A stretch of DNA of 64,000 nucleotides from a virus: IMG/VR virus record IMGVR_UViG_3300045988_016718. One strand, written 5' to 3'. The notes below the pieces were generated by a model that was not told where the DNA came from, did no database searches, and saw nothing but the letters and a program-made list of their open reading frames with translations. Positions 1-64,000 of this stretch are shown piece by piece. The translations under genes and the position numbers were made by a program. The first letter of the stretch is position 1, and each line of letters opens with the position of its first letter.

Positions 1-137
1 AATATCCCAAGGCTAAGGTAAGGGGGAGGAGTAAGGGTGACTTATATCTCACTCATGTAAATATCATCCAATCAAAAATTAAAAAAAATTTAAAATAATA
101 ATGGATGCCTCATTCATAAGTTAAACTTTACTAAACA

Positions 138-169
138 TTTGGTAATCTCATTTATTTTACTTATCTTTG
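138..169 (+). promoter_or_regulatory. Bacteroides-type sigma-A promoter (-33 TTTG, 20-nt spacer, -7 TATCTTTG)
   Basis: TTTG at 138-141 and TATCTTTG at 162-169. The spacer is nearly identical to the promoter at 948-979 (ATCTCA-TTATTTTACTTA). Confidence 0.6.
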
Positions 170-464
170 CCCCCAGTAGCATGGAGTGTAAGTCTGTGTC
201 ACCTCTGGGAGGGTTAAAAGAGTATCAGAGCAGAAGTTGGGTAGTAGTCCTAAATAAGGATGAGGTGTCCCCAATACTACTAAAAATTGACATACTATAA
301 GCTTGTTTGTATGAGCCTACTTACATGGGAAAAGGCACAGGTAAATCATACTATAGGGGTATTCCAAGAACGGGGCAAGTGAAGTGTATGTTTAACTGGT
401 AAGGTAAATCTTACAACTGGCATCAAAACCAGCTAGGGAAAAACTATATCTAAGAAACAAGAAC

Positions 465-884
465 ATGAAGGATTTGATTAAAAGGATAGCACTGTGGCTA
501 TGGCAACTTCCACAGAACTTAATAGCACTCTTGCTTTATAACATATTAGGGCACTGGTCATACTATGGGGGTAAGTATAGGGATAATTACATCATTGTAT
601 GTAAGGCAGCATTGTCCTCATTTGCATTAGGTGATTACATGTTCCTTACTCCTTTTAGTAATGAGAGAGTAATGGACCATGAGTTAGGTCATTGTAGGCA
701 ATCAGAGATACTAGGTCCTTTGTATATACCTATTATAGTAGTACCTTCATTGCTGAATAACTTGTATGACAGACTGATTACTTTTATGGGTAAAGAGTAT
801 GACTACTTCTCATTCTACACAGAGAAATGGGCTAACAAGTTAGGTGGTTATTCTCCTACCAACATTAAAGACTTAATCACTTAA
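465..884 (+). CDS. Hypothetical membrane-associated protein with HExxH (HELGH) zinc-peptidase-like motif
   Basis: 139-aa ORF with a hydrophobic N-terminus. It has the motif MDHELGHCRQSE. Confidence 0.55.
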   Translation: MKDLIKRIALWLWQLPQNLIALLLYNILGHWSYYGGKYRDNYIIVCKAALSSFALGDYMFLTPFSNERVMDHELGHCRQSEILGPLYIPIIVVPSLLNNLYDRLITFMGKEYDYFSFYTEKWANKLGGYSPTNIKDLIT

Positions 885-947
885 GGTCAACATTGAATCA
901 TGTAAAGAGTTAGTATGTGTTAAATATATCATTTAAATAAGGAAAGA

Positions 948-979
948 TTTGCATATCTCAATTATTTTACTTACCTTTG
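948..979 (+). promoter_or_regulatory. Bacteroides-type promoter ahead of the tRNA array
   Basis: TTTG at 948-951, a 20-nt spacer and TACCTTTG at 972-979, followed by CA. Confidence 0.65.
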
Positions 980-1005
980 CAGCATCATTCAGTTGATAAG
1001 TTTAT

Positions 1006-1078
1006 TGCCCCTTGGTGTAATTGGTTAGCACATGACATTTTGGATGTCATAGTCTCAGTTCAAGTCTGGTAGGGGTAA
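1006..1078 (+). tRNA. tRNA-Gln (anticodon TTG)
   Basis: Hand fold: acceptor TGCCCCT/AGGGGTA, D stem GTGT/GCAC, anticodon stem TGACA/TGTCA with loop TTTTGGA, T-loop TTCAAGT. Confidence 0.85.
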
Positions 1079-1084
1079 CAATCT

Positions 1085-1157
1085 GGATAGGTAGTATAAT
1101 GGATAATACAACAGTCTTCTAAACTGTATTATAAGAGTTCGAGTCTCTTCCTATCTA
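1085..1157 (+). tRNA. tRNA-Arg (anticodon TCT)
   Basis: Acceptor GGATAGG/CCTATCT, D stem GTAT/ATAC, anticodon stem ACAGT/ACTGT with loop CTTCTAA, T arm AAGAG-TTCGAGT-CTCTT. Confidence 0.85.
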
Positions 1158-1173
1158 CAAGAATTAGATAGAT

Positions 1174-1461
1174 ATGGGATATAAGAATAAGTATGATTTA
1201 TATGAGAATCAGAAGAGAAGATGGACTCAAAGAAAGGTCAAAGCTATATTGTATAAGGGTGGCAAATGTGCAGTATGTGGTGCAGAGTATGATGGTACTA
1301 ATGGTGCTATATTTGACTTTCATCATATAAATCCAGAGGAGAAAGAGTTTGAATGGGGAAAGTTAAGAGTAAGAAGCTGGGATTCAGTTAAAGAGGAATT
1401 AGATAAAGAGATATGTGTATGTGCAAATTGTCACAGACTTATACACTCCCAGAGGTTCTAA
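1174..1461 (+). CDS. HNH (His-Me finger) endonuclease, copy 1
   Basis: The 95-aa ORF has CAVCG...FDFHHINP...CVCANCHRLIH, which is the CxxC/HH/CxxCH zinc and HNH signature. It is a paralogue of 1582-1938. Confidence 0.8.
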   Translation: MGYKNKYDLYENQKRRWTQRKVKAILYKGGKCAVCGAEYDGTNGAIFDFHHINPEEKEFEWGKLRVRSWDSVKEELDKEICVCANCHRLIHSQRF

Positions 1462-1470
1462 ACTTAGAAT

Positions 1471-1495
1471 GATAGTTCGATTCTATCAGGGGGTA
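1471..1495 (+). pseudogene. tRNA 3' relic (T arm plus 3' acceptor strand only)
   Basis: GATAG-TTCGATT-CTATC-AGGGGGT-A lies directly after the HNH stop codon. Its 3' end CAGGGGGTACA is identical to that of the tRNA at 4140-4214. No D arm or canonical anticodon arm lies upstream. Confidence 0.5.
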
Positions 1496-1581
1496 CATGT
1501 TTTTGTAATGGACATAAATTATGTTTTAAAATGTAGACTAATTGGTCTGTGAAGATAGATTAGTCACTTTAAATTATTTAT

Positions 1582-1938
1582 ATGAAGGTATGTAGAATTT
1601 GTAATAGAGAGTTAGAAGATGATAAATTCCCAAAGAATGGAAATGCTTTAAGAAATATATGTAAAGAATGTCAAACTAGAAGGGTAAGAATAAGACAAAT
1701 AGAATTTGTGAATTGGGCTAATGAATTAAAGACTCATTGCTCTATATGTGGATATAACAAATGTAAGGAAGCTTTAGAATGGCATCATACAGGTAACAAT
1801 AAAGACTTTAACATTAGTAGGTTTGTCAACAGTAATTTTCCATCTGAAGAAAATAAGCAAAAGGTTCTAAATGAACTTTCAAAATGTATTTGTGTATGTG
1901 CAAACTGTCATAGGGAAATACATAATATGGTGGGTTAG
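1582..1938 (+). CDS. HNH (His-Me finger) endonuclease, copy 2
   Basis: The 118-aa ORF has CRICN...CKEC, CSICG...LEWHH...CVCANCHREIH. Its C-terminal half aligns with 1174-1461. Confidence 0.8.
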   Translation: MKVCRICNRELEDDKFPKNGNALRNICKECQTRRVRIRQIEFVNWANELKTHCSICGYNKCKEALEWHHTGNNKDFNISRFVNSNFPSEENKQKVLNELSKCICVCANCHREIHNMVG

Positions 1939-2001
1939 TATAGTGGTTAGTACACAAGGTTTTCAACCTTGCAGAGAGGGGTTCAAATCCCCTACCCATT
2001 A
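1929..2001 (+). tRNA. tRNA-Glu (anticodon TTC)
   Basis: Acceptor GGTGGGT/ACCCATT (two G.T pairs), D stem GTAT/GTAC, anticodon stem CAAGG/CCTTG with loop TTTTCAA, T arm AGGGG-TTCAAAT-CCCCT. The 5' end overlaps the HNH ORF by 10 nt. Confidence 0.8.
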
Positions 2002-2008
2002 CAAATTT

Positions 2009-2081
2009 AGTCTATGTAGCATAGTGGTTAATGTGCTGGACTGTCAATCCAGAGATTAGGGTTCAATTCCCTCATAGACTG
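2009..2081 (+). tRNA. tRNA-Asp (anticodon GTC), best drawn with 8-bp acceptor and 4-bp T stem
   Basis: Perfect 8-bp helix AGTCTATG/CATAGACT, linker TA, D stem GCAT/ATGT, anticodon stem CTGGA/TCCAG with loop CTGTCAA, T arm AGGG-TTCAATT-CCCT. Confidence 0.75.
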
Positions 2082-2121
2082 CGACACCTAAAGTCCTAGT
2101 TGAAGCGTCAATTAGGCAAAT

Positions 2122-2209
2122 GGAAGTATAACTCACAAGGTGTGGGAACTGTCTTGAAAACAGATTGGTCATGTAAAAAGTGATTGGGGGTCGGGACCTC
2201 ATGCTTCCT
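2122..2209 (+). tRNA. tRNA-Ser-like (anticodon TGA), class II with long variable arm and non-canonical T loop
   Basis: 88 nt. Acceptor GGAAGTA(T)/(A)TGCTTCC, D stem CTCA/TGGG with GG in the loop, anticodon stem CTGT/ACAG with loop CTTGAAA, variable hairpin GGTCA..TGATT. The T stem is GGGG/CCTC, but the loop is GTCGGGA instead of TTCRANY. Confidence 0.5.
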
Positions 2210-2211
2210 CT

Positions 2212-2409
2212 ATGATACAGATATTAAGGAAAGAAGGTTGGGTATTAAATCCTAATGATAAGGTAGTGAATGCTATCCTTAAGAGATGTGAGATTAATGG
2301 TGGTGAATGTCCTTGTCATAATGAATCAGAGGATAAACATTGTCCTTGTACAGACTATAAGGAGAAGGATGAATGTCACTGTGGTTTATATGTTAAATTG
2401 GAGAGTTAA
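2212..2409 (+). CDS. Ferredoxin-thioredoxin reductase catalytic-subunit-like (FTR-B-like) Cys-rich protein
   Basis: The 65-aa ORF has LNPNDKVVNAILKRC..GGECPCH-x7-CPC-x8-CHCGLYV. This matches the CPC..CPC-x8-CHC-xLF [4Fe-4S]/disulfide signature of FTR catalytic chains, with a shortened first spacer. Confidence 0.6.
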   Translation: MIQILRKEGWVLNPNDKVVNAILKRCEINGGECPCHNESEDKHCPCTDYKEKDECHCGLYVKLES

Positions 2410-2492
2410 CCTAAGAGGTCTTAGGAACTACCTGCTAAGTAGATTGTACCAGTAATTGGTATATGTTTCAAGTACATAGCTCTCCGCATAAT

Positions 2493-2565
2493 ATAGGTGT
2501 AATTCAGTTGGTAGAATGCTGGCTTTGGGAGCCAGTTGTCCTAGGTTCGAGTCCTAGTACCTATA
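2493..2565 (+). tRNA. tRNA-Pro (anticodon TGG)
   Basis: Acceptor ATAGGTG/TACCTAT, D stem ATTC/GAAT, anticodon stem CTGGC/GCCAG with loop TTTGGGA, T arm CTAGG-TTCGAGT-CCTAG. Confidence 0.85.
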
Positions 2566-2571
2566 CTTAAT

Positions 2572-2645
2572 GGGTCATGTAGTGTAAATGGATAACACAC
2601 CATCCTTGCAAGATGGAATTGGGGTTCAAGTCCCACATGTATCCA
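2572..2645 (+). tRNA. tRNA-Ala (anticodon TGC), irregular acceptor and T stems
   Basis: D stem GTGT/ACAC, anticodon stem CCATC/GATGG with loop CTTGCAA, T-loop TTCAAGT, G3.T70 and A73 present. The acceptor pairs only as GGGTCATG/CATG(T)ATCC with a bulge, and the T stem has only 3-4 bp. Confidence 0.6.
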
Positions 2646-2707
2646 CTTTGTTTTCATGTTTTCATAATGTTTTAGACAGGTTGCCAGTAACCTTAATACT
2701 GACACAT

Positions 2708-2781
2708 TGCTCCTCAGTTCAGTGGTTAAGAACAGCTTTCTTACACAGAGAAGGTCATTAGTTCGATTCTAATAGGAGCAA
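2708..2781 (+). tRNA. tRNA-Val (anticodon TAC)
   Basis: Acceptor TGCTCCT/AGGAGCA, D stem GTTC/GAAC, anticodon loop CTTACAC, T arm ATTAG-TTCGATT-CTAAT. Confidence 0.8.
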
Positions 2782-2786
2782 CATAA

Positions 2787-2861
2787 GGGGATGAAGCTTA
2801 AGTGGTATATAGCTACTGCCTGTTAAGCAGAAGATAGTAGGTTCGAGTCCTATCATGCCCG
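2787..2861 (+). tRNA. tRNA-Asn (anticodon GTT)
   Basis: Acceptor GGGGATG/CATGCCC (one G.G mismatch), anticodon stem CTGC/GCAG with loop CTGTTAA, T arm GTAGG-TTCGAGT-CCTAT. Confidence 0.75.
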
Positions 2862-2880
2862 CAGTTAAATTGGAAGAGTT

Positions 2881-3204
2881 ATGATTGTACAAGTAGAAGA
2901 TAGAAGTAGAATTAAGAAGATACATTTCAAGTATCCACATCTCTTTAAGCCAGAAGCTGAACAGGACATTATCAATATGTACAAGGATATATTGGAAACA
3001 GATGACCAGTTGACCTCAGCAAGGCAATTAGTTAGAGACTTGGAGAAAGAATTGAAGCAGAAGAGGGACAAGTTTAATGAAATGGAAGCAATGTTTACCA
3101 TTGAATATGAACAAAAGGAAACAGAACATGTAGATGTAGTATCTACTAATATGGCTGTTATTAACCCTTCAGATGCTAGTAATAGAAGTTATACTGGGCA
3201 GTAG
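2881..3204 (+). CDS. Hypothetical protein (coiled-coil-like)
   Basis: 107-aa ORF between tRNAs. Its stop codon lies inside the 5' end of tRNA-Trp. Confidence 0.5.
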   Translation: MIVQVEDRSRIKKIHFKYPHLFKPEAEQDIINMYKDILETDDQLTSARQLVRDLEKELKQKRDKFNEMEAMFTIEYEQKETEHVDVVSTNMAVINPSDASNRSYTGQ

Positions 3205-3267
3205 TTCAATAGGTAGAACCCTAGTCTCCAAAACTAGTTGTTGTGAGTTCAAGTCTTGCCTGCTCAG
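3195..3267 (+). tRNA. tRNA-Trp (anticodon CCA)
   Basis: Acceptor TGGGCAG/CTGCTCA, D stem GTTC/GAAC, anticodon stem CTAGT/ACTAG with loop CTCCAAA, T-loop TTCAAGT. Confidence 0.85.
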
Positions 3268-3275
3268 CTATTAAT

Positions 3276-3348
3276 GTGCATGTCTCCTAATTGGTTAGGA
3301 AGCCACTCTGATAAGGTGGTAATGAAGGTTCAAGTCCTTACTTGCACA
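3276..3348 (+). tRNA. tRNA-Ile (anticodon GAT)
   Basis: Acceptor GTGCATG/CTTGCAC (one T.T mismatch), D stem TCCT/AGGA, anticodon stem CCACT/GGTGG with loop CTGATAA, T-loop TTCAAGT. Confidence 0.75.
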
Positions 3349-3350
3349 CT

Positions 3351-3422
3351 GTACTAGTAGCTTAATGGTAAAGCACTACATTGTGGATGTAGCACATGTG
3401 AGTTCGAGTCTCACCTAGCACC
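3351..3422 (+). tRNA. tRNA-His (anticodon GTG)
   Basis: Acceptor GTACTAG/CTAGCAC, D stem GCTT/AAGC, anticodon stem CTACA/TGTAG with loop TTGTGGA, T arm GTGAG-TTCGAGT-CTCAC, discriminator C. No G-1 is encoded. Confidence 0.8.
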
Positions 3423-3429
3423 CCAATAT

Positions 3430-3503
3430 ACTCACATAGCTCAGCAGGTTAGAGCAGGAATCTTATACATTCAAGGTCAGGGGTTCAAATCCCTTTGTGA
3501 GTA
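3430..3503 (+). tRNA. tRNA-Ile (anticodon TAT, reads AUA)
   Basis: Perfect acceptor ACTCACA/TGTGAGT, D stem GCTC/GAGC, anticodon stem GAAT/ATTC with loop CTTATAC, T arm AGGGG-TTCAAAT-CCCTT. Confidence 0.8.
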
Positions 3504-3508
3504 CACTT

Positions 3509-3581
3509 CTCCAGTTGTCTGAATGGTTTAGGTCCTAGTCTGCAAAACTATGGTATGTTGGTTCAAATCCAATACTGGAGT
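3509..3581 (+). tRNA. tRNA-Cys (anticodon GCA)
   Basis: Perfect acceptor CTCCAGT/ACTGGAG, anticodon stem TAGT/ACTA with loop CTGCAAA, T arm GTTGG-TTCAAAT-CCAAT. The D stem is weak. Confidence 0.75.
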
Positions 3582-3583
3582 CT

Positions 3584-3793
3584 ATGGAAGATAAATTAGA
3601 TAAGATACTGAAGAATCAAGAGATAATTAATAGGAACCAAGTTACAATATACAGAGAGTTACTATTAGTTGAATCAAGACTCTTTAAGAGTGAAAGTAAG
3701 GAGTTCCTTAGAAACTACTTAGCAGATATAGCAGGTACTATTACTGCTGAGTTAGGTCTTGTGGACCTTCTTAATGCTATAAAGAAAGCATAA
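3584..3793 (+). CDS. Hypothetical protein
   Basis: The 69-aa ORF starts 3 nt after tRNA-Cys and ends 1 nt before tRNA-Lys. Confidence 0.45.
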   Translation: MEDKLDKILKNQEIINRNQVTIYRELLLVESRLFKSESKEFLRNYLADIAGTITAELGLVDLLNAIKKA

Positions 3794-3865
3794 GTTCCTA
3801 TAGCTTAATGGTAGAGCTACTCCCTCTTAAGGAGAAGGTTCAAGGTTCAAGTCCTTGTGGGAACA
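3794..3865 (+). tRNA. tRNA-Lys (anticodon CTT)
   Basis: Acceptor GTTCCTA/TGGGAAC, D stem GCTT/GAGC, anticodon stem CTCC/GGAG with loop CTCTTAA, T arm CAAGG-TTCAAGT-CCTTG. Confidence 0.85.
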
Positions 3866-3886
3866 CACTAACCTTGGCAGGTTTAT

Positions 3887-3961
3887 TGCCCTATAGCTCA
3901 ATAGGATAGATGTAACTGGCTTTTAACCAGTGGGTTCTGGGTTCGAGTCCCAGTGGGGCAA
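3887..3961 (+). tRNA. tRNA-Lys (anticodon TTT)
   Basis: Acceptor TGCCCTA/TGGGGCA, anticodon stem ACTGG/CCAGT with loop CTTTTAA, T arm CTGGG-TTCGAGT-CCCAG. The D stem is poorly paired. Confidence 0.75.
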
Positions 3962-3966
3962 CATAT

Positions 3967-4049
3967 TGAAGTATAACCGGTAATTGGTAGCCGCAAGGAC
4001 TGTAAATCCTTTCCCTATGGGACTGGGGGTTCGATTCCCTCTACTTCAA
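3967..4049 (+). tRNA. tRNA-Tyr (anticodon GTA), class II
   Basis: 83 nt. Acceptor TGAAGTA/TACTTCA, anticodon stem AAGGA/TCCTT with loop CTGTAAA, variable hairpin TCCC-TAT-GGGA, T arm GGGGG-TTCGATT-CCCTC. Confidence 0.85.
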
Positions 4050-4058
4050 CATTTTAAT

Positions 4059-4133
4059 GGGTACTTGGTGTAGGTGGTTATTGCACGTGGGTCTGAAAAA
4101 TCCAAGGCTTAAGTTCAACTCTTAGAGTTCCCA
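4059..4133 (+). tRNA. tRNA-Phe (anticodon GAA)
   Basis: Acceptor GGGTACT/AGTTCCC (one T.T mismatch), D stem GTG/CAC, anticodon stem TGGGT/ATCCA with loop CTGAAAA, T arm TTAAG-TTCAACT-CTTAG. Confidence 0.8.
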
Positions 4134-4139
4134 CATTAT

Positions 4140-4214
4140 GCCCTCTTGGTGGAATGGTTAAGACACACTAGATTTAGGCTCTAGGCATTGTAGGTTCGAC
4201 TCCTACAGGGGGTA
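4140..4214 (+). tRNA. tRNA with Leu anticodon TAG but class I shape (5-nt variable loop)
   Basis: Acceptor GCCCTCT/AGGGGGT, Leu-like D arm GTGGAATGGTTAAGACAC, perfect anticodon stem CTAGA/TCTAG with loop TTTAGGC, variable GCATT, T arm GTAGG-TTCGACT-CCTAC, A73. Confidence 0.7.
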
Positions 4215-4240
4215 CAATTAACATATTTTATTTGAATAAG

Positions 4241-4272
4241 TTTGCATAGTTCAAGGATAATACTTACCTTTG
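4241..4272 (+). promoter_or_regulatory. Bacteroides-type promoter ahead of the Dps-like gene
   Basis: TTTG at 4241-4244, a 20-nt spacer and TACCTTTG at 4265-4272. The extended match is TACTTACCTTTGCA. Confidence 0.65.
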
Positions 4273-4294
4273 CAAACATAATAACAATGACAAC

Positions 4295-4762
4295 ATGGAA
4301 CCTTTTTTAAGAGGGGGTTTGTTAACACCAATAGATGATATAAGTGTAGAAGCCCCAACAAGTAATGAGTTCAATATCTTCCTTCACTTTGTGAATGTAC
4401 TTGAAGGTATTAAGACACAGATAAAGAATGTACATTGGGCATCACTCAAGTTACCTAATAGGGACAAGAGAGGAGCACACTTATACCTTGATGACTTTGT
4501 AGAAGTAGTTGGAGATTTCCAAGATACTGTGGCAGAAAGTGCTACTGGTATTACAGGTATTTCCTTTGACTTTAATACAGTACATGGTATAGCTTTTAAT
4601 GCTTCATCAACAGCAGAGTTAATGGAATACATTAAGAATAAGACCATAGAGTTCTACAACAGTTTACCAACAAGTGCTATGTATGCTGGTATTAAGTCTG
4701 AAACAGAGACTTTTATCAATAATATAGTGATTTACATCTATAGGTTTAGGTTGACTGAATAA
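4295..4762 (+). CDS. Dps / ferritin-like four-helix-bundle protein
   Basis: The 155-aa ORF contains IKNVHWASL..RGAHLYLDDFVEVVGDFQDTVAES. This matches the Dps ferroxidase pattern HW-x(10-13)-H-x3-(D/E)..D-x2-AE, and the length is typical of Dps. Confidence 0.6.
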   Translation: MEPFLRGGLLTPIDDISVEAPTSNEFNIFLHFVNVLEGIKTQIKNVHWASLKLPNRDKRGAHLYLDDFVEVVGDFQDTVAESATGITGISFDFNTVHGIAFNASSTAELMEYIKNKTIEFYNSLPTSAMYAGIKSETETFINNIVIYIYRFRLTE

Positions 4763-4763
4763 T

Positions 4764-4839
4764 GGCTCAGTGGTGCAACTGGTGAAGACACAACAGGTTT
4801 AAACCCTGTAAAGTAAGGGTTCGAGTCCCTTCTGAGTCA
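4764..4839 (+). tRNA. tRNA with Leu anticodon TAA but class I shape; CCA encoded at 4840-4842
   Basis: Acceptor GGCTCAG/CTGAGTC, Leu-like D arm GTGCAACTGGTGAAGACAC, anticodon stem ACAGG/CCTGT with loop TTTAAAC, variable AAAGT, T arm AAGGG-TTCGAGT-CCCTT, A73 then CCA. Confidence 0.7.
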
Positions 4840-4848
4840 CCAGCTAAT

Positions 4849-4919
4849 GGATTGGTAGTTTAAGGGTAAAACATCTCTCTTGTAAAGAGCAATTCACAGT
4901 TCGATTCTGTGCCTTTCCT
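4849..4919 (+). tRNA. tRNA-Thr (anticodon TGT)
   Basis: D stem GTTT/AAAC, anticodon stem CTCT/AGAG with loop CTTGTAA, T arm CACAG-TTCGATT-CTGTG. The acceptor GGATTGG/CCTTTCC has two T.T mismatches. Confidence 0.7.
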
Positions 4920-5115
4920 CAACAAGTTAGTAGCTGTCACTCTATTCAGTGAGGCTAACACTCCTTGGCTTATAGAGTCTATTTGGTGAGCTGCCACCCA
5001 CTAGTCCTGCGGAGGCTAAATGAAAAAGAGCTATATTAAGATAGAGGCATGAAGGAGAGTTCCAGCAAAGGGTAAACTGGAAAGGAGTGGTACTACAATC
5101 CAAATCCACTCAAAT

Positions 5116-5188
5116 GTAGGTATGGTGTTAGTGGTCAGCACATGACATTGCCAATGTCAAGGGGTCAGTTCAAGTCTGATTATCTACT
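5116..5188 (+). tRNA. tRNA-Gly (anticodon GCC)
   Basis: Acceptor GTAGGTA/TATCTAC, D stem GTGT/GCAC, anticodon stem TGACA/TGTCA with loop TTGCCAA, T arm GTCAG-TTCAAGT-CTGAT. Confidence 0.85.
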
Positions 5189-5194
5189 CATAAT

Positions 5195-5266
5195 GCAGGT
5201 ATCGTATAATGGTTAATATAAGAGATTTCCAATCTTTTGATGTCAGTTCGATTCTGACTATCTGCT
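5195..5266 (+). tRNA. tRNA-Gly (anticodon TCC)
   Basis: Acceptor GCAGGTA/TATCTGC, D stem GTAT/ATAT, anticodon stem AGAGA/TCTTT with loop TTTCCAA, T arm GTCAG-TTCGATT-CTGAC. Confidence 0.85.
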
Positions 5267-5272
5267 CATTAT

Positions 5273-5342
5273 TGTGGTGAGGGTCGGTACCCCAGTAGGT
5301 CTCATAAGCCCACTTTAGCAGGTTCAACTCCTGTCGCCGCAA
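5273..5342 (+). tRNA. tRNA-Met-type (anticodon CAT), compact D arm
   Basis: Acceptor TGTGGTG/CGCCGCA, anticodon loop CTCATAA on stem TAGGT/GCCCA, T arm GCAGG-TTCAACT-CCTGT. The D arm GGGT-CGGT-ACCC is unusually small. Met, fMet or Ile2 identity cannot be decided by eye. Confidence 0.6.
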
Positions 5343-5359
5343 CACTAAAAGAAAGAAAT

Positions 5360-5509
5360 ATGAAGGGAGAAAATAAAATGATGCTACTTATCACTGGTGT
5401 AACCATGAGAAGTGTAGTCAACCAAGCTAATGAACTTGGAGTTCAAAAGGAAGATATAGTACAATTGTTCCACATGGCAGGGCAAATATATCTGATTTAT
5501 TACAAATAA
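5360..5509 (+). CDS. Small hypothetical protein (49 aa; not in the ORF track)
   Basis: ATG at 5360 gives MKGENKMMLLITGVTMRSVVNQANELGVQKEDIVQLFHMAGQIYLIYYK, ending at TAA 5507-5509. It is co-oriented with all its neighbours, unlike the antisense 5384-5725 ORF. Confidence 0.3.
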   Translation: MKGENKMMLLITGVTMRSVVNQANELGVQKEDIVQLFHMAGQIYLIYYK

Positions 5510-5518
5510 TTTGGCAAT

Positions 5519-5776
5519 ATGGAAGAGAAAATTATTAGAGCAACAGTAAAGGCAGAGCCTAAATACAATGTGGGCAGAACAATTAACCTTGCATCCTATG
5601 AAGCTGTTAAAGTATTCAAGAGTGTAAGGAGAGCACAAAGTAGGGGTCATGTAACCCCTTGGGGAACAATAGCACCTAAGAGACCTTTCAATAATAGAAA
5701 GAGAACAGCAGGTAGAGAAGAACAACTTCTAAGAGAAAGAATTTATGGACAAGTTAGAGCAAGATACTCAGCATAA
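5519..5776 (+). CDS. Small basic hypothetical protein
   Basis: 85-aa ORF rich in Arg and Lys. Confidence 0.5.
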   Translation: MEEKIIRATVKAEPKYNVGRTINLASYEAVKVFKSVRRAQSRGHVTPWGTIAPKRPFNNRKRTAGREEQLLRERIYGQVRARYSA

Positions 5777-5954
5777 TGAGTATAATAATGAACCAGTAGT
5801 TTACTGTAAGAGATGCTTGTCACTTGCCATAAGGACAGAAGATGGTACTGAATATTGTGATAAGTGTGGTAGTACTGAAGTAGAGAGTGCCAATATCTTT
5901 GATTGGGAAAAGATGTATGGACAAAAGTATGGTGGTAATTATTTAAATAAATAA
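5745..5954 (+). CDS. Zinc-ribbon hypothetical protein
   Basis: The 69-aa ORF has CKRC-x15-CDKC. It overlaps the previous ORF by 32 nt. Confidence 0.5.
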   Translation: MDKLEQDTQHNEYNNEPVVYCKRCLSLAIRTEDGTEYCDKCGSTEVESANIFDWEKMYGQKYGGNYLNK

Positions 5955-5958
5955 GGCA

Positions 5959-6300
5959 ATGGAAAGAGAAATGAAGATTGATGCACAGGAAAGTGCATGT
6001 GAAGGTACTTGTGCTTGTGGTCAACAACCAACTAAAGCAAGCTATGAACAACTAGCTAATATAGCTAATCAGTTGTATGTACAGAACCAAGAGATGGGAA
6101 AGAAGTTGAATGAAATTGATATGGAGAACTTCTTCAAGAGACTTGATTGGTTATGGCAGATAATTAACTCAACTACTCCTTATATCACTGAACAATTCAA
6201 ACAGGAATGTGGTAAAGAGTTCATGGATATGATGGTTAAACCTGAAGATGAACCTAAAGAAGAACCTCAGCATGATATGCCAGCAGGTTCAGAAGAATAA
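5959..6300 (+). CDS. Hypothetical protein
   Basis: 113-aa ORF, tightly packed and co-oriented with its neighbours. Confidence 0.6.
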   Translation: MEREMKIDAQESACEGTCACGQQPTKASYEQLANIANQLYVQNQEMGKKLNEIDMENFFKRLDWLWQIINSTTPYITEQFKQECGKEFMDMMVKPEDEPKEEPQHDMPAGSEE

Positions 6301-6311
6301 GGAGACACATT

Positions 6312-6701
6312 ATGAGCAAGGCAAGAATAGCAGATTCTGTGGTTAGGATTCCTTGCGGTGAGGTTGACAAGTTTTTTAGAATGTGGTTCATGTTCCTGAA
6401 ACCTTTTCATCATCTGACTGACAGAGAAATGGAAGTGATAACTTGCTTTGTGAAACATAGGTATGAGCTTAGTAAAGTCATTGCAGATAGTGAGATACTT
6501 GATAAGGTTACAATGAGTGAAGATACAAAGAGCAAGATAAGAGAGGAGTGTGGAATGGCACTCCCTCATTTCCAGCTCATACTTAGTAAGTTAAGGAAGA
6601 ACAAGATTATCGTTGACAATAGAATCAACCCTAGGTATATACCCAACTTGGTTGAAGAGAATGGTTCTTTCAAATTGATGTTACTATTTGATTTTGTATG
6701 A
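6312..6701 (+). CDS. Hypothetical protein
   Basis: 129-aa ORF. Its stop overlaps the next start by 4 nt. Confidence 0.65.
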   Translation: MSKARIADSVVRIPCGEVDKFFRMWFMFLKPFHHLTDREMEVITCFVKHRYELSKVIADSEILDKVTMSEDTKSKIREECGMALPHFQLILSKLRKNKIIVDNRINPRYIPNLVEENGSFKLMLLFDFV

Positions 6702-6982
6702 TATACTCAGAAGCAATAAGACAGGTATCTATGGAGCTTGGAATACCACCTGAAGTGGTTAAACTAGCTTATGAATCATATTGGAAGTTCATAAGAGAAA
6801 CTATCTCATCCTTGCCTTTAATGGAAGACCTAACTGAAGAAGATTTCAGTGAACTTAGAACTAATTTCAATATCCCAAGTATTGGGAAACTAAACTGTAC
6901 ATACAGTAGGTGGAAAGGTGTTAAACAGAGGTATAAGCAATTAATGAAATTAAAGAATGATAACAAAGATAAAGAAGATTAA
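6698..6982 (+). CDS. Hypothetical protein
   Basis: 94-aa ORF. Confidence 0.6.
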   Translation: MIYSEAIRQVSMELGIPPEVVKLAYESYWKFIRETISSLPLMEDLTEEDFSELRTNFNIPSIGKLNCTYSRWKGVKQRYKQLMKLKNDNKDKED

Positions 6983-7376
6983 GCCCATGTTCAATGGGTT
7001 GATTACTACTATGGAGAAATATGGTCAAGAATACCTTAAAGGTACTACAATGATTGACCCAACTAAGACAGGAACAGTCAAGGAATATCAGAAAGTAGTA
7101 GCAGTTGGTCCTCATGTAAAGGGGATTGAAGTTGGTGATACAGTGTTCATTAATCCTAAGAGATATGCTGTAATGGAGCATAAGGAAGGTGGATTACAAG
7201 ATGGAGTAATCAAGGACAACCCTGTGGTTGGTTATAAGTTTGAAATAGTGGAAATTGATGATGTTCCTCATATGTACATCTTTGATAATGATGTCAAGTA
7301 TGTAGCAGAAGTTGAGGAATTTGATGAGAATCCCACTCTGGTTATGCCAGACAAACCAAAGATAGAGTTAAACTAA
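6957..7376 (+). CDS. GroES/gp31-like co-chaperonin candidate
   Basis: The 139-aa ORF has N-terminal KIKPMFNGLITT (compare GroES IRPLHDRVIVK). It also has VVAVGPHVKGIEVGDTVFINPKRY (compare GroES VLAVG..VKVGD.V.F..Y). Confidence 0.5.
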   Translation: MITKIKKIKPMFNGLITTMEKYGQEYLKGTTMIDPTKTGTVKEYQKVVAVGPHVKGIEVGDTVFINPKRYAVMEHKEGGLQDGVIKDNPVVGYKFEIVEIDDVPHMYIFDNDVKYVAEVEEFDENPTLVMPDKPKIELN

Positions 7377-7381
7377 AATAG

Positions 7382-7416
7382 ACCCTGCCTGCATTAAGCA
7401 GGTGGGGTTTTCTTTT
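7382..7416 (+). terminator. Intrinsic terminator
   Basis: Hairpin ACCCTGCCTGC-ATTAA-GCAGGTGGGGT followed by TTTTCTTTT. Confidence 0.7.
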
Positions 7417-7426
7417 ATACATAGTT

Positions 7427-7984
7427 ATGAAACTTATAAGATATGAGAATTACCAGATAGTAATAGCAGATGAACTATTACTTATAAGACCAGCAAGGCA
7501 GCTTCTTAATGCTGATAGAACAGCTACTAAGGAGAACTTCCTTAGACAGATAAGCTATATGTACTTCATGTATGACCCTGAAAGTACTTATGGTTACCTG
7601 ACTGATGAGGCTGAAAGGGCTAAAGCTGTCATAGAACAAGAGGGTTTAGGCAAGGATTTTAAGCCTGATAAGAAACTTGAAGAATTAATAGAGATATACA
7701 AGAGACATGTAATAACTACATCATATCTTCTATTGCAGGATAATAGAGTTGCTATTGATAAGATTAGGGAGTTTCTTAGGAATGTAGACCTTACACAAGT
7801 CGATGATAAAGGCAAACCAGTGTATCCTATTAATCAGGTAACTGCCACTATTAAAATGGTACCAGAGTTAGCTGCTGCTAATAGGAAAGCAGAGAAAGAC
7901 CTTGCTAAGGAAATGGAAGAAAACTCCAGAGCTAGAGGTATACAGGAGAAGAAGTTATTTGAAGATGGATTAGATATAAATTAA
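7427..7984 (+). CDS. Hypothetical protein upstream of terminase
   Basis: 185-aa ORF. Its position is compatible with a small terminase subunit, but no motif was recognised. Confidence 0.7.
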   Translation: MKLIRYENYQIVIADELLLIRPARQLLNADRTATKENFLRQISYMYFMYDPESTYGYLTDEAERAKAVIEQEGLGKDFKPDKKLEELIEIYKRHVITTSYLLLQDNRVAIDKIREFLRNVDLTQVDDKGKPVYPINQVTATIKMVPELAAANRKAEKDLAKEMEENSRARGIQEKKLFEDGLDIN

Positions 7985-7985
7985 T

Positions 7986-8303
7986 ATGGAAGCAGTAGAT
8001 ATAGTAGAAGCATTGAATCAGTTTCATGAGAAACTAGCAGGTGAAATAGGTGGGCAGTTTGTGTTACAAAAGAGCCTGTTACCTGATGAATCATTTAAGG
8101 CTTATAAGAAACTAAGTCTTGTTGTATGGTATGTGAAAGGCTCATCTAAGGTTAAAGCACTTCAGGTCAACATAGTATCTAGGATGACAAGTGACAAGGA
8201 GATTGCAATTACTAACAAAGAAGCCTGTACAGAATTAGCTAAGGTGATGCTTGACTTTGTAGCAGGTAATGATTATGTAAGTTTGGTTTATGGAGCTAAA
8301 TAA
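7986..8303 (+). CDS. Hypothetical protein
   Basis: 105-aa ORF that overlaps the terL start by 14 nt. Confidence 0.65.
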   Translation: MEAVDIVEALNQFHEKLAGEIGGQFVLQKSLLPDESFKAYKKLSLVVWYVKGSSKVKALQVNIVSRMTSDKEIAITNKEACTELAKVMLDFVAGNDYVSLVYGAK

Positions 8304-10557
8304 ATACCAGTCCACTTTTGAGGATTTACAACTGGATAGTTATCCTCAAGAGGTACAGGATGAATTTATGGATGCTATTAATTCAGTGCCTTTAATCCAG
8401 CACCTTATTAGCCCTAACAGACCCTTAGCTAAGGACTGTCCAAGAGATGAAAAAGGTAGGATTATAGTAGATTTAACAAATCCACCTATAATCGAGGACA
8501 CTGATTACTTTAGACCAGTTGCTTTGTTCTACAAGAAACATGGCAAAATGACTAACTTGAGACCTAATGCCAATCCAAATAGTGAGTTTGGTAAATGGAT
8601 TAGAGAAGAAGTCAGAAGAATATGGTATGGTTATGTCAGGGAATCTGATGGAGCATGGGTAACTGGTGACATGTATTTCTATCTGAATTATTGTCCTATC
8701 ATTCAATCAAAGATTAGAAAGGGTACTAAGATTGCAGATAGAATTGTAGATACACCAGAGTTCTGGGAAGGAATATGGTGGAGGTCTAATTACATAGACC
8801 AAGCAAGAAAGCTAGGACATCACTGTGCTGAAATTGCAAAGAGAGGTGCCTCAAAGTCATACTTTGTAGCATCAATTCTTGCTAAGTTATTCATACTTGG
8901 AGAGAATGCAGATACCAGCAAGTCAGTAAGGGCAATGGTTACTGCATACCAAAAGGAATATCTTACAAAGGATGGCACTCTGAATAAGTTTGTAGAAATG
9001 ATTGACTACATAGCACAGAACACAGAGTTTCCTTCAAAGAGACTTAGGTCTTCATTACAGGATATGCAATGGAAAATGGGTTATGTAGACCTTGATACTG
9101 GCACACAGAAAGGCACACTTAATGAGATTATAGGTGTTTCATCTAAGGATGACCCTGATAAGTTAAGGGGTAAGAGGTCCTCAAGAATAATAATTGAAGA
9201 GTTTGGTAACTTCCCCAAGGTGACAGATACATATAGGGTTATTCTTCCTTCAGTACAGGAAGGTAACATTGTCTTTGGTCAGATGATTCTTATTGGTACA
9301 GGTGGTTCTGAAGGTGCAGACTTTGCTGGTGCTAATGAGATTATCTACAATCCTTTAGGTTTTAATATATATGCTATACCTAATGTGTATGACAAGTCAG
9401 CACAAGGTAAGAATAATACCATATTCTTCTTTGGTGCTTATGTAAATAGGAAAGGATGTTATAATCAAGATGGTATATCTGATGTAACTAAGGCACTACT
9501 TGAACTGTGTTATGATAGGTATCTTGTCAAGTATAACACCACAGATTCAATGGCTTTAACAAGAACTAAAGCAGAGAATCCTATCACACTACAAGAAGCT
9601 ATCATGAGAAGGGATAGTACCTTATTCCCAGTAGCTACTATCATGGATAGAATACATCAGATAGATGGTAATCCTAATGAGTATGATGATGTATATGTTG
9701 GTGAACTTGAACTAAAGAAAGATGGTAAAGTAGAATTTAAGCCTACCAGTGCACAGCCCATAAGACATTTCCCACACAAAGATAATAAACTTGAAGGAGC
9801 TGTTGAAATATTCAAGATGCCTGAACTTGATAGGGATGGTAAACCATTCAATGGTAGATATATTGCATCTCAAGACCCTTATGATGATGATAGTGCAGAG
9901 ACAATGTCTTTAGGCTCTACTTTCATACTTGACTTATGGACTGACAAGATTGTTGCAGAATATACAGGTAGACCAATGTTTGCTGATGATTACTATGAGA
10001 CATCAAGAAGATTGTGTTTATTCTATGGTGCAAGAATGAATTATGAGAACAATAAGAAGGGTCTGTTTGGCTACTTCTCAAAGATGAATTGCCTGTATCT
10101 TCTTACAGATGTATTGGAGTTCCTTAAGGATAAAGATATGGTTAAAGGGCAATTATATGGCAATAAGGCTAAGGGTACTAATGCTACTACTCCTATTAAT
10201 GCTTATGCAAGAACTCTTATAAGAAACTGGCTGCTTAAACCAGTAGTAACTGTACAGGTTGTTGATGGGGAAGAACAAGAAGTAACAGTACCTAATCTGA
10301 TGTTTATCAAGTCTAAGGCTCTACTTCAAGAGCTTGCACAATGGAATCCTGATGGTAACTTTGACAGGATATCATCACTTGGTATGTTGATGCTCTTAAG
10401 AGAGGATAAGATGATTACTTTAGGTGGTGATGTCTCAAAGGCTATCAATCATAATAGAGATAGTGACCTTAGTAATGATAACTTCTTCAAGAAGAACTAT
10501 GATTCAAGGTTCAAAAAACCAGTAAATTTAGTAAAGAATGTGGCACCAGAAGAGTAA
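8290..10557 (+). CDS. terL: Terminase large subunit
   Basis: The 755-aa ORF has a Walker A-like AKRGASKS, a Walker B-like SRIIIEEFG, and a C-terminal acidic nuclease-type segment IASQDPYDDD. It lies immediately upstream of the portal-sized gene. Confidence 0.85.
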   Translation: MELNKYQSTFEDLQLDSYPQEVQDEFMDAINSVPLIQHLISPNRPLAKDCPRDEKGRIIVDLTNPPIIEDTDYFRPVALFYKKHGKMTNLRPNANPNSEFGKWIREEVRRIWYGYVRESDGAWVTGDMYFYLNYCPIIQSKIRKGTKIADRIVDTPEFWEGIWWRSNYIDQARKLGHHCAEIAKRGASKSYFVASILAKLFILGENADTSKSVRAMVTAYQKEYLTKDGTLNKFVEMIDYIAQNTEFPSKRLRSSLQDMQWKMGYVDLDTGTQKGTLNEIIGVSSKDDPDKLRGKRSSRIIIEEFGNFPKVTDTYRVILPSVQEGNIVFGQMILIGTGGSEGADFAGANEIIYNPLGFNIYAIPNVYDKSAQGKNNTIFFFGAYVNRKGCYNQDGISDVTKALLELCYDRYLVKYNTTDSMALTRTKAENPITLQEAIMRRDSTLFPVATIMDRIHQIDGNPNEYDDVYVGELELKKDGKVEFKPTSAQPIRHFPHKDNKLEGAVEIFKMPELDRDGKPFNGRYIASQDPYDDDSAETMSLGSTFILDLWTDKIVAEYTGRPMFADDYYETSRRLCLFYGARMNYENNKKGLFGYFSKMNCLYLLTDVLEFLKDKDMVKGQLYGNKAKGTNATTPINAYARTLIRNWLLKPVVTVQVVDGEEQEVTVPNLMFIKSKALLQELAQWNPDGNFDRISSLGMLMLLREDKMITLGGDVSKAINHNRDSDLSNDNFFKKNYDSRFKKPVNLVKNVAPEE

Positions 10558-10569
10558 TTCACTTAATCT

Positions 10570-10601
10570 ATTGGTTTATTACTGTTCTTTGATTACTTTT
10601 G
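10570..10601 (+). promoter_or_regulatory. Bacteroides-type promoter ahead of the portal gene
   Basis: ATTG at 10570-10573, a 20-nt spacer and TACTTTTG at 10594-10601. Confidence 0.5.
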
Positions 10602-10625
10602 TATCAAATTTAAACATGGAAGACT

Positions 10626-13061
10626 ATGGCAGATAATATAAACTTTCCCAGACAGATGCTTCCTTTCTCTAAGAAAAACAAGCAATGGAGAAAGGAATGT
10701 CTTCTGTGGGCAAATCAAAAGACATTCTTCAATTACAGCTTGGTAAGAAAGTCAGTTATCCACAAGAAGATTAACTATGACTTGCTTAATGGCAAGCTAC
10801 ATATGAAGGATTTGGAAATGGTGATTAACCCTGACCACATTGAGGCAGGATATATACCAGACAGATTGCAGCATTATCCTATAATGAATGCAAAACTTAA
10901 TGTGCTTAGAGGTGAAGAAAGCAAGAGAGTGTTTGACTTTAAGGTAGTGGTGACTAATCCTAATGCTATTTCAGAGATTGAGAACAATAAGAAGGAGGCA
11001 TTACTTCAATCACTTCAGGAACTTATACAGGATAACTCAATATCTGAAGATGAGTTTAACCAAAAGCTTGAGAAACTGAATGACTATTATACATATGAAT
11101 GGCAAGACCTTAAGGAAGTAAGGGCTAATCAATTGCTTAATCATTATATTAAGGAACTGAATATACCTTTAATCTTTAACCAAGGATTCATGGATGCCAT
11201 GATATGTGGTGAAGAAATTTATCAATGTGATATAGTAGGTGGTGAACCTGTTATTGAGAGGATAAATCCATTAAAGATTAGGGTATTCAAGTCAGGTTAT
11301 AGCAATAAGATTGAAGATGCAGACATAATTATCCTTGAGGATTATTGGTCTCCGGGCAGAGTAATTGATACATACTATGATGTTCTTACTAAGAGAGACA
11401 TAGAATATATAGAGGAAATGCCTGACCATGTAGGTCAAGCTGCTACAGATAGTATGGACAACATAGATGAAAGGTATGGATTTGTCAACACTGATATGCT
11501 TACTGATGAAGTAACTGTAGGTGCTGGTAATTACTACTTTGACCCTGCTAACCTGTTTGGTGAATCCATATCAAATTCTCTTATGCCTTATGACTTGGCA
11601 GGTAACCTTAGAGTACTAAGAATGTACTGGAAGTCTAAGAGAGCAATCCTTAAGGTTAAGTCTTATGACCCAGAGACAGGTGAAGAGGTATATAACTTCT
11701 ATCCTGAAAACTATGTAGTTGATAAGGATAATGGTGAAGAATCACAGAGGTTCTGGATAAATGAAGCATGGGAAGGCACTATGATTGGTGACCAACATGA
11801 TGGTATATTTGTCAATATGAGACCTAGATTGATTCAATATAACAGACTAAGTAATCCTTCAAGATGCCACTTTGGTATTGTAGGTTCAGTATATAACCTT
11901 AATGATAGTAGACCTTTCTCATTAGTTGATATGATGAAGCCATATAATTACTTATATGATGCTATTCATGACAGGTTGAATAAGGCTATTGCTGCTAACT
12001 GGGGTAGCATCCTTGAACTTGACCTCGCTAAGGTTCCAAGAGACTGGGATGTTGAGAAATGGATATACTTTGCAAAGACTAATCATATTGCTGTAACAGA
12101 CTCCTTCAAGGAAGGTACTATTGGTGCTTCAACAGGTAAACTTGCAGGTGGTATGAATAATGCTTCAAAGGGAATTATTGAAACCAATATGGGTAACTAC
12201 ATACAGCAACAGATTAACTTGCTTGAGTTCATCAAGATGGAAATGAGTGAAGTTGCTGGTATTAGTCCTCAAAGAGAGGGTCAGATTAGTAATAGGGAAA
12301 CTGTAGGTGGTGTAGAAAGAGCTACCTTACAATCAAGTCATATCACTGAATGGTTATTCACTATACATGATGATGTCAAGAAGAGAGCACTTGAGTGTTT
12401 CCTTGAGACAGCCAAGATTGCTCTTAGAGGTAGAAGCATGAAGTTCCAGTACATCTTGTCAGATACATCAATGAGAGTAATGGAAATTGAAGGTGATGAA
12501 TTTGCAGAAGCAGACTATGGACTGGTTGTTGATAACAGTAATGGTACTCAAGAACTTCAATCCAAACTTGATACTCTTGCACAGGCAGCACTTCAAACAC
12601 AGACTCTTTCATTCTCCACTATTACCAAACTATATACTTCAAGCAGCTTAGCTGAAAAGCAAAGATTGATTGAGAAGGACGAAAAGGAAATAAGAGAAAG
12701 GCAAGCTCAAGCACAGCAGCAGGAACTTGAAGCTCAACAGCAAGCAGCTCAAATGCAACTGGAACAAAAACAAGCTGAACTTCAAATGAAGGATGCACAG
12801 AATGTAAGGGATAATGAGACTAAGATTCAAGTTGCTCTTATAGGTGCACAAGCTAAGGCTACTGATATTGGAGAAGATGGTATTGCACCAGATGGATTCA
12901 CTGAAGAAGCAAGAGCTAACCTTGAAGAGAAGATAAGGCAGTTTGATGAAAAGATGAAGCTTGAAAGAGATAAATTGAAGCATCAGAAGTCTAAGGATGA
13001 AGAGGATGCAGATATTAAGAGAGCAGCACTTAGGAAAAGAACTAATACAACAAGTAAATAA
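10626..13061 (+). CDS. Portal protein
   Basis: The 811-aa ORF lies directly after terL and has a Gln/Glu/Lys-rich coiled-coil C-terminus. Size and synteny are as in crAss-like phages. Confidence 0.75.
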   Translation: MADNINFPRQMLPFSKKNKQWRKECLLWANQKTFFNYSLVRKSVIHKKINYDLLNGKLHMKDLEMVINPDHIEAGYIPDRLQHYPIMNAKLNVLRGEESKRVFDFKVVVTNPNAISEIENNKKEALLQSLQELIQDNSISEDEFNQKLEKLNDYYTYEWQDLKEVRANQLLNHYIKELNIPLIFNQGFMDAMICGEEIYQCDIVGGEPVIERINPLKIRVFKSGYSNKIEDADIIILEDYWSPGRVIDTYYDVLTKRDIEYIEEMPDHVGQAATDSMDNIDERYGFVNTDMLTDEVTVGAGNYYFDPANLFGESISNSLMPYDLAGNLRVLRMYWKSKRAILKVKSYDPETGEEVYNFYPENYVVDKDNGEESQRFWINEAWEGTMIGDQHDGIFVNMRPRLIQYNRLSNPSRCHFGIVGSVYNLNDSRPFSLVDMMKPYNYLYDAIHDRLNKAIAANWGSILELDLAKVPRDWDVEKWIYFAKTNHIAVTDSFKEGTIGASTGKLAGGMNNASKGIIETNMGNYIQQQINLLEFIKMEMSEVAGISPQREGQISNRETVGGVERATLQSSHITEWLFTIHDDVKKRALECFLETAKIALRGRSMKFQYILSDTSMRVMEIEGDEFAEADYGLVVDNSNGTQELQSKLDTLAQAALQTQTLSFSTITKLYTSSSLAEKQRLIEKDEKEIRERQAQAQQQELEAQQQAAQMQLEQKQAELQMKDAQNVRDNETKIQVALIGAQAKATDIGEDGIAPDGFTEEARANLEEKIRQFDEKMKLERDKLKHQKSKDEEDADIKRAALRKRTNTTSK

Positions 13062-13063
13062 TT

Positions 13064-13387
13064 ATGAGACACTTTAATTCAATTATAGAACAACCTACTC
13101 CTCCAGCAACCAATGCAATTTGGTTGCATGGGAGTACAGCCAAGTACTTCACTAATGGTAAATGGATTACTATTGGTGAAGCAGGAGATGTAAGCTGGAA
13201 TGATATTACAGACAAACCAGCAGAATTTTACACATTGCCTACTGCTACAACTACTACTTTAGGTGGTGTAAAGAGAGCAAGTGGAGTAGCTGCACTTGCA
13301 GCTGATGCTGAATTAGCTACTGTGGTAAATACTATCAATGACCTACTAAGTAAGTTGAAGACAGCAGGTATAATGGTTAATAACTAA
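13064..13387 (+). CDS. Short fibre-like protein sharing its N-terminal module with the next gene
   Basis: The 107-aa ORF begins MRHFNSIIEQPTPPATNAIWLHGSTAKYFTNGKWITIGE, which aligns with MRRFNTIIESANPPGINQLWIDKKKLRYFTEGKWHLLGD of 13393. It also has the tail-fibre-type motif WNDITDKP. Confidence 0.7.
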   Translation: MRHFNSIIEQPTPPATNAIWLHGSTAKYFTNGKWITIGEAGDVSWNDITDKPAEFYTLPTATTTTLGGVKRASGVAALAADAELATVVNTINDLLSKLKTAGIMVNN

Positions 13388-13392
13388 ACAAC

Positions 13393-16300
13393 ATGAGAAG
13401 ATTTAATACTATAATAGAATCAGCCAACCCTCCTGGTATAAATCAATTATGGATTGATAAGAAGAAGCTAAGATACTTCACAGAAGGCAAATGGCATTTA
13501 CTAGGTGATGGTGGAAGTAATCCACCTGAAATCAGTGACCATGATACTTGGATTATTGATGGAGAAGATACTGGTAAACCCACAAGAGGAGAAGAAGGTA
13601 GTAAGGGAGATAATGGTCTCACACCATTTATAGGTACTAATAAACACTGGTGGATAGGAACTACTGATACTGGTGTTGTTGCAGAAGGAACTGATGGTAT
13701 AGATGGTGATAATGGATTAACTCCTCAACTTAGAGTAACTGATACTGCCGTTGAGTATAGCTATGATGGTATTACATGGACAGAACTGATACCTAAGAGT
13801 GATTTTGTTGTTAAAAATGAAATTACTAATAGTCCTGATGAAGAGGACTTAACATCTATAAATGATAAGCTCAAACTAAAAAATAAAGCTTACTCACCAG
13901 CTGAATTTAGTGGACTTGGAAGAATATATCTTAGGAAAAACATAACAGGAAATAAGAACATACTTACTCAAGACATAATTAATACTGGTAATACTATTTA
14001 TATTATTCAATATGATTATGATTTAAATGGAGCTACTATTACTATTCCTGATAATTGTGTATTACAATTTGATGGCGGTAGTATATCTAATGGTACTATA
14101 ATTGGTAATAATACTATTATTGACGCACTTAATTCCTTACATATATTTAATAATATTAATGCTAATGGAACATATAAAAGTGAATGTTATGTAGATTGGT
14201 TTGGAGCTATACCTTATTATGAGGATATAGATAATCCTATTAATTCAGATGCATCTATTCAATTAGCTTTAAATAGTGGATTTAGAGAAATTAGATTTAA
14301 TGTTGGTATTTATTATATTGCTAATACTTTATTATTAGATTCTGTTAAACATATAGTATTATCAGGAAATGCTACTACATCTTTTGCTTCTGCATATGGC
14401 ATTAAATATGATAAACCAATAGTTGATTCCACAATAATTAGTACTAAAAATGATATTGATTTGTTACATATAGCTATTACTAAATATAGAAATAGTAATT
14501 ATGATAATAAAGTATCCTTATTTATTGAAGGTGGTTGTTTTGATGTTTCTAAAATTGATTATAATAGTTCTGTTATAAAGTTTATTGGTAAAGATTGTAC
14601 AATATGGAGTCATAAAATTAATACTACTATATATGGTCCTTTAAGTGGAATAACTATTAATGACACAATTGATTTAAATACTAAAGGTATTGGGATTGAA
14701 TATACAGAAGAATCAGATGCTACTGGTTACTTTTATATTGCTACAATTGATTCTGATATTAGAGGATTTACTTATGGCATAAAAAATAGTATGCTTGAAA
14801 GTTCTCATATAACATCTTTTGATATAAAGGGTCTTATTGATGGATGTGTTACTCATATAGATATGGGTGTTGGTATAGAATATTCAAGGATAACATCTAC
14901 TATTCAGTCAAGACGTTATTTTGATGATAATGCTAAAACTTATTGTATTATAGGTAAGTTTAATATTACATATGTTGATGCTATTTTTTGGGACTTAAAT
15001 CTTACTGATAAAGATAAGAAAACTAATAGATATGCTTTCTTTATAAATAAAGATGATACAATTACAGTTGGAAAGAATTGTGAAAATCTCCTTCTTAGTT
15101 ATGTTGATGGTTATATTTATAATGCTCATAAAGATTTTAATGATAATGTTATTTTAACTAGAGGTACATTAACTTATGGTAGAAATAGAAAATCATATTT
15201 TGGTTTATTAGATAATGTATATCAGTTTCATAAAGATTATACTTATGAATTAAGTGGGACTATATCACAAGAAGATATACCTTGGGGTAATCCATTTGCA
15301 TTAGATGGTATTTGTATTCAACCTAAAAAGAATGTAAATGGTAGTAATATTAAATTTACTATAACTAATATTGTTAGAGGAACTATTAATAGGTTTTTAG
15401 TTACTGTTCCTATGATTATTACTGCTAATAATTATTCTTTTAAAGAAATTATAATTACTTCTAAACTTAATGGTAATATTGTAAAAAGTTTAACTTTTGA
15501 TAATAGTGAAACTCCAACTATATATGCTCAACCTTTTATTGCTGTATTTAGTAATGACTTATTTACAGTAGAAACTGATACTCTTGAAGTAGAACTTAAT
15601 AATCTTCAAATGACAGATGCTAATATAAATAAGCAATTATTTGTTATGTTTGAAGGTAGTTCTACTTATAATGATTATAAGCAAATAGGTACTCGTGAAT
15701 ATACTGAAATAAGTACTGGTGGTACATTTAAATTACATGATAATATTTTAAGATATTTTGGTGGTTCTACTCCATTTCTAAGGAATGTTACTGATGGTTC
15801 TAATATATATAGTACAGCATATATGCCTATATACTTTGACGCTCAAGTAATATTAGATTTAATTGCTGCAAATCCAACTGCTTATGGCGAAGGAGCTAGA
15901 TTTAATCTTTATACTGGAAATAATGAATATAGGATGCTTATTTATTCTAAACGTTTAAATATGCTTCTTACTCCTGAAGGTTATACATATTTTAAAAGTA
16001 GACAAGGAAACACAGAATCAAGACCAGTATTAACTGCAAGAGATGTTGGATTTGTTTATTATGATACAACTATTAGTAGACCTATACTTTGGACAGGAAG
16101 TAGATGGTTTGATTGGACAACTGCTAATATGTCTACTCTTACATTTACAGGTGCAGTAGAAGCTACATATAATGGTTCTGCTCCTGTAACAGTTAATATA
16201 CCAACAGGTGGTGGTGGAACTACAAATTATGAGGACTTATCAAATAAACCAAAGATTGGAGATGTAGAATTAGTTGGTACTAAAACATTAGTACAACTAG

Positions 16301-16413
16301 GTATTCAACCAGCAGGTGATTATGCCACAGAGACTTATGTAACTGAACAAATAACTGCTGCAATAGGTACAATAAACACAGCACTTGATAATATAAATGG
16401 AGAGGTGATATAA
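13393..16413 (+). CDS. Tail fibre / tailspike (beta-helix-like receptor-binding protein)
   Basis: The 1006-aa ORF has collagen-like GEEGSKGDNGLTP and GTDGIDGDNGLTP. It also has the beta-helix-like segment IYIIQYDYDLNGATITIPDNCVLQFDGGSISNGTIIGNNTII and C-terminal YEDLSNKPKI. Confidence 0.75.
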   Translation: MRRFNTIIESANPPGINQLWIDKKKLRYFTEGKWHLLGDGGSNPPEISDHDTWIIDGEDTGKPTRGEEGSKGDNGLTPFIGTNKHWWIGTTDTGVVAEGTDGIDGDNGLTPQLRVTDTAVEYSYDGITWTELIPKSDFVVKNEITNSPDEEDLTSINDKLKLKNKAYSPAEFSGLGRIYLRKNITGNKNILTQDIINTGNTIYIIQYDYDLNGATITIPDNCVLQFDGGSISNGTIIGNNTIIDALNSLHIFNNINANGTYKSECYVDWFGAIPYYEDIDNPINSDASIQLALNSGFREIRFNVGIYYIANTLLLDSVKHIVLSGNATTSFASAYGIKYDKPIVDSTIISTKNDIDLLHIAITKYRNSNYDNKVSLFIEGGCFDVSKIDYNSSVIKFIGKDCTIWSHKINTTIYGPLSGITINDTIDLNTKGIGIEYTEESDATGYFYIATIDSDIRGFTYGIKNSMLESSHITSFDIKGLIDGCVTHIDMGVGIEYSRITSTIQSRRYFDDNAKTYCIIGKFNITYVDAIFWDLNLTDKDKKTNRYAFFINKDDTITVGKNCENLLLSYVDGYIYNAHKDFNDNVILTRGTLTYGRNRKSYFGLLDNVYQFHKDYTYELSGTISQEDIPWGNPFALDGICIQPKKNVNGSNIKFTITNIVRGTINRFLVTVPMIITANNYSFKEIIITSKLNGNIVKSLTFDNSETPTIYAQPFIAVFSNDLFTVETDTLEVELNNLQMTDANINKQLFVMFEGSSTYNDYKQIGTREYTEISTGGTFKLHDNILRYFGGSTPFLRNVTDGSNIYSTAYMPIYFDAQVILDLIAANPTAYGEGARFNLYTGNNEYRMLIYSKRLNMLLTPEGYTYFKSRQGNTESRPVLTARDVGFVYYDTTISRPILWTGSRWFDWTTANMSTLTFTGAVEATYNGSAPVTVNIPTGGGGTTNYEDLSNKPKIGDVELVGTKTLVQLGIQPAGDYATETYVTEQITAAIGTINTALDNINGEVI

Positions 16414-17390
16414 TGGGAACAACAGTTGATAAACTAAATAAACTTGCTCAAACTAAGGCTGCTATAAAGGCAGCCATAGAAGCAAAGGGTGTTACAGTAG
16501 GAGATGCTGTCTTTGGTGACTATCCTTCTAAAGTGGCAGCCATAGAAGGTGGGGGTGGAAGCACCTCTGCCTCTTATGAACAGATTTTAGATAGAATGAA
16601 AGTTCTTCTTAATGAAGCTCTTGCTAAATATACTGACTATGTTAGAGGGAATATATTTGCTTTTAGACCATACCCTTGGATTCAGAACTTATATAGATGG
16701 AACAATAATGTTGCTAACAAGGCTTGGGAAATAGGGGGCACATTGTATTCATATACAGGCGGAGATACAGTATTTATTAAACCTGTCAGTGAGTTTTCAG
16801 ATTTAGGTTTTACCGATAGTGAAGGATATAATCTTAAATATGTTATAGTTCTATTTTCTAATAATAATCAAGATGATGGTTATAATTGTTTTTATGAATT
16901 TCCTATGGTAGATATTGATGGAACAAGAACTGGAAATAATAGTAATTATAATATGTTTAGATATGTTGTTTCTAATGGTATGACTCCTGCATTAACTTAT
17001 GTCGATACTCCTGAATTATTGGCTTTAGATTTAACTGATTGTATAGATATGAGTAATACTTCAACAGGATATATATGGAGAGGAAATACTGTTGAATATA
17101 TTAGAGGTATTAACTTTGCAAATTTCACAGGAAAATTTGACTTCTCTAATATTCATGTGGTTAAAGACTTAAAGAACTTAACTGCATTTACTATTCAAAG
17201 TTATGCTTATCAAATGACAGTTGATAGTCTTATAGTAATGCTTGATGCTCTAATTGATACTACAGCTTCTCCTAAAAGTCAAGGTGTAGGCAATACTGCT
17301 AATCTTAGAAAATTACAGGCTTCAAGTGGAGGACTTGCTGCTATTGCAAGAGCTGAAGCTAAAGGTTATACTATAACATCTAGTACATAA
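16413..17390 (+). CDS. Fibre-associated structural protein
   Basis: The 325-aa ORF has an N-terminus LNKLAQTKAAIKAAIEAKGVTVGDAVFGDYPSKVAAI typical of phage fibre proteins. It is joined to its neighbours by TAATG overlaps. Confidence 0.7.
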   Translation: MGTTVDKLNKLAQTKAAIKAAIEAKGVTVGDAVFGDYPSKVAAIEGGGGSTSASYEQILDRMKVLLNEALAKYTDYVRGNIFAFRPYPWIQNLYRWNNNVANKAWEIGGTLYSYTGGDTVFIKPVSEFSDLGFTDSEGYNLKYVIVLFSNNNQDDGYNCFYEFPMVDIDGTRTGNNSNYNMFRYVVSNGMTPALTYVDTPELLALDLTDCIDMSNTSTGYIWRGNTVEYIRGINFANFTGKFDFSNIHVVKDLKNLTAFTIQSYAYQMTVDSLIVMLDALIDTTASPKSQGVGNTANLRKLQASSGGLAAIARAEAKGYTITSST

Positions 17391-17986
17391 TGAAATGGAC
17401 AATAAGTTTAATACTAATATTGATGTTAGGTGCAGGTTACCTGCTATACACCAATAAACAGTTGAGAGAGAAGTATAATACCTCTGTTGAGAATGTTAAG
17501 GCATATGATGCTCAACTAGGTGGACTAAAGGATGATAATAGAGTCTTTAAACTGACTGTGGAACAATTGAATTACTTCAATGATTCTATTGTCAAGAAGC
17601 TGAATGAATCCAGAAAGGATTTAGGAATCAAAGATAAGCATATTCAACAGTTACAATATGAGTTACTTACAGCAAGTAAGGCTGATACTTTGGATTTGAA
17701 AGATACAATCTTTGTGAATAACTTCAAGCTGGACACCATAGTTGGAGATAAGTGGGTTAGAACCTACTTACATATGAAGTATCCTAGTACCATAGCATTG
17801 AAACCAGAGGTTACATTGGAGAGACATACCTTTATAAATGGTAAAAGGGAGACTGTGAATCCACCTAAGAAATTCTTTCTTTTAAGGTGGTTCCAGAAGA
17901 AGCACACTGTAGTAGAAGTTACCACTAGGGAGTTGAATCCTTATGTAGAAGAAAAGATACAGAAATACATACAAATAATAGACTAA
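17390..17986 (+). CDS. Membrane-anchored coiled-coil protein (spanin/holin-class candidate)
   Basis: The 198-aa ORF has an N-terminal TM segment WTISLILILMLGAGYLLY. Confidence 0.65.
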   Translation: MKWTISLILILMLGAGYLLYTNKQLREKYNTSVENVKAYDAQLGGLKDDNRVFKLTVEQLNYFNDSIVKKLNESRKDLGIKDKHIQQLQYELLTASKADTLDLKDTIFVNNFKLDTIVGDKWVRTYLHMKYPSTIALKPEVTLERHTFINGKRETVNPPKKFFLLRWFQKKHTVVEVTTRELNPYVEEKIQKYIQIID

Positions 17987-17987
17987 T

Positions 17988-18341
17988 ATGATTGATATGG
18001 GGATACTCATTACAGGTGCTATAGGCTTACTAACCACTTTAATTAGTGGTTGGACTTCATGGTTCTTTGCTAGAAAGAAATACAACAGTGAGGTAGATGG
18101 CAACCTGATAGCTAACATGAAGGAGTCATTAGAGTTCTACAAGCAACTCTCTGATGACAACAAGAAGAGACTAGATGAAGCTCTTAAGAGAAGTGACTAT
18201 CTTGAAGAAGAAGTTAAAGAACTTAGGAAGCAAGTACTTAACCTAATGACAGTAATGTGCACAGATTTAAGTTGTCAACTTAGAAAAGGTGACTATAAGA
18301 CAATATTAGAAAATGGAACTAGTATTAAAGAGAACATTTAA
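17988..18341 (+). CDS. Membrane-anchored coiled-coil protein (holin/spanin-class candidate)
   Basis: The 117-aa ORF has the TM segment GILITGAIGLLTTLISGWTSWFFA followed by a charged coiled coil. Confidence 0.65.
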   Translation: MIDMGILITGAIGLLTTLISGWTSWFFARKKYNSEVDGNLIANMKESLEFYKQLSDDNKKRLDEALKRSDYLEEEVKELRKQVLNLMTVMCTDLSCQLRKGDYKTILENGTSIKENI

Positions 18342-18774
18342 AGGACCTAATTATACTATAGGTCAACTCTATGTTAATGGAGTATATGAATGTGATACCC
18401 TTGAGGATACTGATAGGGGACTTACAAGTGATATGACTGTACAGGAAATAGCAGCTAAGAAGCTTTATGGAGAGACAGCTATTCCTACAGGTACTTACAA
18501 GATTGACATGAATACAGTCAGTCCTAAGTTCAAAGACAGGTCATGGGCTAAGTTCTGTGGTGGTAAACTACCAAGACTTCTTGAGGTCAAAGGTTATTCA
18601 GGAGTATTAATTCATGTGGGTAATAAGCCAGCTGATACCCTAGGCTGTATCTTAGTAGGTGATAATAAGATTAAGGGACAGGTAATTAACTCTACATCTA
18701 CCTTTCAACAACTATATCATTTGATGCTTAGAGCTAGTGTAAGAGGTGAATCATTAACAATTAAAATAGAGTAA
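18313..18774 (+). CDS. Putative cell-wall-active protein (DUF5675-like; YkuD-reminiscent H..TLGCI motif)
   Basis: The 153-aa ORF has TIGQLYVNGVYECDTLED, TAIPTGTYKI and GVLIHVGNKPADTLGCILVG. The functional assignment is tentative. Confidence 0.6.
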   Translation: MELVLKRTFKGPNYTIGQLYVNGVYECDTLEDTDRGLTSDMTVQEIAAKKLYGETAIPTGTYKIDMNTVSPKFKDRSWAKFCGGKLPRLLEVKGYSGVLIHVGNKPADTLGCILVGDNKIKGQVINSTSTFQQLYHLMLRASVRGESLTIKIE

Positions 18775-18778
18775 CTGT

Positions 18779-18838
18779 ATGGGAAGAGCTAAACCAAGAA
18801 ATGGTACTGCTGGTGCCAAGAAAACTAAAAAGAAATAA
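18779..18838 (+). CDS. Tiny basic peptide, copy 1 (19 aa)
   Basis: ATG at 18779 gives MGRAKPRNGTAGAKKTKKK, ending at TAA 18836-18838. It is a paralogue of 18859-18939. Confidence 0.3.
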   Translation: MGRAKPRNGTAGAKKTKKK

Positions 18839-18858
18839 TAACTAAAAAATAATGTATT

Positions 18859-18939
18859 ATGGGAAGAGCAAAGCCAATGAATGGAACAACTTCTTATAGA
18901 CCAAAAGCTAAAGCAAAGTCTACTAAGAAGAAAAAGTGA
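18859..18939 (+). CDS. Tiny basic peptide, copy 2 (26 aa)
   Basis: ATG at 18859 gives MGRAKPMNGTTSYRPKAKAKSTKKKK, ending at TGA 18937-18939. Confidence 0.3.
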   Translation: MGRAKPMNGTTSYRPKAKAKSTKKKK

Positions 18940-18944
18940 ATGGT

Positions 18945-19319
18945 ATGAATAAAAGAATGTATAAGTTAGAGTTATTGTGTGTAAAGTATGTACCCATAAT
19001 CATAGCAGCCATAGTGTTATTGAATGCTATACTTGCTCGCTTTGATGTGTATGTTGATGAACTCAATTACATTGCAGGTACTAGTTTCTTAACTCTAATT
19101 CCAATGTACATATCTAGTATAGTGTATAAGTTTTGTAAGTATCACAGAATGTTCATTCATTACATTCTAACTCACAAGATTGTAGCAACAATAGATATGT
19201 ACATTGGCATACTACTGGAAGATGGTATGTTACTATTACTATATCTAATTATAGCAGGTATTTTTGCTTTTCTTGCATTATATCTGCATCAAAAGTATGG
19301 GGGAAGGAAGAATGATTGA
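18945..19319 (+). CDS. Multi-pass membrane protein (holin candidate)
   Basis: The ORF has 3-4 hydrophobic segments. The first ATG is at 18945, whereas the ORF-track start at 18936 is a GTG. Confidence 0.65.
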   Translation: MNKRMYKLELLCVKYVPIIIAAIVLLNAILARFDVYVDELNYIAGTSFLTLIPMYISSIVYKFCKYHRMFIHYILTHKIVATIDMYIGILLEDGMLLLLYLIIAGIFAFLALYLHQKYGGRKND

Positions 19320-19611
19320 ACTGATTAAGAAGTATTTATTGAAGTTAGTAGATGATATTGATGCTGGTAATTCTAATATCAGTGACAGTGAAGCTATTGA
19401 GTTAGTTGATACATTGAAGAGATTGACTGATAAGGAGAAGAGAATGAGTAAATATGCTGCTTGCAGGTACTTAAATATGAGTAGAGCTACATTTGATAAC
19501 TATGTCAGAACTGGCAAATTGCCTAAAGGAAAACATGAAATAGGTTTCAAAGAATTAAGTTATAGCAAGAAGGACTTGGATGAGTTTATAAGAAAGTATA
19601 AACAAGGATGA
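19312..19611 (+). CDS. Helix-turn-helix DNA-binding protein
   Basis: From the ATG at 19312 the protein reads MIELIKKY. It has the HTH-like segment MSKYAACRYLNMSRATFDNYVRTGKLPKG. The track start at 19264 overlaps the previous gene. Confidence 0.65.
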   Translation: MIELIKKYLLKLVDDIDAGNSNISDSEAIELVDTLKRLTDKEKRMSKYAACRYLNMSRATFDNYVRTGKLPKGKHEIGFKELSYSKKDLDEFIRKYKQG

Positions 19612-19625
19612 AATGAGAGGTTGAT

Positions 19626-19988
19626 ATGATAACAAAGAAGAACATGATAATACCCATATTTGACTATAAGCTAACTGTGCTTATATTTGATAAATGGGAA
19701 GAACTTGAGGGTATAATACCTGATGAAGAACTAGATGTTTCAGCTAGAGCTATTACTATAAGTAAACATGGTGCATCATTAGTAGCAGTTAATGCTAAAT
19801 GTGGTGGAAGTATAGTGCATGAAGCTGAACATATAAAGAACAACCTATGGATACATATAGGTTATAATCCACAGAAAGATAATGATGAAGTAGATGCTTA
19901 CTTAGTTGCATACATCTACAACAAGATAGTTGATGTATATTATAAGCACCTTGGTAGTAAAGGTGCACTTGCAAGGGATACTTTTTAG
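19626..19988 (+). CDS. Small protein with HExxH motif
   Basis: The 120-aa ORF contains SIVHEAEHIKNN. Confidence 0.65.
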   Translation: MITKKNMIIPIFDYKLTVLIFDKWEELEGIIPDEELDVSARAITISKHGASLVAVNAKCGGSIVHEAEHIKNNLWIHIGYNPQKDNDEVDAYLVAYIYNKIVDVYYKHLGSKGALARDTF

Positions 19989-20003
19989 TATCCCTTTCTT
20001 TTT
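19974..20003 (+). terminator. Intrinsic terminator
   Basis: Hairpin AGGGATAC-TTTTTA-GTATCCCT followed by TTCTTTTT. Confidence 0.7.
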
Positions 20004-20029
20004 GCCTATTAGTAACATAGTGCTAACAT

Positions 20030-20064
20030 AAAGCCCTGTATATCAGATTGATATATGGGGCTTT
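20030..20064 (+). terminator. Second hairpin after the module (weak T-tract)
   Basis: Hairpin AAAGCCCTGTATATCA-GAT-TGATATATGGGGCTTT. Confidence 0.4.
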
Positions 20065-20070
20065 AGCATT

Positions 20071-20103
20071 GTTGTACATCTTGACTTATTCTACTTAAAT
20101 TTG
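20071..20103 (+). promoter_or_regulatory. Bacteroides-type promoter
   Basis: GTTG at 20071-20074, a 21-nt spacer and TAAATTTG at 20096-20103, preceded by CTACT. Confidence 0.45.
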
Positions 20104-20161
20104 TACCTGTAAGCTTACAAAGAGAGAATAAACTAATTAGAAACAATTAATTTCAGTTATT

Positions 20162-20926
20162 ATGGAAATTATTGAAAAAGAAAAGATTGTAGAACATCAG
20201 GATGGCTACTATGGACCTAACAAAAGGGACATAAATGGTAAGGCAAATGCTGGTCTTACATTAGGTATCATTGGTACTGCACTAGGTGCATGGGCTTTAT
20301 TTGGTAACAGAAGAACTAGTGCCTTCGGTGGTTTATCAGGTGGTGGTGGTTCTACCAACATCAATGTTAATGGTATTGAAGGAATGTCTAATGGTCTGAA
20401 TGCTCCTACTGCTTTCCAAGCATGGGAAAAAGGCTGTGAGGATACACTTGCACTACAAAGTGGTCTGTACAATTGGGCTTTGACTCAACAAAACCAAAGA
20501 TTCCAAGATAGACAAACTATCGACAGTGAAATGTTTGGTCTTTATAAGAGTCAAGTAGATGCAGATTTTGGTCTGTATAAGAGTACAAGAGATGGATTTG
20601 ATGTACTGAATGCTAGACAGCAACAGGATGCTTTCAATCTATACAAGTCTCAAAGAGATGCTGATGACAGTATCATGAAGGAACTGTCAGACCTTAAGGC
20701 TCAAGTAGCTATTAATTCAGCTATCAGACCTTATCAGGATAAACTTATCCAATGTGAAATTGATAGAGCATTCACTGCTGGTATCAACTATACAGACAGA
20801 AAGACTTGTAATGTTATCTATGGTCAGGTTTGTTTACCTAATGAACCTACTATTACTGGTTATGTAGGAGCAAATCAGTGTGGTTGCCCTAGGGTAATAC
20901 CTGCTGCTGCTACACCTGCAACATAA
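20162..20926 (+). CDS. Membrane-anchored hypothetical protein with LYKS repeats
   Basis: The 254-aa ORF has the TM segment GLTLGIIGTALGAWALFG and a Gly-rich linker. It also has three FxLYKSxxDxD repeats. Confidence 0.7.
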   Translation: MEIIEKEKIVEHQDGYYGPNKRDINGKANAGLTLGIIGTALGAWALFGNRRTSAFGGLSGGGGSTNINVNGIEGMSNGLNAPTAFQAWEKGCEDTLALQSGLYNWALTQQNQRFQDRQTIDSEMFGLYKSQVDADFGLYKSTRDGFDVLNARQQQDAFNLYKSQRDADDSIMKELSDLKAQVAINSAIRPYQDKLIQCEIDRAFTAGINYTDRKTCNVIYGQVCLPNEPTITGYVGANQCGCPRVIPAAATPAT

Positions 20927-20932
20927 GTATAT

Positions 20933-20958
20933 GAGGGGGTATATCCCCCTCACTTTTT
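20933..20958 (+). terminator. Intrinsic terminator
   Basis: Hairpin GAGGGGG-TATAT-CCCCCTC followed by ACTTTTT. Confidence 0.75.
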
Positions 20959-20979
20959 AAACACTAACTCTTATATGTT

Positions 20980-21483
20980 ATGATACCAATTAATCAGGTG
21001 ATATTAGGTGGTGGAGACCCACTACTAGGTACTAATGTTAGCACTAGTATAGATGAACAACTACAATTATTGGAGAGACAGAAACAAGTACTTGAAACTG
21101 CAAGACAACAAAGACAACAACAGCAGTTACCTGTACAGCAATCTGCTCCACAAAGACTAATCTGGGATGAAATAGATACAGAAATTGAACCTATGACAAA
21201 TGAACAGAAGAATATGTTGTTTCAGGATGAAGACTATGTAGACATATATAATAAGCTACAAGGTCTTGTGCAAGCTGAAATCCTTAGTCTGGTTAAGGCA
21301 AGGATTGAGAATACCCAAGAGGGTAAGGAACTACTATCACAACAGTTGAAGATAGTAAAGAAACTTAAGGGAAAGATTATAGATACTACTAACAGGGAAA
21401 TGGAAATGTTCAGAAAGTTCAGGGAGTTCAGTAAACAGAATCCTACTGTGACTTATGAAGAATTTGTTAAAGCTAATATGTGA
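20980..21483 (+). CDS. Hypothetical Gln-rich coiled-coil protein
   Basis: 167-aa ORF. Confidence 0.7.
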   Translation: MIPINQVILGGGDPLLGTNVSTSIDEQLQLLERQKQVLETARQQRQQQQLPVQQSAPQRLIWDEIDTEIEPMTNEQKNMLFQDEDYVDIYNKLQGLVQAEILSLVKARIENTQEGKELLSQQLKIVKKLKGKIIDTTNREMEMFRKFREFSKQNPTVTYEEFVKANM

Positions 21484-21485
21484 TT

Positions 21486-21863
21486 ATGATAACTATACCT
21501 CAACTAAAGGAAAGATTGCAATCTTACTTAGTGGCTCAAGTAGAGTCACTTGCTAAGACTAATCCTATGATAGGATTTACCAAGCCTTTGATAACCAGAG
21601 CACTTAACAAGAATCTATCAAAACTTGATAAGGCTCTTGACCTAATTGCTGATGAGAATGGAAACATTGAGATAGAAGGAATACTTGAAGAAATGATTGA
21701 ATCAGTTGTTTCAGGTAATCCATTCAAGATGAAAACTCCATTCATGGGTGATGTTGAAATAGGTGGTGGTCTGATTAAGCTTAATGTACCATTGACAGAT
21801 AAGAGTTTAGTGTTTAATGAGAGTGACCTGCTTGGGTTTAAAGAAATACTAACAGCTAAATAA
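21486..21863 (+). CDS. Hypothetical protein
   Basis: The first ATG is at 21486 (MITIPQLKERL). The track start at 21480 is a GTG. Confidence 0.65.
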   Translation: MITIPQLKERLQSYLVAQVESLAKTNPMIGFTKPLITRALNKNLSKLDKALDLIADENGNIEIEGILEEMIESVVSGNPFKMKTPFMGDVEIGGGLIKLNVPLTDKSLVFNESDLLGFKEILTAK

Positions 21864-21871
21864 CTAGTACT

Positions 21872-22498
21872 ATGGATGAAATTTTAATGAGAGAATACCT
21901 TAGAAGTAAGGGTAAAGGAATGTCTGATGAGGACTTCATGAGAAACATGAAGGAACACTTCAATACTAAGTATGCTAGAGGCAGAGGTAGAGGTAGAGGA
22001 ATGAGAGATTCAGATTATGGAGACTTCTTTGAAGAAGAGGACATGAGAAGATTTGATGATTTCTATATCAACAGACACAACAGTGAATCTGATTTTATTG
22101 ACATGGTGAAGAACATGAACCATGAAGAGAAGAAGAAACTTGTTGAAATGATTGAAGGTGGAGAAGGTTCTGAACACTTCAATGATTCCTATGCCAAGTA
22201 TACAGTATCTAAGATGTTCCATACAGAAGGTGGCAGAAAGTATGTTGGAGAAAAGTTTGACATGCTTAAAGCTAAGGAAATCTGTGAAAGATACAGAGGT
22301 ATAATCCCTCAATCAGCTACTCATGGTGATGTATATGTTGCAATCAATGCACAGTATCATGACTATTGTGAGTTATTTAAGGCATGGTTTGGGGATAGTG
22401 TAGATAGCAAGATTATAGAATCAGCTATCAACTTCTGGTTCAAGGATGATGACTTTAAAAGTGGATGTAAAGTATGGAAATACTTTAATATGATGTAA
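21872..22498 (+). CDS. Hypothetical protein
   Basis: 208-aa ORF followed by a terminator. Confidence 0.7.
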   Translation: MDEILMREYLRSKGKGMSDEDFMRNMKEHFNTKYARGRGRGRGMRDSDYGDFFEEEDMRRFDDFYINRHNSESDFIDMVKNMNHEEKKKLVEMIEGGEGSEHFNDSYAKYTVSKMFHTEGGRKYVGEKFDMLKAKEICERYRGIIPQSATHGDVYVAINAQYHDYCELFKAWFGDSVDSKIIESAINFWFKDDDFKSGCKVWKYFNMM

Positions 22499-22502
22499 GG
22501 TT

Positions 22503-22540
22503 AAAGGGGTGTAACTATTAAAGGTTATACCCCTTTCTTT
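22503..22540 (+). terminator. Intrinsic terminator
   Basis: Hairpin AAAGGGGTGTAAC-loop-GTTATACCCCTTT followed by CTTT. Confidence 0.7.
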
Positions 22541-22592
22541 ATGCAGTAAATAAGTAATTTATTTGAGGTATGCTAAGGATTTCATTTAGTAC

Positions 22593-22624
22593 CTTGTCCA
22601 CATGAGAACTTCTACTTACCTTTG
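22593..22624 (+). promoter_or_regulatory. Bacteroides-type promoter ahead of the head module
   Basis: CTTG at 22593-22596, a 20-nt spacer and TACCTTTG at 22617-22624. The extended match is CTACTTACCTTTGCAGC. Confidence 0.6.
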
Positions 22625-22654
22625 CAGCAGATAATAACTAGAGGAGAAGTAATT

Positions 22655-23809
22655 ATGGCAGAAGTATTAAGTGATGAGTTCATCTTATCTGAATCAGAAA
22701 TTGAAAATCTGTTCATAGATGATGCTCAAGAAGAAACAACACAGGAACCCTCACCTGTAAATAAAGAGGATGAAGAAGAAATTAAGACTACTGAGGAAGA
22801 AGATGTAAATCCTGATGATTTATTTACTGAACCAGAGAGCGTAGGTAGTGAAGAGAATAAAGAACATCAAGAAAAGGAAGATACCCCTGATGACAAGGAT
22901 GGTACTTCTCCCAATTCTAACTTCTACTCTTCCATTGCCAAAGCCTTGGCTGATGAGAGTATCTTCCCTGACCTTGATGATGAAACACTAGAAAGTATTA
23001 AGACTCCTGAAGACTTTGCTGAAGCTGTTGAGAAGCAGATACAGGCAAAGCTTGATGAGAGACAAAGAAGAATTGATGCAGTACTAAATGCTGATGTAGA
23101 ACCTGATGAAGTAAGAAGGTTTGAACAGACATTAAACTACCTTGATTCTATCCAAGAAGAAGCTCTTAAGGATGAATCTGATAAAGGTGAAACCTTAAGA
23201 AAGCAACTAATATTTCAAGACTTTATCAATAGAGGTTATAGCAAAGAAAGAGCCACAAGAGAAGTGAAGAAGTCTTTTGATGCTGGGACAGATATTGAGG
23301 ATGCTAAAGAAGCTTTGGAAAGCAACAAAGAGTTCTTCAATGAGAAGTATGATGACTTAGTAAAGGATGCACAAGAACAAGCAAAAGCTGAACAAGAAAG
23401 ACTAAAGAAAGAGGCTAATGAACTTAAGAAGTCTCTACTTGAGGACAAAGAAGTCTTTGCAGGTATTCAACTGGATAAAGCTACAAGGCAGAAGGCATAT
23501 GATGCAGTAACTAAACCCATTGCAAAAGATGAAGATGGTGAGTATCTTACAGCAGTCCAGAAGTATGAAAAAGACAATCCTGTTGAGTTCAGAAAGAAAC
23601 TTGGTGTATTATTCACTATGACTGATGGCTTTAAAGACATTGATAAATTGGTCAAAGGTAAAGTAAGAAAAGAAGTCAAGAGCAGTATGAGAGAGCTTGA
23701 ACACAAGCTCAGAAACACTACTAGACCCTCAGGTAATCCTAGATATGTTGGAGGCATTGAAGAAGACCCTGAGACCTATATAGGTGGTAAGTGGCTTGTA
23801 GATGCTTGA
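22655..23809 (+). CDS. Scaffold-like acidic coiled-coil protein
   Basis: From the ATG at 22655 the protein reads MAEVLSDEF. It is highly acidic and Lys/Glu-rich, and it lies immediately upstream of the capsid gene. The track start at 22622 is a TTG inside the promoter. Confidence 0.6.
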   Translation: MAEVLSDEFILSESEIENLFIDDAQEETTQEPSPVNKEDEEEIKTTEEEDVNPDDLFTEPESVGSEENKEHQEKEDTPDDKDGTSPNSNFYSSIAKALADESIFPDLDDETLESIKTPEDFAEAVEKQIQAKLDERQRRIDAVLNADVEPDEVRRFEQTLNYLDSIQEEALKDESDKGETLRKQLIFQDFINRGYSKERATREVKKSFDAGTDIEDAKEALESNKEFFNEKYDDLVKDAQEQAKAEQERLKKEANELKKSLLEDKEVFAGIQLDKATRQKAYDAVTKPIAKDEDGEYLTAVQKYEKDNPVEFRKKLGVLFTMTDGFKDIDKLVKGKVRKEVKSSMRELEHKLRNTTRPSGNPRYVGGIEEDPETYIGGKWLVDA

Positions 23810-23846
23810 CAAGAAACATATTTATAACTCAAATAATTAATTAATT

Positions 23847-25358
23847 ATGGCTGGTAAATTAGGTAAATTTCAAATGTTGGGTTTCCAACACTGGAAGGGT
23901 CTAACAAGTGATAACCACCTTGGCTCTATCTTCCAGTTGCAACCTCAAAGGGCTACTAACCTTATGGTGCAGCTGTTAGCATTTTATAGAGGAAAGACCC
24001 TAGATACATTCCTTAATCAGTTCCCTGTCAGAGAATTTGAAGATGACAGTGAATATTTCTGGGATGTTATTGGTAGCTCAAGAAGAAACATTCCTCTTGT
24101 AGAAGCTAGAGATGAGAATGGTAAAGTAGTTGAAGATGGTGATGGCAATGTAGGTGCTGGCACAGCTCCTTTCTACTTAGTATTCCCAGAAGACTGGTTT
24201 GCTGATGGTGAAGTTATCGTAGGTAACTTGAACCAAGTATATCCTGTTAGAATCCTAGGTGATGCAAGAATGGAAGGCACAAATGCAGTATATAAGGTAG
24301 AAACTATGGGTGGTCTAACCCAAGGTATTCCTTCTGAAAGACTGCTTGCAGGTGAAAGGTTCTCTGTAGAATATGCACCTGTAGAAAAGGAAATGTCAAG
24401 AAAGGTTGGTGATATTAGATTCTCTACTCCTGTTAGCATGAGAAATGAGTGGTCTACTATTAGAATCCAACACAAGGTAGCTGGTAACAAGTTAGGTAGA
24501 AAGGTTGCATTTGGTATCCCTATGGTTAGAGATGTCAATGGCAAGCAAGTTAAGGACACTGCAAACATGTGGATGCACTATGTTGAGTGGGAACTTGAAC
24601 AACAATTCTCTGAAGCTAAGAATAATGTAGAAGCATGGGGTACTTCCAACAGGAATGCTAATGGTGAATACATGAACTTTGGTAAGTCAGGTTATGCTAT
24701 CAAGACTGGTGCTGGTATCTTTGAACAGACAGAAGTAGCAAATACAATGTATTACAATGTATTCAGCTTGAAGCTTCTTGAAGATGCTCTATATGAACTG
24801 TCTGCTGCTAAGTTAGGCATGGGTGATAGACTGTTTGTAATCAAGACTGGTGAAAGAGGTGCTATCCTGTTCCACAAGGCTGTACTGCAAACTGTATCTG
24901 GTTGGACTACATTTGTACTTGATAACAACTCAACTGGTGTTGTTGAAAAGGTACAATCTAAGTTGCATAGCAATGCACTTAGTGCTGGTTTCCAATTTGT
25001 AGAATATAAGGCACCTAATGGTGTAAGGGTAAGACTTGATGTTGACCCATTCTATGATGACCCAGTAAGAAACAAGGTTATTCACCCAATGGGTGGTGTA
25101 GCAATGTCTTACAGATTTGACATCTGGTACATTGGTTCTATGGACCAAGCTAACATCTTCAAGTGTAGAATCAAGGGTGATACTGAACTTAGAGGTTATC
25201 AATGGGGTCTAAGGAATCCATTCACAGGACAAAGAGGTAATCCTCATATGTCATTTGATGAAGATTCTGCTGTTATCCACAGAATGGCTACTCTAGGTAC
25301 TTGTGTACTTGACCCAACAAGGACTATGGCACTTATTCCTGCAATCCTGCAAGGATAA
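23847..25358 (+). CDS. Major capsid protein (HK97-fold class, crAss/N4-like)
   Basis: The 503-aa ORF follows the scaffold-like gene and is followed by a strong terminator. Its size and position are as in crAss-like phages. The assignment rests on synteny, not on a motif. Confidence 0.75.
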   Translation: MAGKLGKFQMLGFQHWKGLTSDNHLGSIFQLQPQRATNLMVQLLAFYRGKTLDTFLNQFPVREFEDDSEYFWDVIGSSRRNIPLVEARDENGKVVEDGDGNVGAGTAPFYLVFPEDWFADGEVIVGNLNQVYPVRILGDARMEGTNAVYKVETMGGLTQGIPSERLLAGERFSVEYAPVEKEMSRKVGDIRFSTPVSMRNEWSTIRIQHKVAGNKLGRKVAFGIPMVRDVNGKQVKDTANMWMHYVEWELEQQFSEAKNNVEAWGTSNRNANGEYMNFGKSGYAIKTGAGIFEQTEVANTMYYNVFSLKLLEDALYELSAAKLGMGDRLFVIKTGERGAILFHKAVLQTVSGWTTFVLDNNSTGVVEKVQSKLHSNALSAGFQFVEYKAPNGVRVRLDVDPFYDDPVRNKVIHPMGGVAMSYRFDIWYIGSMDQANIFKCRIKGDTELRGYQWGLRNPFTGQRGNPHMSFDEDSAVIHRMATLGTCVLDPTRTMALIPAILQG

Positions 25359-25366
25359 ATCAAATA

Positions 25367-25400
25367 GGGGAGTGGGTAATCCCCATTCCCCTTTATTTTT
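25367..25400 (+). terminator. Intrinsic terminator after the capsid gene
   Basis: Hairpin GGGGAGTGGG-TAAT-CCCCATTCCCC followed by TTTATTTTT. Confidence 0.75.
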
Positions 25401-25424
25401 ATAATATTAAAAGGAGAAGATAAT

Positions 25425-26399
25425 ATGGGAGAGATTATTTTAGATGATAATGAAATCATGGGTGAAGCACCCATGCAGGCTTTAGAAGTTGAGCCAAAGA
25501 AATCATCAACAAGAAGAGCTAAACCACAGGTGGTTAAAGAGGAAAATGACCTCGTAAGCTGTTTAAGAAATGAAAGAATCATAGTAAGGTTTCATCCAAA
25601 GCAATCAGGTATAGTTACTGACCCTAAGCATATCCTATATGGTGGTATGGCAGAAGGTGCAGTTAGATGGTTTACAGTACCTAAATTGAGTTCAGGTCTG
25701 TATGTTAATGTACTTACTGATGCTGAAAAGGCTTACCTTGAAGAAGTTATGGGACTTGAGTACAATGCTCTAAGTATCTATAAGAAGGTAGACAACTATT
25801 GGGATAACCTACAGGTAAGATTAACTAAGGGAGACAACTTCCTTAACTTGGCTGACCCTGAAGACTATATCAAATATAAGGTTCTTCTTGCTAACAAGGA
25901 CTTCATTGCTCCTTCATTGCAAGTACTACAAGACTTCTACAAGGCAACTTATCAGTTTGTAATAGTACAAGAAGGTGAAGAAACTACTATAGCTAAGAAG
26001 GAAATGAGTGCTACTATGCAGTCTTATATGGAATTTGGTAAGGTACAAGATAATGCTGACATCCTAAGGGTTGTTATTGAAACATTAGAAGGTAGACCTG
26101 TAGCTAAATCATCTAAGATTGAGTTCTTACAGAACAAGGTTAATAAGCTTATTCAGGCTGAACCTAAGACATTCTTAAGGATTATAACTGACCAACTATT
26201 ACCTACTAAGGTACTGATTAAGAAAGCCATTGAGCATAACTTGATTAGCAACAGAGGTGGTATGTTATACCTAAGAGAAAATGGTACTCCTCTTTGTGGT
26301 GATAATGAAGAACCAACACTAAACATTGCTGCTAAGTACTTGAATCTGCCTAAGAATCAGACACTCAAGTTCAGCTTGGAAGCTAAAACAAAAGAATAA
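25425..26399 (+). CDS. Virion-module hypothetical protein
   Basis: 324-aa ORF with AAGGAG upstream. Confidence 0.75.
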   Translation: MGEIILDDNEIMGEAPMQALEVEPKKSSTRRAKPQVVKEENDLVSCLRNERIIVRFHPKQSGIVTDPKHILYGGMAEGAVRWFTVPKLSSGLYVNVLTDAEKAYLEEVMGLEYNALSIYKKVDNYWDNLQVRLTKGDNFLNLADPEDYIKYKVLLANKDFIAPSLQVLQDFYKATYQFVIVQEGEETTIAKKEMSATMQSYMEFGKVQDNADILRVVIETLEGRPVAKSSKIEFLQNKVNKLIQAEPKTFLRIITDQLLPTKVLIKKAIEHNLISNRGGMLYLRENGTPLCGDNEEPTLNIAAKYLNLPKNQTLKFSLEAKTKE

Positions 26400-26401
26400 C
26401 T

Positions 26402-27088
26402 ATGAATAATGCTGAGTTCTCAAAAGAGTTTGACATACTTTATAACAACATTATGAGTAATGCTGCTCCCGGTTTGGATGAATATGAGAAGTCAGTATTC
26501 CTCACTAATGCTCAAGAGGGGTTTGTCAAAGACCTCTACAATGGAACTGGTCCTACCTCATTTGAGAAGGATGAAGAAGCTAGAAGATTCCTAGGAGAAC
26601 TAATTGATACCTTTGAGACCAATGAGAAACTTATTGGTCACTTAGGTTTATCAAGGAACTCAATGTTCTTTCAGATACCAGAAGATGTATGGTTCATTAC
26701 ATATGAATCAGCTGTCTTAAAGGATGAAAGACTAGGATGTGCTAATGGCACAGAGGCTACAATAGTTCCTGTCTCACAAGATAATTTCTATAAGATACAG
26801 AGGAATCCCTTTAGAGGTGCTACACAAGGTAGAGCACTAAGGTTGGATAACTCTGACAACATAATAGAACTTGTATCAGATTATAACATTGACAAGTACC
26901 TTATAAGGTATGTAAAGAGACCAAGACCTATCATATTAGTTAACCTTAATGAGATAGATGAAGGTCTTACAATCAATGGATTAAGTGAGGCAAGTGAGTG
27001 TGAATTAAATCCTGTAACACATAGACCTATACTAGAAAGAGCAGTAATGCTAGCAAAGACAGCATGGTCAGGAGGAACAGGGCAATAA
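26402..27088 (+). CDS. Virion-module hypothetical protein
   Basis: 228-aa ORF, 2 nt after the previous stop. Confidence 0.75.
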   Translation: MNNAEFSKEFDILYNNIMSNAAPGLDEYEKSVFLTNAQEGFVKDLYNGTGPTSFEKDEEARRFLGELIDTFETNEKLIGHLGLSRNSMFFQIPEDVWFITYESAVLKDERLGCANGTEATIVPVSQDNFYKIQRNPFRGATQGRALRLDNSDNIIELVSDYNIDKYLIRYVKRPRPIILVNLNEIDEGLTINGLSEASECELNPVTHRPILERAVMLAKTAWSGGTGQ

Positions 27089-27119
27089 AAGAATATGTTT
27101 AATTAAACTTTAAATTAAA

Positions 27120-28136
27120 ATGGCTGTTTTTTCTATTAATCAAGTAAGACAACTTTATGTTGCAAAAGAACTAAAGACAGGTAATGCTTTGCTAGCTACT
27201 GATAAAGCTGGTTCTATTTTACCTAAGGCAGATACAGCTAAGACTACCCTGTACCTACAGTACATGAGTCCCGCAGGAATTGTATCAAGTGATAAAATTA
27301 ACATAGCTAATGTGATGTATGCAAAAGCAACTGATGCTTCTGCAATGGCTCACAAACTAGCTAGGTATGAATTAACTCTTGATGCTGATGTTTCTGCAAC
27401 TCCAGTAGCAGGTCAGGAATACATTCTTAGACTGGCATTCAGACATTACATTGGTCTGGGTGAAAATGACCAACAGTTCAAGTATGGTTTTGTAAAGGCT
27501 CAAGGCACTATGACTGCTTCTGACTTTTACAAGAAAATGGCACTATCTCTATTTGACAATGTTAAGAGAGATGTAACTCCTTTGGTCAACATTTATGTTG
27601 CCACAACATCAGCTGAAACTCTCATTACTGATGAGACTAAGGAAGCTGACCTGACAGGTACTTACACTAAGATTGTCATTGAAGAAGTAGAACAGGATTG
27701 GATTCTTGGTAGAATGCCTCAAGCATTTATGCCTTTTGCAGTTCAACCTACTACTATCATTGTAGATGGTGATGAGAGAATTTGGGGTAAAGTAGATAAG
27801 GCTACTCCTACTAAGAGTGTTCTGAATGGTCACAATATTGCTGACCTTGAGTACTTCTGTCATGGTTTCAGAGGTGATGAATACAGGGGTATGGGTTATC
27901 CTAACAACCTGATTACAGAGTACTTGGTAGACCCAACACTTGAGTACAATACAATTGATATTCACTATGCTTATGTAGGCTCAAATGAGTCAGTACAGAA
28001 GTCAGAAAAGGATATTACCATTGTAGTTCCTAAGGTTGGGGAAGATAATGCTACAGCAAATAAGCTGACTAATGACATTATTGCTGCTATCAATACAGCT
28101 TCAGGCTTAAGTATTGCTACTCTGCCTACTGTTTAA
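27120..28136 (+). CDS. Abundant-looking virion protein (auxiliary capsid / decoration candidate)
   Basis: 338-aa ORF followed by its own strong terminator. Confidence 0.75.
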   Translation: MAVFSINQVRQLYVAKELKTGNALLATDKAGSILPKADTAKTTLYLQYMSPAGIVSSDKINIANVMYAKATDASAMAHKLARYELTLDADVSATPVAGQEYILRLAFRHYIGLGENDQQFKYGFVKAQGTMTASDFYKKMALSLFDNVKRDVTPLVNIYVATTSAETLITDETKEADLTGTYTKIVIEEVEQDWILGRMPQAFMPFAVQPTTIIVDGDERIWGKVDKATPTKSVLNGHNIADLEYFCHGFRGDEYRGMGYPNNLITEYLVDPTLEYNTIDIHYAYVGSNESVQKSEKDITIVVPKVGEDNATANKLTNDIIAAINTASGLSIATLPTV

Positions 28137-28151
28137 GAGTAGGTCAAACAT

Positions 28152-28184
28152 AGGGAGAGTCTAAGGCTCTCCCTTATTTGTTTT
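28152..28184 (+). terminator. Intrinsic terminator
   Basis: Hairpin AGGGAGAG-TCTAAGG-CTCTCCCT followed by TATTTGTTTT. Confidence 0.75.
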
Positions 28185-28202
28185 ATATAATACATAAAAG
28201 CT

Positions 28203-28757
28203 ATGGTGGAATTTAATAAACTACTAGTAATCCCCTATAACAAAGGTATTTACCTTGATGTACAAGTAATGGACTTGCCATATTTCACTGATGTGTATCT
28301 GGATTCCATAACTATAGATACACAAGATACCTTTAAACCTGATGGCATTAGTAAAACCCCAGCATATACACTTAAGATAGAAGATAATGTAAAGTCTCTA
28401 CAAATGACCATTAAGGATAGTGACTTATTGGTTCCAACTGTAGAAGGTACAATGTTCTTTGTCTATGTAACTGTAAAAGGAACTCCTGCTGCTGATACTC
28501 CATGTGGGTTAGATGAACCTACTGTACTTGCAGTATGTGTGGACTCTTACAGAATATACAGAAAAGGTATAGAGTATATACAGGAAACTTACAACAACTG
28601 TGTGGTTCCTAAACACTTTATAGACTTCATACTAAGGTATAAGGCATTTGAGATGTGTTTAAAGACAAGGGACTTTCCACTAGCCATCACTTATTGGAAG
28701 GGGTTTTGGAGAACAATAACCAAGTCTGAATCATCTAAATGCACATGTTATGGATGA
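28203..28757 (+). CDS. Virion-module hypothetical protein
   Basis: 184-aa ORF with an ATGGATGA overlap into the next gene. Confidence 0.7.
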   Translation: MVEFNKLLVIPYNKGIYLDVQVMDLPYFTDVYLDSITIDTQDTFKPDGISKTPAYTLKIEDNVKSLQMTIKDSDLLVPTVEGTMFFVYVTVKGTPAADTPCGLDEPTVLAVCVDSYRIYRKGIEYIQETYNNCVVPKHFIDFILRYKAFEMCLKTRDFPLAITYWKGFWRTITKSESSKCTCYG

Positions 28758-29967
28758 AATACTATATGAAACTTTGAATAAGTACTACAAGGCATTGTCT
28801 GTAGTTGGGTACAAGAGAGACCCAGTAGTCAACAAGTTACTGGTTATGCAGTACATACAGGAGACACTAAGCAATGAGTACAGGTACTATTTAACTAAAA
28901 ATGATATAAAACTTATGCAAGATTTACTTTACCAATTCATTGGTTCTACTTGTGAAATATCTTTCCCTACTAATTGCAAGTGCTGCTGTGGTACAGGCTC
29001 ATTTGACCCTTCTATTACTGGGTTCAGTCTTGTACCAAGTACTACTAACTATGTAGGGTCACAGAGTGTCACATTCACTGGAGCCAGATTCAATATTAGT
29101 AAAGGTACTCATATAAAGGAAGACAGCTTAAAGATATATTGGGGAACAGAGGTATTAGCAGAGGGACTCAATGTAGACCTTAGTACTGTAATATTTAATA
29201 GTCCTATTGTCAAGGAGCTGGTTGAAGGTCAGACATATACTGCCAAAGCATCAGTTCTTGATGAAGAAGGTAATGAGTATTTCTCAAATACTATGACTAT
29301 AACTTGTACAGCAGCACCTATTACTAATCCTACTATAACTAACTTCAAGTTAGTTCCTTCAACTACTACATATACTGGAACACAAGATGTTACATTTACT
29401 GGAGCTACCTTTACAATTAATAAAGGTACTAAGTTTAAGGAAGATAGTCTTGAGATTATATGGGGTACAAATGAAGTAATGGGCACAGGATTAAGTACTG
29501 CTGGTTCATCAATAACCTTTAGTCCTTCTATCACAAAGAATCTTGTGGAAGGTAATACATATACAGCTAAAGCAAGTATACAGGATATTGATGGTAACAA
29601 GTACTATAGTAACACATTTACTATTACAGTAAAGACACCTGTTAACCCTACATATATGTACACAGGTAATCAAGCTGCTAAGCCTACTGTTGATGAAATC
29701 AAGGCAGGAACTAAGTATGATTACAACAGTGTGAAGCAATTCAACACTCCTGCTATGATGCTTAAGACTATTTGGGTATGTATACCTGCAACAGTTACTC
29801 TTGTAAGCATGGAGAATGTTAACTTTAGTGGTGACTATATATACAATATAGACACTGGTAGAGACTATATGAAGCATGAGGATGTAACTATAGATGGTGT
29901 AGCATATAAGCTTACTTATCTGACTACAATTGCTAGTCATAATCCTTATAAGACAATAGTAAGATAA
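28750..29967 (+). CDS. Structural protein with two tandem Ig-like repeats
   Basis: The 405-aa ORF has two aligned repeats of about 100 aa, at aa 87-186 and aa 194-294 (FxLVPSTTxYxGxQxVTFTGA.F.I.KGT..KEDSL.I.WGT...LVEG.TYTAKAS). Confidence 0.75.
   Translation: MDEILYETLNKYYKALSVVGYKRDPVVNKLLVMQYIQETLSNEYRYYLTKNDIKLMQDLLYQFIGSTCEISFPTNCKCCCGTGSFDPSITGFSLVPSTTNYVGSQSVTFTGARFNISKGTHIKEDSLKIYWGTEVLAEGLNVDLSTVIFNSPIVKELVEGQTYTAKASVLDEEGNEYFSNTMTITCTAAPITNPTITNFKLVPSTTTYTGTQDVTFTGATFTINKGTKFKEDSLEIIWGTNEVMGTGLSTAGSSITFSPSITKNLVEGNTYTAKASIQDIDGNKYYSNTFTITVKTPVNPTYMYTGNQAAKPTVDEIKAGTKYDYNSVKQFNTPAMMLKTIWVCIPATVTLVSMENVNFSGDYIYNIDTGRDYMKHEDVTIDGVAYKLTYLTTIASHNPYKTIVR
29008..29631 (+). repeat. Intragenic tandem duplication (2 x about 300 nt, Ig-like domain)
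   Basis: The repeat units lie at 29008-29307 and 29329-29631. This was seen at the protein level. Confidence 0.7.
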
Positions 29968-29986
29968 ACTTTAAAGATTTAGAATT

Positions 29987-30481
29987 ATGGAATTTAATGG
30001 AATAATGACACCTCTGGTAGCTATAGATTCAGCTACCAGTAAGCTAAAACCATCACTTGAAGCTACATATGGACCTTATGCCAGTATTGATGCAGCATAT
30101 GCTGCTATAGTTGAAGCATTTGAGTCTGGTGGTATACCAGTAGGTCTGACAGTAGGTATTCAAACAGGAAGTAACATTGTTGATTACTGGTTTAATGGTG
30201 GAACAGCTAAAGCTAATTTAGTGAAGAAATATCCTGAAGGTGGTTCAGGTGGGGGATATACCCTATTCACTACTCCTTCTGTTGCAGAAGATAGCACAAC
30301 TTATCTGAATACTAACTTTGCAGATGCTGTTAAAGGAGACCATGTAGTTGACACTACTACTGGTCATGTGTATATTAAGTACTCTGATACAGGTTGGACT
30401 AAACTTGTGGGTACTATTCTTGCTGCATCTCCTTCACCAAATGCAAGTATAGTGGCAGCAGCAATCATGTCATACAAATAA
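29987..30481 (+). CDS. Hypothetical virion protein
   Basis: 164-aa Ala/Gly-rich ORF. Confidence 0.7.
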   Translation: MEFNGIMTPLVAIDSATSKLKPSLEATYGPYASIDAAYAAIVEAFESGGIPVGLTVGIQTGSNIVDYWFNGGTAKANLVKKYPEGGSGGGYTLFTTPSVAEDSTTYLNTNFADAVKGDHVVDTTTGHVYIKYSDTGWTKLVGTILAASPSPNASIVAAAIMSYK

Positions 30482-30491
30482 AATTAAGATT

Positions 30492-33400
30492 ATGTCAGAA
30501 ACTATTGGAATTAGATATTGCATACCACAAGTTGTCTTTGATAAGAAACCTTCTGGTAATCAAACCTTTGCTTTATTTTACAGGAGAGGTGATAATCCAA
30601 GCAGGTCTTGGATTAAGAAGACAGACACATATGTGGTTGATAAATATGGAAAGAATACCAATAATGTTTACCTTGACAGCTTAGTAGAAGATACAGACTA
30701 TCAGTTCAGTCTAGCAGAGTTCCCTTATGAAGATGAACAGACAGCAGCTAAGAATGGTGCTATCTTTTCCTTTCATACAGCAATTAATATGACTGCTGGG
30801 GACAGTCCTTATGTGAATAAGATATTGATGCCGGGTCAAACTTTTGACTGGTATTATAGTGGTACTAAAGCCAATTCAATGCCTACAAGTAGTGCAACTG
30901 CTTGGTACTATCAAGCTACCAATAACAGGACTAATGAGGGAGAGAATTATTATTCACTTGAAGTAGGGGGAGAAGTAGCTTGGAAACAGGCTACTTCTGC
31001 TGACAATGAACTTGAAACATACTCAGGTTATTACTGTAATACTGGTAACTACATCAAGTTACCTAACACTTATATTAAGAATCCCGGTGGTTTCATTGCA
31101 GGTAGAATCTATGCTGATGATATTAGAGGTTTACTAACAGTATCTTTCTATCTTGAAGAGGGTCATAAGGATGCAGCAATTGTAACTTGTGAGGCTCTAT
31201 ATAACAACACAGGTAGTGAGCAAGCTCCTATCTATACACAGATACCTATTGAGCAAGCTAATGATGCAACAGCTGCAATATCATTCTCAATTTATGTTGG
31301 GGAAGATGGAGTACTTCACTCAAGAAAGGTTAGAAAAAGTAGTGTGGCTAATGGTGGTGAAATAACCTTGAATGAGGATACAGCATTACCTAATACTATG
31401 GTTGGTGGCATAACTAATTTATCAACTAACAAATGGTATACTGCCCAGATAAGTCATGGCTTAGGTACAGTACATATCTATACAGCTAAAGGTCCTGAAG
31501 AACTACAATCATCTTCTCAATATTACACTGAGGTCTACACTTGTGAAGGTCCGGGTCAACCTGCTGAATCAAGTATTGCTAATGCAGGAGACCCTGCTAC
31601 AGATGGACTTGGTATTGGGTTTGGTTATAATCCTGAAGTACTTCAATCAATATTTGATGTTATAGGAACTGAACAGTATGTAACCAAGGGTCTTATAGTT
31701 AACCATATTGGTATGTTATCTAATGAATCTATTACAGACTTCAACAAGATTTCAGCTGGTTATCTATATATTCCTTGCTTAGGTTTCTACCCTCAAGGTG
31801 GTACAATCAGTAAGGCTAATTGTCTGTACTTGCAGAACTCAAGTATGACTAACTTATTCAAGGATGATACTATTGGAGAAGATGGTCAAGTTGAATCTGT
31901 AGGTAAAGTATCTTTCATAATTGACCCTGCTATTGGTGGTACTGATAGTCCAAAACTTAATTCAGGTACTTATAAGATAGTACTACAGAGTTACTCACAA
32001 TATACTTCAAATACTTCATTCACTAACATGGATGGTATTGTGGTACAGACTCAAAAGGAACAAGTAACAAATACAGGATATGTCATTGACTTTGAACAAG
32101 ACTTTGATTCTGCTGTTACTGCCTTTAGGTCTAAATTCTATACCAAGCATGGTAACTGGGGTGGATATAATGGTGGTGTAAACTCTAACCTTGTGTATGC
32201 AAGTAGAGCTGAAAAGAGCTTGATACTTGAAGCACATGGTGACTATTATCCTGAAAGCGGTCAAGTATGGGGTGTAGGAAAAGAAGCATGGGTAACAGAA
32301 GCTGGTAAACAGTACACAGGTTATGGAGAAAACATGTACTACTATGCAGAGAATGATGCTAGGAAAGGTACTACTCCTTTCAAACAAAGAGTAGGTTGTA
32401 CACTTAGAACAGTTGATTACTTTGCTTATGGTAAGTACACAGTAAGAATGGCTATCCCTGAATTAAAGGCTGGTCAGGATAACTGGGGATTATGTCCTGC
32501 ATTATGGTTCTTCCATTATCAGGAGTTTGGTGAAGGTTCTACTGGTTATAACAAGTGGATGTCTTCTACTAATCCTGTAGGTAGAATCTATAACAAGGAA
32601 GGTGATGCAGAGAATGGATTCTATTGTGTTGTCAATAATGAAATTGACATGGAGTTACCTTCAAATGATACACAGGACTTCTTCCCTACTGCTGCTGTTG
32701 GTGGTACAAGATATACTCCTTGGGACTTTGTTAAGTGTGCATACTTTGACCCTATAACTACTAACCCTAAGGCTACAGTATCTACTGCTACTAATCCTCC
32801 ATATAGAATAGGTATTGTTGATGATAATACTCTTCCTTATGAAGATGTTGGTAGATTCATACTGAAAGACCCTGCTAAGCCTAATGACAGAGCAAGTTGG
32901 GAACAAGAAAGAGAAACTTTTGTTCAGACTAATTATCCTAACTTCTGTAATTGTAAGTTTAATAACTGGCAAGGTGAATACAGTTCAGGTAATGGATGGG
33001 AATCAAGACAGGATTATCTACCTGCAAAGGTTAATGGTGCTATGCCTGCTGATGCTGTAGCAACAGCTCAAGCAAACAACATGGACTACTATAAGAATGA
33101 TACTACTTATAAAGAGGAGTATGTAGCTTATAAGACAGCACTTGCTGATGAAAGAGTAGCACCTAAAGGTTATGCTGATGGTAGATTCCATGACTGGACT
33201 ATGGTATGGTATCCTAACCACACTGAATTATGGGTTGATGGAGTCAAGATAGAAGAGAACTGGGGATTTGTTCCTTTTAACTGTATGCACTTTGTAATAG
33301 GTATATGGTTTCCTACTCTTGGTGTCAAGAAGATTGATGGAGTATGGAAGGTTCTTGACTATGATAAAAAGACTCCTGTAAATAATGTAGCTACTCTTGA

Positions 33401-33584
33401 AAGTACAGGTACATGGGCTGGACTTAATGCTAACTTTGAAGCATGGCATCTAAAGATAAGCAAGGTAAAGTATGAACCTTTAACTACAGAGGAGCTTAAT
33501 GCTAATACAGCTAATAGACCTACACCTGAATTACTCTATGATGGTGAATCCTTCCCAGAGTCAGGTATGAGGTTTATTATCTAA
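30492..33584 (+). CDS. Tail fibre protein with C-terminal GH16-like (ConA-fold) glycanase domain, paralogue 1
   Basis: The 1030-aa ORF has a C-terminal domain from about 32085. It contains WGLCPALWFFHYQE, NNEIDMELPS (ExDxE, 32640-32654) and FHDWTMVWYPNHTELWVDG. These are the GH16 patterns WPAxW / ExDxxE / FH.Y..eW.p..i.wyvDG. Confidence 0.7.
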   Translation: MSETIGIRYCIPQVVFDKKPSGNQTFALFYRRGDNPSRSWIKKTDTYVVDKYGKNTNNVYLDSLVEDTDYQFSLAEFPYEDEQTAAKNGAIFSFHTAINMTAGDSPYVNKILMPGQTFDWYYSGTKANSMPTSSATAWYYQATNNRTNEGENYYSLEVGGEVAWKQATSADNELETYSGYYCNTGNYIKLPNTYIKNPGGFIAGRIYADDIRGLLTVSFYLEEGHKDAAIVTCEALYNNTGSEQAPIYTQIPIEQANDATAAISFSIYVGEDGVLHSRKVRKSSVANGGEITLNEDTALPNTMVGGITNLSTNKWYTAQISHGLGTVHIYTAKGPEELQSSSQYYTEVYTCEGPGQPAESSIANAGDPATDGLGIGFGYNPEVLQSIFDVIGTEQYVTKGLIVNHIGMLSNESITDFNKISAGYLYIPCLGFYPQGGTISKANCLYLQNSSMTNLFKDDTIGEDGQVESVGKVSFIIDPAIGGTDSPKLNSGTYKIVLQSYSQYTSNTSFTNMDGIVVQTQKEQVTNTGYVIDFEQDFDSAVTAFRSKFYTKHGNWGGYNGGVNSNLVYASRAEKSLILEAHGDYYPESGQVWGVGKEAWVTEAGKQYTGYGENMYYYAENDARKGTTPFKQRVGCTLRTVDYFAYGKYTVRMAIPELKAGQDNWGLCPALWFFHYQEFGEGSTGYNKWMSSTNPVGRIYNKEGDAENGFYCVVNNEIDMELPSNDTQDFFPTAAVGGTRYTPWDFVKCAYFDPITTNPKATVSTATNPPYRIGIVDDNTLPYEDVGRFILKDPAKPNDRASWEQERETFVQTNYPNFCNCKFNNWQGEYSSGNGWESRQDYLPAKVNGAMPADAVATAQANNMDYYKNDTTYKEEYVAYKTALADERVAPKGYADGRFHDWTMVWYPNHTELWVDGVKIEENWGFVPFNCMHFVIGIWFPTLGVKKIDGVWKVLDYDKKTPVNNVATLESTGTWAGLNANFEAWHLKISKVKYEPLTTEELNANTANRPTPELLYDGESFPESGMRFII

Positions 33585-33596
33585 ATAAATTAAGAT

Positions 33597-36500
33597 ATGG
33601 CAGTTCCTACATTTAATGAATATACTTATAAGATAAGTTACAAGGTAGGCTCAAGTGATGAGATTATCCTTAGTGAGGAACTTGTTATTCTAGTGGCTTT
33701 GACAAGTGAAGTAATTGATGGTAATGTTGTACAAGTACAGAATCCAAACTATGATTACTTCATGAATACTCTAAGTGTAAGTGTGGCTCCTGTTGATGGG
33801 GCTACACTTTTCATTAGAAGAAACAAGATAATGGATGGTGAAATTGTAGTAGCAGAAGAGAAACTGGTGCATCAAGGTGCATTTAGTTTTCCTGATTATG
33901 ATACTAGGCAATCACTGGTCATTACTGATACAGAAGTTAATGGGAGTACCTCACATACCATACTTGTCCAAATACTTAATGTAGTTGGAGAAGAGAGAAT
34001 ACCTTGCAATTACACATTACCCAAACTAGAGTTTGCAGCACAGATTACTGATAGCCAACATGTGGATATACAATATAAACAGGTTGGTTCTACAGATTAT
34101 ATCACTTTAGGTACTAATGTTATTGTGCCTCCTACAGGTAAAATCAATAATATTAGCTTGGGACAATTACCTGATGATACAGAGTATCTCTTAAGGATAT
34201 ATCATTATGAAATGGATGAAGAGAAATTCTTCCTGTTTCATACTAATCTTATACCTACTCTTGGTATTAATCCCATTATAGGTAAAGTAGAATGGAATGG
34301 TAGAATAGTATTACTTGATGCTCCTAATGTAAAGGCAAGAATGTATCCAAGTCCTGATAAACTGGATTGGATGTTTCCTATGGATTACAGCACTAAGTCA
34401 TTTGATAATATCTTATCTTCCTTGTGGACATCTGATGATTACTTAGGTAAGAATGAGAACTATCACTTTGAGATGAGAACCAGTACTGATAATCCAGAAG
34501 AAACTTATATAGGTTGTGCTATCAACAAAGACCATTATATTGGATTACCTTTTGATTATGTAAATGACAAGCTACCAGACCAAGGTGCATCAATGAACAT
34601 ATTCTATAAGGACTTGTTTACTGTATCTAATCCTGCTACTGATAGAAATGCAATCATAATGAAGTTCTATGCAGACCCTACTCATGTAGGTCCATTAAAG
34701 CTCTTAGGGATAAACCATAACAGTGAACATGATAATACCAATTACTTAGGGTTTAATTTTAACAAGGCTGGAGATTGTAGAGAGGTAAATGTATTTGGTA
34801 AGGTAATGTTGACTAGTTCTACTGGTGACCCTCTTATTACTAGTGGCAAATGGTATACATTACTACTTGTGACTAATGGTGATAAGATAAATTACCTATC
34901 AATTAGTGACTACAGTAATTATAGTCAGACAACTATACCTATTAATGCCGGAGCACATGTTGGTAATGTAGACCTTAAGAATAAGTTATACGATGCTGGT
35001 AGGCTGCCTGTGACCATAGAACTTACTTATGATTGCACACAATATACTTCTGAAATTGGTCTATGTATAGATTATGCTACTTATCAATACATAGAAGACA
35101 ATGACACTAATAACCAAATTGAGAAGGGTAACAGTATCTATAAATCTCCTGAATATGGTACAGGCAAAAAAATTACTGTTACTATACCTAATGATGCTGC
35201 ATATGGAATAGCAGTTGGTTATTCTTTAGGTTTTCTAAAGGGTGGAACTACTGTGGCTGGCAAAGTAACTATCACAGACTTTAAGGTTAATGGTGTCAGT
35301 ATATTCAGTGATTTAACTAACTATCCTTTTAAGGTTGATGAGGCTGCAAGTGCTTATATAAGTGGTACTAAGACTGACATGATTTGGGCTAAGACTGGTG
35401 ATTCATTGCCTACTCCTATTGGTGGTACAGTATTTGAAGATGTAGAACTTAATCAGAACATAGAGCTTAATGCCAGACTATTTGTAGGATGTCCTGTTCA
35501 ATCAGGTGATATGACTAATGCAAGTTATGTTGTATCAAGGATTGGTCTACATAAGTCTACAATAACTGGTACAGATAGTTGGGACACTCCTTATCAATAT
35601 ATAGACCCTACAGTCATGGAAGCATTGGGTGCTGGCTATAAGAAGATGCCTAAACTTAAGTGCACAAATGATAATGGTACTGTAACTGTTATTCCAACAT
35701 CAGAGATGACTGAAATGAAGGATGCTACTGTGAGATTCTTACTTGAAGGATTGCCAATAGGTAAAACAAGAATAGAGGTAGAATCTGGTGAGGATATTCT
35801 ATCTTCTGTGTCAAGGGAAATCAAGAGTGTTAAACTTACTCCTGCACAGGCTGATTATGACATAAACTTTGAAGGTGATTTTGATGCAGCTGTAACAGAG
35901 TTCAAGAAGAGGTATTATGCCAAGCAGAAAAGGTGGGGTGGAAACATGGGTGGTGGAACTAATGGTAATTTGATATATTTCAACAGAGGACTTAAGTGTC
36001 TTATCCTTGAGCAGCATGGAGATAAATATAGAGGAATTGTTCCTGCTGTAGCTCCTGCTGGTGCTAATGGTTATGGACTACCTGTGGACTTAGTTGAAAA
36101 TCCATTGAATTATATACCTAACACAAGCCAGAGAACCTCAAGAGTTGGTGGTCTTATTCAGTCAGTTGATTATCATCCTTATGGTATGTTTGACTGCTGG
36201 TTTAAGGTACCAAAAGGAATGATAGGTTTAGCAATCTGTCTATGGTATTTCCACTATCAGGAGATATATAACTATGACAAGACATTCAAGTTCTGGACAG
36301 AAACTGGTGTTAAAGGTTATACTTATGCTGATTCTGTAAAGAGTGGCTATGGTGCAACTTGGGTAGTTATCAACAATGAGATTGATATGGAGCTTGGCTC
36401 AGAAAATACACCTTACAGGACAGTAATGAACCCTAATAGTGATACTAGTATTATGTGGTATGTTCCGGGTCTTAGTTATAGACAAGCTATAGGATGTACT

Positions 36501-37193
36501 GCAACTGGTGCTGACTATGGTACATGGATGATTGACTGGGAAGCAAGCAAGGCAGCTATAGATGCTGTTACAGAAACAGACCCACAAAACTCTGCATCCT
36601 ACTTGAGGTCTAATCAGCTTAAATGGGTTAAGATAATGGATACTATTGATGAAGTCAACTATGGTGCTAATGTGAGGTCATGCAGATTCAATAACTGGAT
36701 GAATGAAGCATGGAATGATGGTTGTGGAGTATATGGTACTATTGCTAATTCACAATTAGGTAAGGGAGAACTCTCTGTCAATAATAGAACTCCTTTAGGT
36801 TCTATTGACCCCAAGGCAGTACAACAAGCTGCAAGATATGTAGAACATTACTATGATGATGGACAATATCATAAGTGGTCAATTGACTGGAAAGGGGATT
36901 ACACTGCATTGTATATTGATGATGAACCTATAGCAATATGTAAGGCATTTGTGCCATTCAATCCTATGACAATGCTTGTAGGTTGTTGGTTCCCAAGTGG
37001 TAATGCTTATGATAAGAATGTGTTATTAGGTGAATGGGGAACTTGGTCTGGAGTTCATGCTGATTGGGAAGTAGGACTCATGCAAGTTAAAAGAATCAAG
37101 TTCAAGGCATATACTGAAGAAGAAGCTCCAACTACAGACATGAGATATGATTGTGAAACTTATGCAGAAGATGGATTAAGAGAGATTCTGTAA
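33597..37193 (+). CDS. Tail fibre protein with C-terminal GH16-like glycanase domain, paralogue 2
   Basis: The 1198-aa ORF has a C-terminal domain from about 35860 that aligns with the previous gene. Shared segments are INFEGDFDAAVTEFKKRYY, GLAICLWYFHYQE, NNEIDMELGS (36378-36392) and YHKWSIDWKGDYTALYIDD. Confidence 0.7.
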   Translation: MAVPTFNEYTYKISYKVGSSDEIILSEELVILVALTSEVIDGNVVQVQNPNYDYFMNTLSVSVAPVDGATLFIRRNKIMDGEIVVAEEKLVHQGAFSFPDYDTRQSLVITDTEVNGSTSHTILVQILNVVGEERIPCNYTLPKLEFAAQITDSQHVDIQYKQVGSTDYITLGTNVIVPPTGKINNISLGQLPDDTEYLLRIYHYEMDEEKFFLFHTNLIPTLGINPIIGKVEWNGRIVLLDAPNVKARMYPSPDKLDWMFPMDYSTKSFDNILSSLWTSDDYLGKNENYHFEMRTSTDNPEETYIGCAINKDHYIGLPFDYVNDKLPDQGASMNIFYKDLFTVSNPATDRNAIIMKFYADPTHVGPLKLLGINHNSEHDNTNYLGFNFNKAGDCREVNVFGKVMLTSSTGDPLITSGKWYTLLLVTNGDKINYLSISDYSNYSQTTIPINAGAHVGNVDLKNKLYDAGRLPVTIELTYDCTQYTSEIGLCIDYATYQYIEDNDTNNQIEKGNSIYKSPEYGTGKKITVTIPNDAAYGIAVGYSLGFLKGGTTVAGKVTITDFKVNGVSIFSDLTNYPFKVDEAASAYISGTKTDMIWAKTGDSLPTPIGGTVFEDVELNQNIELNARLFVGCPVQSGDMTNASYVVSRIGLHKSTITGTDSWDTPYQYIDPTVMEALGAGYKKMPKLKCTNDNGTVTVIPTSEMTEMKDATVRFLLEGLPIGKTRIEVESGEDILSSVSREIKSVKLTPAQADYDINFEGDFDAAVTEFKKRYYAKQKRWGGNMGGGTNGNLIYFNRGLKCLILEQHGDKYRGIVPAVAPAGANGYGLPVDLVENPLNYIPNTSQRTSRVGGLIQSVDYHPYGMFDCWFKVPKGMIGLAICLWYFHYQEIYNYDKTFKFWTETGVKGYTYADSVKSGYGATWVVINNEIDMELGSENTPYRTVMNPNSDTSIMWYVPGLSYRQAIGCTATGADYGTWMIDWEASKAAIDAVTETDPQNSASYLRSNQLKWVKIMDTIDEVNYGANVRSCRFNNWMNEAWNDGCGVYGTIANSQLGKGELSVNNRTPLGSIDPKAVQQAARYVEHYYDDGQYHKWSIDWKGDYTALYIDDEPIAICKAFVPFNPMTMLVGCWFPSGNAYDKNVLLGEWGTWSGVHADWEVGLMQVKRIKFKAYTEEEAPTTDMRYDCETYAEDGLREIL

Positions 37194-37220
37194 CATACAT
37201 ACAACTAAATTATTAATACT

Positions 37221-37252
37221 CTTGCACAGGTAAATCAAAATACTTACCTTTG
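37221..37252 (+). promoter_or_regulatory. Bacteroides-type promoter ahead of the tail-core module
   Basis: CTTG at 37221-37224, a 20-nt spacer and TACCTTTG at 37245-37252. The extended match is ATACTTACCTTTGCAGG. Confidence 0.6.
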
Positions 37253-37286
37253 CAGGAGTATTAATGTTTATAGACTAAATGAAATT

Positions 37287-37991
37287 ATGAATACTTACAG
37301 ACAGCTAGTATATATGGTACTTGATGAGCTTAAGGGTTCAGCAGATGACTTCACTTTTACTGAAGACCATGTGATGTTCCTTCTATCAAAGTACAGGGCT
37401 TTCTTGTTAAAGCAAAGATATGCAGACATCAAGAAGCCAATGCCAGAGTCCAATTATCAAACTCTATGTCTTGAGCTTATTGAGGTACCAGCAATAGCTG
37501 GAGTACCTTGTGAAGGTGGTTCATACTTGAGGACTAAAGCCAAGATACCTTTTACTATGAAGGTAGGTAATCCTAAGGTATATCCTGTTGATTACTTCCA
37601 AGGAAGCAACATTACATTTATCAGCAGAGACAGAATGAGATATGTTGGATATAACAAGTTTATGCAGAACATCATTTACTGCACACTTGGTCCTGACAAT
37701 TATCTGTATCTTCAATCAAATAATCCACAGTTCATCTATATGGAAAACATAAGATTTACTGCTGTATTTGAGGATTCAGAAACAGCATCAGAACTTGAAT
37801 GTAATGAGGATGGAAAAATATGTGATACCATAGACAGGACATTTCCAATTGAAGAAGCTCTTGTTCCACCTCTTATTGAACTTGTAGTCAAAGAGTTAAG
37901 ACAAGCTGAATATACACCAGCAGATGAGAAGAATAATGCAAATGATGATTTGGATAATGTAGCAATGACAGCAAACAGGCAGAGTAGATAA
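37287..37991 (+). CDS. Tail/neck structural protein (hypothetical)
   Basis: 234-aa ORF with a TAATG junction to the next gene. Confidence 0.7.
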   Translation: MNTYRQLVYMVLDELKGSADDFTFTEDHVMFLLSKYRAFLLKQRYADIKKPMPESNYQTLCLELIEVPAIAGVPCEGGSYLRTKAKIPFTMKVGNPKVYPVDYFQGSNITFISRDRMRYVGYNKFMQNIIYCTLGPDNYLYLQSNNPQFIYMENIRFTAVFEDSETASELECNEDGKICDTIDRTFPIEEALVPPLIELVVKELRQAEYTPADEKNNANDDLDNVAMTANRQSR

Positions 37992-38545
37992 TGGAAGGAT
38001 TACAGGAGTTCAAGAGAAGAGTTAGAAGAAGCACAGAACATCATGAGCATAAGATAAGAAACTCATGGGGTATCTATGATGGGTATAAGTACTATAGAAA
38101 GACTAAACCCAAAGACAAGGAATATGTGCTAACAGAGAGTCAGTACTTTGCTATAACCAGAAGGATAAATAACCTTATGGCAGAAGAAATAGCTAATGGT
38201 AATGACTTCAAGATACCACATAGAATGGGAGTAATTGAGCTAAGAAAGTATGATGCCCGTATCAAGATTGGAAGTAATGGTGAGGTATATGATAACTTGC
38301 CAGTAGATTGGAACAAAACCTTAGAACTATGGTATGAAGATGAGGAATCATATAAGAATAAGACACTTGTTAAAATGGAGGAGAAGGAAATCTTTACCAT
38401 ATACTATAACAGGAACAGAGCTACATACAGGAATCAGTCCTTCTATGACTTCAAGTTCAACAGGGACATGAAGATAATGCTTAAACAAAAAATCAAAGAG
38501 GGAGCAGTAGATGCTGCTTACTTGAAAAAGAGAGAATACTTATGA
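37991..38545 (+). CDS. Tail/neck structural protein (hypothetical)
   Basis: 184-aa ORF. Confidence 0.7.
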   Translation: MEGLQEFKRRVRRSTEHHEHKIRNSWGIYDGYKYYRKTKPKDKEYVLTESQYFAITRRINNLMAEEIANGNDFKIPHRMGVIELRKYDARIKIGSNGEVYDNLPVDWNKTLELWYEDEESYKNKTLVKMEEKEIFTIYYNRNRATYRNQSFYDFKFNRDMKIMLKQKIKEGAVDAAYLKKREYL

Positions 38546-39234
38546 CAAACAATGTAAACTTTATTAACATAAGGGAGATACTTAGCAGAGTAACAAGACA
38601 TCCCTTAATGTCTGATATAGGGCTTGAATCTGCTATCCAGTATACACTGGACTTTATTGCAGCTATGGGACTTCCTAAGATATATGTGGACAAGGTGGCT
38701 GATGTTGATATTGAGAATTACAGGGCTTTGCTTCCATGTGATTTAATCTCAATCATACAGGTGAGAACTAAACATGGTGACTGCTTGAGGTCAATGACAG
38801 ACAGCTTTGGTAGTTGTCCTGTAGATAGAAATCAGGAAAGAGGAGAAAGTACATTCAAGACTCAAGGCAGAGTTATATATACTTCCTTTAAGGATGGCAG
38901 CATACAAATAGCTTATAAGGCTATACCTGTAGATGATGAAGGACTTCCTATGTTACCTGATAATCCAATATTTCTTAAGGCACTTGAATTATACATAAAG
39001 AAAGAGTGGTTCACAATACTGTTTGACTTAGGAAAGATACAACCGGCAGTGTTAAATAACACCCAACAGGAGTATGCTTTCAAGGCAGGGCAGTGTAACA
39101 GTGAATTTACTATACCTTCTCCAAGTGAGATGGAATCCATAAGTGGAATACTTAACCAAATGGTACCAAGAGTTAATGAATTTAGAAAAGGATTTAAGGA
39201 CTTGGGAAACAAAGAATTTTTAAAGCTACACTAA
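38542..39234 (+). CDS. Tail/neck structural protein (hypothetical)
   Basis: 230-aa ORF with a 4-nt overlap with the previous gene. Confidence 0.7.
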   Translation: MTNNVNFINIREILSRVTRHPLMSDIGLESAIQYTLDFIAAMGLPKIYVDKVADVDIENYRALLPCDLISIIQVRTKHGDCLRSMTDSFGSCPVDRNQERGESTFKTQGRVIYTSFKDGSIQIAYKAIPVDDEGLPMLPDNPIFLKALELYIKKEWFTILFDLGKIQPAVLNNTQQEYAFKAGQCNSEFTIPSPSEMESISGILNQMVPRVNEFRKGFKDLGNKEFLKLH

Positions 39235-39235
39235 T

Positions 39236-42200
39236 ATGGCAATGAAACAAGAACAACATGTTATCAAAGGTATGCAAAGGGACTTGACTGTAAGTAAGTT
39301 CAGTCCTGAATATGCCTATGAGAACATGAATATAAGAATAACTGCAAGGGAACATAGTACTCTTTTATCTGTCACTAATGAGAAAGGTACTAAGGAAATA
39401 TCTGTGCCTTCATTCAGACAGCCTAACAAGATTATTGTAGAACCTACAGGAAAGATAGTCATGCAGTATCCACTTGCTTCATCAATTAGAGGCGGTATCC
39501 TTACAGAAACAAGTGATGGAGTACAGTATAAGTATGAAATAGTACTTGAATCAGGTCAATCAGAAAGTACTGCATATGAAGGACATCTGCCTATAACACA
39601 AAGTGTTAAGGGATTCTACTTTATAGATGACTTAGTATATGATGATACATACCAATATTGGAGTGACTTACATCCACTTGGGTTTATACCCGGTGGTGAT
39701 ATTAAGGGTGTTCCTCTTGGTAGTTGTACTATTGGTAAGTACATAGTCATATTCACTAAAGATGAAGCAGAAGGTATAGACTATATCTACAGACTTGAAG
39801 GTATAAATGACTACTTTGAAGTGACTATATTGTATCAAGGTAACTTGAACTTCAGTACTGCATATCCTATACAAACTCTTGGTACATATGAGAATGAAAA
39901 TATTCAAAAGGTATACTGGGTTGATGGTCTTAATCAATCAAGGGTAATCAATATAGTGGCAGAAGTGGGAACTTATAATGGAAATGATAAGTTTGACTTC
40001 ATTAGAGGATTTGATACAGGTGCTACAACTACTGTTGAGAAAGTACCAAGTGGTACAGGCATATTCCCTTCAGGAGTGGTTCAATATGCTCTAACTTATT
40101 ATAATAGTTATGCACAGGAAAGTACAGTATTTTACATATCTCCATTGTTTTACACTTCCCCTACAGGCAGAGGTGGTAGACCTGATGAAGTAGTGAATAA
40201 TGAATTTAGGATTATGGTTAATAATCCTGATACAAACTTTGATGGTATTAACATATACTCTATTATAAGGACTTCACTTGATGGTACTCCTAGTGTTAAG
40301 AGAGTAGCAAGTGTGGAATTAAAAGCAAGATATAGCATATATAACAAGCTGGAGATTAGCCAGACTTATGCTTACACTACACAGATAGTAGACCCTTCAG
40401 TAGTTGAGGTTTTCAAGTCAGGTAGTAAGGCATTATTGACTGATTATCCTTATGATGAAGTAGATGGAAAGCTCAAGTGGAGAATAAATGTAGAAGGTAA
40501 TTCAGGCATCATTATCAATAAACAATATGACCCTGAACATGAGATATACTTCCTAGACTTTGATAAAGCTGCTGGTGGAGTTGCTAATATAACCTATGAC
40601 CCATTTACTCATCAAATCAAGCTTGAGAGAAAATCAATTGATTATGGTTATATATTTGTGTATGTAGCTTCTATCAGTAATAGAACTTATGTGGATTATT
40701 CAGATAATAACACTACTGGTGAAACATTAGACCCTACAGAGTTACTGTATAAGGGTGGTGAAGAAGTTGTACCTTATACAATTACACAGAAGGATAATAC
40801 TCTGTTCCTAGGTAATCTTACTATCAAGAGGAGTGCAATTCCTCAAGACATAAGACTTGGGGTAGGTGATTTACCGTTGACCACAGAAGGTAAGGATGTT
40901 ACAGTTCTTGCTCCTGAAGATACTGATGTATATCCATACAAGAGTAATTTGAGTTTTGATAATGGTGTGATTACATCATTTAAGCAAGGTGAGACTTATA
41001 GACCCGGTCTTGTGTTCTTACATAGAACAGGTAAATGGTCAGAAGCTATACCTATAAGAGACTTTGAAGTAGATAGGTACATAACTGCTGAATCCTATAA
41101 CAAGATAGTAAGTTCTATTGGTTCTACTCTTATTAACAGGTTAATAGACTTAGGTTATGTAGCTGTAAAGCCAGTAATGGTTTATCCTAGTTATACTGAC
41201 AGGACTGTAGTATGTCAGGGCATCATTAATCCCACTTTGTTTAAGGCTAATGACAGACCTGATAATTCACCTTACTCAATATCTTCATGGTTCTTTAGAC
41301 CATTATTTGCTGGATTTTTTGATGATGGCGGTTTAGACTGGGCAAGAAGTCCAAGAGATGGTGGTGTAGTTCTTGAGTTCAGACATAAGAGACCATTGCC
41401 TTCAAGTTTCAATTTTAATGGTGAGATACAGTCACAAGATTGTATTTCAGATGTTTCTACTGAAGCTGGTACACAGACTTGTCCTGATGAAAGTGAAGGC
41501 AACTTTAAGGTTGATGGTAGTATATGTACATTCCATTCACCTGACATTGAGTTTGATGAAACTGTAAAGTCTCTTGTAAAAAGCTGTCAGATAAGGTATG
41601 TAGGATATGCAAAGTGTAAAGCTAACTATAGTGATTACAGTATAATTGGACCTAATTCTTTCCTTAAGACAACTAGGTCATCAGGTTCTAATTATAGAAT
41701 CATAAACCATGATTACAGTACAATGTACACCAAGTATGGTGGTACTAATTATTGGAATGGTAGTGCCAATGAAAGACATAGTTCTGTGAAGAAAATATGT
41801 GCACTTCCTGTATATGTAGATGGTGTATTGACAAGAAGAGACCCAAACAAGAATGATGATTGGGATGTATTAGGAAATGATGGTGGTGATGGTAACTGGA
41901 TTAACTGTGCATGGATAGTATATCCTTGGCATAGGGAAGCCTCTCTTAACAATGATATGGACAAGACAGGAACAGAAGGTCAATCATTAGTCAGAACAGG
42001 TCAATATACTAAGAAGATACTGTCAAACTTACAGTACACAGACACTTACTATATAGATAAGGAAGGATACTATCATAGGTCAACTCCTCCTACATTATAT
42101 CTTGAAGGAGACAGCCAGTTTACAGGTATTGCAGAGGTTGCAGTATTTGACAGTAATGAGGATACAATCATTAAGTTACCTATCATTAAAAATGCACTTG

Positions 42201-44479
42201 ATGAGCAACAAATTGAAAGAGTGTACAGAGGTAATTATAATGGTTATCATGGTGGAACAAGTTATCCTTTCACTATGTGTCAGATGAAGGGTCAATATAA
42301 TCCCAATGTTGCTAATCCTCTTGCAAATCCCGGTGCACTTACTGAATGGAGACAGCCATATACAAATGACCAATATTACTGGAATGGTAGTACTATTAGT
42401 GGTTTAGCATCTGAATATGGTAGAAGCCAATCATGGAATACGTTAGCACAAAGGTGGCAACAAGATGGTACTGTGTATCCTGTACTTAATACAACTGATA
42501 TAGTTCCTATAAGATTTAAATCAACTCCTCATGCAGTCATCCAGTTTAATAACACCACTTATGGTCAACAAGCTGCTATGCCAGTATTAGGATGGAATGG
42601 TGGAGATTATTGGAATAAAGGTGACCTTCCTACAAGAAGTAAGGGATATGATATACAGATAGTAAGCTCATTTGGAGAAGCTACAAACACAAATGTAAGA
42701 GCATTCATAAAGGAAGCATCAAGTACTGAAAACCAACTCTTTGGAAAGATGTATAAATACAATACTACATCTAAAGAATGGGAAGAGGAAGAAATGGTTG
42801 CAGACCCATATACACAATACAGGGCATATTCTGTTGGTACATTATATGTACTTGTTAAGAAACCTAGTATGGCTTATAAGCAGTATCTTGCTCCTATTAC
42901 TGATGATGTTAAATCAACTTCCAGACCATTTGGTCCTAGAGCTATCATGCAACAAAGAGTTGATATTGCTGGTAATGTATTTTCACAGAAAGGTGGAGAA
43001 CTTGGAGAGTATGATGGTGGATACATTATAGTTGATATGTACAGACCTGTAGTTGAAAACAGGTTTGGTGGAACAGGAGATGCAGCATATACTAACAATA
43101 TATGGCATCCTGCTGGTAGCACAGTTAACTTCTATAATGTAGATGGCACTGTCAAACCTAGTGTGAACATTGAATATACAGAGGGGGATACATTCTTCCA
43201 GAGGTATGATTGTTTAAAGACTTATCCTTGGAGTAATGATGAGAAGAATCAAATAGTTGATTTGACTTCATTTATGTGTGAGACAAGGGTTAATATAGAT
43301 GGAAGATATGACAGGAATAGAGGTAATAAGAGTAATCTTACTGCAACACCAGAGAACTTCAATCTATTGAATCCTGTATATAGCCAGAAGAACAACTTCT
43401 TCACATATAACTATACATCAAGGGACATATCCTCTATTGACAGATTCCCTAATACAGTAACTTGGACAAGTGAGAAAACTAATGGTTCTGTAGTTGATAC
43501 TTGGACTAATATCACATTAGCTTCAACACTTGACTTAGATGGTGATAAGGGTGAAGTAATATCACTTAATACCTTGAACAATGAAATCTTCTGTTTCCAA
43601 GAACAGGGATTGAGTAATATTATCTTTAATCCTAGGGTACAGATTCCTGTTAGTGATGGTGTACCTGTTGAGATTGGTAATAACTACAAGGTACAGGGTA
43701 AGAGATATGTAAGTAACCTTATAGGTTGTAGCAACAAATGGTCTATATGCCAGACTCCAGCAGGTATATACTTCATAGATAATCTGACTAATGGCTTATA
43801 TACATTTGATGGTCAATCTATAAGTTCATTGAGTGACAAACTTGGTTTCAGACAGTTCATAGGTGCTAACAACACTCTTGATAGATGGAATCCTGTTGAC
43901 TTCAAGAACTTCAGAACATTCTATGACAAGACTAATGATGATGTATACTTTATCAATGATAAGTATTGTCTGGCTTATTCAGAGCTTATAGGTCAATTTA
44001 CCTCATTCATGAGCTATGAAAAGACTCCTGTAATGTTAAACTATAGGGATAAATTCTATGCAGTCAATAAGAATAAGGTATGGGAAATCAATGGTGGTGA
44101 CTATAATATGTTCTATGGTGAGTTTAAACCATTCTATGTGACTATAGTAGCTAATCAGGATGAACCTGTTGACAAGATATTCAATACTGTCGAATACAGG
44201 GCTGATGTTAAAAGAGATGGTGAACTTATGCCTAATGAAACATTCACTCAATTGGATGTATGGAATGAGTATCAGCATGGTACTTTAGAACTGGTTAACA
44301 GGGTTGGTTATCCTTCTCCACTTAAGAGAAAGTTCAGGATATGGAGAGCTAACATACCAAGAGATAATGGTAATAGAAATAGGATAAGAAATACATGGGC
44401 TTATATTAAATTGCAGATGAATAAAGAGAGCACTGATAGCATGGAGCTTCATGACATTGGTGTGAGTTTCTTTGAGTAG
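39236..44479 (+). CDS. Giant tail structural protein (tail hub / muzzle-like by size and synteny)
   Basis: The 1747-aa uninterrupted ORF is followed by a strong terminator. No catalytic motif was recognised. Confidence 0.7.
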   Translation: MAMKQEQHVIKGMQRDLTVSKFSPEYAYENMNIRITAREHSTLLSVTNEKGTKEISVPSFRQPNKIIVEPTGKIVMQYPLASSIRGGILTETSDGVQYKYEIVLESGQSESTAYEGHLPITQSVKGFYFIDDLVYDDTYQYWSDLHPLGFIPGGDIKGVPLGSCTIGKYIVIFTKDEAEGIDYIYRLEGINDYFEVTILYQGNLNFSTAYPIQTLGTYENENIQKVYWVDGLNQSRVINIVAEVGTYNGNDKFDFIRGFDTGATTTVEKVPSGTGIFPSGVVQYALTYYNSYAQESTVFYISPLFYTSPTGRGGRPDEVVNNEFRIMVNNPDTNFDGINIYSIIRTSLDGTPSVKRVASVELKARYSIYNKLEISQTYAYTTQIVDPSVVEVFKSGSKALLTDYPYDEVDGKLKWRINVEGNSGIIINKQYDPEHEIYFLDFDKAAGGVANITYDPFTHQIKLERKSIDYGYIFVYVASISNRTYVDYSDNNTTGETLDPTELLYKGGEEVVPYTITQKDNTLFLGNLTIKRSAIPQDIRLGVGDLPLTTEGKDVTVLAPEDTDVYPYKSNLSFDNGVITSFKQGETYRPGLVFLHRTGKWSEAIPIRDFEVDRYITAESYNKIVSSIGSTLINRLIDLGYVAVKPVMVYPSYTDRTVVCQGIINPTLFKANDRPDNSPYSISSWFFRPLFAGFFDDGGLDWARSPRDGGVVLEFRHKRPLPSSFNFNGEIQSQDCISDVSTEAGTQTCPDESEGNFKVDGSICTFHSPDIEFDETVKSLVKSCQIRYVGYAKCKANYSDYSIIGPNSFLKTTRSSGSNYRIINHDYSTMYTKYGGTNYWNGSANERHSSVKKICALPVYVDGVLTRRDPNKNDDWDVLGNDGGDGNWINCAWIVYPWHREASLNNDMDKTGTEGQSLVRTGQYTKKILSNLQYTDTYYIDKEGYYHRSTPPTLYLEGDSQFTGIAEVAVFDSNEDTIIKLPIIKNALDEQQIERVYRGNYNGYHGGTSYPFTMCQMKGQYNPNVANPLANPGALTEWRQPYTNDQYYWNGSTISGLASEYGRSQSWNTLAQRWQQDGTVYPVLNTTDIVPIRFKSTPHAVIQFNNTTYGQQAAMPVLGWNGGDYWNKGDLPTRSKGYDIQIVSSFGEATNTNVRAFIKEASSTENQLFGKMYKYNTTSKEWEEEEMVADPYTQYRAYSVGTLYVLVKKPSMAYKQYLAPITDDVKSTSRPFGPRAIMQQRVDIAGNVFSQKGGELGEYDGGYIIVDMYRPVVENRFGGTGDAAYTNNIWHPAGSTVNFYNVDGTVKPSVNIEYTEGDTFFQRYDCLKTYPWSNDEKNQIVDLTSFMCETRVNIDGRYDRNRGNKSNLTATPENFNLLNPVYSQKNNFFTYNYTSRDISSIDRFPNTVTWTSEKTNGSVVDTWTNITLASTLDLDGDKGEVISLNTLNNEIFCFQEQGLSNIIFNPRVQIPVSDGVPVEIGNNYKVQGKRYVSNLIGCSNKWSICQTPAGIYFIDNLTNGLYTFDGQSISSLSDKLGFRQFIGANNTLDRWNPVDFKNFRTFYDKTNDDVYFINDKYCLAYSELIGQFTSFMSYEKTPVMLNYRDKFYAVNKNKVWEINGGDYNMFYGEFKPFYVTIVANQDEPVDKIFNTVEYRADVKRDGELMPNETFTQLDVWNEYQHGTLELVNRVGYPSPLKRKFRIWRANIPRDNGNRNRIRNTWAYIKLQMNKESTDSMELHDIGVSFFE

Positions 44480-44484
44480 AAATT

Positions 44485-44527
44485 AAGGGTGGCTAAGTCA
44501 AATACTTGGCTGCCCTTATTATTTTTA
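44485..44527 (+). terminator. Intrinsic terminator
   Basis: A 14-bp hairpin AAGGGTGGCTAAGT-CAAAT-ACTTGGCTGCCCTT (three G.T pairs) followed by ATTATTTTT. Confidence 0.75.
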
Positions 44528-44535
44528 TAAGGTTT

Positions 44536-44567
44536 ATTGCATATTACAAAGTCTTTATGTATCTTTG
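44536..44567 (+). promoter_or_regulatory. Bacteroides-type promoter ahead of the ejection-protein genes
   Basis: ATTG at 44536-44539, a 20-nt spacer and TATCTTTG at 44560-44567, followed by CA. Confidence 0.55.
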
Positions 44568-44584
44568 CACAAAATGAATTAATT

Positions 44585-46678
44585 ATGGCTAACAAGATAA
44601 AGAAGAAAAGGTTTCCTGTTAAACCTAAGGAACAAGGAGTACTTCCTTGGTTGGTTGACCATCAAGGCAATATTTATGCTGGTGGTGGTATATTGGGAGC
44701 ATTGACAGGAGCTAATAAGGCTATGGATGCTTCAAAATTAGGTGGACTAATGGGTGGTGCCAGTGGTATTAGTGGTATTGCAGGTGGCATAGTAAGTGCT
44801 GCATCAAATGCAATATCAGGTGGTATGTCTACTGGTGTAGGTGGAGCTATGCAAACTATTGGTGGTATTGCATCTAATATCCCCGGTGTAGGTGGTCTTA
44901 TTGGAGCAGGTGTTAATGTACTGGGTGGTCTGGTTAATAGAGCATTTGGTAGTCAAATTAATGAGGAATTTGTTAATGAGACTAAGGCACAAACAGCAGA
45001 AGCAGCTAATACACAATTTGACAATAGTTCTATTGAGTCTGTAATACAACAGCAAATGGAGCATCAGGACTTAGGTAATGTACAAAAGTCACAGGTTGGT
45101 AAAGATGGATGGTTTAGTAGTAAGGCTAAAGACCTGACAGCAAAACTAAATAAGCAAAGACAAGCTGTTAATTTAGTTAATGATGAGAAGATTAATTTGG
45201 CACTTGAAGGAGCAGATGAAATGCAAGACTTGGATTTATTAGCAAACTTTGCTGCCTATGGTGGACAACTATTCAAAGATGGTGGCGGTATCCACATAAA
45301 GAAAGCAAATAGAGGAAAGTTCACAGAATATTGTGGTGGTAAAGTAACTTCTGAATGTATAGCAAGAGGCAAAAGAAGTAGTAGTCCTGCTGTAAGAAAG
45401 AGAGCTACATTTGCACAGAATGCAAGAGGCTGGCATCACAGTTTTGGTGGCTGGTTAAACACACAAGGTGGGGACTTTAGTAATGGTATTACCATGATTG
45501 GCAATGGTGGTACACATGAACAGAATCCATTTGAAGGCGTACAAATGGGACTAGACCCACAAGGAGTACCTAACTTAGTTGAAGAAGGTGAAGTAGTATT
45601 CAATGACTATGTATTCAGCAATAGACTTAAGGTACCTAAGAAAGACAGAAAGAGACTAAGATTAAAGGAAGGTACTTTTGCAGATGCAGCAGAAAAGCTA
45701 CAAAAGGAAAGTGCTGAAAGACCTAATGACCCAATAAGTAGAAGAGGACTTGAAGCAAGTATGAACAGACTAGCAGGAATACAAGAGGGAGTAAGGGAAA
45801 GAAAGAGTGGAAATAAGTTTGCAGATGGTGGTAAGAAGAAAAATTACAGGGATGTTGAAGTTCCTATGGCTGGTATAAATACTGACTATAGTGGTCAATT
45901 GCCAACAAGACTTACTGCACCTAAAGGAGTAATACCTATTGAGGAACAAGTACCTGATAGTGAATTAGCTCCTACTTGGATGAGATATGCACCAGCAGTT
46001 GGTTCTGCATTAGGAGTATTCAGTGATGCAATTGGTCTTACTAATACACCTGATTATGCACCAGCAGAGATGATAGGTGGAGTAATAACTCCAGTTAAAC
46101 CGGTAGGTGCAAGACAGATTAACAACAGACTTACTTATAAGCCACTTGATACAAACTATGAACTCAATAAGCTTGATGCTAATCAGGCTGCACAAAGGAG
46201 AGCATTAATCAATACTTCTGGTGGTAATAGGGCTACTGCTGCTGCTAACTTGATTGCAGCTAATGCTAATTATGGCAATCAGATGGGTGATTTACATAGA
46301 CAGGCTGAACTGTATAATCAACAACAAAGACAGCAAGTTGAAGGATTCAACAGAGGTACTAACCAGTTCAATGCAGAGGCACAAATGAGAGCTGATTTAG
46401 CTAATGCACAACAAGCTCAACAGATGAATGAACTAAGGTTGAAGCAGAAGTCAGCACAGGCTCAAATGTATGATACAGCTAATATGAGAAGCTCAATGGG
46501 CAGGGCAGCCAACCTTACTAATCTATTTGAGAATATAGGTGGTATTGGACAAGAGAACTTCTCAAGGAATATGATAACAAGTAACCCAGCTCTTCTATAT
46601 GATTTAGATAGTTCAGGTAGAGTACAATATAAGAAGAACAAAAAGAAAAAAGGGGGAAGATTGACTTATGGCAGGTAA
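44585..46678 (+). CDS. Putative ejection/cargo protein with glycine-zipper N-terminal region
   Basis: From the ATG at 44585 the protein reads MANKIKKKRF. It has about 100 aa of GxxxG-type repeats (GGLMGGASGISGIAGGIVSAASNAISGG...GVGGLIGAGVNVLGGLV) and an Asn/Gln-rich C-terminus. The track start at 44537 is a TTG inside the promoter. Confidence 0.7.
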   Translation: MANKIKKKRFPVKPKEQGVLPWLVDHQGNIYAGGGILGALTGANKAMDASKLGGLMGGASGISGIAGGIVSAASNAISGGMSTGVGGAMQTIGGIASNIPGVGGLIGAGVNVLGGLVNRAFGSQINEEFVNETKAQTAEAANTQFDNSSIESVIQQQMEHQDLGNVQKSQVGKDGWFSSKAKDLTAKLNKQRQAVNLVNDEKINLALEGADEMQDLDLLANFAAYGGQLFKDGGGIHIKKANRGKFTEYCGGKVTSECIARGKRSSSPAVRKRATFAQNARGWHHSFGGWLNTQGGDFSNGITMIGNGGTHEQNPFEGVQMGLDPQGVPNLVEEGEVVFNDYVFSNRLKVPKKDRKRLRLKEGTFADAAEKLQKESAERPNDPISRRGLEASMNRLAGIQEGVRERKSGNKFADGGKKKNYRDVEVPMAGINTDYSGQLPTRLTAPKGVIPIEEQVPDSELAPTWMRYAPAVGSALGVFSDAIGLTNTPDYAPAEMIGGVITPVKPVGARQINNRLTYKPLDTNYELNKLDANQAAQRRALINTSGGNRATAAANLIAANANYGNQMGDLHRQAELYNQQQRQQVEGFNRGTNQFNAEAQMRADLANAQQAQQMNELRLKQKSAQAQMYDTANMRSSMGRAANLTNLFENIGGIGQENFSRNMITSNPALLYDLDSSGRVQYKKNKKKKGGRLTYGR

Positions 46679-48275
46679 TATGATAGTAATAGGAAGCAAG
46701 TTCAAGCCATTCAGCTATGATGAAATGATTAAACCCATACAGGTAGCTGATGCTGAACATAAAGCTCTTGAAGGTGAAATGGGGGAACTCTCAACCAGAG
46801 CAGGAGTATTTGAGAAACTTGCTAATGAACAGACAGACCCCGAAGCTTATGCTATGTACAAACAGTATTCAACTGACTTAGCTTCACAGGCTGAATCACT
46901 TGCAAAGAGTGGTCTTACACCTGATAGTAGAACTGCACTCTCAAAGATGAGACAAAGGTATAGTCAGGAGATTACTCCTATTGAACAGGCATATAAGAGA
47001 AGAGATGAATTAACTAAGGAACAAAGGGAAGCAATGTTGAAAGACCCTACTCTGATGATGAGTCAGGCAGCTTCAACACTTTCTTTGGATGATTTGATTA
47101 AGAATCCTAACCTAAGTTATCAGGCTTACAGTGGTAATATGCTTACTCAACAAGCTGCTCAAGCTGCAAGAGAATTAGCTAAGTATCAACAGGAGAAACC
47201 AAGAGAATGGAGAAAAATTCTTGGTGGTCAATACTTTGAAAGCATGATGAATAGGGGGTATACTCCTGAACAAGTTATCATGGCTGCAATGGATGACCCT
47301 AATGCACCTAAGGAACTGAAGAAGATAGCAGATGATGTATATGCTTCATCAGGTATTGATACATGGGGTGATGACATAACTAAGCAAAGAGCTAAAGAGT
47401 TTATAGGTAGAGGATTATACAGTGCTATTGGTGATACACAATATCAACAGGTGCAGAATCAAGAATACCTTGACCCACTGCAAAGGGCTAAACTAGCTGC
47501 TGCTCAAGGTGATAATAGTAATCCTAGATTAGGTTACAGACCAGTACCAAGAACTACAGTAAAGGATGCTGAAACTACTCAATTACAAGATGAAATCAAC
47601 TTCCTTCAACAGGTAAAAGAGAACCCTGATATATTGAAAGAAGAGGCTGAAAGAGAAGTAAGAAATGAAGCAAGAGCTTATGGTGCTACTTGGGGTTCTT
47701 ATGGTACTAAAGAGAAGTATCAACCTAATAGAGAGAAGTTAAAGAGAATCACTGATAAGTATGGTACAACTGACCCTGACTTTATTATACAAAAGGCAAA
47801 AGCTGAAATCAAAGGAGCAGCCATAAGAGACTTTACTTATTCAACTAATTTAGCTGATAATAGCTTGTTAAATGATGTGGTAACACAGAACTTAGCTACT
47901 ATGGCTATTAAGGATAAGATACCAGCTTATGAGTTCAAAGATGGCAAGAAAGGCAAACAGCTTGAATCTGATGAACTGGCTGAAATTAAGCCTAACTCTG
48001 GTCACTTAGACTTTGACCCTCAAAGTGGTAACTTAGTCTATGTATATAGAGACAAGAAGGACAAACTTAAAAAGGCTGTACTTGACCCAGAAGTAGTAGA
48101 TGATAAGAACAGAACCTTAAGGAACACTCAACAGTTAATAGAAGAAGCTAAAGAGAAGAAAGATTATGCAAGCATGAGCTTATTGATTGACTTCTATATG
48201 AGTGAACTTGATGGTAAGTTCAATACCCTTGCTAAGACTCAAGGCAAGACAGACAGTAAATTGTTTATGGAATAA
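46668..48275 (+). CDS. Putative virion internal/cargo protein
   Basis: 535-aa ORF with an 11-nt overlap with the previous gene. Confidence 0.7.
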   Translation: MAGNMIVIGSKFKPFSYDEMIKPIQVADAEHKALEGEMGELSTRAGVFEKLANEQTDPEAYAMYKQYSTDLASQAESLAKSGLTPDSRTALSKMRQRYSQEITPIEQAYKRRDELTKEQREAMLKDPTLMMSQAASTLSLDDLIKNPNLSYQAYSGNMLTQQAAQAARELAKYQQEKPREWRKILGGQYFESMMNRGYTPEQVIMAAMDDPNAPKELKKIADDVYASSGIDTWGDDITKQRAKEFIGRGLYSAIGDTQYQQVQNQEYLDPLQRAKLAAAQGDNSNPRLGYRPVPRTTVKDAETTQLQDEINFLQQVKENPDILKEEAEREVRNEARAYGATWGSYGTKEKYQPNREKLKRITDKYGTTDPDFIIQKAKAEIKGAAIRDFTYSTNLADNSLLNDVVTQNLATMAIKDKIPAYEFKDGKKGKQLESDELAEIKPNSGHLDFDPQSGNLVYVYRDKKDKLKKAVLDPEVVDDKNRTLRNTQQLIEEAKEKKDYASMSLLIDFYMSELDGKFNTLAKTQGKTDSKLFME

Positions 48276-48276
48276 T

Positions 48277-51200
48277 ATGGCACAGGATAATTTTAACTAT
48301 GGTACTCCATTAAAGGGAGTAAATAGAAGACAAGGTATACTTGATGAGTTAAAAAGGAATGGATATGATGTATCATTTGCAGACCCTACACCCGGCTATG
48401 CTGCAAGACAGCAGGAGATGAATATAAGCACTCCTGCTGTGCAGGAGATTGGTGTAGCAGGTCTTAATGATAGCATGTATGATAAGGACATTACTTCTGC
48501 AACTCAACTTGATGACCTTAATAACACAAGAGGAGAACTTCAACCTTGGTATGCACAATTAGGTGCAGGTCTTGGTAAAGGTGTAGTACTTGCTGGTACT
48601 ACATTTCTTGATGGTACTCTTGGTGTAGTAGTAGGTGCAGCTAATGCTATAGACAAAGGTGAATGGTCAGGGTTCTGGGATAATGACTTTGCTAAAGGAA
48701 TGAAGCAAGTAAATGATTGGTCAGAGCAAATGATGCCTAACTATAGAACCAATGAAGAAATTCAGAATGACCAAAATGGTGAATGGTACAAGAATATATG
48801 GACAGCTAACTGGTGGGGTGACAAGTTCATCAAGAACTTAGGTTTTACTGCTGGTGCTATGGCTACTGGTAATCTTGTATCAGGTGCACTTAAAGGTGCT
48901 CCTGCTATGGTTAGGTCTATAGTTGGTTCTGCTGTATCTGCAATCAATGAAGGTAAGATAGAAGCATATAACAATGCTAATGAATGGTATGACTTTGAGA
49001 AAGCAAAGGTAGATGATGCTTATCAACAAAGACTTCAAGCTATAGACCAGAACTATAAGGGTACTGAAATGTATAATGCACTTATGCAAGATGCAAAACA
49101 GACTTATGACCAGTCCCTTGCCAAGTTAAATGAGGATAAAGCCAAAGTGGGTAATGTAGACTTGGCTCTTAATATACCTATTCTTACAGCATCAAACTGG
49201 TTTATGTGGGGTAAATTGTATTCTAAGGGTGCTAATACAGCAATCAGAGATACAAAGATAGCCATGAAGAATGGTAAATATGCTTCAACTAGAATGCCTG
49301 TCAAGGCTGCTGCTGGTTTCTTATCAGAAGGTGCTGAAGAAATGGAACAGAAGATTGCTGCTACTATCCCCGGACTTAAGTATGGTTCAGAGGTAGAGAA
49401 CTTCTATATGTCCAAGTGGGACCCAGAAGCTGCACAGCAATCACTTAATTGGTTACAGGCATCAGCTAAGGGTATTAGTGATACAGTAGGTGACCCAGCT
49501 TCATGGGAAGAATTTACTATTGGTGCTATGACTGGTGCTATGGGTATGCCTATGTTCAGAAGTGCTAAATCAAGTGAAGGTAAATGGAGAAGTCCTGTAA
49601 CTATTGAAGGTGGTATAGTTGGTGAATTTAGAGATTATCAAGAGGGTAAAGCCAGAGATAATGAGATGATTAACTACTTGAATAGTAGAATTGAAGACCC
49701 TAATTTTCAGAACTATTATCAAGGATTAGTAAGACACAACTATTATCAGAATCAAATGGATGCTGCTGCTGCTGAAGGAGATGTTGCAGGATTCAAGGAT
49801 GCAGAATCATCACAGTTTATATCTGATATTGTCATGTTTGACAATGCAGGTAAACTGAATGACCTTACTGAAATGATTAATCAGGCATATGATACTTCTG
49901 ATGAGAACCTCGATAATATCATTAAGAATACTACTGATGAGAATGGTAATGGTCCTTTCTCTACCAATGGTAATGCTATGGACAGAGAGGATATGATTCA
50001 AAGTCTTACAGAAGATAGAGATGATATTCTAAGGAAAATCAAGGATTACAGAACTACTAAGGACAAAATCATAAGAGTAGGAAGTCCTGACCTTACAAGT
50101 GAACAAGTGTCAGAACTTACTTGGCTTAACATGAAGCATGGTGACTATGTTGAGAGATTCAATGAGGTTGCTGATGATATAAGAGAGGCATTGAAGATGA
50201 ACTTTGCAACTCTTGAAAAGGAAGGTAAAACTATGGATAGAACCATACTTGACCTTAATAACCAAGAGCTGCTTGCAGTACTTGCAGACCCTAAGAATGA
50301 AAGCTTTGTAGCAATGCAAAGTGCTGTCAGAAAGATTCTGAATGACAGTTACAATATTGACAAGGTTGATATTGAACAATCTGTTAAAGACCTTAAGAAG
50401 TTAGCAGAGAAAGCTGTAGAGTTCAGTAACAGGTTTACTGACTTGCTGACACATCCTGAAAAGATGCAGGAAGCAACATCAGCAGCTGATGAACAAGTAG
50501 CTAATAGGGCACAAGAAGAGCAACTTGCACAAGTAAGAGGACAACTTACTAATGCTCAATCATTCAGTGATATAGCAGATATAGTAGGTGAAAACAATGT
50601 AGGTGATGAACTGTTAAGCGAGAATACTAATCCACTGGCTAAGGACTTCAAGAAAGCAATGTCATTTGGTGCTGAAATGGGTAAGCTTATCAATGAATCT
50701 GAACTATCAGATGCAGATAAAGAAGCTCTTAATGCATTACTTGACAAGAGATTCAAGGAAGAAAAATCACTTGCTGATTTAACTAGTCCTGAACTTATTA
50801 CAGAACCAGAAGGTGAACTAAGTGAAGCAGCTGCTAATCTATTTCAGAATATGATAGCAGAAGCTGCAACTAATGCACAGGAAAAGGATGCTATTCCTGA
50901 TGCAACTCCTACACCCAGTGGTAGAGAAGTTGGTAAGGAAACTACAGGAAGTGATGCTACTACAACAATACCTACTGAAACCAAGAATCCCTATAATGAC
51001 CTTATAGGTGAAGTAAGTCAGACTATTGACAAAGAGTATCTTGATGATTTAAGTCTGGCTCCAAGAATTAGAACACTTGAAACTTTAGTAGCTAAGGCTG
51101 CTTCAACCAAAAGTGAGGAAGATATAAGAAAGGCATCATCAGAATTAAACAATCTTATAGATGATATAGGTGGTTTACCTGAAATGTCAAGTGAGGATAC

Positions 51201-54200
51201 TTATAATAAGGTACAGAAACTAATAGGTACTATTGCAAGTAGAATACCTCAAATACCTTCTGCTTCTATTACTAATGAACAAGAGCTGAATTACCTTGAT
51301 AAGGATACTGAATCTGTTACTTCTACAACAGAGAACAGATACTATAGACCTGCAATTAGTGAATATAATACTCAAAAGCTAGCTCAAGGTATATTTGAAC
51401 CACTTATTGTAAGTAATCCTAATTATCAAGGTATATATAACTTCTTACAGTCTAAAGGTGCATTTGATTATGTCAATAATGGAAATGTTCATGAAGGAGA
51501 TACTCTCACACTTAAGGCAGAAAGAGTAGGAGATTACGATGAAATAGTAATGTATAAGGGTAACCAAGTAGTTGGTACTTTACCTTCACTTGCTACTGCC
51601 AAGAGTAAGAACTATGTGGGACTTGCTAACTTGATTACTAGAGTTGGTAAAGGAGAACAGGCTACACTTACTGTTAATAAGGTAATGTTAGGCAGATTCA
51701 AGTATGATAGAAACCAGACTCAATCTGTTAAGGATGTAGTTAAAGGTAATGCTGTACTCGGTGTAATGAAGAATATGAACTTACAGACTAATGGTGATGT
51801 AAATGCCGAACCAGTATATGATGAAGTTCACTCTGATGGTAAGGTATATCTATTACTTAAGAACAGTAGAGGTACATACTCTCCTAAGCTAGTAAGAGTC
51901 AAGCATTTTAATGCTGAAGAATTTAATCTTGGACAATTAAGTACATCAGGCAATAAGTCTGCACAAAAGATTCATGCTGCAATAGATAAGTTGTCTAAGA
52001 TAAGTAATCCTGACCAAGCATTAACTGCACTTAATGAGTTAGGTAAAGTACTTCATCTTGATAATACTTTCCATATAAGTCTTGACAACATGGGTAATAA
52101 CAAAGTACTTACTGTTAGATGGCTTAAAGATGGAGAATATATTAGGAAGAATATACTTGTTGAAAGAGGTGGAAGTGGAGTAATGACTCTTGACCCTGTT
52201 CAAGGTATGCAATATGATGAAGCTGTACATTCAACTCCTGAAGAGATATATGATGGCATACTTAATGCTCTATATGAGTATAATCCACCATTTAATATAT
52301 CAGCAGGTAAAGTTAACACAGGTACTTATAATCAAGATATACTGAATGATGACTTACTTTACACACACTTGACTGACACTCAAATGACTGGTAGTTGGTT
52401 CACTACTAACTATTATGATGATGCAGGTACAGAACAGAAAGCAGTTAACCCAAAGGGTAGAAGCTTTAACCCTGCAAGTGGTAAAGAAGGTGTTAGTGTA
52501 ACAGTAGGTGGAAGTAGATTCTATGTAGAGAATGGTAACATCTATGATATTAATGAGAACCTAGTTACTCCTTCTAATGCTGGTCTTATCAGAGACTTGG
52601 CTTATGCTGAATCATTATATGGCACTAAGACTAATGGTGCTACTATGGATAGAAACAGAATAGTATTACCTGATGGCAGAGTGCTTAATAGGTCTACTCA
52701 ATCTTATTTATCTACTAGTGAAGCTGATGATGTCAAGAGAGCTATTGAAGGCAGACAGAGTAAGGTAGCTATCATTAACTCAACTCTTCAGAGATTACAG
52801 GAAGACCAGCAAAAGGTCAAGAGAAATCCTGATGGTACAGCTGATACTTCTTCAGGTTCTTATATGGTAATGGAAGAAGATGGACAATACCATGAATATA
52901 GTAGAGTTCATACTGTTATAGGTAGTAACTGGACAGGAGAATTTAGTGGAAACAATGCAGCTACAATGGGTAACCTTGTGGATGATATTGCAAGAAGATT
53001 CTTTGGTTCTAATGAGAAGATTGAGAAACCTTCAAACATGAGCCAGCCAGCATTTAATGCATTGATGAAAGCTCTTAAGCAAATGAGAGTTAATCTTGAA
53101 AATGCAGGTGAGAAACTACTTACTAACAGGATAGTTGTATTCCATAAGTATGAAGATGGTACCAGAGTTGCTGGTGAACTTGATGCTCTTAGTGTTAATG
53201 AACTGACAGGTGAATTTAATATATATGACTTCAAGACTAGCAGATACAGCTTCCATCCTTTTAAGGATAAGTCAGGTGCTGTTATAGATTACTTTAGCTC
53301 TGTTGGTAGTAGACAAACTAGAAGTACAAGAGACCAATATACACTACAGCTTAGTGCATATAAGAACCTGTTTGACAGTAGTTATGATGGTACTATTAAT
53401 TCCTTAGCACTTGTACCATTTGTATTGAACTATACAAAGGATGAATTACAAGGAGTTACAGCGGAGAAAGGAATTAAGTTAACTTATAATCCACTTGTAC
53501 CAGTTAAAGCTGCACAAGGGGTTAAGATACCTGAAACTCCACCTGTAGTAGATAAGTCTAATGAGTTATTACAACCAGAAGTTAAACAGGCTCCAGCTCC
53601 TAAGAATGGATTACCTAATGCAGTTGAAGGTTATGTGATACTTAATGGACAAGTCACTAAGGGCAACATCAGACCTCTTATAGAGGTTGAAGGATTACCT
53701 GTATATTACTATAGAGAACCTGTTGTGACTAAGGGACTTGGTCAAGAAGAAACTACATTATACAAACACTATGCAGTGTTTAATAATGGTAAAATGCTTC
53801 AAATTGTACCAGGTTTACATGGTGAAGATACTATGTCAGAAGAGAAAGCATACAACATGATTAAGGATGCTATAAGTAGGAATCCTGCAAGAGTTGTAAC
53901 AGAATCTCAAGATGTAACGGAACTTAGTGGTAAGCCTATTGTGGTCCAAAAGAAGAATAAGTTACTAGAAGCTATGAAGGATTTGCAAGATGTTAATCAG
54001 AATAATCCTGAATATACAGAGGGGGGTATACCCAAGGTGGCTGAATCTCCACAAGAGAATACAGTTAAACCTGAACCTTATGATTCATTATTCAATGACA
54101 GTCATAGGAAGTTTGATGACTTGGATATTGAGACTCAAGAACTGCTTGAATTAGCAGGTTGGAGTAGTGATTCATGGAATGATGCTTCTGTTGAAGAAAG

Positions 54201-54234
54201 AGATAAAGGTCTTGAACAATTAGGTTGTTTCTAA
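48277..54234 (+). CDS. Giant (about 1985 aa) putative ejection protein with an embedded PD-(D/E)xK nuclease domain
   Basis: The ATG at 48277 (MAQDNFNYG) lies 1 nt after the previous stop. The RecB-family motifs are GELDAL (about 53173-53190), IYDFKTS (53221-53241) and QLSAY (53347-53361). Confidence 0.75.
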   Translation: MAQDNFNYGTPLKGVNRRQGILDELKRNGYDVSFADPTPGYAARQQEMNISTPAVQEIGVAGLNDSMYDKDITSATQLDDLNNTRGELQPWYAQLGAGLGKGVVLAGTTFLDGTLGVVVGAANAIDKGEWSGFWDNDFAKGMKQVNDWSEQMMPNYRTNEEIQNDQNGEWYKNIWTANWWGDKFIKNLGFTAGAMATGNLVSGALKGAPAMVRSIVGSAVSAINEGKIEAYNNANEWYDFEKAKVDDAYQQRLQAIDQNYKGTEMYNALMQDAKQTYDQSLAKLNEDKAKVGNVDLALNIPILTASNWFMWGKLYSKGANTAIRDTKIAMKNGKYASTRMPVKAAAGFLSEGAEEMEQKIAATIPGLKYGSEVENFYMSKWDPEAAQQSLNWLQASAKGISDTVGDPASWEEFTIGAMTGAMGMPMFRSAKSSEGKWRSPVTIEGGIVGEFRDYQEGKARDNEMINYLNSRIEDPNFQNYYQGLVRHNYYQNQMDAAAAEGDVAGFKDAESSQFISDIVMFDNAGKLNDLTEMINQAYDTSDENLDNIIKNTTDENGNGPFSTNGNAMDREDMIQSLTEDRDDILRKIKDYRTTKDKIIRVGSPDLTSEQVSELTWLNMKHGDYVERFNEVADDIREALKMNFATLEKEGKTMDRTILDLNNQELLAVLADPKNESFVAMQSAVRKILNDSYNIDKVDIEQSVKDLKKLAEKAVEFSNRFTDLLTHPEKMQEATSAADEQVANRAQEEQLAQVRGQLTNAQSFSDIADIVGENNVGDELLSENTNPLAKDFKKAMSFGAEMGKLINESELSDADKEALNALLDKRFKEEKSLADLTSPELITEPEGELSEAAANLFQNMIAEAATNAQEKDAIPDATPTPSGREVGKETTGSDATTTIPTETKNPYNDLIGEVSQTIDKEYLDDLSLAPRIRTLETLVAKAASTKSEEDIRKASSELNNLIDDIGGLPEMSSEDTYNKVQKLIGTIASRIPQIPSASITNEQELNYLDKDTESVTSTTENRYYRPAISEYNTQKLAQGIFEPLIVSNPNYQGIYNFLQSKGAFDYVNNGNVHEGDTLTLKAERVGDYDEIVMYKGNQVVGTLPSLATAKSKNYVGLANLITRVGKGEQATLTVNKVMLGRFKYDRNQTQSVKDVVKGNAVLGVMKNMNLQTNGDVNAEPVYDEVHSDGKVYLLLKNSRGTYSPKLVRVKHFNAEEFNLGQLSTSGNKSAQKIHAAIDKLSKISNPDQALTALNELGKVLHLDNTFHISLDNMGNNKVLTVRWLKDGEYIRKNILVERGGSGVMTLDPVQGMQYDEAVHSTPEEIYDGILNALYEYNPPFNISAGKVNTGTYNQDILNDDLLYTHLTDTQMTGSWFTTNYYDDAGTEQKAVNPKGRSFNPASGKEGVSVTVGGSRFYVENGNIYDINENLVTPSNAGLIRDLAYAESLYGTKTNGATMDRNRIVLPDGRVLNRSTQSYLSTSEADDVKRAIEGRQSKVAIINSTLQRLQEDQQKVKRNPDGTADTSSGSYMVMEEDGQYHEYSRVHTVIGSNWTGEFSGNNAATMGNLVDDIARRFFGSNEKIEKPSNMSQPAFNALMKALKQMRVNLENAGEKLLTNRIVVFHKYEDGTRVAGELDALSVNELTGEFNIYDFKTSRYSFHPFKDKSGAVIDYFSSVGSRQTRSTRDQYTLQLSAYKNLFDSSYDGTINSLALVPFVLNYTKDELQGVTAEKGIKLTYNPLVPVKAAQGVKIPETPPVVDKSNELLQPEVKQAPAPKNGLPNAVEGYVILNGQVTKGNIRPLIEVEGLPVYYYREPVVTKGLGQEETTLYKHYAVFNNGKMLQIVPGLHGEDTMSEEKAYNMIKDAISRNPARVVTESQDVTELSGKPIVVQKKNKLLEAMKDLQDVNQNNPEYTEGGIPKVAESPQENTVKPEPYDSLFNDSHRKFDDLDIETQELLELAGWSSDSWNDASVEERDKGLEQLGCF

Positions 54235-54246
54235 GCAAGAAAAAAT

Positions 54247-54283
54247 AAAGGGAGATAGAATTAACTATCTCCCTTTTCTTTTT
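54247..54283. terminator. Bidirectional intrinsic terminator between convergent arms
   Basis: Hairpin AAGGGAGATAG-AATTAA-CTATCTCCCTT. It is flanked by an A-tract (AGAAAAAATAAA) on the left and a T-tract (TTCTTTTT) on the right. Confidence 0.8.
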
Positions 54284-57200
54284 ATCTAGCATCCATTTTA
54301 AACCACCTTGCTGGTTGGTCAGGGTCAAGTGCATTAAGTACTTGTTTCCTGAATGGAAGTAAATCAAATATGTATTTTTCAGCTTTGGTGTATCCCTTAT
54401 ATGGTCCAGTCTCAATGACTTCATTATAGCTTTCAGGATAGAACAACTTGATTACATTCCTTAATTTCTTCATTGTAGGAATAATAACAGTTGGGTCATC
54501 AAGTAGCTTAAGAGATTCATCAAGCATTGTAGGACTTGGAAGCATAACACCAATATCACTCTTTAGCCTTAGAGCTGAATATGCAGCCATTCTAAGTACC
54601 CAAGGTTTATCTTCATCATCACCACCTGCTTCTTCAAGCAGACCAAGTAACAATGTAAGACCAATATAGGTTCCTATCTCCATTAATCCCTTTCTGATAT
54701 TACCTTTCTCAAGAGGAGTAAGCCCCTTCCATTGACTGATAATATCAAACTCCGATTGCTTGATGTCCTTATACATTTGCTTCAAGAACCTGTAACCAGT
54801 TTGGTAATAACCCTCTGTATAGTCCTGTAAGTCAAAGTTATATTTACCTCTACCAAATCTATTTAACCATAATGGTCTCATCCAGTCTCTATACATCATA
54901 GCCATTCTACCAACTGCTAGTTGTTTTGCAGCTATTCTGTCCTCACTGTTATATATACCATACAGGTTATTTTCAATACCTCTTACTCTATTTGAGAAAG
55001 CAAGTATATCATCTTGAGTAAACTGACTTCCATCAGCCTTTGTTACACCTTTCTTAAGCTGTAATTTAGCACCCATGTTCTTGTTTTTCCCATCAATAGG
55101 AACTACTTCAAGTGCATTCCAAAGACTAATGTTATTACCATTTGCATCCTTCAATTTGAACCTGTCAGCAAGAGCAATAGCAATCCTGTTTTGTGTCCAA
55201 TGGTCACCGGCTTGAGTAGTGAAGAATATAGCATTTTCTCCTATTAATCTTGTTGCCCAAGTCTTTTTGTTCCAATTCACATTTCTGACACTTTGCTTGT
55301 AGTCCTGTTGAACATTAAACAATTCATCAAATAGTGCAATCTTGCTTGTCTTGATTCTATTACCAATCTCTGCAAGATATGCTGGAAGATGAGTACCATA
55401 TTCCTTATCAGCATAAGCTAATTCCAAGTGATTGAAGAACCTGCCTGATGCAGCTTCAATGTTACTTGTTGCAAAGTTCTGTAACATGTTGGCTGTACCT
55501 GTGAGTAAGCTAAGAGCTGTAGTACTGTAACTTGTCATCTTCATAAGCAAAGCCACTGCCTTATTGGTATCAATCTTACTCTCACCAATAGTGCCACTAT
55601 CCTTCATGTATCTACCATATACTTGCATCTCCATGAATGAATTAAGCTTATCCATGAAGAAAGAGTTACTGCCTTTCTTAGTTAATAGGTTCTTTACTTC
55701 AGCCCCTAATACTTTGAATCCTTCAACTCTTCTTCTATCACCTTCAAGGTCTGCTACTTTCCTTTCAGCAAGCACAAGTCTGCCTACTTCAAGTGTATCA
55801 AGTACTTCATTCATTCTATTGAAATCATTGACCATAGAAGCATAAGCTATCATAGATGATGTAGAGTCAAGAGACAAGTCTCTCATATCCTCAAGTTGTC
55901 TTGTATAATATATGGGTAACTTATTAACTGGATTACCCTCAAAGTCCATTAGTACAGACTTATCATCCTTATATTGTACATCAACATCATCTTCTCTTCT
56001 CACTAAGGTATCCTTCATAGTTTCCCAAAAGTATTTGGCTTTGTTACCACTTCCTAGCATCCTTTGTAAGAAGTCTCTCCTAATCTGTGGTGCCCTATTT
56101 ACTTTGGTATATTCCTGTGGCAGGATATTATCTAACTTAGCCTTGAGGTCCATAATGAACTTGTAATACTCCTTTTGTGCAGAATTAAGGCTTGCAAATG
56201 CCTTGCTCTTGTATTTAGTCATGCTAGGGACAATATTGTTATGTTCGTCCCTGCTACTGTTTTCTGCATACCATATAGCTATTTCCCTTGACCTTTCAAG
56301 TAAGTCCTCACCTTCAGGATTCTCTCCATACTTATTCTTAAGATAATCATTGAACTTTCTCTTTTCAGCCCTATATGTTGCCCAGTCCACAGGTTGTACA
56401 AAGTAACCTGTTGGTACACCATTGGCATCTCTTTCATACATCCAGTCAGTATTCTTGATACCAGCTTTCTCAAGTTTCATAGCAGCATATTCAATATCCT
56501 TTTGCATATTGATAGTATCCTGTCTAGCTTCAAACTTTTGCTTCTTGACTACTTGGTCATAGATTTGTAACATAGGGTCTGAACTGTCAGCCATACTGTC
56601 AAGCCATCTGTCAAAGAAAGTAATGTCTCTGTCCATTGAAGTAACAAGTTCTTCTGCTGTATAAGTCTTTTTGTACTTATCTCTAGCAATAGTGATACTT
56701 AATCCTTCACCAACAAATGGTTTAATAAAATCAGTAAATAATGTCTTACTTACATCATAGAAGTCAGCACTTAAATCCTGTATGATAACAGTATTCTGGT
56801 CAAGAAGATTCCTCAACTTATCCTTGAATCTATTATCACCTTCTGCTGATGCAGCATTCATATCCTTCCTGATTTCAAGTATGATACTACCATAAGATGA
56901 CATATAGTTTCTGATGTTCCTTAATGCAGACATCTTCTCATTGAGAGGTGCATCCATATCCACTACTGTACTTAATCTGCCTTGTAGCTTCTCAAGTACT
57001 CCAAGACTGGTTTGTATATACTTATAAATACCTTCCAGTGCTTGATTTTCTGCAATAGATTGATTCAACTCTTCAATATATGCTTGCTGGGATGCATTAA
57101 AGTCTTCCTTCTTACCATATATCTTCAACCTCTTAAGCTCTTGTTCTATGATTCTATTAAGTAGATTGACATCTCTGTCAACCTTAGAAGTAAGACTGTA

Positions 57201-58274
57201 GAACTGTCTGTTATATTGAGGACTGTTAATCCTTAGATTAAACTTGCCTGTAGTAATATCCTGTGCTATCTGATTAGCCTCATTCTGTGCCTGTTGTACA
57301 ATAACATCAATATCAGAACCATTGAATCTTGAGAAGAAATTTTTTAGAGAGGTTAGGAACCTCTGGAACAAACTGGGACTTGGAGAATAAATGTCATTGT
57401 TGACAAGGGCTTTAGCTACCATTTTACCTAGAGCTTCTTCAGCTAACATTCTCAAGTCTCCATTATACTTGGCTGAATAGTTATCATAGTCAGTACCAAG
57501 TATTCTCCTTAGTGCTTCTTCATTAGTTAATGAGTTGATTGCTCTTGTCTTTATAGGATTCTCTCCCATAGCTTCAATAGCAAAGTGAGCAAACTCTTCA
57601 GGAAGAGCAGCTTGTCCTTCTTCGCCCTTAGCAAGTCTGATTACTTGTCTAAGTCCTGTAGCAGCATCCATTGCTACACTTAAGTCCATAACACCATTAA
57701 CACCTAGTCTTTCTTCAAGACTAGTGAGTGCACCAATACCAATACCCCATGAATTAAGTAAGCCCTCAAGCTTCTTGTTCAGACTATAATTAACAGCAAG
57801 TCTTTGTGGCTCACTATTCCTCTTTTCCCTATTAGGTTTAACAATAATAGTAGCACCACTGTTCTTGCCATCATAAGCTTCCTCTACTGTGGCAAAGTAC
57901 TTGTCTCTAAATGGACTGTTGTTATTGAACCTTACAGCCTGTTCCTGCAATGCAGATACATGACCATAGTCTTTAGGTTGTAATACCACCTTACCATTTT
58001 GTGTATGTCCTATCTCCCTATTAAGCATAGAAAGAGTCTCACTCTCATCTTTCAGCTTGGATATACCAATCTTGTTAAGTAAGTCATCAAATAGTGGCTC
58101 ACCATATTTATCATGCCTTACACTAGGGAACTTCTTTTGGAAGTCCACACTCTTAGCTCTAGTGTACCAGAACATAGCATCTTTCCTGTTGCCAAAGAAA
58201 TTCTCTAATTGAGAGTAGAGAGGGGATACTATCCCCTCAACTACCTCTGGTCTTAATTTACATTTTTTTGCCAT
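54282..58274 (-). CDS. Giant virion-associated protein downstream of the vRNAP gene
   Basis: About 1330 aa from the ATG at 58274 (MAKKCKLRPE), 7 nt after the upstream stop. The track start at 58322 overlaps the upstream gene. No motif was recognised. Confidence 0.7.
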   Translation of the reverse strand: MAKKCKLRPEVVEGIVSPLYSQLENFFGNRKDAMFWYTRAKSVDFQKKFPSVRHDKYGEPLFDDLLNKIGISKLKDESETLSMLNREIGHTQNGKVVLQPKDYGHVSALQEQAVRFNNNSPFRDKYFATVEEAYDGKNSGATIIVKPNREKRNSEPQRLAVNYSLNKKLEGLLNSWGIGIGALTSLEERLGVNGVMDLSVAMDAATGLRQVIRLAKGEEGQAALPEEFAHFAIEAMGENPIKTRAINSLTNEEALRRILGTDYDNYSAKYNGDLRMLAEEALGKMVAKALVNNDIYSPSPSLFQRFLTSLKNFFSRFNGSDIDVIVQQAQNEANQIAQDITTGKFNLRINSPQYNRQFYSLTSKVDRDVNLLNRIIEQELKRLKIYGKKEDFNASQQAYIEELNQSIAENQALEGIYKYIQTSLGVLEKLQGRLSTVVDMDAPLNEKMSALRNIRNYMSSYGSIILEIRKDMNAASAEGDNRFKDKLRNLLDQNTVIIQDLSADFYDVSKTLFTDFIKPFVGEGLSITIARDKYKKTYTAEELVTSMDRDITFFDRWLDSMADSSDPMLQIYDQVVKKQKFEARQDTINMQKDIEYAAMKLEKAGIKNTDWMYERDANGVPTGYFVQPVDWATYRAEKRKFNDYLKNKYGENPEGEDLLERSREIAIWYAENSSRDEHNNIVPSMTKYKSKAFASLNSAQKEYYKFIMDLKAKLDNILPQEYTKVNRAPQIRRDFLQRMLGSGNKAKYFWETMKDTLVRREDDVDVQYKDDKSVLMDFEGNPVNKLPIYYTRQLEDMRDLSLDSTSSMIAYASMVNDFNRMNEVLDTLEVGRLVLAERKVADLEGDRRRVEGFKVLGAEVKNLLTKKGSNSFFMDKLNSFMEMQVYGRYMKDSGTIGESKIDTNKAVALLMKMTSYSTTALSLLTGTANMLQNFATSNIEAASGRFFNHLELAYADKEYGTHLPAYLAEIGNRIKTSKIALFDELFNVQQDYKQSVRNVNWNKKTWATRLIGENAIFFTTQAGDHWTQNRIAIALADRFKLKDANGNNISLWNALEVVPIDGKNKNMGAKLQLKKGVTKADGSQFTQDDILAFSNRVRGIENNLYGIYNSEDRIAAKQLAVGRMAMMYRDWMRPLWLNRFGRGKYNFDLQDYTEGYYQTGYRFLKQMYKDIKQSEFDIISQWKGLTPLEKGNIRKGLMEIGTYIGLTLLLGLLEEAGGDDEDKPWVLRMAAYSALRLKSDIGVMLPSPTMLDESLKLLDDPTVIIPTMKKLRNVIKLFYPESYNEVIETGPYKGYTKAEKYIFDLLPFRKQVLNALDPDQPARWFKMDAR

Positions 58275-58281
58275 AATATTA

Positions 58282-61200
58282 TTATAAACAGAAACTTTCA
58301 CCACTTGCAGGGTCAAAGTCATTAGGTGTTAAATTAGCAAGTTCATTTATCATATCTTCTGATACTTCATACCCAAGTACTCTAGCTACATCACTTATAG
58401 GATGTGGAACATCTCTAATATCTCTTGTATCTTCTACTGGAGTATAATCATCATATATATCATTGAATGAAGTACTTGGTTCAGCACTTGAAACAACACT
58501 TTCCATAGCACTTGCATCCATTCCATATTGATATTCAACATACTGGTTCTTTAAACCCAAAGGCTTAATCCTGCTGTACTCTGCTGTACCAGCATCAACA
58601 TTAATCAGTTGGAAATACATGTCCCTACCCTTAACATTGAAGTAAACATATTCATGATATGTGAACTCCTTGTCAGTACTTGGGTCAAATGGCTTAGCCA
58701 ACTGTTTATCATCAAATGATGAGTACTTATCAAGTTTGATATTGAATCCTTCTGTATCAACACCAACCTCAATTGAACTCTTACTTACATCAGGTACAAG
58801 ACTTCTGTTATCCATGTGATTCCTTACATATTGTCTCCAGAAGTTATTGACATCAATTGGATTGGTCATTACTTCTCTAAGACTTCTGATATAGTCTCTA
58901 CTGTTTAACTTAACCTGTGTACTTGTCAGATGCCCAAAACCTGAAGGACTGAATCCAAAACCTTTGAAATAATTATATGTGAACAAGTCTTTAGCCATTT
59001 GAGAGGTTTCCTCATTCATATATAACAATGTAGTCCAGTCTCTGATATATTGTTCCTTTTGCATAGGAGTTATCTTACCTACATTTGTGAACACTATAGA
59101 GGGAACAGGATTATATTTAGTCCTACCAATAACCTTAAGTCTATTGATGAATGACAATTTACTTAGTTCAGGATGAGCTTCTTTAAACTTAGCAAATTCC
59201 TGTGGGAATTGATTGATAAAGTAATCTCTTTTCTCTTGAGCTGTTCTTGTGTCATCTGCACCAAATTGACTGTATTGACTCATATAATAAGTCAGAATGT
59301 CATTGTAGATACTATTTCTGGTCTTTTCATCAAGTCTGCCAAACTTTGTTACATCCTTAAGCATTGCAATTGCCTTGTTGTAATTGTCATTATAGTAAGG
59401 TACATAAGGCTTAAACATATCCTCTGTTCCTTCAATACCATAAGTGAACATTGCTTGAAGAATAGGAGTAGGACTATTAATGATTGTATTTTCATCCATT
59501 CCAAATCCAATGAAGTCTATGCCAGTTAAAGGATAACCTTCTTGCTGTGACTTCTCAAGTAAATCATCCACTCTTTCAATCTTAACAACATTAGCTGCAA
59601 TAGATGGACCAGCTGCACCATTCTGTGTATCTGCTCTAGTTGCTTGAGTCAAGTCTCCTAGGGCAGTTGATAACTTGCTTAACTTGCTGAACATGTATCC
59701 AACCATAAGCTGATTACCAAAGAACTGTGCTTCTTCGATGTTTGATGAATTACCTGAAGGATTATTGGCTGCTGCAATGTTACTTGCAAGCTCACTATCT
59801 GTGAAGTTATGAGAATTAATCTTGTCCCTTGTGTTGATGTTTTCACCACCTGCAAGTTTCTTATATTTCTCAAGTACTTCATTGATAACATCAGTCATTC
59901 CTCTTCTAGTATTCTCAATCATTTCAGTTATCTCTCTGACAATAGGCTGACTGATAATCAAACCTGTAGTCATAGGAGAATGACCCATTCTTAACAGAGT
60001 AAATGCTATATCAGCAGTTACCATGTTGAAGTTCATATCACCTGCAATAGGGTCTTTAGCATTATCCACAAATGCAGCAAGGAAACCTGATACATTTCTG
60101 GTAATAAACTTACCCTCTGCATTCTTTATGTCATGGAATGAGTTATACTGGTGTCCATTGATTGTCAGTACATACTCTGGTGCTATACCCAATTGGGTAC
60201 TCTGCATTAGAGCATGTGAAGCATTATGGTTAGCAGCAATACCAATCAATGATGCTCCAGACATATTCCTTTGATGTAGATTAACCCATGTATCTGGTGT
60301 AAGAGGATTCAATACCTGCTTACTTTCTTTAACAATATTATCCAGTTCATCAAGGCTATAGTTAAGTAGTTTATCTACTCCACCATACTTGCTTTTAAGC
60401 TGGTCTAATGTGTTATTTTGTAAGATAGTAGCAAGTCTTGCTGTTCTCTTTTGTTCATCAAATCCACCTGGGTTAAGGAACTTACCAGCAGTATCACTGT
60501 TAGTAAGTACTGACCACATAAGGTCTATCATCTGACTGTCTCTCTGTGGCTTGTTGTTAGCCTTTGCATTGTTATAGATGTCCATCTTGGAGTCACCACC
60601 TACCTTATTATAATTGTACTTATAAGGTACAACTTTAGGTGTATCATGTCTATACATATCCTGATTCTCTTTGAACCATTCCTTATATACATCATTCTCC
60701 TCAATATCTTCTTCAAGACCAAGCATTTGGTTAATCAAGTCAGCAGTACCAGCATTAGCCTTTTCAAAGTCCTTTCTGGCTCTTGCTCTGTCAAAGTCCT
60801 CAAGATAGAAATCATGGAACATGACATACATCTTATCCACATCAAAGTCAGAACCTGCAATAGTTGTAATATCCTCTGGTAGAATAATTACTGAACCAAC
60901 TTGTCTTGGAAGGAATCCAATTACTCTTAATGGAGCCATTGAATACTTATCCTCTGTTGGAACCCTGTAACCTATTACTTCCCTTAGCTTCTCTGGTACA
61001 ATGAATTTACCACTCTCATCCTTCTTGTTTATGTCAAGTTCATGTGTATTAGGGTCTAACAGTAAGTCATACAGTTTCTCTGATGGACAAGGAAGATAAC
61101 ATTCCATATATTTCAATTTCTTGTTTTCACCCTCTCCCTCAAATACCATTTGAGGCTTCCTTGCTAAACCATAAGCACTTGCTTGAATAAGAGCACCACC

Positions 61201-64000
61201 TTTGATTTTCTGTTTGGTAATTCTACTCTTGATAACACTATTCAGCAATGATTGTATTCTCAAAGCTTGTGAAGGGTCATCAAGTGGTATTGTAAACTCT
61301 CCTTGTTCATTAAGGGATAATGCTTCAAGTAGGTCTGTACCATACCTTGGATTGTTTCTTACTTCACTTTGAAGAATCTTCTCAACTTCTTTTGGACTAC
61401 CAAATATCTTCTGTACTTCTTCAAACTTCTCTCTGATATTGGCAACATTAACTGCATTGAAGTAGTCAAACCATTGGGCTTTAGTCATTGATTTCTTACC
61501 ATAAGTAAGTATTGCATCATCTGCAATATCAGCACCTATTAACCTTCTAATTTGAGTACCTACTAACTGTTCTTTGTCAATACCATGTTCAGGAGTTGCA
61601 GTCTGAATACCATAGTCATTATAGTCAAACTCATGCACATAATTAGGATTAGCCATACCTGATGCTACACCAGTACTTTGTTCAAGTACTTCCATAACTT
61701 CTTCATAGCTTTCAACACCATTTATGTCAATTACACCTTGTTTACCATCCTTGACTGTGCTCTCAAACTGTATGACATCTATCTCATACTTCTTCATGAA
61801 GTCTGACATAGCTTTCATTTTGGGAGAAGCAAGTATTTCACCAAAGATAGCCTGTGTCAAAAGAATCATCTCCGAGTTCTTATTTTGTGTAGGAACCCTT
61901 ATCTGACCTTCATCAACCTGATTACTTTGGTTACTTTGAGTATATAAGTAAGGCTTTCTGGTATTCCACAGTACAGTGAAATCTCTTGCTGACCACTTAT
62001 TATCCTTGAAGTTATTATATGCATCCTCTTCTTCTTGTGACCACATATCAGCCATGATTTGAGTAGCTCTAAAGCTATCAAGACTTCTATATGCTTGAGC
62101 ATCAGCAACATTCACCTTTTCATACTTACCTAAGATGACAGCTCTATCATAATCAGTAAGTTCTCCTTTGGCTACCTTTGCATCAACTACTTCCTTAATG
62201 TCATCAAAAGATAAGGATTTGTGCTCATCATCCTTCAAGTATATAGTCCTTTCCTTTCTAGGTTCACCATTAGCATCCCTAGCCAGTACAGGATTTCCAT
62301 TCCAAGTAGCAAGAGTATTCAGTCTCTCTGATGGAGCATGAACCTGTTTGTTTCTCTTCTGAAAATCCTCAAGGTCTTTATAATAAGCTAAGTCAGTAGT
62401 AAGCATTTGTATCATCTGACTTTGGGCATAAGTACTATTCCAATACCATTCCTTTAAGTCTGATATTACACCATCTTCACTGTATCTATTGAAGTTTACA
62501 AACTTGGCATCTTTGGCATCACTTACTCTGTCAAATACACCAATCTTTCTCCAATTCTCAACTGCAAGATTAAACCTGTCATTCATGATATCTGTTACAG
62601 TATCCTTGATGAACTGATTTACTTCTTCCAATGTGGCATTGTTCTTGATATTGGCTAATGCTTCTTCAAAGCTTAAACCATCAAACTTCATTGTATTGAG
62701 TTCAGGGAAGAACTTAAATTCAGCACCACCTTTTGACTTCTTGGTAATATCAAAGTTTCCTATCTCATCAACACCAGATTCAGCTCTTTTCTTGACTAAA
62801 GCTATCCTGTCTAGTTCCTGTTTAACAAGTGTAATCATCTTATCACTTATAACATTCTCATAGTCAGCAATATATCTCTTCTGTCTAATGAACTCTGCAC
62901 TCTGGCTATCTGACAACATAGGTACTTGATACCAAGCAAAACCTGTATCTTCCTTACTAGGTTCAGCAAAATATTGGTTAAACAAAGCTAATGTAGCATC
63001 AAGTGCACTCCACCTGCTATATTCCTTTCTGTTGAACTCAAGAAGAACCATGTGGTCAAGTTTATCTCTTACCCTTTGGTCATTCCTTATATCCTCAATC
63101 CATTGATTTCTCCATACTCCATTCTTGTTGAACCATTCTACAGCACCATACTCTGCATCAATAAACTCTTCAAAACCTTCTCTCCTTAGCTTCTTAAGTA
63201 AGGTAGTCAAGTATGAAGGATTCACATGAGCATATCTGGTTTTATCACCTTGTCTTACACTACTTTCAACAGTATCTTCATCAACAAAGTTGAATACTTC
63301 TGCAATACTATTGAACTGACTACCATAGATGTTTACCAAGTCTGCTGGTTGTCCATCAGTTACCTTATCATTGCCTTTATTAAGGTCATAATATATGGTT
63401 CTTAATGCCTCAAGTACTTGTCTGATTGCTACTGGATAGGAAGTATTATCTATTGCATAATTCAGAGACTCTTGCAATGTTTGTTTTCCAATGGAAATAC
63501 CCAACATATTAAGTGCTTTCATAAGGTCATCGTTGACCTTAGTGTCATTAGACAATCTAATCTCATCTTCTCTATCAACTCTTGAGAACTGGCTAAGGAT
63601 ATTGTTAACAAGTTCAAGACCAGTTTTAGCTTTAGATAGATGAATGTCACCATTCTTATCATATAAGCTGTCACTATCCAATATGTTACCAAATTCATAG
63701 TTGTCTCTCCATTCATCAAAGTAATGAGCTGTACCTTCTGCCTTATTGATAGACATAGTTTCAGTCTTGAATGAACCATCACCTATTGCTTTTCTTTTCT
63801 GAATCCAATAGCTTAAATAATCCTTTCTATATGCTCTGTAGAAGGCAGTGAATACTTGATTGTCAGACTCAACTTTCTGCAATATCTGTCTAGCCCAAGG
63901 TTTCCTTGATGCAAGTTTATTAAGCATAGGTATCATGTCTCTAGCATCTACCATATCCCTAAGACCTTGTATCAATTCTGAATGAACATAAGAAGGTTCA
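58282..64000 (-). CDS. crAss-type virion RNA polymerase (giant, partial; N-terminus beyond the window)
   Basis: The reading frame stays open to the window edge, and the codon at 63975 is a TTG. It has the metal-binding motif AGSDFDVDKMYV (DFDVD at 60835-60849, minus strand). This motif resembles the DxDxD of double-psi-beta-barrel RNAPs and of phi14:2 gp66-like vRNAPs. Confidence 0.7.
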   Translation of the reverse strand, partial: EPSYVHSELIQGLRDMVDARDMIPMLNKLASRKPWARQILQKVESDNQVFTAFYRAYRKDYLSYWIQKRKAIGDGSFKTETMSINKAEGTAHYFDEWRDNYEFGNILDSDSLYDKNGDIHLSKAKTGLELVNNILSQFSRVDREDEIRLSNDTKVNDDLMKALNMLGISIGKQTLQESLNYAIDNTSYPVAIRQVLEALRTIYYDLNKGNDKVTDGQPADLVNIYGSQFNSIAEVFNFVDEDTVESSVRQGDKTRYAHVNPSYLTTLLKKLRREGFEEFIDAEYGAVEWFNKNGVWRNQWIEDIRNDQRVRDKLDHMVLLEFNRKEYSRWSALDATLALFNQYFAEPSKEDTGFAWYQVPMLSDSQSAEFIRQKRYIADYENVISDKMITLVKQELDRIALVKKRAESGVDEIGNFDITKKSKGGAEFKFFPELNTMKFDGLSFEEALANIKNNATLEEVNQFIKDTVTDIMNDRFNLAVENWRKIGVFDRVSDAKDAKFVNFNRYSEDGVISDLKEWYWNSTYAQSQMIQMLTTDLAYYKDLEDFQKRNKQVHAPSERLNTLATWNGNPVLARDANGEPRKERTIYLKDDEHKSLSFDDIKEVVDAKVAKGELTDYDRAVILGKYEKVNVADAQAYRSLDSFRATQIMADMWSQEEEDAYNNFKDNKWSARDFTVLWNTRKPYLYTQSNQSNQVDEGQIRVPTQNKNSEMILLTQAIFGEILASPKMKAMSDFMKKYEIDVIQFESTVKDGKQGVIDINGVESYEEVMEVLEQSTGVASGMANPNYVHEFDYNDYGIQTATPEHGIDKEQLVGTQIRRLIGADIADDAILTYGKKSMTKAQWFDYFNAVNVANIREKFEEVQKIFGSPKEVEKILQSEVRNNPRYGTDLLEALSLNEQGEFTIPLDDPSQALRIQSLLNSVIKSRITKQKIKGGALIQASAYGLARKPQMVFEGEGENKKLKYMECYLPCPSEKLYDLLLDPNTHELDINKKDESGKFIVPEKLREVIGYRVPTEDKYSMAPLRVIGFLPRQVGSVIILPEDITTIAGSDFDVDKMYVMFHDFYLEDFDRARARKDFEKANAGTADLINQMLGLEEDIEENDVYKEWFKENQDMYRHDTPKVVPYKYNYNKVGGDSKMDIYNNAKANNKPQRDSQMIDLMWSVLTNSDTAGKFLNPGGFDEQKRTARLATILQNNTLDQLKSKYGGVDKLLNYSLDELDNIVKESKQVLNPLTPDTWVNLHQRNMSGASLIGIAANHNASHALMQSTQLGIAPEYVLTINGHQYNSFHDIKNAEGKFITRNVSGFLAAFVDNAKDPIAGDMNFNMVTADIAFTLLRMGHSPMTTGLIISQPIVREITEMIENTRRGMTDVINEVLEKYKKLAGGENINTRDKINSHNFTDSELASNIAAANNPSGNSSNIEEAQFFGNQLMVGYMFSKLSKLSTALGDLTQATRADTQNGAAGPSIAANVVKIERVDDLLEKSQQEGYPLTGIDFIGFGMDENTIINSPTPILQAMFTYGIEGTEDMFKPYVPYYNDNYNKAIAMLKDVTKFGRLDEKTRNSIYNDILTYYMSQYSQFGADDTRTAQEKRDYFINQFPQEFAKFKEAHPELSKLSFINRLKVIGRTKYNPVPSIVFTNVGKITPMQKEQYIRDWTTLLYMNEETSQMAKDLFTYNYFKGFGFSPSGFGHLTSTQVKLNSRDYIRSLREVMTNPIDVNNFWRQYVRNHMDNRSLVPDVSKSSIEVGVDTEGFNIKLDKYSSFDDKQLAKPFDPSTDKEFTYHEYVYFNVKGRDMYFQLINVDAGTAEYSRIKPLGLKNQYVEYQYGMDASAMESVVSSAEPSTSFNDIYDDYTPVEDTRDIRDVPHPISDVARVLGYEVSEDMINELANLTPNDFDPASGESFCL

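Follow-up and report, generated by a model that had tools for sequence, protein, structure and literature searches.

Classical phage tailspike depolymerases are trimeric right-handed β-helices that are borne on the virion and cleave host surface polysaccharides. For most crAss-like phages, neither the host nor the receptor has, to our knowledge, been identified. In ΦcrAss001, gp22 is docked in the THA2–THB hub, which is the fibre-docking site, and the tail-fibre proteins gp23–gp26 include a "hydrolase" and a "hyaluronidase/CHAP" protein. Crassvirales growing on B. cellulosilyticus WH2 have in common tail-spike proteins with glycoside-hydrolase domains, which have been proposed as determinants of host interaction (PMC10028833). 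The endo-β-1,3/1,4-glucanase of PBCV-1 was, as stated in 2019, the only characterised viral GH16 (PMC6827312), and we found no report in the literature of a biochemically characterised phage GH16 or crassvirus glycanase.

We analysed a 64,000-nt window (IMG/VR record IMGVR_UViG_3300045988_016718) from a Steigviridae-like crassvirus, in which two neighbouring ORFs each end in a GH16-type domain (Table 1). We put the probability at roughly 60% that, taken as a whole, they are anciently duplicated structural-module proteins with an active GH16 domain that cleaves a host surface glycan.

Table 1. Features of the ORF pair and its surroundings (positions in the window).
Feature	Coordinates	Strand	Remarks
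Tail hub protein A (THA)	28203..28757	+	ΦcrAss001 gp38 homologue; fibre-docking hub
Tail hub protein B (THB) homologue	28750..29967	+	homologous over aa 1–100; ~300-aa C-terminal extension with two tandem Ig/TIG-like repeats
164-aa ORF	29987..30481	+	homologue in pair-carrying loci and in single-copy L016
ORF1	30492..33584	+	1030 aa; β-sandwich module (conserved) at the N-terminus, then variable β-domains and a GH16 domain at the C-terminus
ORF1 N-terminal module, aa 1–225	30492..31166	+	homologous to ORF2 aa 133–363; also conserved in orthologues; candidate module for attachment to the virion
ORF1 variable central region, aa ~251–500	31242..31991	+	LamG/CBM-like; candidate specificity module
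ORF1 GH16 domain, aa ~522–1030	32055..33581	+	
ORF1 W672	32505..32507	+	invariant; aligned with −1 subsite aromatic platform, 1gbg F92
ORF1 catalytic strand E717-I-D719-M-E721	32640..32654	+	equivalent to 1gbg E105/D107/E109; non-bulged EXDXE type
ORF1 W975, "GTWAG" motif	33414..33416	+	invariant; aligned with +1 subsite Trp, 1gbg W192
ORF2	33597..37193	+	1198 aa; ORF1 paralogue with extra ~130-aa N-terminal β-domain and longer central region
ORF2 variable central region, aa ~351–650	34647..35546	+	from orthologue comparison
ORF2 GH16 domain, aa ~742–1198	35820..37190	+	
ORF2 W883	36243..36245	+	equivalent of ORF1 W672
ORF2 catalytic strand E928-I-D930-M-E932	36378..36392	+	aligned with 1gbg E105/D107/E109
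ORF2 W1150	37044..37046	+	equivalent of ORF1 W975
Tail ring protein R2	37287..37991	+	gp40 homologue; downstream boundary of insertion

Both ORFs are intact, lie 12 nt apart and together span exactly the range given in the original prediction. Its claim that their C-terminal parts align with each other is borne out over ~500 aa (ORF1 518–1030 versus ORF2 742–1198, 28% identity, BLASTP E = 1e-42), and all the motifs that it quoted are found (GLCPALWFFHYQE / GLAICLWYFHYQE, NNEIDMEL and FHDWTMVWYPNHTELWVDG / YHKWSIDWKGDYTALYIDD), the EIDME strands at the nucleotides it had named. A second alignment (ORF1 3–225 versus ORF2 133–363, 23% identity, BLASTP E = 4e-11) indicates that the N-termini, which had been described as diverged, are still detectably related. 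By sequence comparison the two ORFs are paralogues, with a C-terminal similarity far above chance.

The pair is conserved in six further loci (L003, L004, L007, L010, L014 and L015), and the GH16 domains of copy 1 and copy 2 form separate clades; the sequences place the duplication earlier than the split of at least five phage lineages. The separate retention of both copies after this ancient event makes it plausible that they target two distinct glycans. A close relative, L006, has a single hybrid gene, so that two enzymes may not be essential. In the phage collection searched, the only match of the clade was the metagenomic Dulem virus 42, with no cultured clade member there, and Kehishuvirus "tikkala", present in the same collection, gave no match to ORF1 or ORF2.

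Searches of PHROGs and NCBIfam with the two ORFs gave no match, and both fell below the gathering threshold of Pfam PF00722 (19.1 and 20.2 bits versus 22), the sub-threshold match being confined to the C-terminal third of this profile. Their GH16 homology was reached via intermediate sequences and profiles. All 10 relatives scanned exceeded the PF00722 gathering score (24–38 bits, maximum 37.6), and this profile was also matched by 29 of the 37 distant family members (best E = 9.9e-23). In the PDB, most matches of the family profiles were GH16 structures (A4, E = 2.7e-5; A5, lichenases at E = 1e-16); the two profiles align with each other at a probability of 100% (hhalign, E = 5e-67).

AlphaFold models of both proteins (pLDDT 79–80, pTM 0.69–0.74) were compared with the PDB by Foldseek. 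The best 23 (ORF1) and 24 (ORF2) matches were all GH16 structures, and among the first 50 the count was 49 for ORF1 and 48 for ORF2, with a best E of 1e-8 and a TM-score to the target, a lichenase, of up to 0.78. In the models the C-terminal domains have the β-jelly-roll (ConA-like) fold of GH16 catalytic domains. Overall, the profiles of the relatives and the predicted folds agree with the original prediction that both proteins end in a GH16-type domain, and we regard these domains as true but divergent, enlarged GH16 β-jelly-rolls.

The lichenases of GH16 subfamily 21 (1gbg of Bacillus licheniformis, 3d6e and 3i4i) are both the best sequence-profile matches (E = 1e-16) and the structures with the highest target TM-scores. 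They share with ORF1 and ORF2 the β-jelly-roll, the −1 aromatic platform, the +1 Trp and the non-bulged E-I-D-x-E strand, which aligns residue for residue in two profile steps (EIDME to 1gbg E105-I-D107-I-E109). However, the lichenases have ~215 aa versus ~500 aa for the ORF1 domain, with its long lineage-specific insertions C-terminal to the catalytic strand (aa ~728–818 and ~846–875), and identity in the structural alignments is only ~10%. The Trp-Asp that precedes the lichenase nucleophile is Asn-Asn in ORF1 and ORF2, the invariant N715 of ORF1 standing for 1gbg W103, and, unlike in lichenases, the GH16 domain is fused to 520–740 aa of structural-type β-domains.

The motif suggests a placement in the EXDXE branch of GH16 (lichenase / XTH / CRH). 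This branch includes XET and CRH-type transglycosylases, and ORF1 and ORF2 might likewise mainly remodel a glycan instead of depolymerising it, but the enzymes that they match most closely in sequence and structure, the lichenases, are hydrolytic, and we know of no role of transglycosylation in phage entry, which makes this alternative extremely unlikely.

The E-x-D-x-E motif had been proposed as the catalytic strand, and its alignment on lichenase E105/D107/E109 and its conservation agree with this: EIDxE is kept in 40 of 40 homologues and, across about 40 loci, in all complete copies, the −1 and +1 subsite tryptophans are retained just as widely, and EIDME, W672/W883 and W975/W1150 are invariant in family alignments A2 and A3 (27–31 sequences). 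Of the refuting outcomes named in the original prediction, the two open to computation, a lack of any GH16 or ConA-like profile match and catalytic Glu residues that vary among homologues, were not observed. It should be noted that phage adhesin domains are often ConA-like jelly-rolls, that the matches in BFVD after the first are LamG/ConA-like, that the GH16 pseudo-glucanase Rv0315 (4wzf) is among the structural matches, and that the lichenase Trp before the nucleophile is replaced here (N715/N716). The GH16 domains could then be lectin-like receptor-binding pseudo-enzymes that bind a glycan without cleaving it. We consider this distinctly improbable, since E-x-D-x-E and both subsite tryptophans are kept across sequences that are otherwise 25–35% identical, a conservation hard to explain without catalysis.

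For an active pair, we infer the catalytic activity, substrate and host as follows. The enlarged GH16 jelly-roll with its complete active site is most likely an enzyme of the EXDXE (non-bulged) branch that acts as a retaining endo-β-glycanase. In ORF1 the nucleophile would be E717 and the acid/base E721, with D719 as helper, and the sugar platforms would be W672 (−1) and W975 (+1); by equivalence, E928, D930, E932, W883 and W1150 would take these roles in ORF2. Cleavage of a β-linked surface polysaccharide of a Bacteroidales host would let the short tail reach the outer membrane. It is only the relatives of the phage that point to Bacteroides as a possible host.

In the remainder of the proteins, the conserved N-terminal β-sandwich module probably anchors the protein to the apparatus of the tail fibres or hub, and the fast-evolving LamG/CBM-like central region probably serves glycan targeting. 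The centre of ORF1 is 51–68% identical among close orthologues versus 84–93% in its flanks, and that of ORF2 is 30–54% identical versus 73–93% in the GH16 domain, the GH16 domain being the most conserved part and the centre the most variable. With this distribution, the capsule fits awkwardly as the substrate, because such conservation of the enzyme is unexpected for a hypervariable capsule.

The N-terminal 520–740 aa showed no similarity to any PDB chain. LamG- and FN3-like segments had been predicted here; FN3 found no profile support, and LamG held up weakly. The central regions of the two window proteins had no LamG profile match, two homologues gave sub-threshold or marginal matches to Laminin_G_2/3 (aa ~216–316), and LamG/ConA-like phage proteins occupied ranks 2–6 in BFVD and a laminin LG domain rank 24 in the PDB, with low TM-scores. 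The description of the proteins as giant fibres was not upheld, as each monomer is modelled as a string of globular all-β domains, the structural matches include neither a β-helix nor a fibrous fold, and neither ORF is similar to the ΦcrAss001 fibre proteins (gp21–gp26). ORF1 and ORF2 share a proposed role with the classical tailspikes, but a predicted jelly-roll and a string of globular β-domains are found here instead of the β-helix.

The gene order is THA, THB, the 164-aa ORF, ORF1, ORF2, R2, gp42, R1 and the muzzle protein, with crAss_THA and crAss_THB on the upstream side of the pair and CrAss_Ring_2, Ring_1 and the muzzle gene on its downstream side. ΦcrAss001 has nothing between its tail-hub genes and R2, where the pair and the 164-aa gene sit, and the pair occupies the same position in the tail module of L003, L004 and L007. 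The 164-aa ORF, which gave no family or structure match, is a candidate adaptor or assembly partner. After the portal gene, a 1006-aa mosaic gene with a gp21-like N-terminus and a 325-aa gene stand in place of the ΦcrAss001 gp21–gp26 fibre/hydrolase block (~11 kb); we read the loss of this block as compensating and as an argument for our main reading. Gene position alone suggests that ORF1 and ORF2 would be incorporated into the virion. The ΦcrAss001 fibre apparatus is a likely functional analogue, with large enzyme-bearing appendages and orthologous hub and ring genes, but its fibres have no sequence similarity to the pair, are encoded after the portal rather than between THB and R2 and carry a different enzyme family.

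Decoration of the capsid by head-fibre-like appendages, rather than of the tail, is very unlikely. Two head-fibre proteins of ΦcrAss001 are believed to add binding specificities, and a capsid auxiliary protein gene lies just upstream of our pair, but THA, THB and the ring genes flank it immediately, and ORF1 and ORF2 have no similarity to the N-terminal anchors of gp21/gp29, the gp21-like N-terminus being that of the 1006-aa ORF.

Members of the same family occur in other phages under automatic names: "(1-3,1-4)-beta-D-glucan 4-glucanohydrolase" (A0A8S5V7B4, CrAss-like virus sp. ctUXy6, BFVD E = 1e-51), "glycosyl hydrolases family 16 protein" (XCD08255.1, Dulem virus 42, also tandem) and "putative glycosyl hydrolase" (Vibrio phage VP93-like), the motif being conserved. 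In Vibrio and Pseudomonas phages the gene occurs as a single copy, with only ~25% identity over part of the domain. The Crassvirales of B. cellulosilyticus WH2 also have two adjacent structural genes with polysaccharide-degrading domains, but these are not homologous. The PBCV-1 enzyme is likewise a virus-encoded GH16, but it belongs to a eukaryotic algal virus, is nearest to the bulged GH16_3 and has no fusion to a virion appendage.

An active GH16 pair could also act on glycans present in the gut, namely mucin O-glycans or dietary mixed-linkage β-glucan, rather than on the envelope, in movement through or adhesion to mucus or in auxiliary metabolism. GH16 enzymes of gut Bacteroidales that act on mucin O-glycans or mixed-linkage glucan are among the structural matches (6t2n, 5nbo, 7kr6), lichenases are the closest structures, and the centre varies beside a well-conserved catalytic domain. 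We nevertheless find this unlikely: the genes lie inside the tail-hub/ring block and are fused to large structural-type N-terminal regions, mucin-active GH16_3 belongs to the bulged EXDXXE branch, unlike the EXDXE found here, and the Vibrio and Pseudomonas phage homologues come from non-mucosal settings.

Databases and papers already contain phage structural proteins with glycanase domains, among them proteins of crAss-like genomes annotated as GH16, and the ORF pair extends known biology and does not change it. ORF1 and ORF2 are expressible targets with named predicted catalytic residues, through which the glycan attacked by a prevalent lineage, and possibly its host, could be probed. The layout of a conserved enzyme and a variable middle suggests that the catalytic domain is not where specificity resides, and this would help in predicting and engineering host range. 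Taken together, the data allow a further, tentative reading that we hold to be possible but doubtful: a distinct, enlarged phage-borne GH16 subfamily (~500 representative clusters) would form a two-enzyme tail apparatus replacing fibres of the ΦcrAss001 gp23–gp26 type, its conserved jelly-roll cutting a β-linked, likewise conserved backbone in the surface glycans of Bacteroidales and its hypervariable CBM-like centre setting strain specificity. If true, the pair would determine the host range of a prevalent crassvirus lineage that is still uncultured and would give the first characterised phage GH16 depolymerases.

The two tandem ORFs lie on the same strand, with 12 nt between them, where the original prediction had placed them, and every peptide motif quoted for them was found, the EIDME coordinates being exact. 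Their C-terminal parts align with each other as claimed (ORF1 518–1030 versus ORF2 742–1198, 28% identity, E = 1e-42, BLASTP). The N-terminal parts have indeed diverged, but homology is still detectable between ORF1 3–225 and ORF2 133–363 (E = 4e-11, BLASTP). No match to the 6.7-kb region turned up when 50,697 phage records were searched with megablast.

We assign the C-terminal domain of both proteins to GH16 by homology and fold, with a probability of about 0.97; the evidence is weak when taken directly and strong when taken through relatives. In the two window proteins, PF00722 scored 19.1 and 20.2 bits against a Pfam cut-off of 22, over the last third of the profile only; PHROGs and NCBIfam assigned neither protein to a family, and single-sequence PDB searches with both GH16 domains gave nothing meaningful. 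In contrast, all ten relatives scanned scored above the Pfam threshold, the highest at 37.6 bits. An exhaustive profile search yielded a family of 496 representative clusters (264 at E ≤ 1e-10), and 29 of the 37 more distant, shorter members matched PF00722 (best E = 9.9e-23). Against PDB sequences, the family profiles matched mainly GH16 enzymes, with E = 4e-4 (A1), 2.7e-5 (A4) and 1e-16 (A5, against lichenases). The full-length AlphaFold2 models were usable (pLDDT 79.1 and pTM 0.74 for ORF1, 80.3 and 0.69 for ORF2), and in Foldseek searches of the PDB, GH16 structures took the top 23 places for ORF1 and the top 24 for ORF2; among the first 50 matches, 49 (ORF1) and 48 (ORF2) were GH16. These included lichenases, laminarinases, carrageenases, porphyranases, and Bacteroides mixed-linkage-glucan and O-glycan GH16s, with a best E of 1e-8 and a TM-score to lichenases of up to 0.78.

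In Bacillus lichenases, E105 acts as nucleophile and E109 as general acid/base. Profile alignment with PDB sequences places the family E-I-D-I-E on E105-I-D107-I-E109 of 1gbg, the Bacillus licheniformis lichenase structure, and hhalign places VVNNEIDMELPS of ORF1 on the same columns (probability 100%, E = 5e-67). From this alignment and the lichenase roles, we take E717, D719 and E721 of ORF1 and E928, D930 and E932 of ORF2 to be the catalytic residues. The motif was present in 40 of 40 homologues retrieved and invariant in alignments of 27 and 31 sequences; across ~40 loci drawn from IMG/VR and elsewhere, each complete copy reads N[NH]E[IV]D[ILM]E. The invariant W672 (ORF1) and W883 (ORF2) align with F92 of 1gbg, the −1 aromatic platform, and the invariant W975 and W1150, within GTWAG, align with W192, the +1 tryptophan; both positions are named as key residues (PMC6827312). 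In the AlphaFold2 models, the motif lies inside a long β-strand (709–721 in ORF1, 922–932 in ORF2) of moderate to good confidence. We regard both domains as probably competent in catalysis, the rival reading being that they serve as lectins only.

The motif is of the non-bulged EXDXE type, which by sequence would place the domain on the lichenase/XTH/CRH side of the primary GH16 split rather than with laminarinases, agarases or GH16_3 O-glycanases; a rival reading of both proteins is that they are transglycosylases. The domain differs from lichenases in length (~500 versus ~215 aa), in carrying Asn-Asn rather than Trp-Asp before the nucleophile, and in insertions, specific to the crass lineage, that follow the catalytic strand (ORF1 ~728–818 and ~846–875) and that not even the other family members share.

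Outside the GH16 domain, both models are all-β and multi-domain, without long helices or fibrous segments, and on the Foldseek matches of both a β-helix tailspike architecture was rejected. The FN3 segments proposed earlier found no profile support, the only match of that kind being IL17R_fnIII at E = 0.25. After the crass homologue, the BFVD structural matches were LamG/ConA-like phage proteins, and two homologues gave marginal Pfam matches to Laminin_G at aa ~216–316. The N-terminal 521 aa of ORF1 and 741 aa of ORF2 had no PDB sequence match, the ΦcrAss001 virion chains included. Across orthologues, sequence is conserved in the N-terminal module and in the GH16 domain, and variation is by far greatest in the central region: identity is 30–54% at ORF2 aa 351–650 versus 73–93% in its GH16 domain, and 51–68% at ORF1 aa 251–500 versus 84–93% in the flanks. 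The pattern points to a three-part layout, with attachment at the N terminus, targeting in the centre and a conserved module for catalysis, and argues mildly against a hypervariable capsule as what the catalytic cleft recognises.

Features of the window discussed in the text
Feature	Coordinates	Strand	Observation
1006-aa ORF	13393–16413		follows portal gene
Low-G+C segment	14001–16000		G+C 25% versus ~36% elsewhere
AUX	27120–28136		338 aa; 65% identity to ΦcrAss001 gp36
Hairpin	28152–28174		10-bp stem, 6 G-C pairs, T-rich tail
THA	28203–28757		crAss_THA, E = 6e-54 (Pfam)
THB	28750–29967		N-terminal 75–100 aa match crAss_THB/gp39, then ~300-aa extension
164-aa ORF	29987–30481		homologue in GH16-pair loci and single-copy L016
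ORF1	30492–33584	+	1030 aa
ORF1 EIDME	32640–32654	+	
ORF2	33597–37193	+	1198 aa
ORF2 EIDME	36378–36392	+	
Segments absent from L006	30741–31262 and 32182–35865		
GC skew sign change	~54 kb (~54200)		coincides with switch from + to − strand coding
Large ORFs beyond skew switch	54282–58322 and 58282–63975	−	

The window comes from a Steigviridae-like crAss-like phage, of the same type as ΦcrAss001. PHROGs recognised terminase, portal and major head protein, and the nearest relatives of the AUX product are Bacteroides crassviruses. Comparison with ΦcrAss001 proteins (blastp) and Pfam gave the gene order AUX (gp36), THA, THB, 164-aa ORF, ORF1, ORF2, R2 (gp40), gp42, R1 (gp43), muzzle (gp44), in which the 164-aa ORF, ORF1 and ORF2 have no homologue among ΦcrAss001 proteins; ORF1 and ORF2 are thus a lineage-specific insertion in the tail-hub/ring gene block. 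The ΦcrAss001 tail fibres dock at THA2–THB hubs (PMC10172136), and the gp21–gp26 fibre and hydrolase block that follows the portal there (~11 kb) is replaced here by the 1006-aa mosaic gene and a 325-aa gene. We consider ORF1 and ORF2 likely to be tail-associated, the rival being capsid decoration, and infer that they may functionally replace distal fibre proteins of the ΦcrAss001 type.

The THB homologue has 405 aa versus 114 aa in ΦcrAss001; its THB-like ~100 aa are followed by a clear tandem pair of Ig/TIG-like repeats, each of ~95 aa, and by another C-terminal domain, so that the fibre-docking hub of this lineage itself seems to carry an appendage. In the 1006-aa mosaic ORF, aa 1–44 are similar to the anchor of gp21, a head-fibre protein of ΦcrAss001, and further segments to gp22, gp23 and gp24; the drop in G+C suggests a recently acquired or fast-evolving segment. 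The 164-aa ORF had no Pfam, PHROG, NCBIfam or PDB match, ΦcrAss001 virion chains included. Its homologues occur in L002, L003, L004, L007, L008, L010 and L014–L016, homologous loci from IMG/VR and other sources, and the gene lies immediately upstream of the GH16 pair in the window, L003 and L004; a role as adaptor or assembly factor is possible. Promoter and terminator scans were overall at chance level. They gave a strong terminator-like hairpin directly after the AUX gene, before the tail-hub genes, and nothing comparable from the hub genes through ORF1 to ORF2; this lack of an intervening terminator is consistent with co-transcription of these genes.

The order 164-aa gene, copy-1 (ORF1-type), copy-2 (ORF2-type) recurs in L003, L004, L007, L010, L014 and L015, in a fragmented version in Dulem virus 42, and the copy-1 GH16 domains of relatives with this order are only 40–48% identical to that of ORF1. 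In a neighbour-joining tree, the two types form separate clades, with identities of 69–76% within copy-2 (L014 40–42%), 40–65% within copy-1 and 28–35% between clades. We conclude that the duplication is old and that both copies have been kept, an argument for non-redundant roles. A single copy is carried by some crass-like contigs (L011, L012, L016, L029), and ~25 non-crass phage contigs have one family member each. Close relatives (99% identity) are widespread, with P0001 standing for 483 member sequences.

The contig L006 (logan:SRR32969554_299), 95–98% identical in nucleotide sequence, has two deletions, one of which joins the N-terminal part of ORF1 to the ORF2 GH16 domain (hybrid protein P0025) exactly at both domain starts, with ~10 nt of microhomology between the paralogues at the junction. 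An assembly chimera was considered, but these ~10 common nt are too short for a k-mer join; a real deletion, seen in one contig of one sample, is thus more likely.

Other loci vary further. In L014 (8393–15385) and L015 (8402–15394), the paralogue in second position occupies a very large open frame, at least 2331 aa long and cut off by the end of the locus, with a much more divergent GH16 domain (40–42% identity to other copy-2 domains) and the motif NNEVDLE or NNEIDLE. In L002 (8101–17366; Dulem virus 42, PP511876, crass-like, lemur gut), the GH16 genes appear split under the standard code into pieces of 706, 175 and 1355 aa; stop-codon reassignment, frameshifts and sequencing errors are possible causes. 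The distant relative L004 carries an extra 1100-aa gene (6191–9493) with a Polysacc_deac_3 (polysaccharide deacetylase) match just upstream of its 161-aa gene and GH16 pair; the locus may be a cassette site for glycan-active appendage proteins.

Homologues had already been auto-named GH16 in a CrAss-like virus (UniProt A0A8S5V7B4) and Dulem virus 42 (XCD08255.1), and "putative glycosyl hydrolase" in VP93-like vibriophages. In a dbCAN survey of pig crAss-like phages, GH16 was the only non-lysozyme GH and was not followed up (PMC12053484). Tail-spike genes that carry GH domains in crassviruses were put forward as host determinants (PMC10028833); the proteins concerned are not related to ORF1 and ORF2. 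As of 2019, the only characterised viral GH16 was that of chlorovirus PBCV-1 (PMC6827312); our literature search found no characterised phage GH16, and three leads that named GH16 along with phage depolymerases did so only in reference lists or as background. The finding is well supported but not surprising, a new member of a kind already known, and the pair is a useful experimental target.

Taken together, ORF1 and ORF2 are probably tail-associated, retaining endo-β-glycanases. As to substrate, we lean slightly towards a host envelope glycan, a gut glycan being the rival target. The enzymes would clear the way for the short-tailed virion through polysaccharide on the host surface, the two acting on different linkages or glycans.

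Follow-up and report, generated by a model that had tools for sequence, protein, structure and literature searches.

In the window, by which we mean the whole stretch of 64,000 nucleotides of viral DNA analysed here, the last gene of the plus-strand structural and cargo operon encodes a protein of 1985 aa whose residues 1520–1740 almost certainly constitute a complete PD-(D/E)xK nuclease of the RecB/AddAB/RecE/Cas4/EXO5/MGME1 clade. The source phage is a Kehishuvirus-related crAss-like phage, and its sequence identifies the carrier protein as orthologous to PhiCrAss001 gp47, one of the 'RNA-polymerase-associated' cargo proteins packaged in the capsid. The crAss-like phages are the most abundant human gut viruses. 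With regard to the start of their infection, the questions touched by the domain are the role of the three giant 'RNA-polymerase-associated' cargo proteins and the source of template for a virion polymerase that prefers single-stranded DNA (ssDNA).

The initial annotation had left open whether such a domain had been described for crAss-like phages. Within a large transcription-associated protein, a PDDEXK domain had already been noted for some of these phages by Yutin et al. (2021, Nat Commun 12:1044). Their feature and the present one are alike in kind and lie in the same gene block, and the UniProt names of the cr116_1 and ct3KQ27 segments agree with that assignment; the paper gave it one sentence and a figure and did not treat its fold, distribution, function or conserved residues. 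Added here are the findings that no other part of this fast-evolving protein is as well conserved as the domain, that it is absent from sister genera, that elsewhere it sits within a gp49-like protein or is fused with the virion RNA polymerase (RNAP), and that in relatives it is followed by variable tails. The value lies in a testable mechanism and not in domain discovery: a conserved, apparently active nuclease within the cargo set is a handle that can be mutated in PhiCrAss001, a phage amenable to culture, by D1636A or K1653A.

Identification of the nuclease domain

The RecB-like domain without Fe-S cluster is encoded on the plus strand at 52834–53496 and was assigned by an AlphaFold2 (AF2) model, Foldseek, PHROG_298 and Pfam PDDEXK_1. 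A PD-(D/E)xK domain inside a protein of about 2000 aa had been proposed before at 52860–53420; its nature and location were borne out by these profile and fold searches, while its true extent is slightly wider. PHROG_298 ('exonuclease') matched with E = 8.9e-8. Against PDDEXK_1 the window sequence reached 16.7–17.9 bits, below the gathering cut-off of 22 bits, and 28 of 30 family members matched at E ≤ 0.1 (best E = 2.6e-7); at the sequence level, aa 1520–1740 are a divergent PDDEXK_1 branch that is detectable at family level. The cas4 model TIGR00372 was matched by 9 of 30 relatives (best 1.2e-6), AddB by 4 and PF01930 by 2, and the window domain itself gave no match to TIGR00372 or PF01930. 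An assignment as Cas4 proper was rejected, since the four-cysteine Fe-S cluster (C...CxxC...C) is missing and the domain contains no cysteine. Thus, of the earlier label 'Cas4-type' the similarity in sequence and fold holds and the Fe-S cluster does not.

The AF2 model of the domain, which was built from the homologue alignment, had a pLDDT of 94.3 and a pTM of 0.89. Its helices at model residues 40–58 and 165–183 and its strands at 93–96, 101–105, 111–115, 118–122, 128–136 and 188–200 follow the order alpha-beta-beta-beta-alpha-beta of the PD-(D/E)xK core fold. The top PDB neighbours in Foldseek were 3l0a, EXO5, AdnAB, RecE, Cas4, MGME1 and AddAB, all of them DNA-end exonucleases, with probabilities of 0.92–1.00; TM-scores to the solved enzymes were about 0.3–0.43 (RecE 0.43) at identities of 11–18%.

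The four motif strings quoted in the initial annotation were found in the given order at aa 1539–1698. HEYSRVHTVIG (aa 1539–1549; 52891–52923), which had been taken for the motif I region, instead belongs to an N-terminal beta-hairpin (aa 1528–1549; 52858–52923; model strands 9–13 and 19–24) in which Y1541 and R1543 are conserved and the histidines only moderately so. The conserved acidic residue of the helix is D1569, located in the helix alpha-1 motif G-x-x-V-D-x-I-x-R-x-F-F (52969–53004; model helix 40–58), and it is likely the first metal-site or catalytic acidic residue. Motif II, A-G-E-x-D with E1634 and D1636, corresponds to AGELDALSV (aa 1632–1640; 53170–53196) and lines up with the catalytic Asp in AdnA, Cas4 SSO0001 and ACE1. 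Motif III, I-Y-D-x-K-T with D1651, K1653 and T1654, is contained in FNIYDFKTS (aa 1647–1655; 53215–53241; model strand 128–136). Motif IV, Q-L-S-x-Y with Q1691 and Y1695, forms the RecB-family signature helix in DQYTLQLSAYKNL (aa 1686–1698; 53332–53370; model helix 165–183). With AGELD, NIYDFKTS and QLSAY, the RecB-family motifs II (GxhD), III (hhhDxK(T/S)) and IV (QhxxY) are all present and conserved; motifs II–IV of the RecB-like family were reportedly defined in Aravind et al. 2000. Judged from their positions in the secondary structure of the model, the active-site residues would cluster. A chance co-occurrence of the motifs was excluded by E-values, fold and conservation. A minus-strand ORF of 108 aa inside the domain (52908–53234) arises as a side effect of the coding frame.

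Conservation and predicted activity

An exhaustive HMMER search with the domain yielded 257 cluster representatives, and residue conservation was counted in 140 diverse homologues drawn from clusters at ≤50% identity. In motif II, D1636 was present in 140/140 homologues, G1633 in 134/140 and E1634 in 130/140; in motif III, D1651 and K1653 were each present in 134/140 and T/S1654 in 137/140; and in motif IV, Q1691 was found in 137/140 and Y1695 in 135/140. The D, D-x-K and Q-x3-Y residues whose conservation had been named as a check were kept in 134–140 of the 140 homologues. Helix alpha-1 was also preserved (G1565 132/140, D1569 130/140, R1573 124/140, F1576 122/140), followed by the hairpin (Y1541 119/140, R1543 115/140, H1545 85/140, H1539 75/140). 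All seven active-site positions (D1569, E1634, D1636, D1651, K1653, Q1691 and Y1695) were retained in 93–100% of the 140 homologues. In the comparison with orthologues, the nuclease domain was the most conserved block of the protein, with 40–52% identity vs 27–36% overall, and the dN/dS of the gp47-like gene against near-identical IMG/VR relatives was 0.04–0.15. The metal-binding and catalytic residues are under strong purifying selection. Because the catalytic residues are kept in 130–140 of 140 homologues, the domain is the most conserved block and dN/dS is low (0.08–0.15), the nuclease is predicted to be catalytically active with high probability. Family members that lost key residues, such as P0098 (ALKAD, QLSAKK), are few.

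Carrier protein and genomic context

The gp47-like gene extends from 48277 to 54234 on the plus strand as a stop-free ORF. Its ATG at 48277 directly follows the stop codon of the upstream gene, and the alternative start of the longest ORF is a GTG at 48202. In tblastn searches, the product showed 33.7% identity to PhiCrAss001 gp47 over 86% of its length, and within the gp47 group the query coverage of the 1985-aa protein was 86–93% at 33–35% identity. No DNA-level match to the gene was obtained in GenBank phage records by megablast, and phmmer gave no match of the full protein to PDB sequences; a search for related loci with the single nuclease domain returned only near-identical IMG/VR contigs. 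Pfam and PHROGs detected the nuclease and no second domain, in line with the earlier remark that the protein has no other recognisable domain.

PhiCrAss001 gp47 (YP_009910787.1; 'putative RNA-polymerase subunit') is a protein of the same kind with 2341 aa, the window protein being shorter. The Steigviridae orthologues cr85_1, cr112_1, cr128_1 and Kehishuvirus 'tikkala' occupy the same position after muzzle/gp44, Cargo 1 and Cargo 2, and they too are convergent with gp49 and gp50. They and crAss001 gp47 share the N-terminal 600 aa, the catalytic motifs and the C-terminal Cys motif with the window protein, although overall identity is only 27–36% where the capsid protein is 86–88% identical. Between hairpin and helix alpha-1, these orthologues have a helical insertion of about 60 aa that is missing from the window protein. 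The tail that follows the nuclease in the window protein is short, with 235 aa. Gly-rich, moderately hydrophobic segments were found by a Kyte-Doolittle scan at aa 93–121 and 205–223 (48553–48945), and aa blocks 101–600 are the best-conserved N-terminal region, with 26–62%, mostly 40–62%, identity to five orthologues. A Pro-rich linker closes the nuclease domain (53497–53613), aa 1701–1800 containing 11 Pro. At the extreme C-terminus (54109–54231) lies the conserved motif …GW[ST]xExFxxxSxEERxxAxxC-xx with C1984, the sole cysteine of the protein; this motif also occurs in the IAS virus and cr111_1 proteins, both without nuclease.

Upstream of the gene, Crassvirus cargo protein 1 (gp45-like; 44537–46678, plus strand; PF25725, E = 2.1e-59) and cargo protein 2 (gp46-like; 46668–48275, plus strand; PF25712, E = 1.3e-136) are encoded. 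Downstream, a bidirectional intrinsic terminator with a 12-bp stem and T-runs on both strands (54247–54276) separates the gp47-like from the convergent gp49-like gene; the gp47-like gene is indeed the last of its operon, as initially stated. The minus strand carries the genes for a gp49-like RNA-polymerase-associated protein of 1346 aa (54282–58322), assigned by synteny with crAss001 gp49 with no Pfam match, and for a gp50-like virion RNA polymerase protein with DFDVD at aa 1043 (58282–63975), assigned by motif search and synteny with crAss001 gp50. As in crAss001, gp44-45-46-47 come in this order, and gp49 and gp50 are convergent to them. In crAss001 virions, mass spectrometry revealed gp47, which was placed in the capsid cargo zone (Bayfield 2023, PMC10172136); this answers the proposed check on packaging for the orthologue, and the virion evidence comes from crAss001 only (PMC10172136). 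According to the published work on this orthologue, the carrier shares the capsid with gp49 and gp50, the virion RNA polymerase proteins, and it presumably leaves through the tail on ejection.

Distribution of the nuclease module

Among the 257 cluster representatives, the module was almost confined to giant packaged or RNAP-associated proteins. In P0089, P0106, P0111 and P0113 the nuclease and a gp50-like RNAP region are part of one polypeptide (homology E 1e-34 to 1e-47); DFDVD was confirmed in the first three of these, and P0113 fell under the length cut of the motif scan. In P0102 the module is inserted inside a gp49-like protein. The gp47-like proteins of IAS virus (Paundivirus) and cr111_1 (Lahndsivirus) have no nuclease domain and gave no tblastn match, and no match to the domain was found in Cellulophaga phage records. 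The nuclease is therefore an accessory module that is absent from some sister genera and moves between RNA-polymerase-associated carriers.

The tail following the nuclease varied from 90 to 3795 aa among relatives. The cr85_1 orthologue carries a C-terminal ART-PolyVal domain (E = 7.3e-21), and among 15 long-tailed relatives ART-PolyVal was found in five and LPD23, AAA_33, cpYpsA and SprT-like domains in one each. The conflict-type domains downstream of the nuclease in relatives comprise ART-PolyVal, LPD23, zincin and SLOG, and the tail consensus of relatives contains a HEAFH zincin motif. No paralogous PDDEXK domain was found when ten ORFs of the structural block, as well as the gp49-like and gp50-like proteins, were scanned with Pfam. 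These phages encode a separate PD-(D/E)xK exonuclease in the replication block, e.g. IAS virus H3301_gp035; an origin of the gp47 module as a recent copy of this IAS virus enzyme was rejected, the hhalign comparison of the profiles not being significant.

Possible functions of the packaged nuclease

We tentatively propose that the ejected nuclease processes the ends of the incoming phage genome in cis, a reading that is favoured with modest confidence and only slightly over an effector directed against host or competitor. After ejection, the domain would refold in the cytoplasm and work in cis as a Mg2+-dependent nuclease, its substrate being the DNA ends of the co-entering phage genome. The leading genome end would be resected 5′→3′, as is done by RecE and AdnAB, and the exposed ssDNA might be used as template by the ssDNA-preferring virion RNA polymerase or, alternatively, might let terminal repeats anneal and thereby circularise the genome. 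The crAss-like virion RNAP gp66 was efficient on ssDNA or denatured DNA, transcribed the native phage genome weakly and double-stranded M13 DNA not at all (bioRxiv 10.1101/2020.03.07.982082). Delivery with the genome is suggested because the orthologue gp47 is present in virions and the Cargo 1 and Cargo 2 genes adjoin, and a tie to the virion RNA polymerase because the module is fused with gp50-like RNAP or inserted in a gp49-like protein. Only few copies of a 220-kDa cargo protein would be expected per virion, which would suit genome ends, of which there are one or two per cell. Against end-processing, one strand of the early region would be lost if the leading end were resected, and the fold, with TM-scores of only about 0.4, does not give polarity or substrate. 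Since IAS virus and cr111_1 do without the domain and Cellulophaga phage records gave no match, template generation cannot be a universal need of crAss-like virion transcription. That the packaged nuclease is the missing factor for the start of early transcription by the crAss-like virion RNA polymerase, which in vitro has a strong preference for single-stranded templates, appears unlikely; here, the nuclease would be ejected with the polymerase, resect the leading end and hand the exposed 3′ strand over. To our knowledge, such a nuclease-primed start has no counterpart in other phages.

It is also possible, if somewhat doubtful, that the nuclease is one 'warhead' of a polyvalent cargo protein that acts in trans as a conflict effector, and host DNA, DNA of co-infecting phages or plasmids, or DNA intermediates of defence systems might then be its targets. 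It might, for instance, trim fragments and thereby keep them from being captured in CRISPR adaptation, as has been proposed for virus-encoded Cas4 homologues. Because the relatives carry conflict-type tail domains (ART-PolyVal in cr85_1; ART-PolyVal, LPD23, AAA_33, cpYpsA and SprT-like among the 15 long-tailed relatives) and the protein evolves fast, with 34% identity for gp47 against 88% for the capsid protein, a host-directed effector would fit at least as well. The zincin motif, the wide range of tail lengths and the dispensability of the module in sister genera point in the same direction, and packaged multidomain proteins were argued to serve phage-host conflict (Iyer et al. 2017, PMC5512222). 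However, the nuclease is constant where the tails vary, and selection on it is purifying, not diversifying. The enzymes closest to it in structure depend on DNA ends, of which a circular host chromosome has none, and few molecules per cell would make a weak weapon against a whole chromosome. Furthermore, PD-(D/E)xK does not appear in the described polyvalent repertoire, because, according to Iyer et al. (2017, PMC5512222), other DNase domains neither accompany nor displace the ParB-like DNases of polyvalent proteins. If a host-directed role were true, RecB-like nucleases would be added to the injected weapons of phages.

Many phage RecB/RecE-like exonucleases play a role in replication and recombination, and this, together with the category of PHROG_298 and the late transcription of crAss001 gp47 with the structural genes, gp49 and gp50 being middle genes (PMC8375218), would agree with a late function in the producing cell. 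The domain would then process concatemers or branches before packaging or degrade host DNA, and would enter the capsid only via its carrier. We consider this improbable, as a separate replication-block exonuclease, unrelated at profile level, is already encoded (IAS virus H3301_gp035), and as the confinement to giant packaged or RNAP-associated carriers, the insertion in a gp49-like protein and the RNAP fusions are hard to explain unless delivery matters. Some PD-(D/E)xK domains are non-catalytic, a few family members such as P0098 lost key residues, and an active nuclease stored beside packaged DNA looks hazardous; a silent module that binds DNA ends or serves a structural purpose, e.g. by keeping the leading end of the genome in place for the ejected complex, is nevertheless very improbable, since conservation of all seven active-site positions in 93–100% of the homologues is the pattern of an enzyme and not of a binding scaffold.

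Comparison with known systems

With the RecB-family domains of AdnA/AdnB, AddA/AddB, RecE, Cas4 SSO0001, EXO5, MGME1 and the 'putative exonuclease' 3l0a, the window domain has the core fold and motifs II–IV in common. It lacks the Fe-S cluster, unlike Cas4, AddB and EXO5, has no attached helicase and begins only after about 1500 aa of a giant packaged protein, whereas its relatives are found in repair enzymes. MuF-fused polymorphic toxins and T4 Alt / IPI* represent the same concept of a capsid-carried enzyme that is injected with the genome, although their carrier is unrelated; they target host proteins or restriction enzymes, and we know of no RecB-like nuclease among them. Polyvalent proteins, of which P1 DarB is an example, have two or more effector or enzymatic domains, as a rule with PolyVal-specific ones among them, whereas the window protein has one enzymatic domain that can be recognised. 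As described by Iyer et al. (2017, PMC5512222), polyvalent proteins are likewise giant, multidomain and packaged or delivered with DNA; PD-(D/E)xK is not among the DNases listed for them, and crAss-like phages are unmentioned there. Relatives of the window protein carry ART-PolyVal (6 cases) and LPD23, domains that define the polyvalent class.

Identification of the nuclease domain

On the plus strand, the reading frame that ends at 54234 extends back as far as GTG 48202; translation from ATG 48277, immediately 3′ of the stop codon of the upstream gene, gives a 1985-aa product with zero internal stops. Full-length relatives with 33–35% identity were found by tblastn in Steigviridae crAss-like phages, including the culturable Bacteroides phage PhiCrAss001 (crAss001), where the matching protein, gp47, is annotated as 'putative RNA-polymerase subunit'. 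Searching GenBank phages with the gene at the DNA level gave no match. IMG/VR contigs, the longest measuring 104.8 kb, carry near-identical copies (96–100% over the domain).

The initial annotation had proposed a RecB/Cas4-type PD-(D/E)xK nuclease in this protein from four motif strings. All were located in the translation on the plus strand and in the proposed order: HEYSRVHTVIG (aa 1539–1549; nt 52891–52923), AGELDALSV (aa 1632–1640; nt 53170–53196), FNIYDFKTS (aa 1647–1655; nt 53215–53241) and DQYTLQLSAYKNL (aa 1686–1698; nt 53332–53370). A 108-aa ORF on the opposite strand (52908–53234), wholly within the nuclease region, was taken to arise incidentally from the coding frame.

With the window protein alone as query, profile matches were weak to moderate. 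Pfam PDDEXK_1 gave E = 0.003–0.0075 (16.7–17.9 bits) without reaching its cut-off of 22 bits, and PHROG_298 'exonuclease' matched the window protein at E = 8.9e-8. An exhaustive HMMER search with a 255-aa query against 1.84 billion cluster representatives yielded 257 homologues (140 at E ≤ 1e-10), almost all embedded in proteins of 2000–5500 aa. When 30 diverse members were compared with Pfam, PDDEXK_1 was matched by 28 (best 2.6e-7), DUF3799 by seven and Cas_Cas4 by two; with NCBIfam, cas4 TIGR00372 was matched by nine, AddB by four and AddA by one. The profile search of PDB sequences returned four sub-threshold matches (E = 0.12–0.8), all RecB-like nucleases, and the three displayed alignments (ACE1, AdnA, Cas4 SSO0001) register on motifs II–III.

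AlphaFold2 modeled the domain with pLDDT 94.3 and pTM 0.89 using a 30-sequence alignment (pLDDT 32.6 without alignment), as an N-terminal hairpin followed by two helices, a five-stranded sheet, a helix and further strands. The top Foldseek matches in the PDB were 3l0a (a putative exonuclease), human EXO5, AdnAB, RecE, Cas4 SSO0001, MGME1 and AddAB, with probabilities of 0.92–1.00, yet TM-scores of only about 0.3–0.43. Within the viral library, segments of crAss-like giant proteins matched best; some already carry the name 'PD-(D/E)XK endonuclease-like domain-containing protein' or 'Exonuclease'. A helical insertion of ~60 aa between the hairpin and helix alpha-1 (about 52924–52968) is missing from the window copy and present in crAss001, cr85_1, bajarodcaudo virus 1, Dulem virus 41 and cr128_1.

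Conservation and selection

Residue conservation was analyzed in 140 aligned homologues, each representing a 50%-identity cluster. The catalytic D, D-x-K and Q-x3-Y residues are near-invariant (134–140 of 140): D1636 is present in all 140, D1651 and K1653 in 134 each, Q1691 in 137 and Y1695 in 135, accompanied by T/S1654 (137/140) and E1634 (130/140). The assignment of motif I to HEYSRVH did not hold, as H1539 and H1545 occur in only 75 and 85 of the 140 sequences; this stretch is the N-terminal hairpin, whose conserved positions are Y1541 and R1543. D1569 (130/140), in the helix motif GxxVDxIxRxFF, makes a stronger candidate for the leading acidic position. Cysteine is missing from the domain (residue 1984 is the only one in the protein), and with it the defining Fe-S cluster of Cas4, AddB and EXO5, so that of the RecB/Cas4-type label the RecB-like active site stands and Cas4 proper does not. 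Apart from this label and motif I, the proposed PD-(D/E)xK feature is real and was read correctly.

No other block of the protein is as well conserved across five orthologues: identity to them is 40–52% in the domain and 27–36% over the whole protein. Relative to near-identical IMG/VR relatives, dN/dS was 0.08–0.15 in the domain and 0.04–0.13 elsewhere. By sequence comparison, this orthologue of a packaged protein has a predicted RecB-like active site that is intact and under selection. We conclude that the domain is a predicted enzyme maintained by purifying selection rather than a remnant that has decayed or is only structural.

A PDDEXK domain in a large transcription-associated protein of some crAss-like phages was mentioned by Yutin et al. 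2021 (Nat Commun 12:1044) and again in a 2023 review, and the window domain is a divergent member of this kind. A paper testing or analyzing the domain was not found in the literature, and in 2026 the three RNAP-associated crassvirus proteins were still described as needing further study (PMC13434306). The presence of the domain is thus published, but published work does not cover its function, its fold, the integrity of its individual residues, or its patchy distribution and mobility among the cargo proteins. What makes the module interesting is that it is accessory and mobile and that a link to virion transcription can be put to the test.

Distribution and carrier proteins

In 115 giant proteins, the domain is preceded by a median of 1600 aa and followed by 90–3795 aa. 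The tail of the window protein is short (235 aa) and has no recognizable domain. Extra domains between nuclease and C-terminal motif were found in relatives (the cluster representatives P0009–P0143 plus cr85_1), with six cases of ART-PolyVal: one in the cr85_1 orthologue (gene 2896–10452; aa 2329–2459, E = 7e-21) and five among 15 long-tailed members, which also carry LPD23, AAA_33, cpYpsA and SprT-like domains in one each. A zincin-type HEAFH occurs in the tail consensus of relatives. ART-PolyVal and LPD23-type domains are signatures of 'polyvalent proteins' (Iyer et al. 2017, PMC5512222), a paper mentioning neither crAss-like phages nor PD-(D/E)xK modules. By these tails, with ART-PolyVal, LPD23, AAA_33, cpYpsA/SLOG and SprT-like/HEAFH, the gp47 family resembles polyvalent proteins, a parallel that we did not find drawn in the crAss literature.

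The gp47-like proteins of IAS virus and cr111_1 retain the N-terminal region and the C-terminal motif, and show no trace of the nuclease with all HMMER filters off; the module is therefore accessory within Steigviridae. Nor is gp47, as far as homology tells, its sole carrier. In P0102 the module is inserted in a gp49-like protein (aa 332–545), in P0138 a gp49-like region follows its end, and P0089, P0106, P0111 and P0113 combine it with a gp50-like RNA polymerase region (E 1e-34 to 1e-47) in a single polypeptide. A DFDxD motif and an HExxH motif closely behind the nuclease were confirmed in P0089, P0106 and P0111; P0113 fell below the length cut of the scan. These predicted fusions and insertions link the nuclease with the entire RNA polymerase cargo set and agree with Drobysheva et al., who described the three virion proteins as fused in some phages.

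Packaging and possible function

In crAss001 virions, gp47 was detected by mass spectrometry together with gp45, gp46, gp49 and gp50 and placed in the cargo zone of the capsid (Bayfield et al. 2023, PMC10172136). The initial description as a putative ejected protein is therefore reasonable for the crAss001 orthologue, and we infer that the domain would be delivered to, and active in, the newly infected cell.

There it may act in cis, resecting the end of the entering phage DNA, a reading that we tentatively favor because every close structural neighbor found by Foldseek is a DNA-end exonuclease and because the module recurs as a fusion with, or an insertion in, virion RNA polymerase proteins. 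It also fits the template preference of the crAss-like virion polymerase gp66, which transcribes ssDNA or denatured DNA efficiently, native phage genome weakly and double-stranded M13 DNA not at all (bioRxiv 10.1101/2020.03.07.982082), and the presumably low copy number of a giant cargo protein, matching a substrate present at one or two per cell. Polyvalent-type domains in the tails of relatives, the fast evolution of the carrier and the dispensability of the module in sister genera speak instead for an attack in trans on host, competitor or defense-related DNA, which we rank only slightly behind the cis reading.

Late transcription of crAss001 gp47 (PMC8375218) would suit a late intracellular role, which is improbable given that these phages have a separate, unrelated replication-block exonuclease. 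In IAS virus, which lacks the gp47 nuclease, this 'PD-(D/E)XK superfamily exonuclease' is H3301_gp035 (29528–30580), and no profile-level relation between it and the gp47 module was seen. A catalytically silent role appears highly improbable.

In the gp47 family, the final ~40 residues (54109–54231; aa about 1945–1985) follow the conserved pattern …L..KGW[ST]xExFxxxSxEERxxAxxC-xx, with a near-invariant Cys 0–4 residues from the C-terminus and often a CaaX-like ending (gene ends of the window and of the relatives' loci L001 and L002–L007). The motif, also present in IAS virus and cr111_1, which lack the gp47 nuclease, could act as a signal for packaging, processing or tethering. Gly-rich, moderately hydrophobic segments in the most conserved N-terminal part (aa 93–121 and 205–223; 48553–48945) could interact with membranes, by analogy to other phage ejection proteins.

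Genomic context

The gene order equals that of crAss001 around gp47. The gene at the gp44 position (1747 aa) is a 'virion structural protein' by crAss001 annotation and PHROG; Cargo protein 1 (PF25725, E = 2e-59) comes next, upstream of Cargo protein 2 (PF25712, E = 1e-136), which precedes the gp47-like gene. A bidirectional terminator (54247–54276) follows 3′, before the convergent gp49-like and gp50-like genes. The latter (58282–63975, minus strand) has the RNA polymerase motif DFDVD at aa 1043 and encodes 1897 aa versus 2412 aa in crAss001 gp50; with a stop codon just upstream, within the last 25 nt of the window, it may be split or have a different start in this phage.

The major capsid protein (23847–25358) shares 86–88% identity with the crAss001 group, and gp47 only ~34% with crAss001. 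This places the phage among Kehishuvirus-related steigviruses, with a gp47 far more diverged than its capsid, by either very fast evolution or replacement by recombination. Two large plus-strand ORFs of the structural block, 30492–33584 (1030 aa) and 33597–37193 (1198 aa), had no PHROG match. Upstream of the structural module, 23 tRNA genes form an array (1006–5343, plus strand) whose order resembles that of the crAss001 tRNA array.
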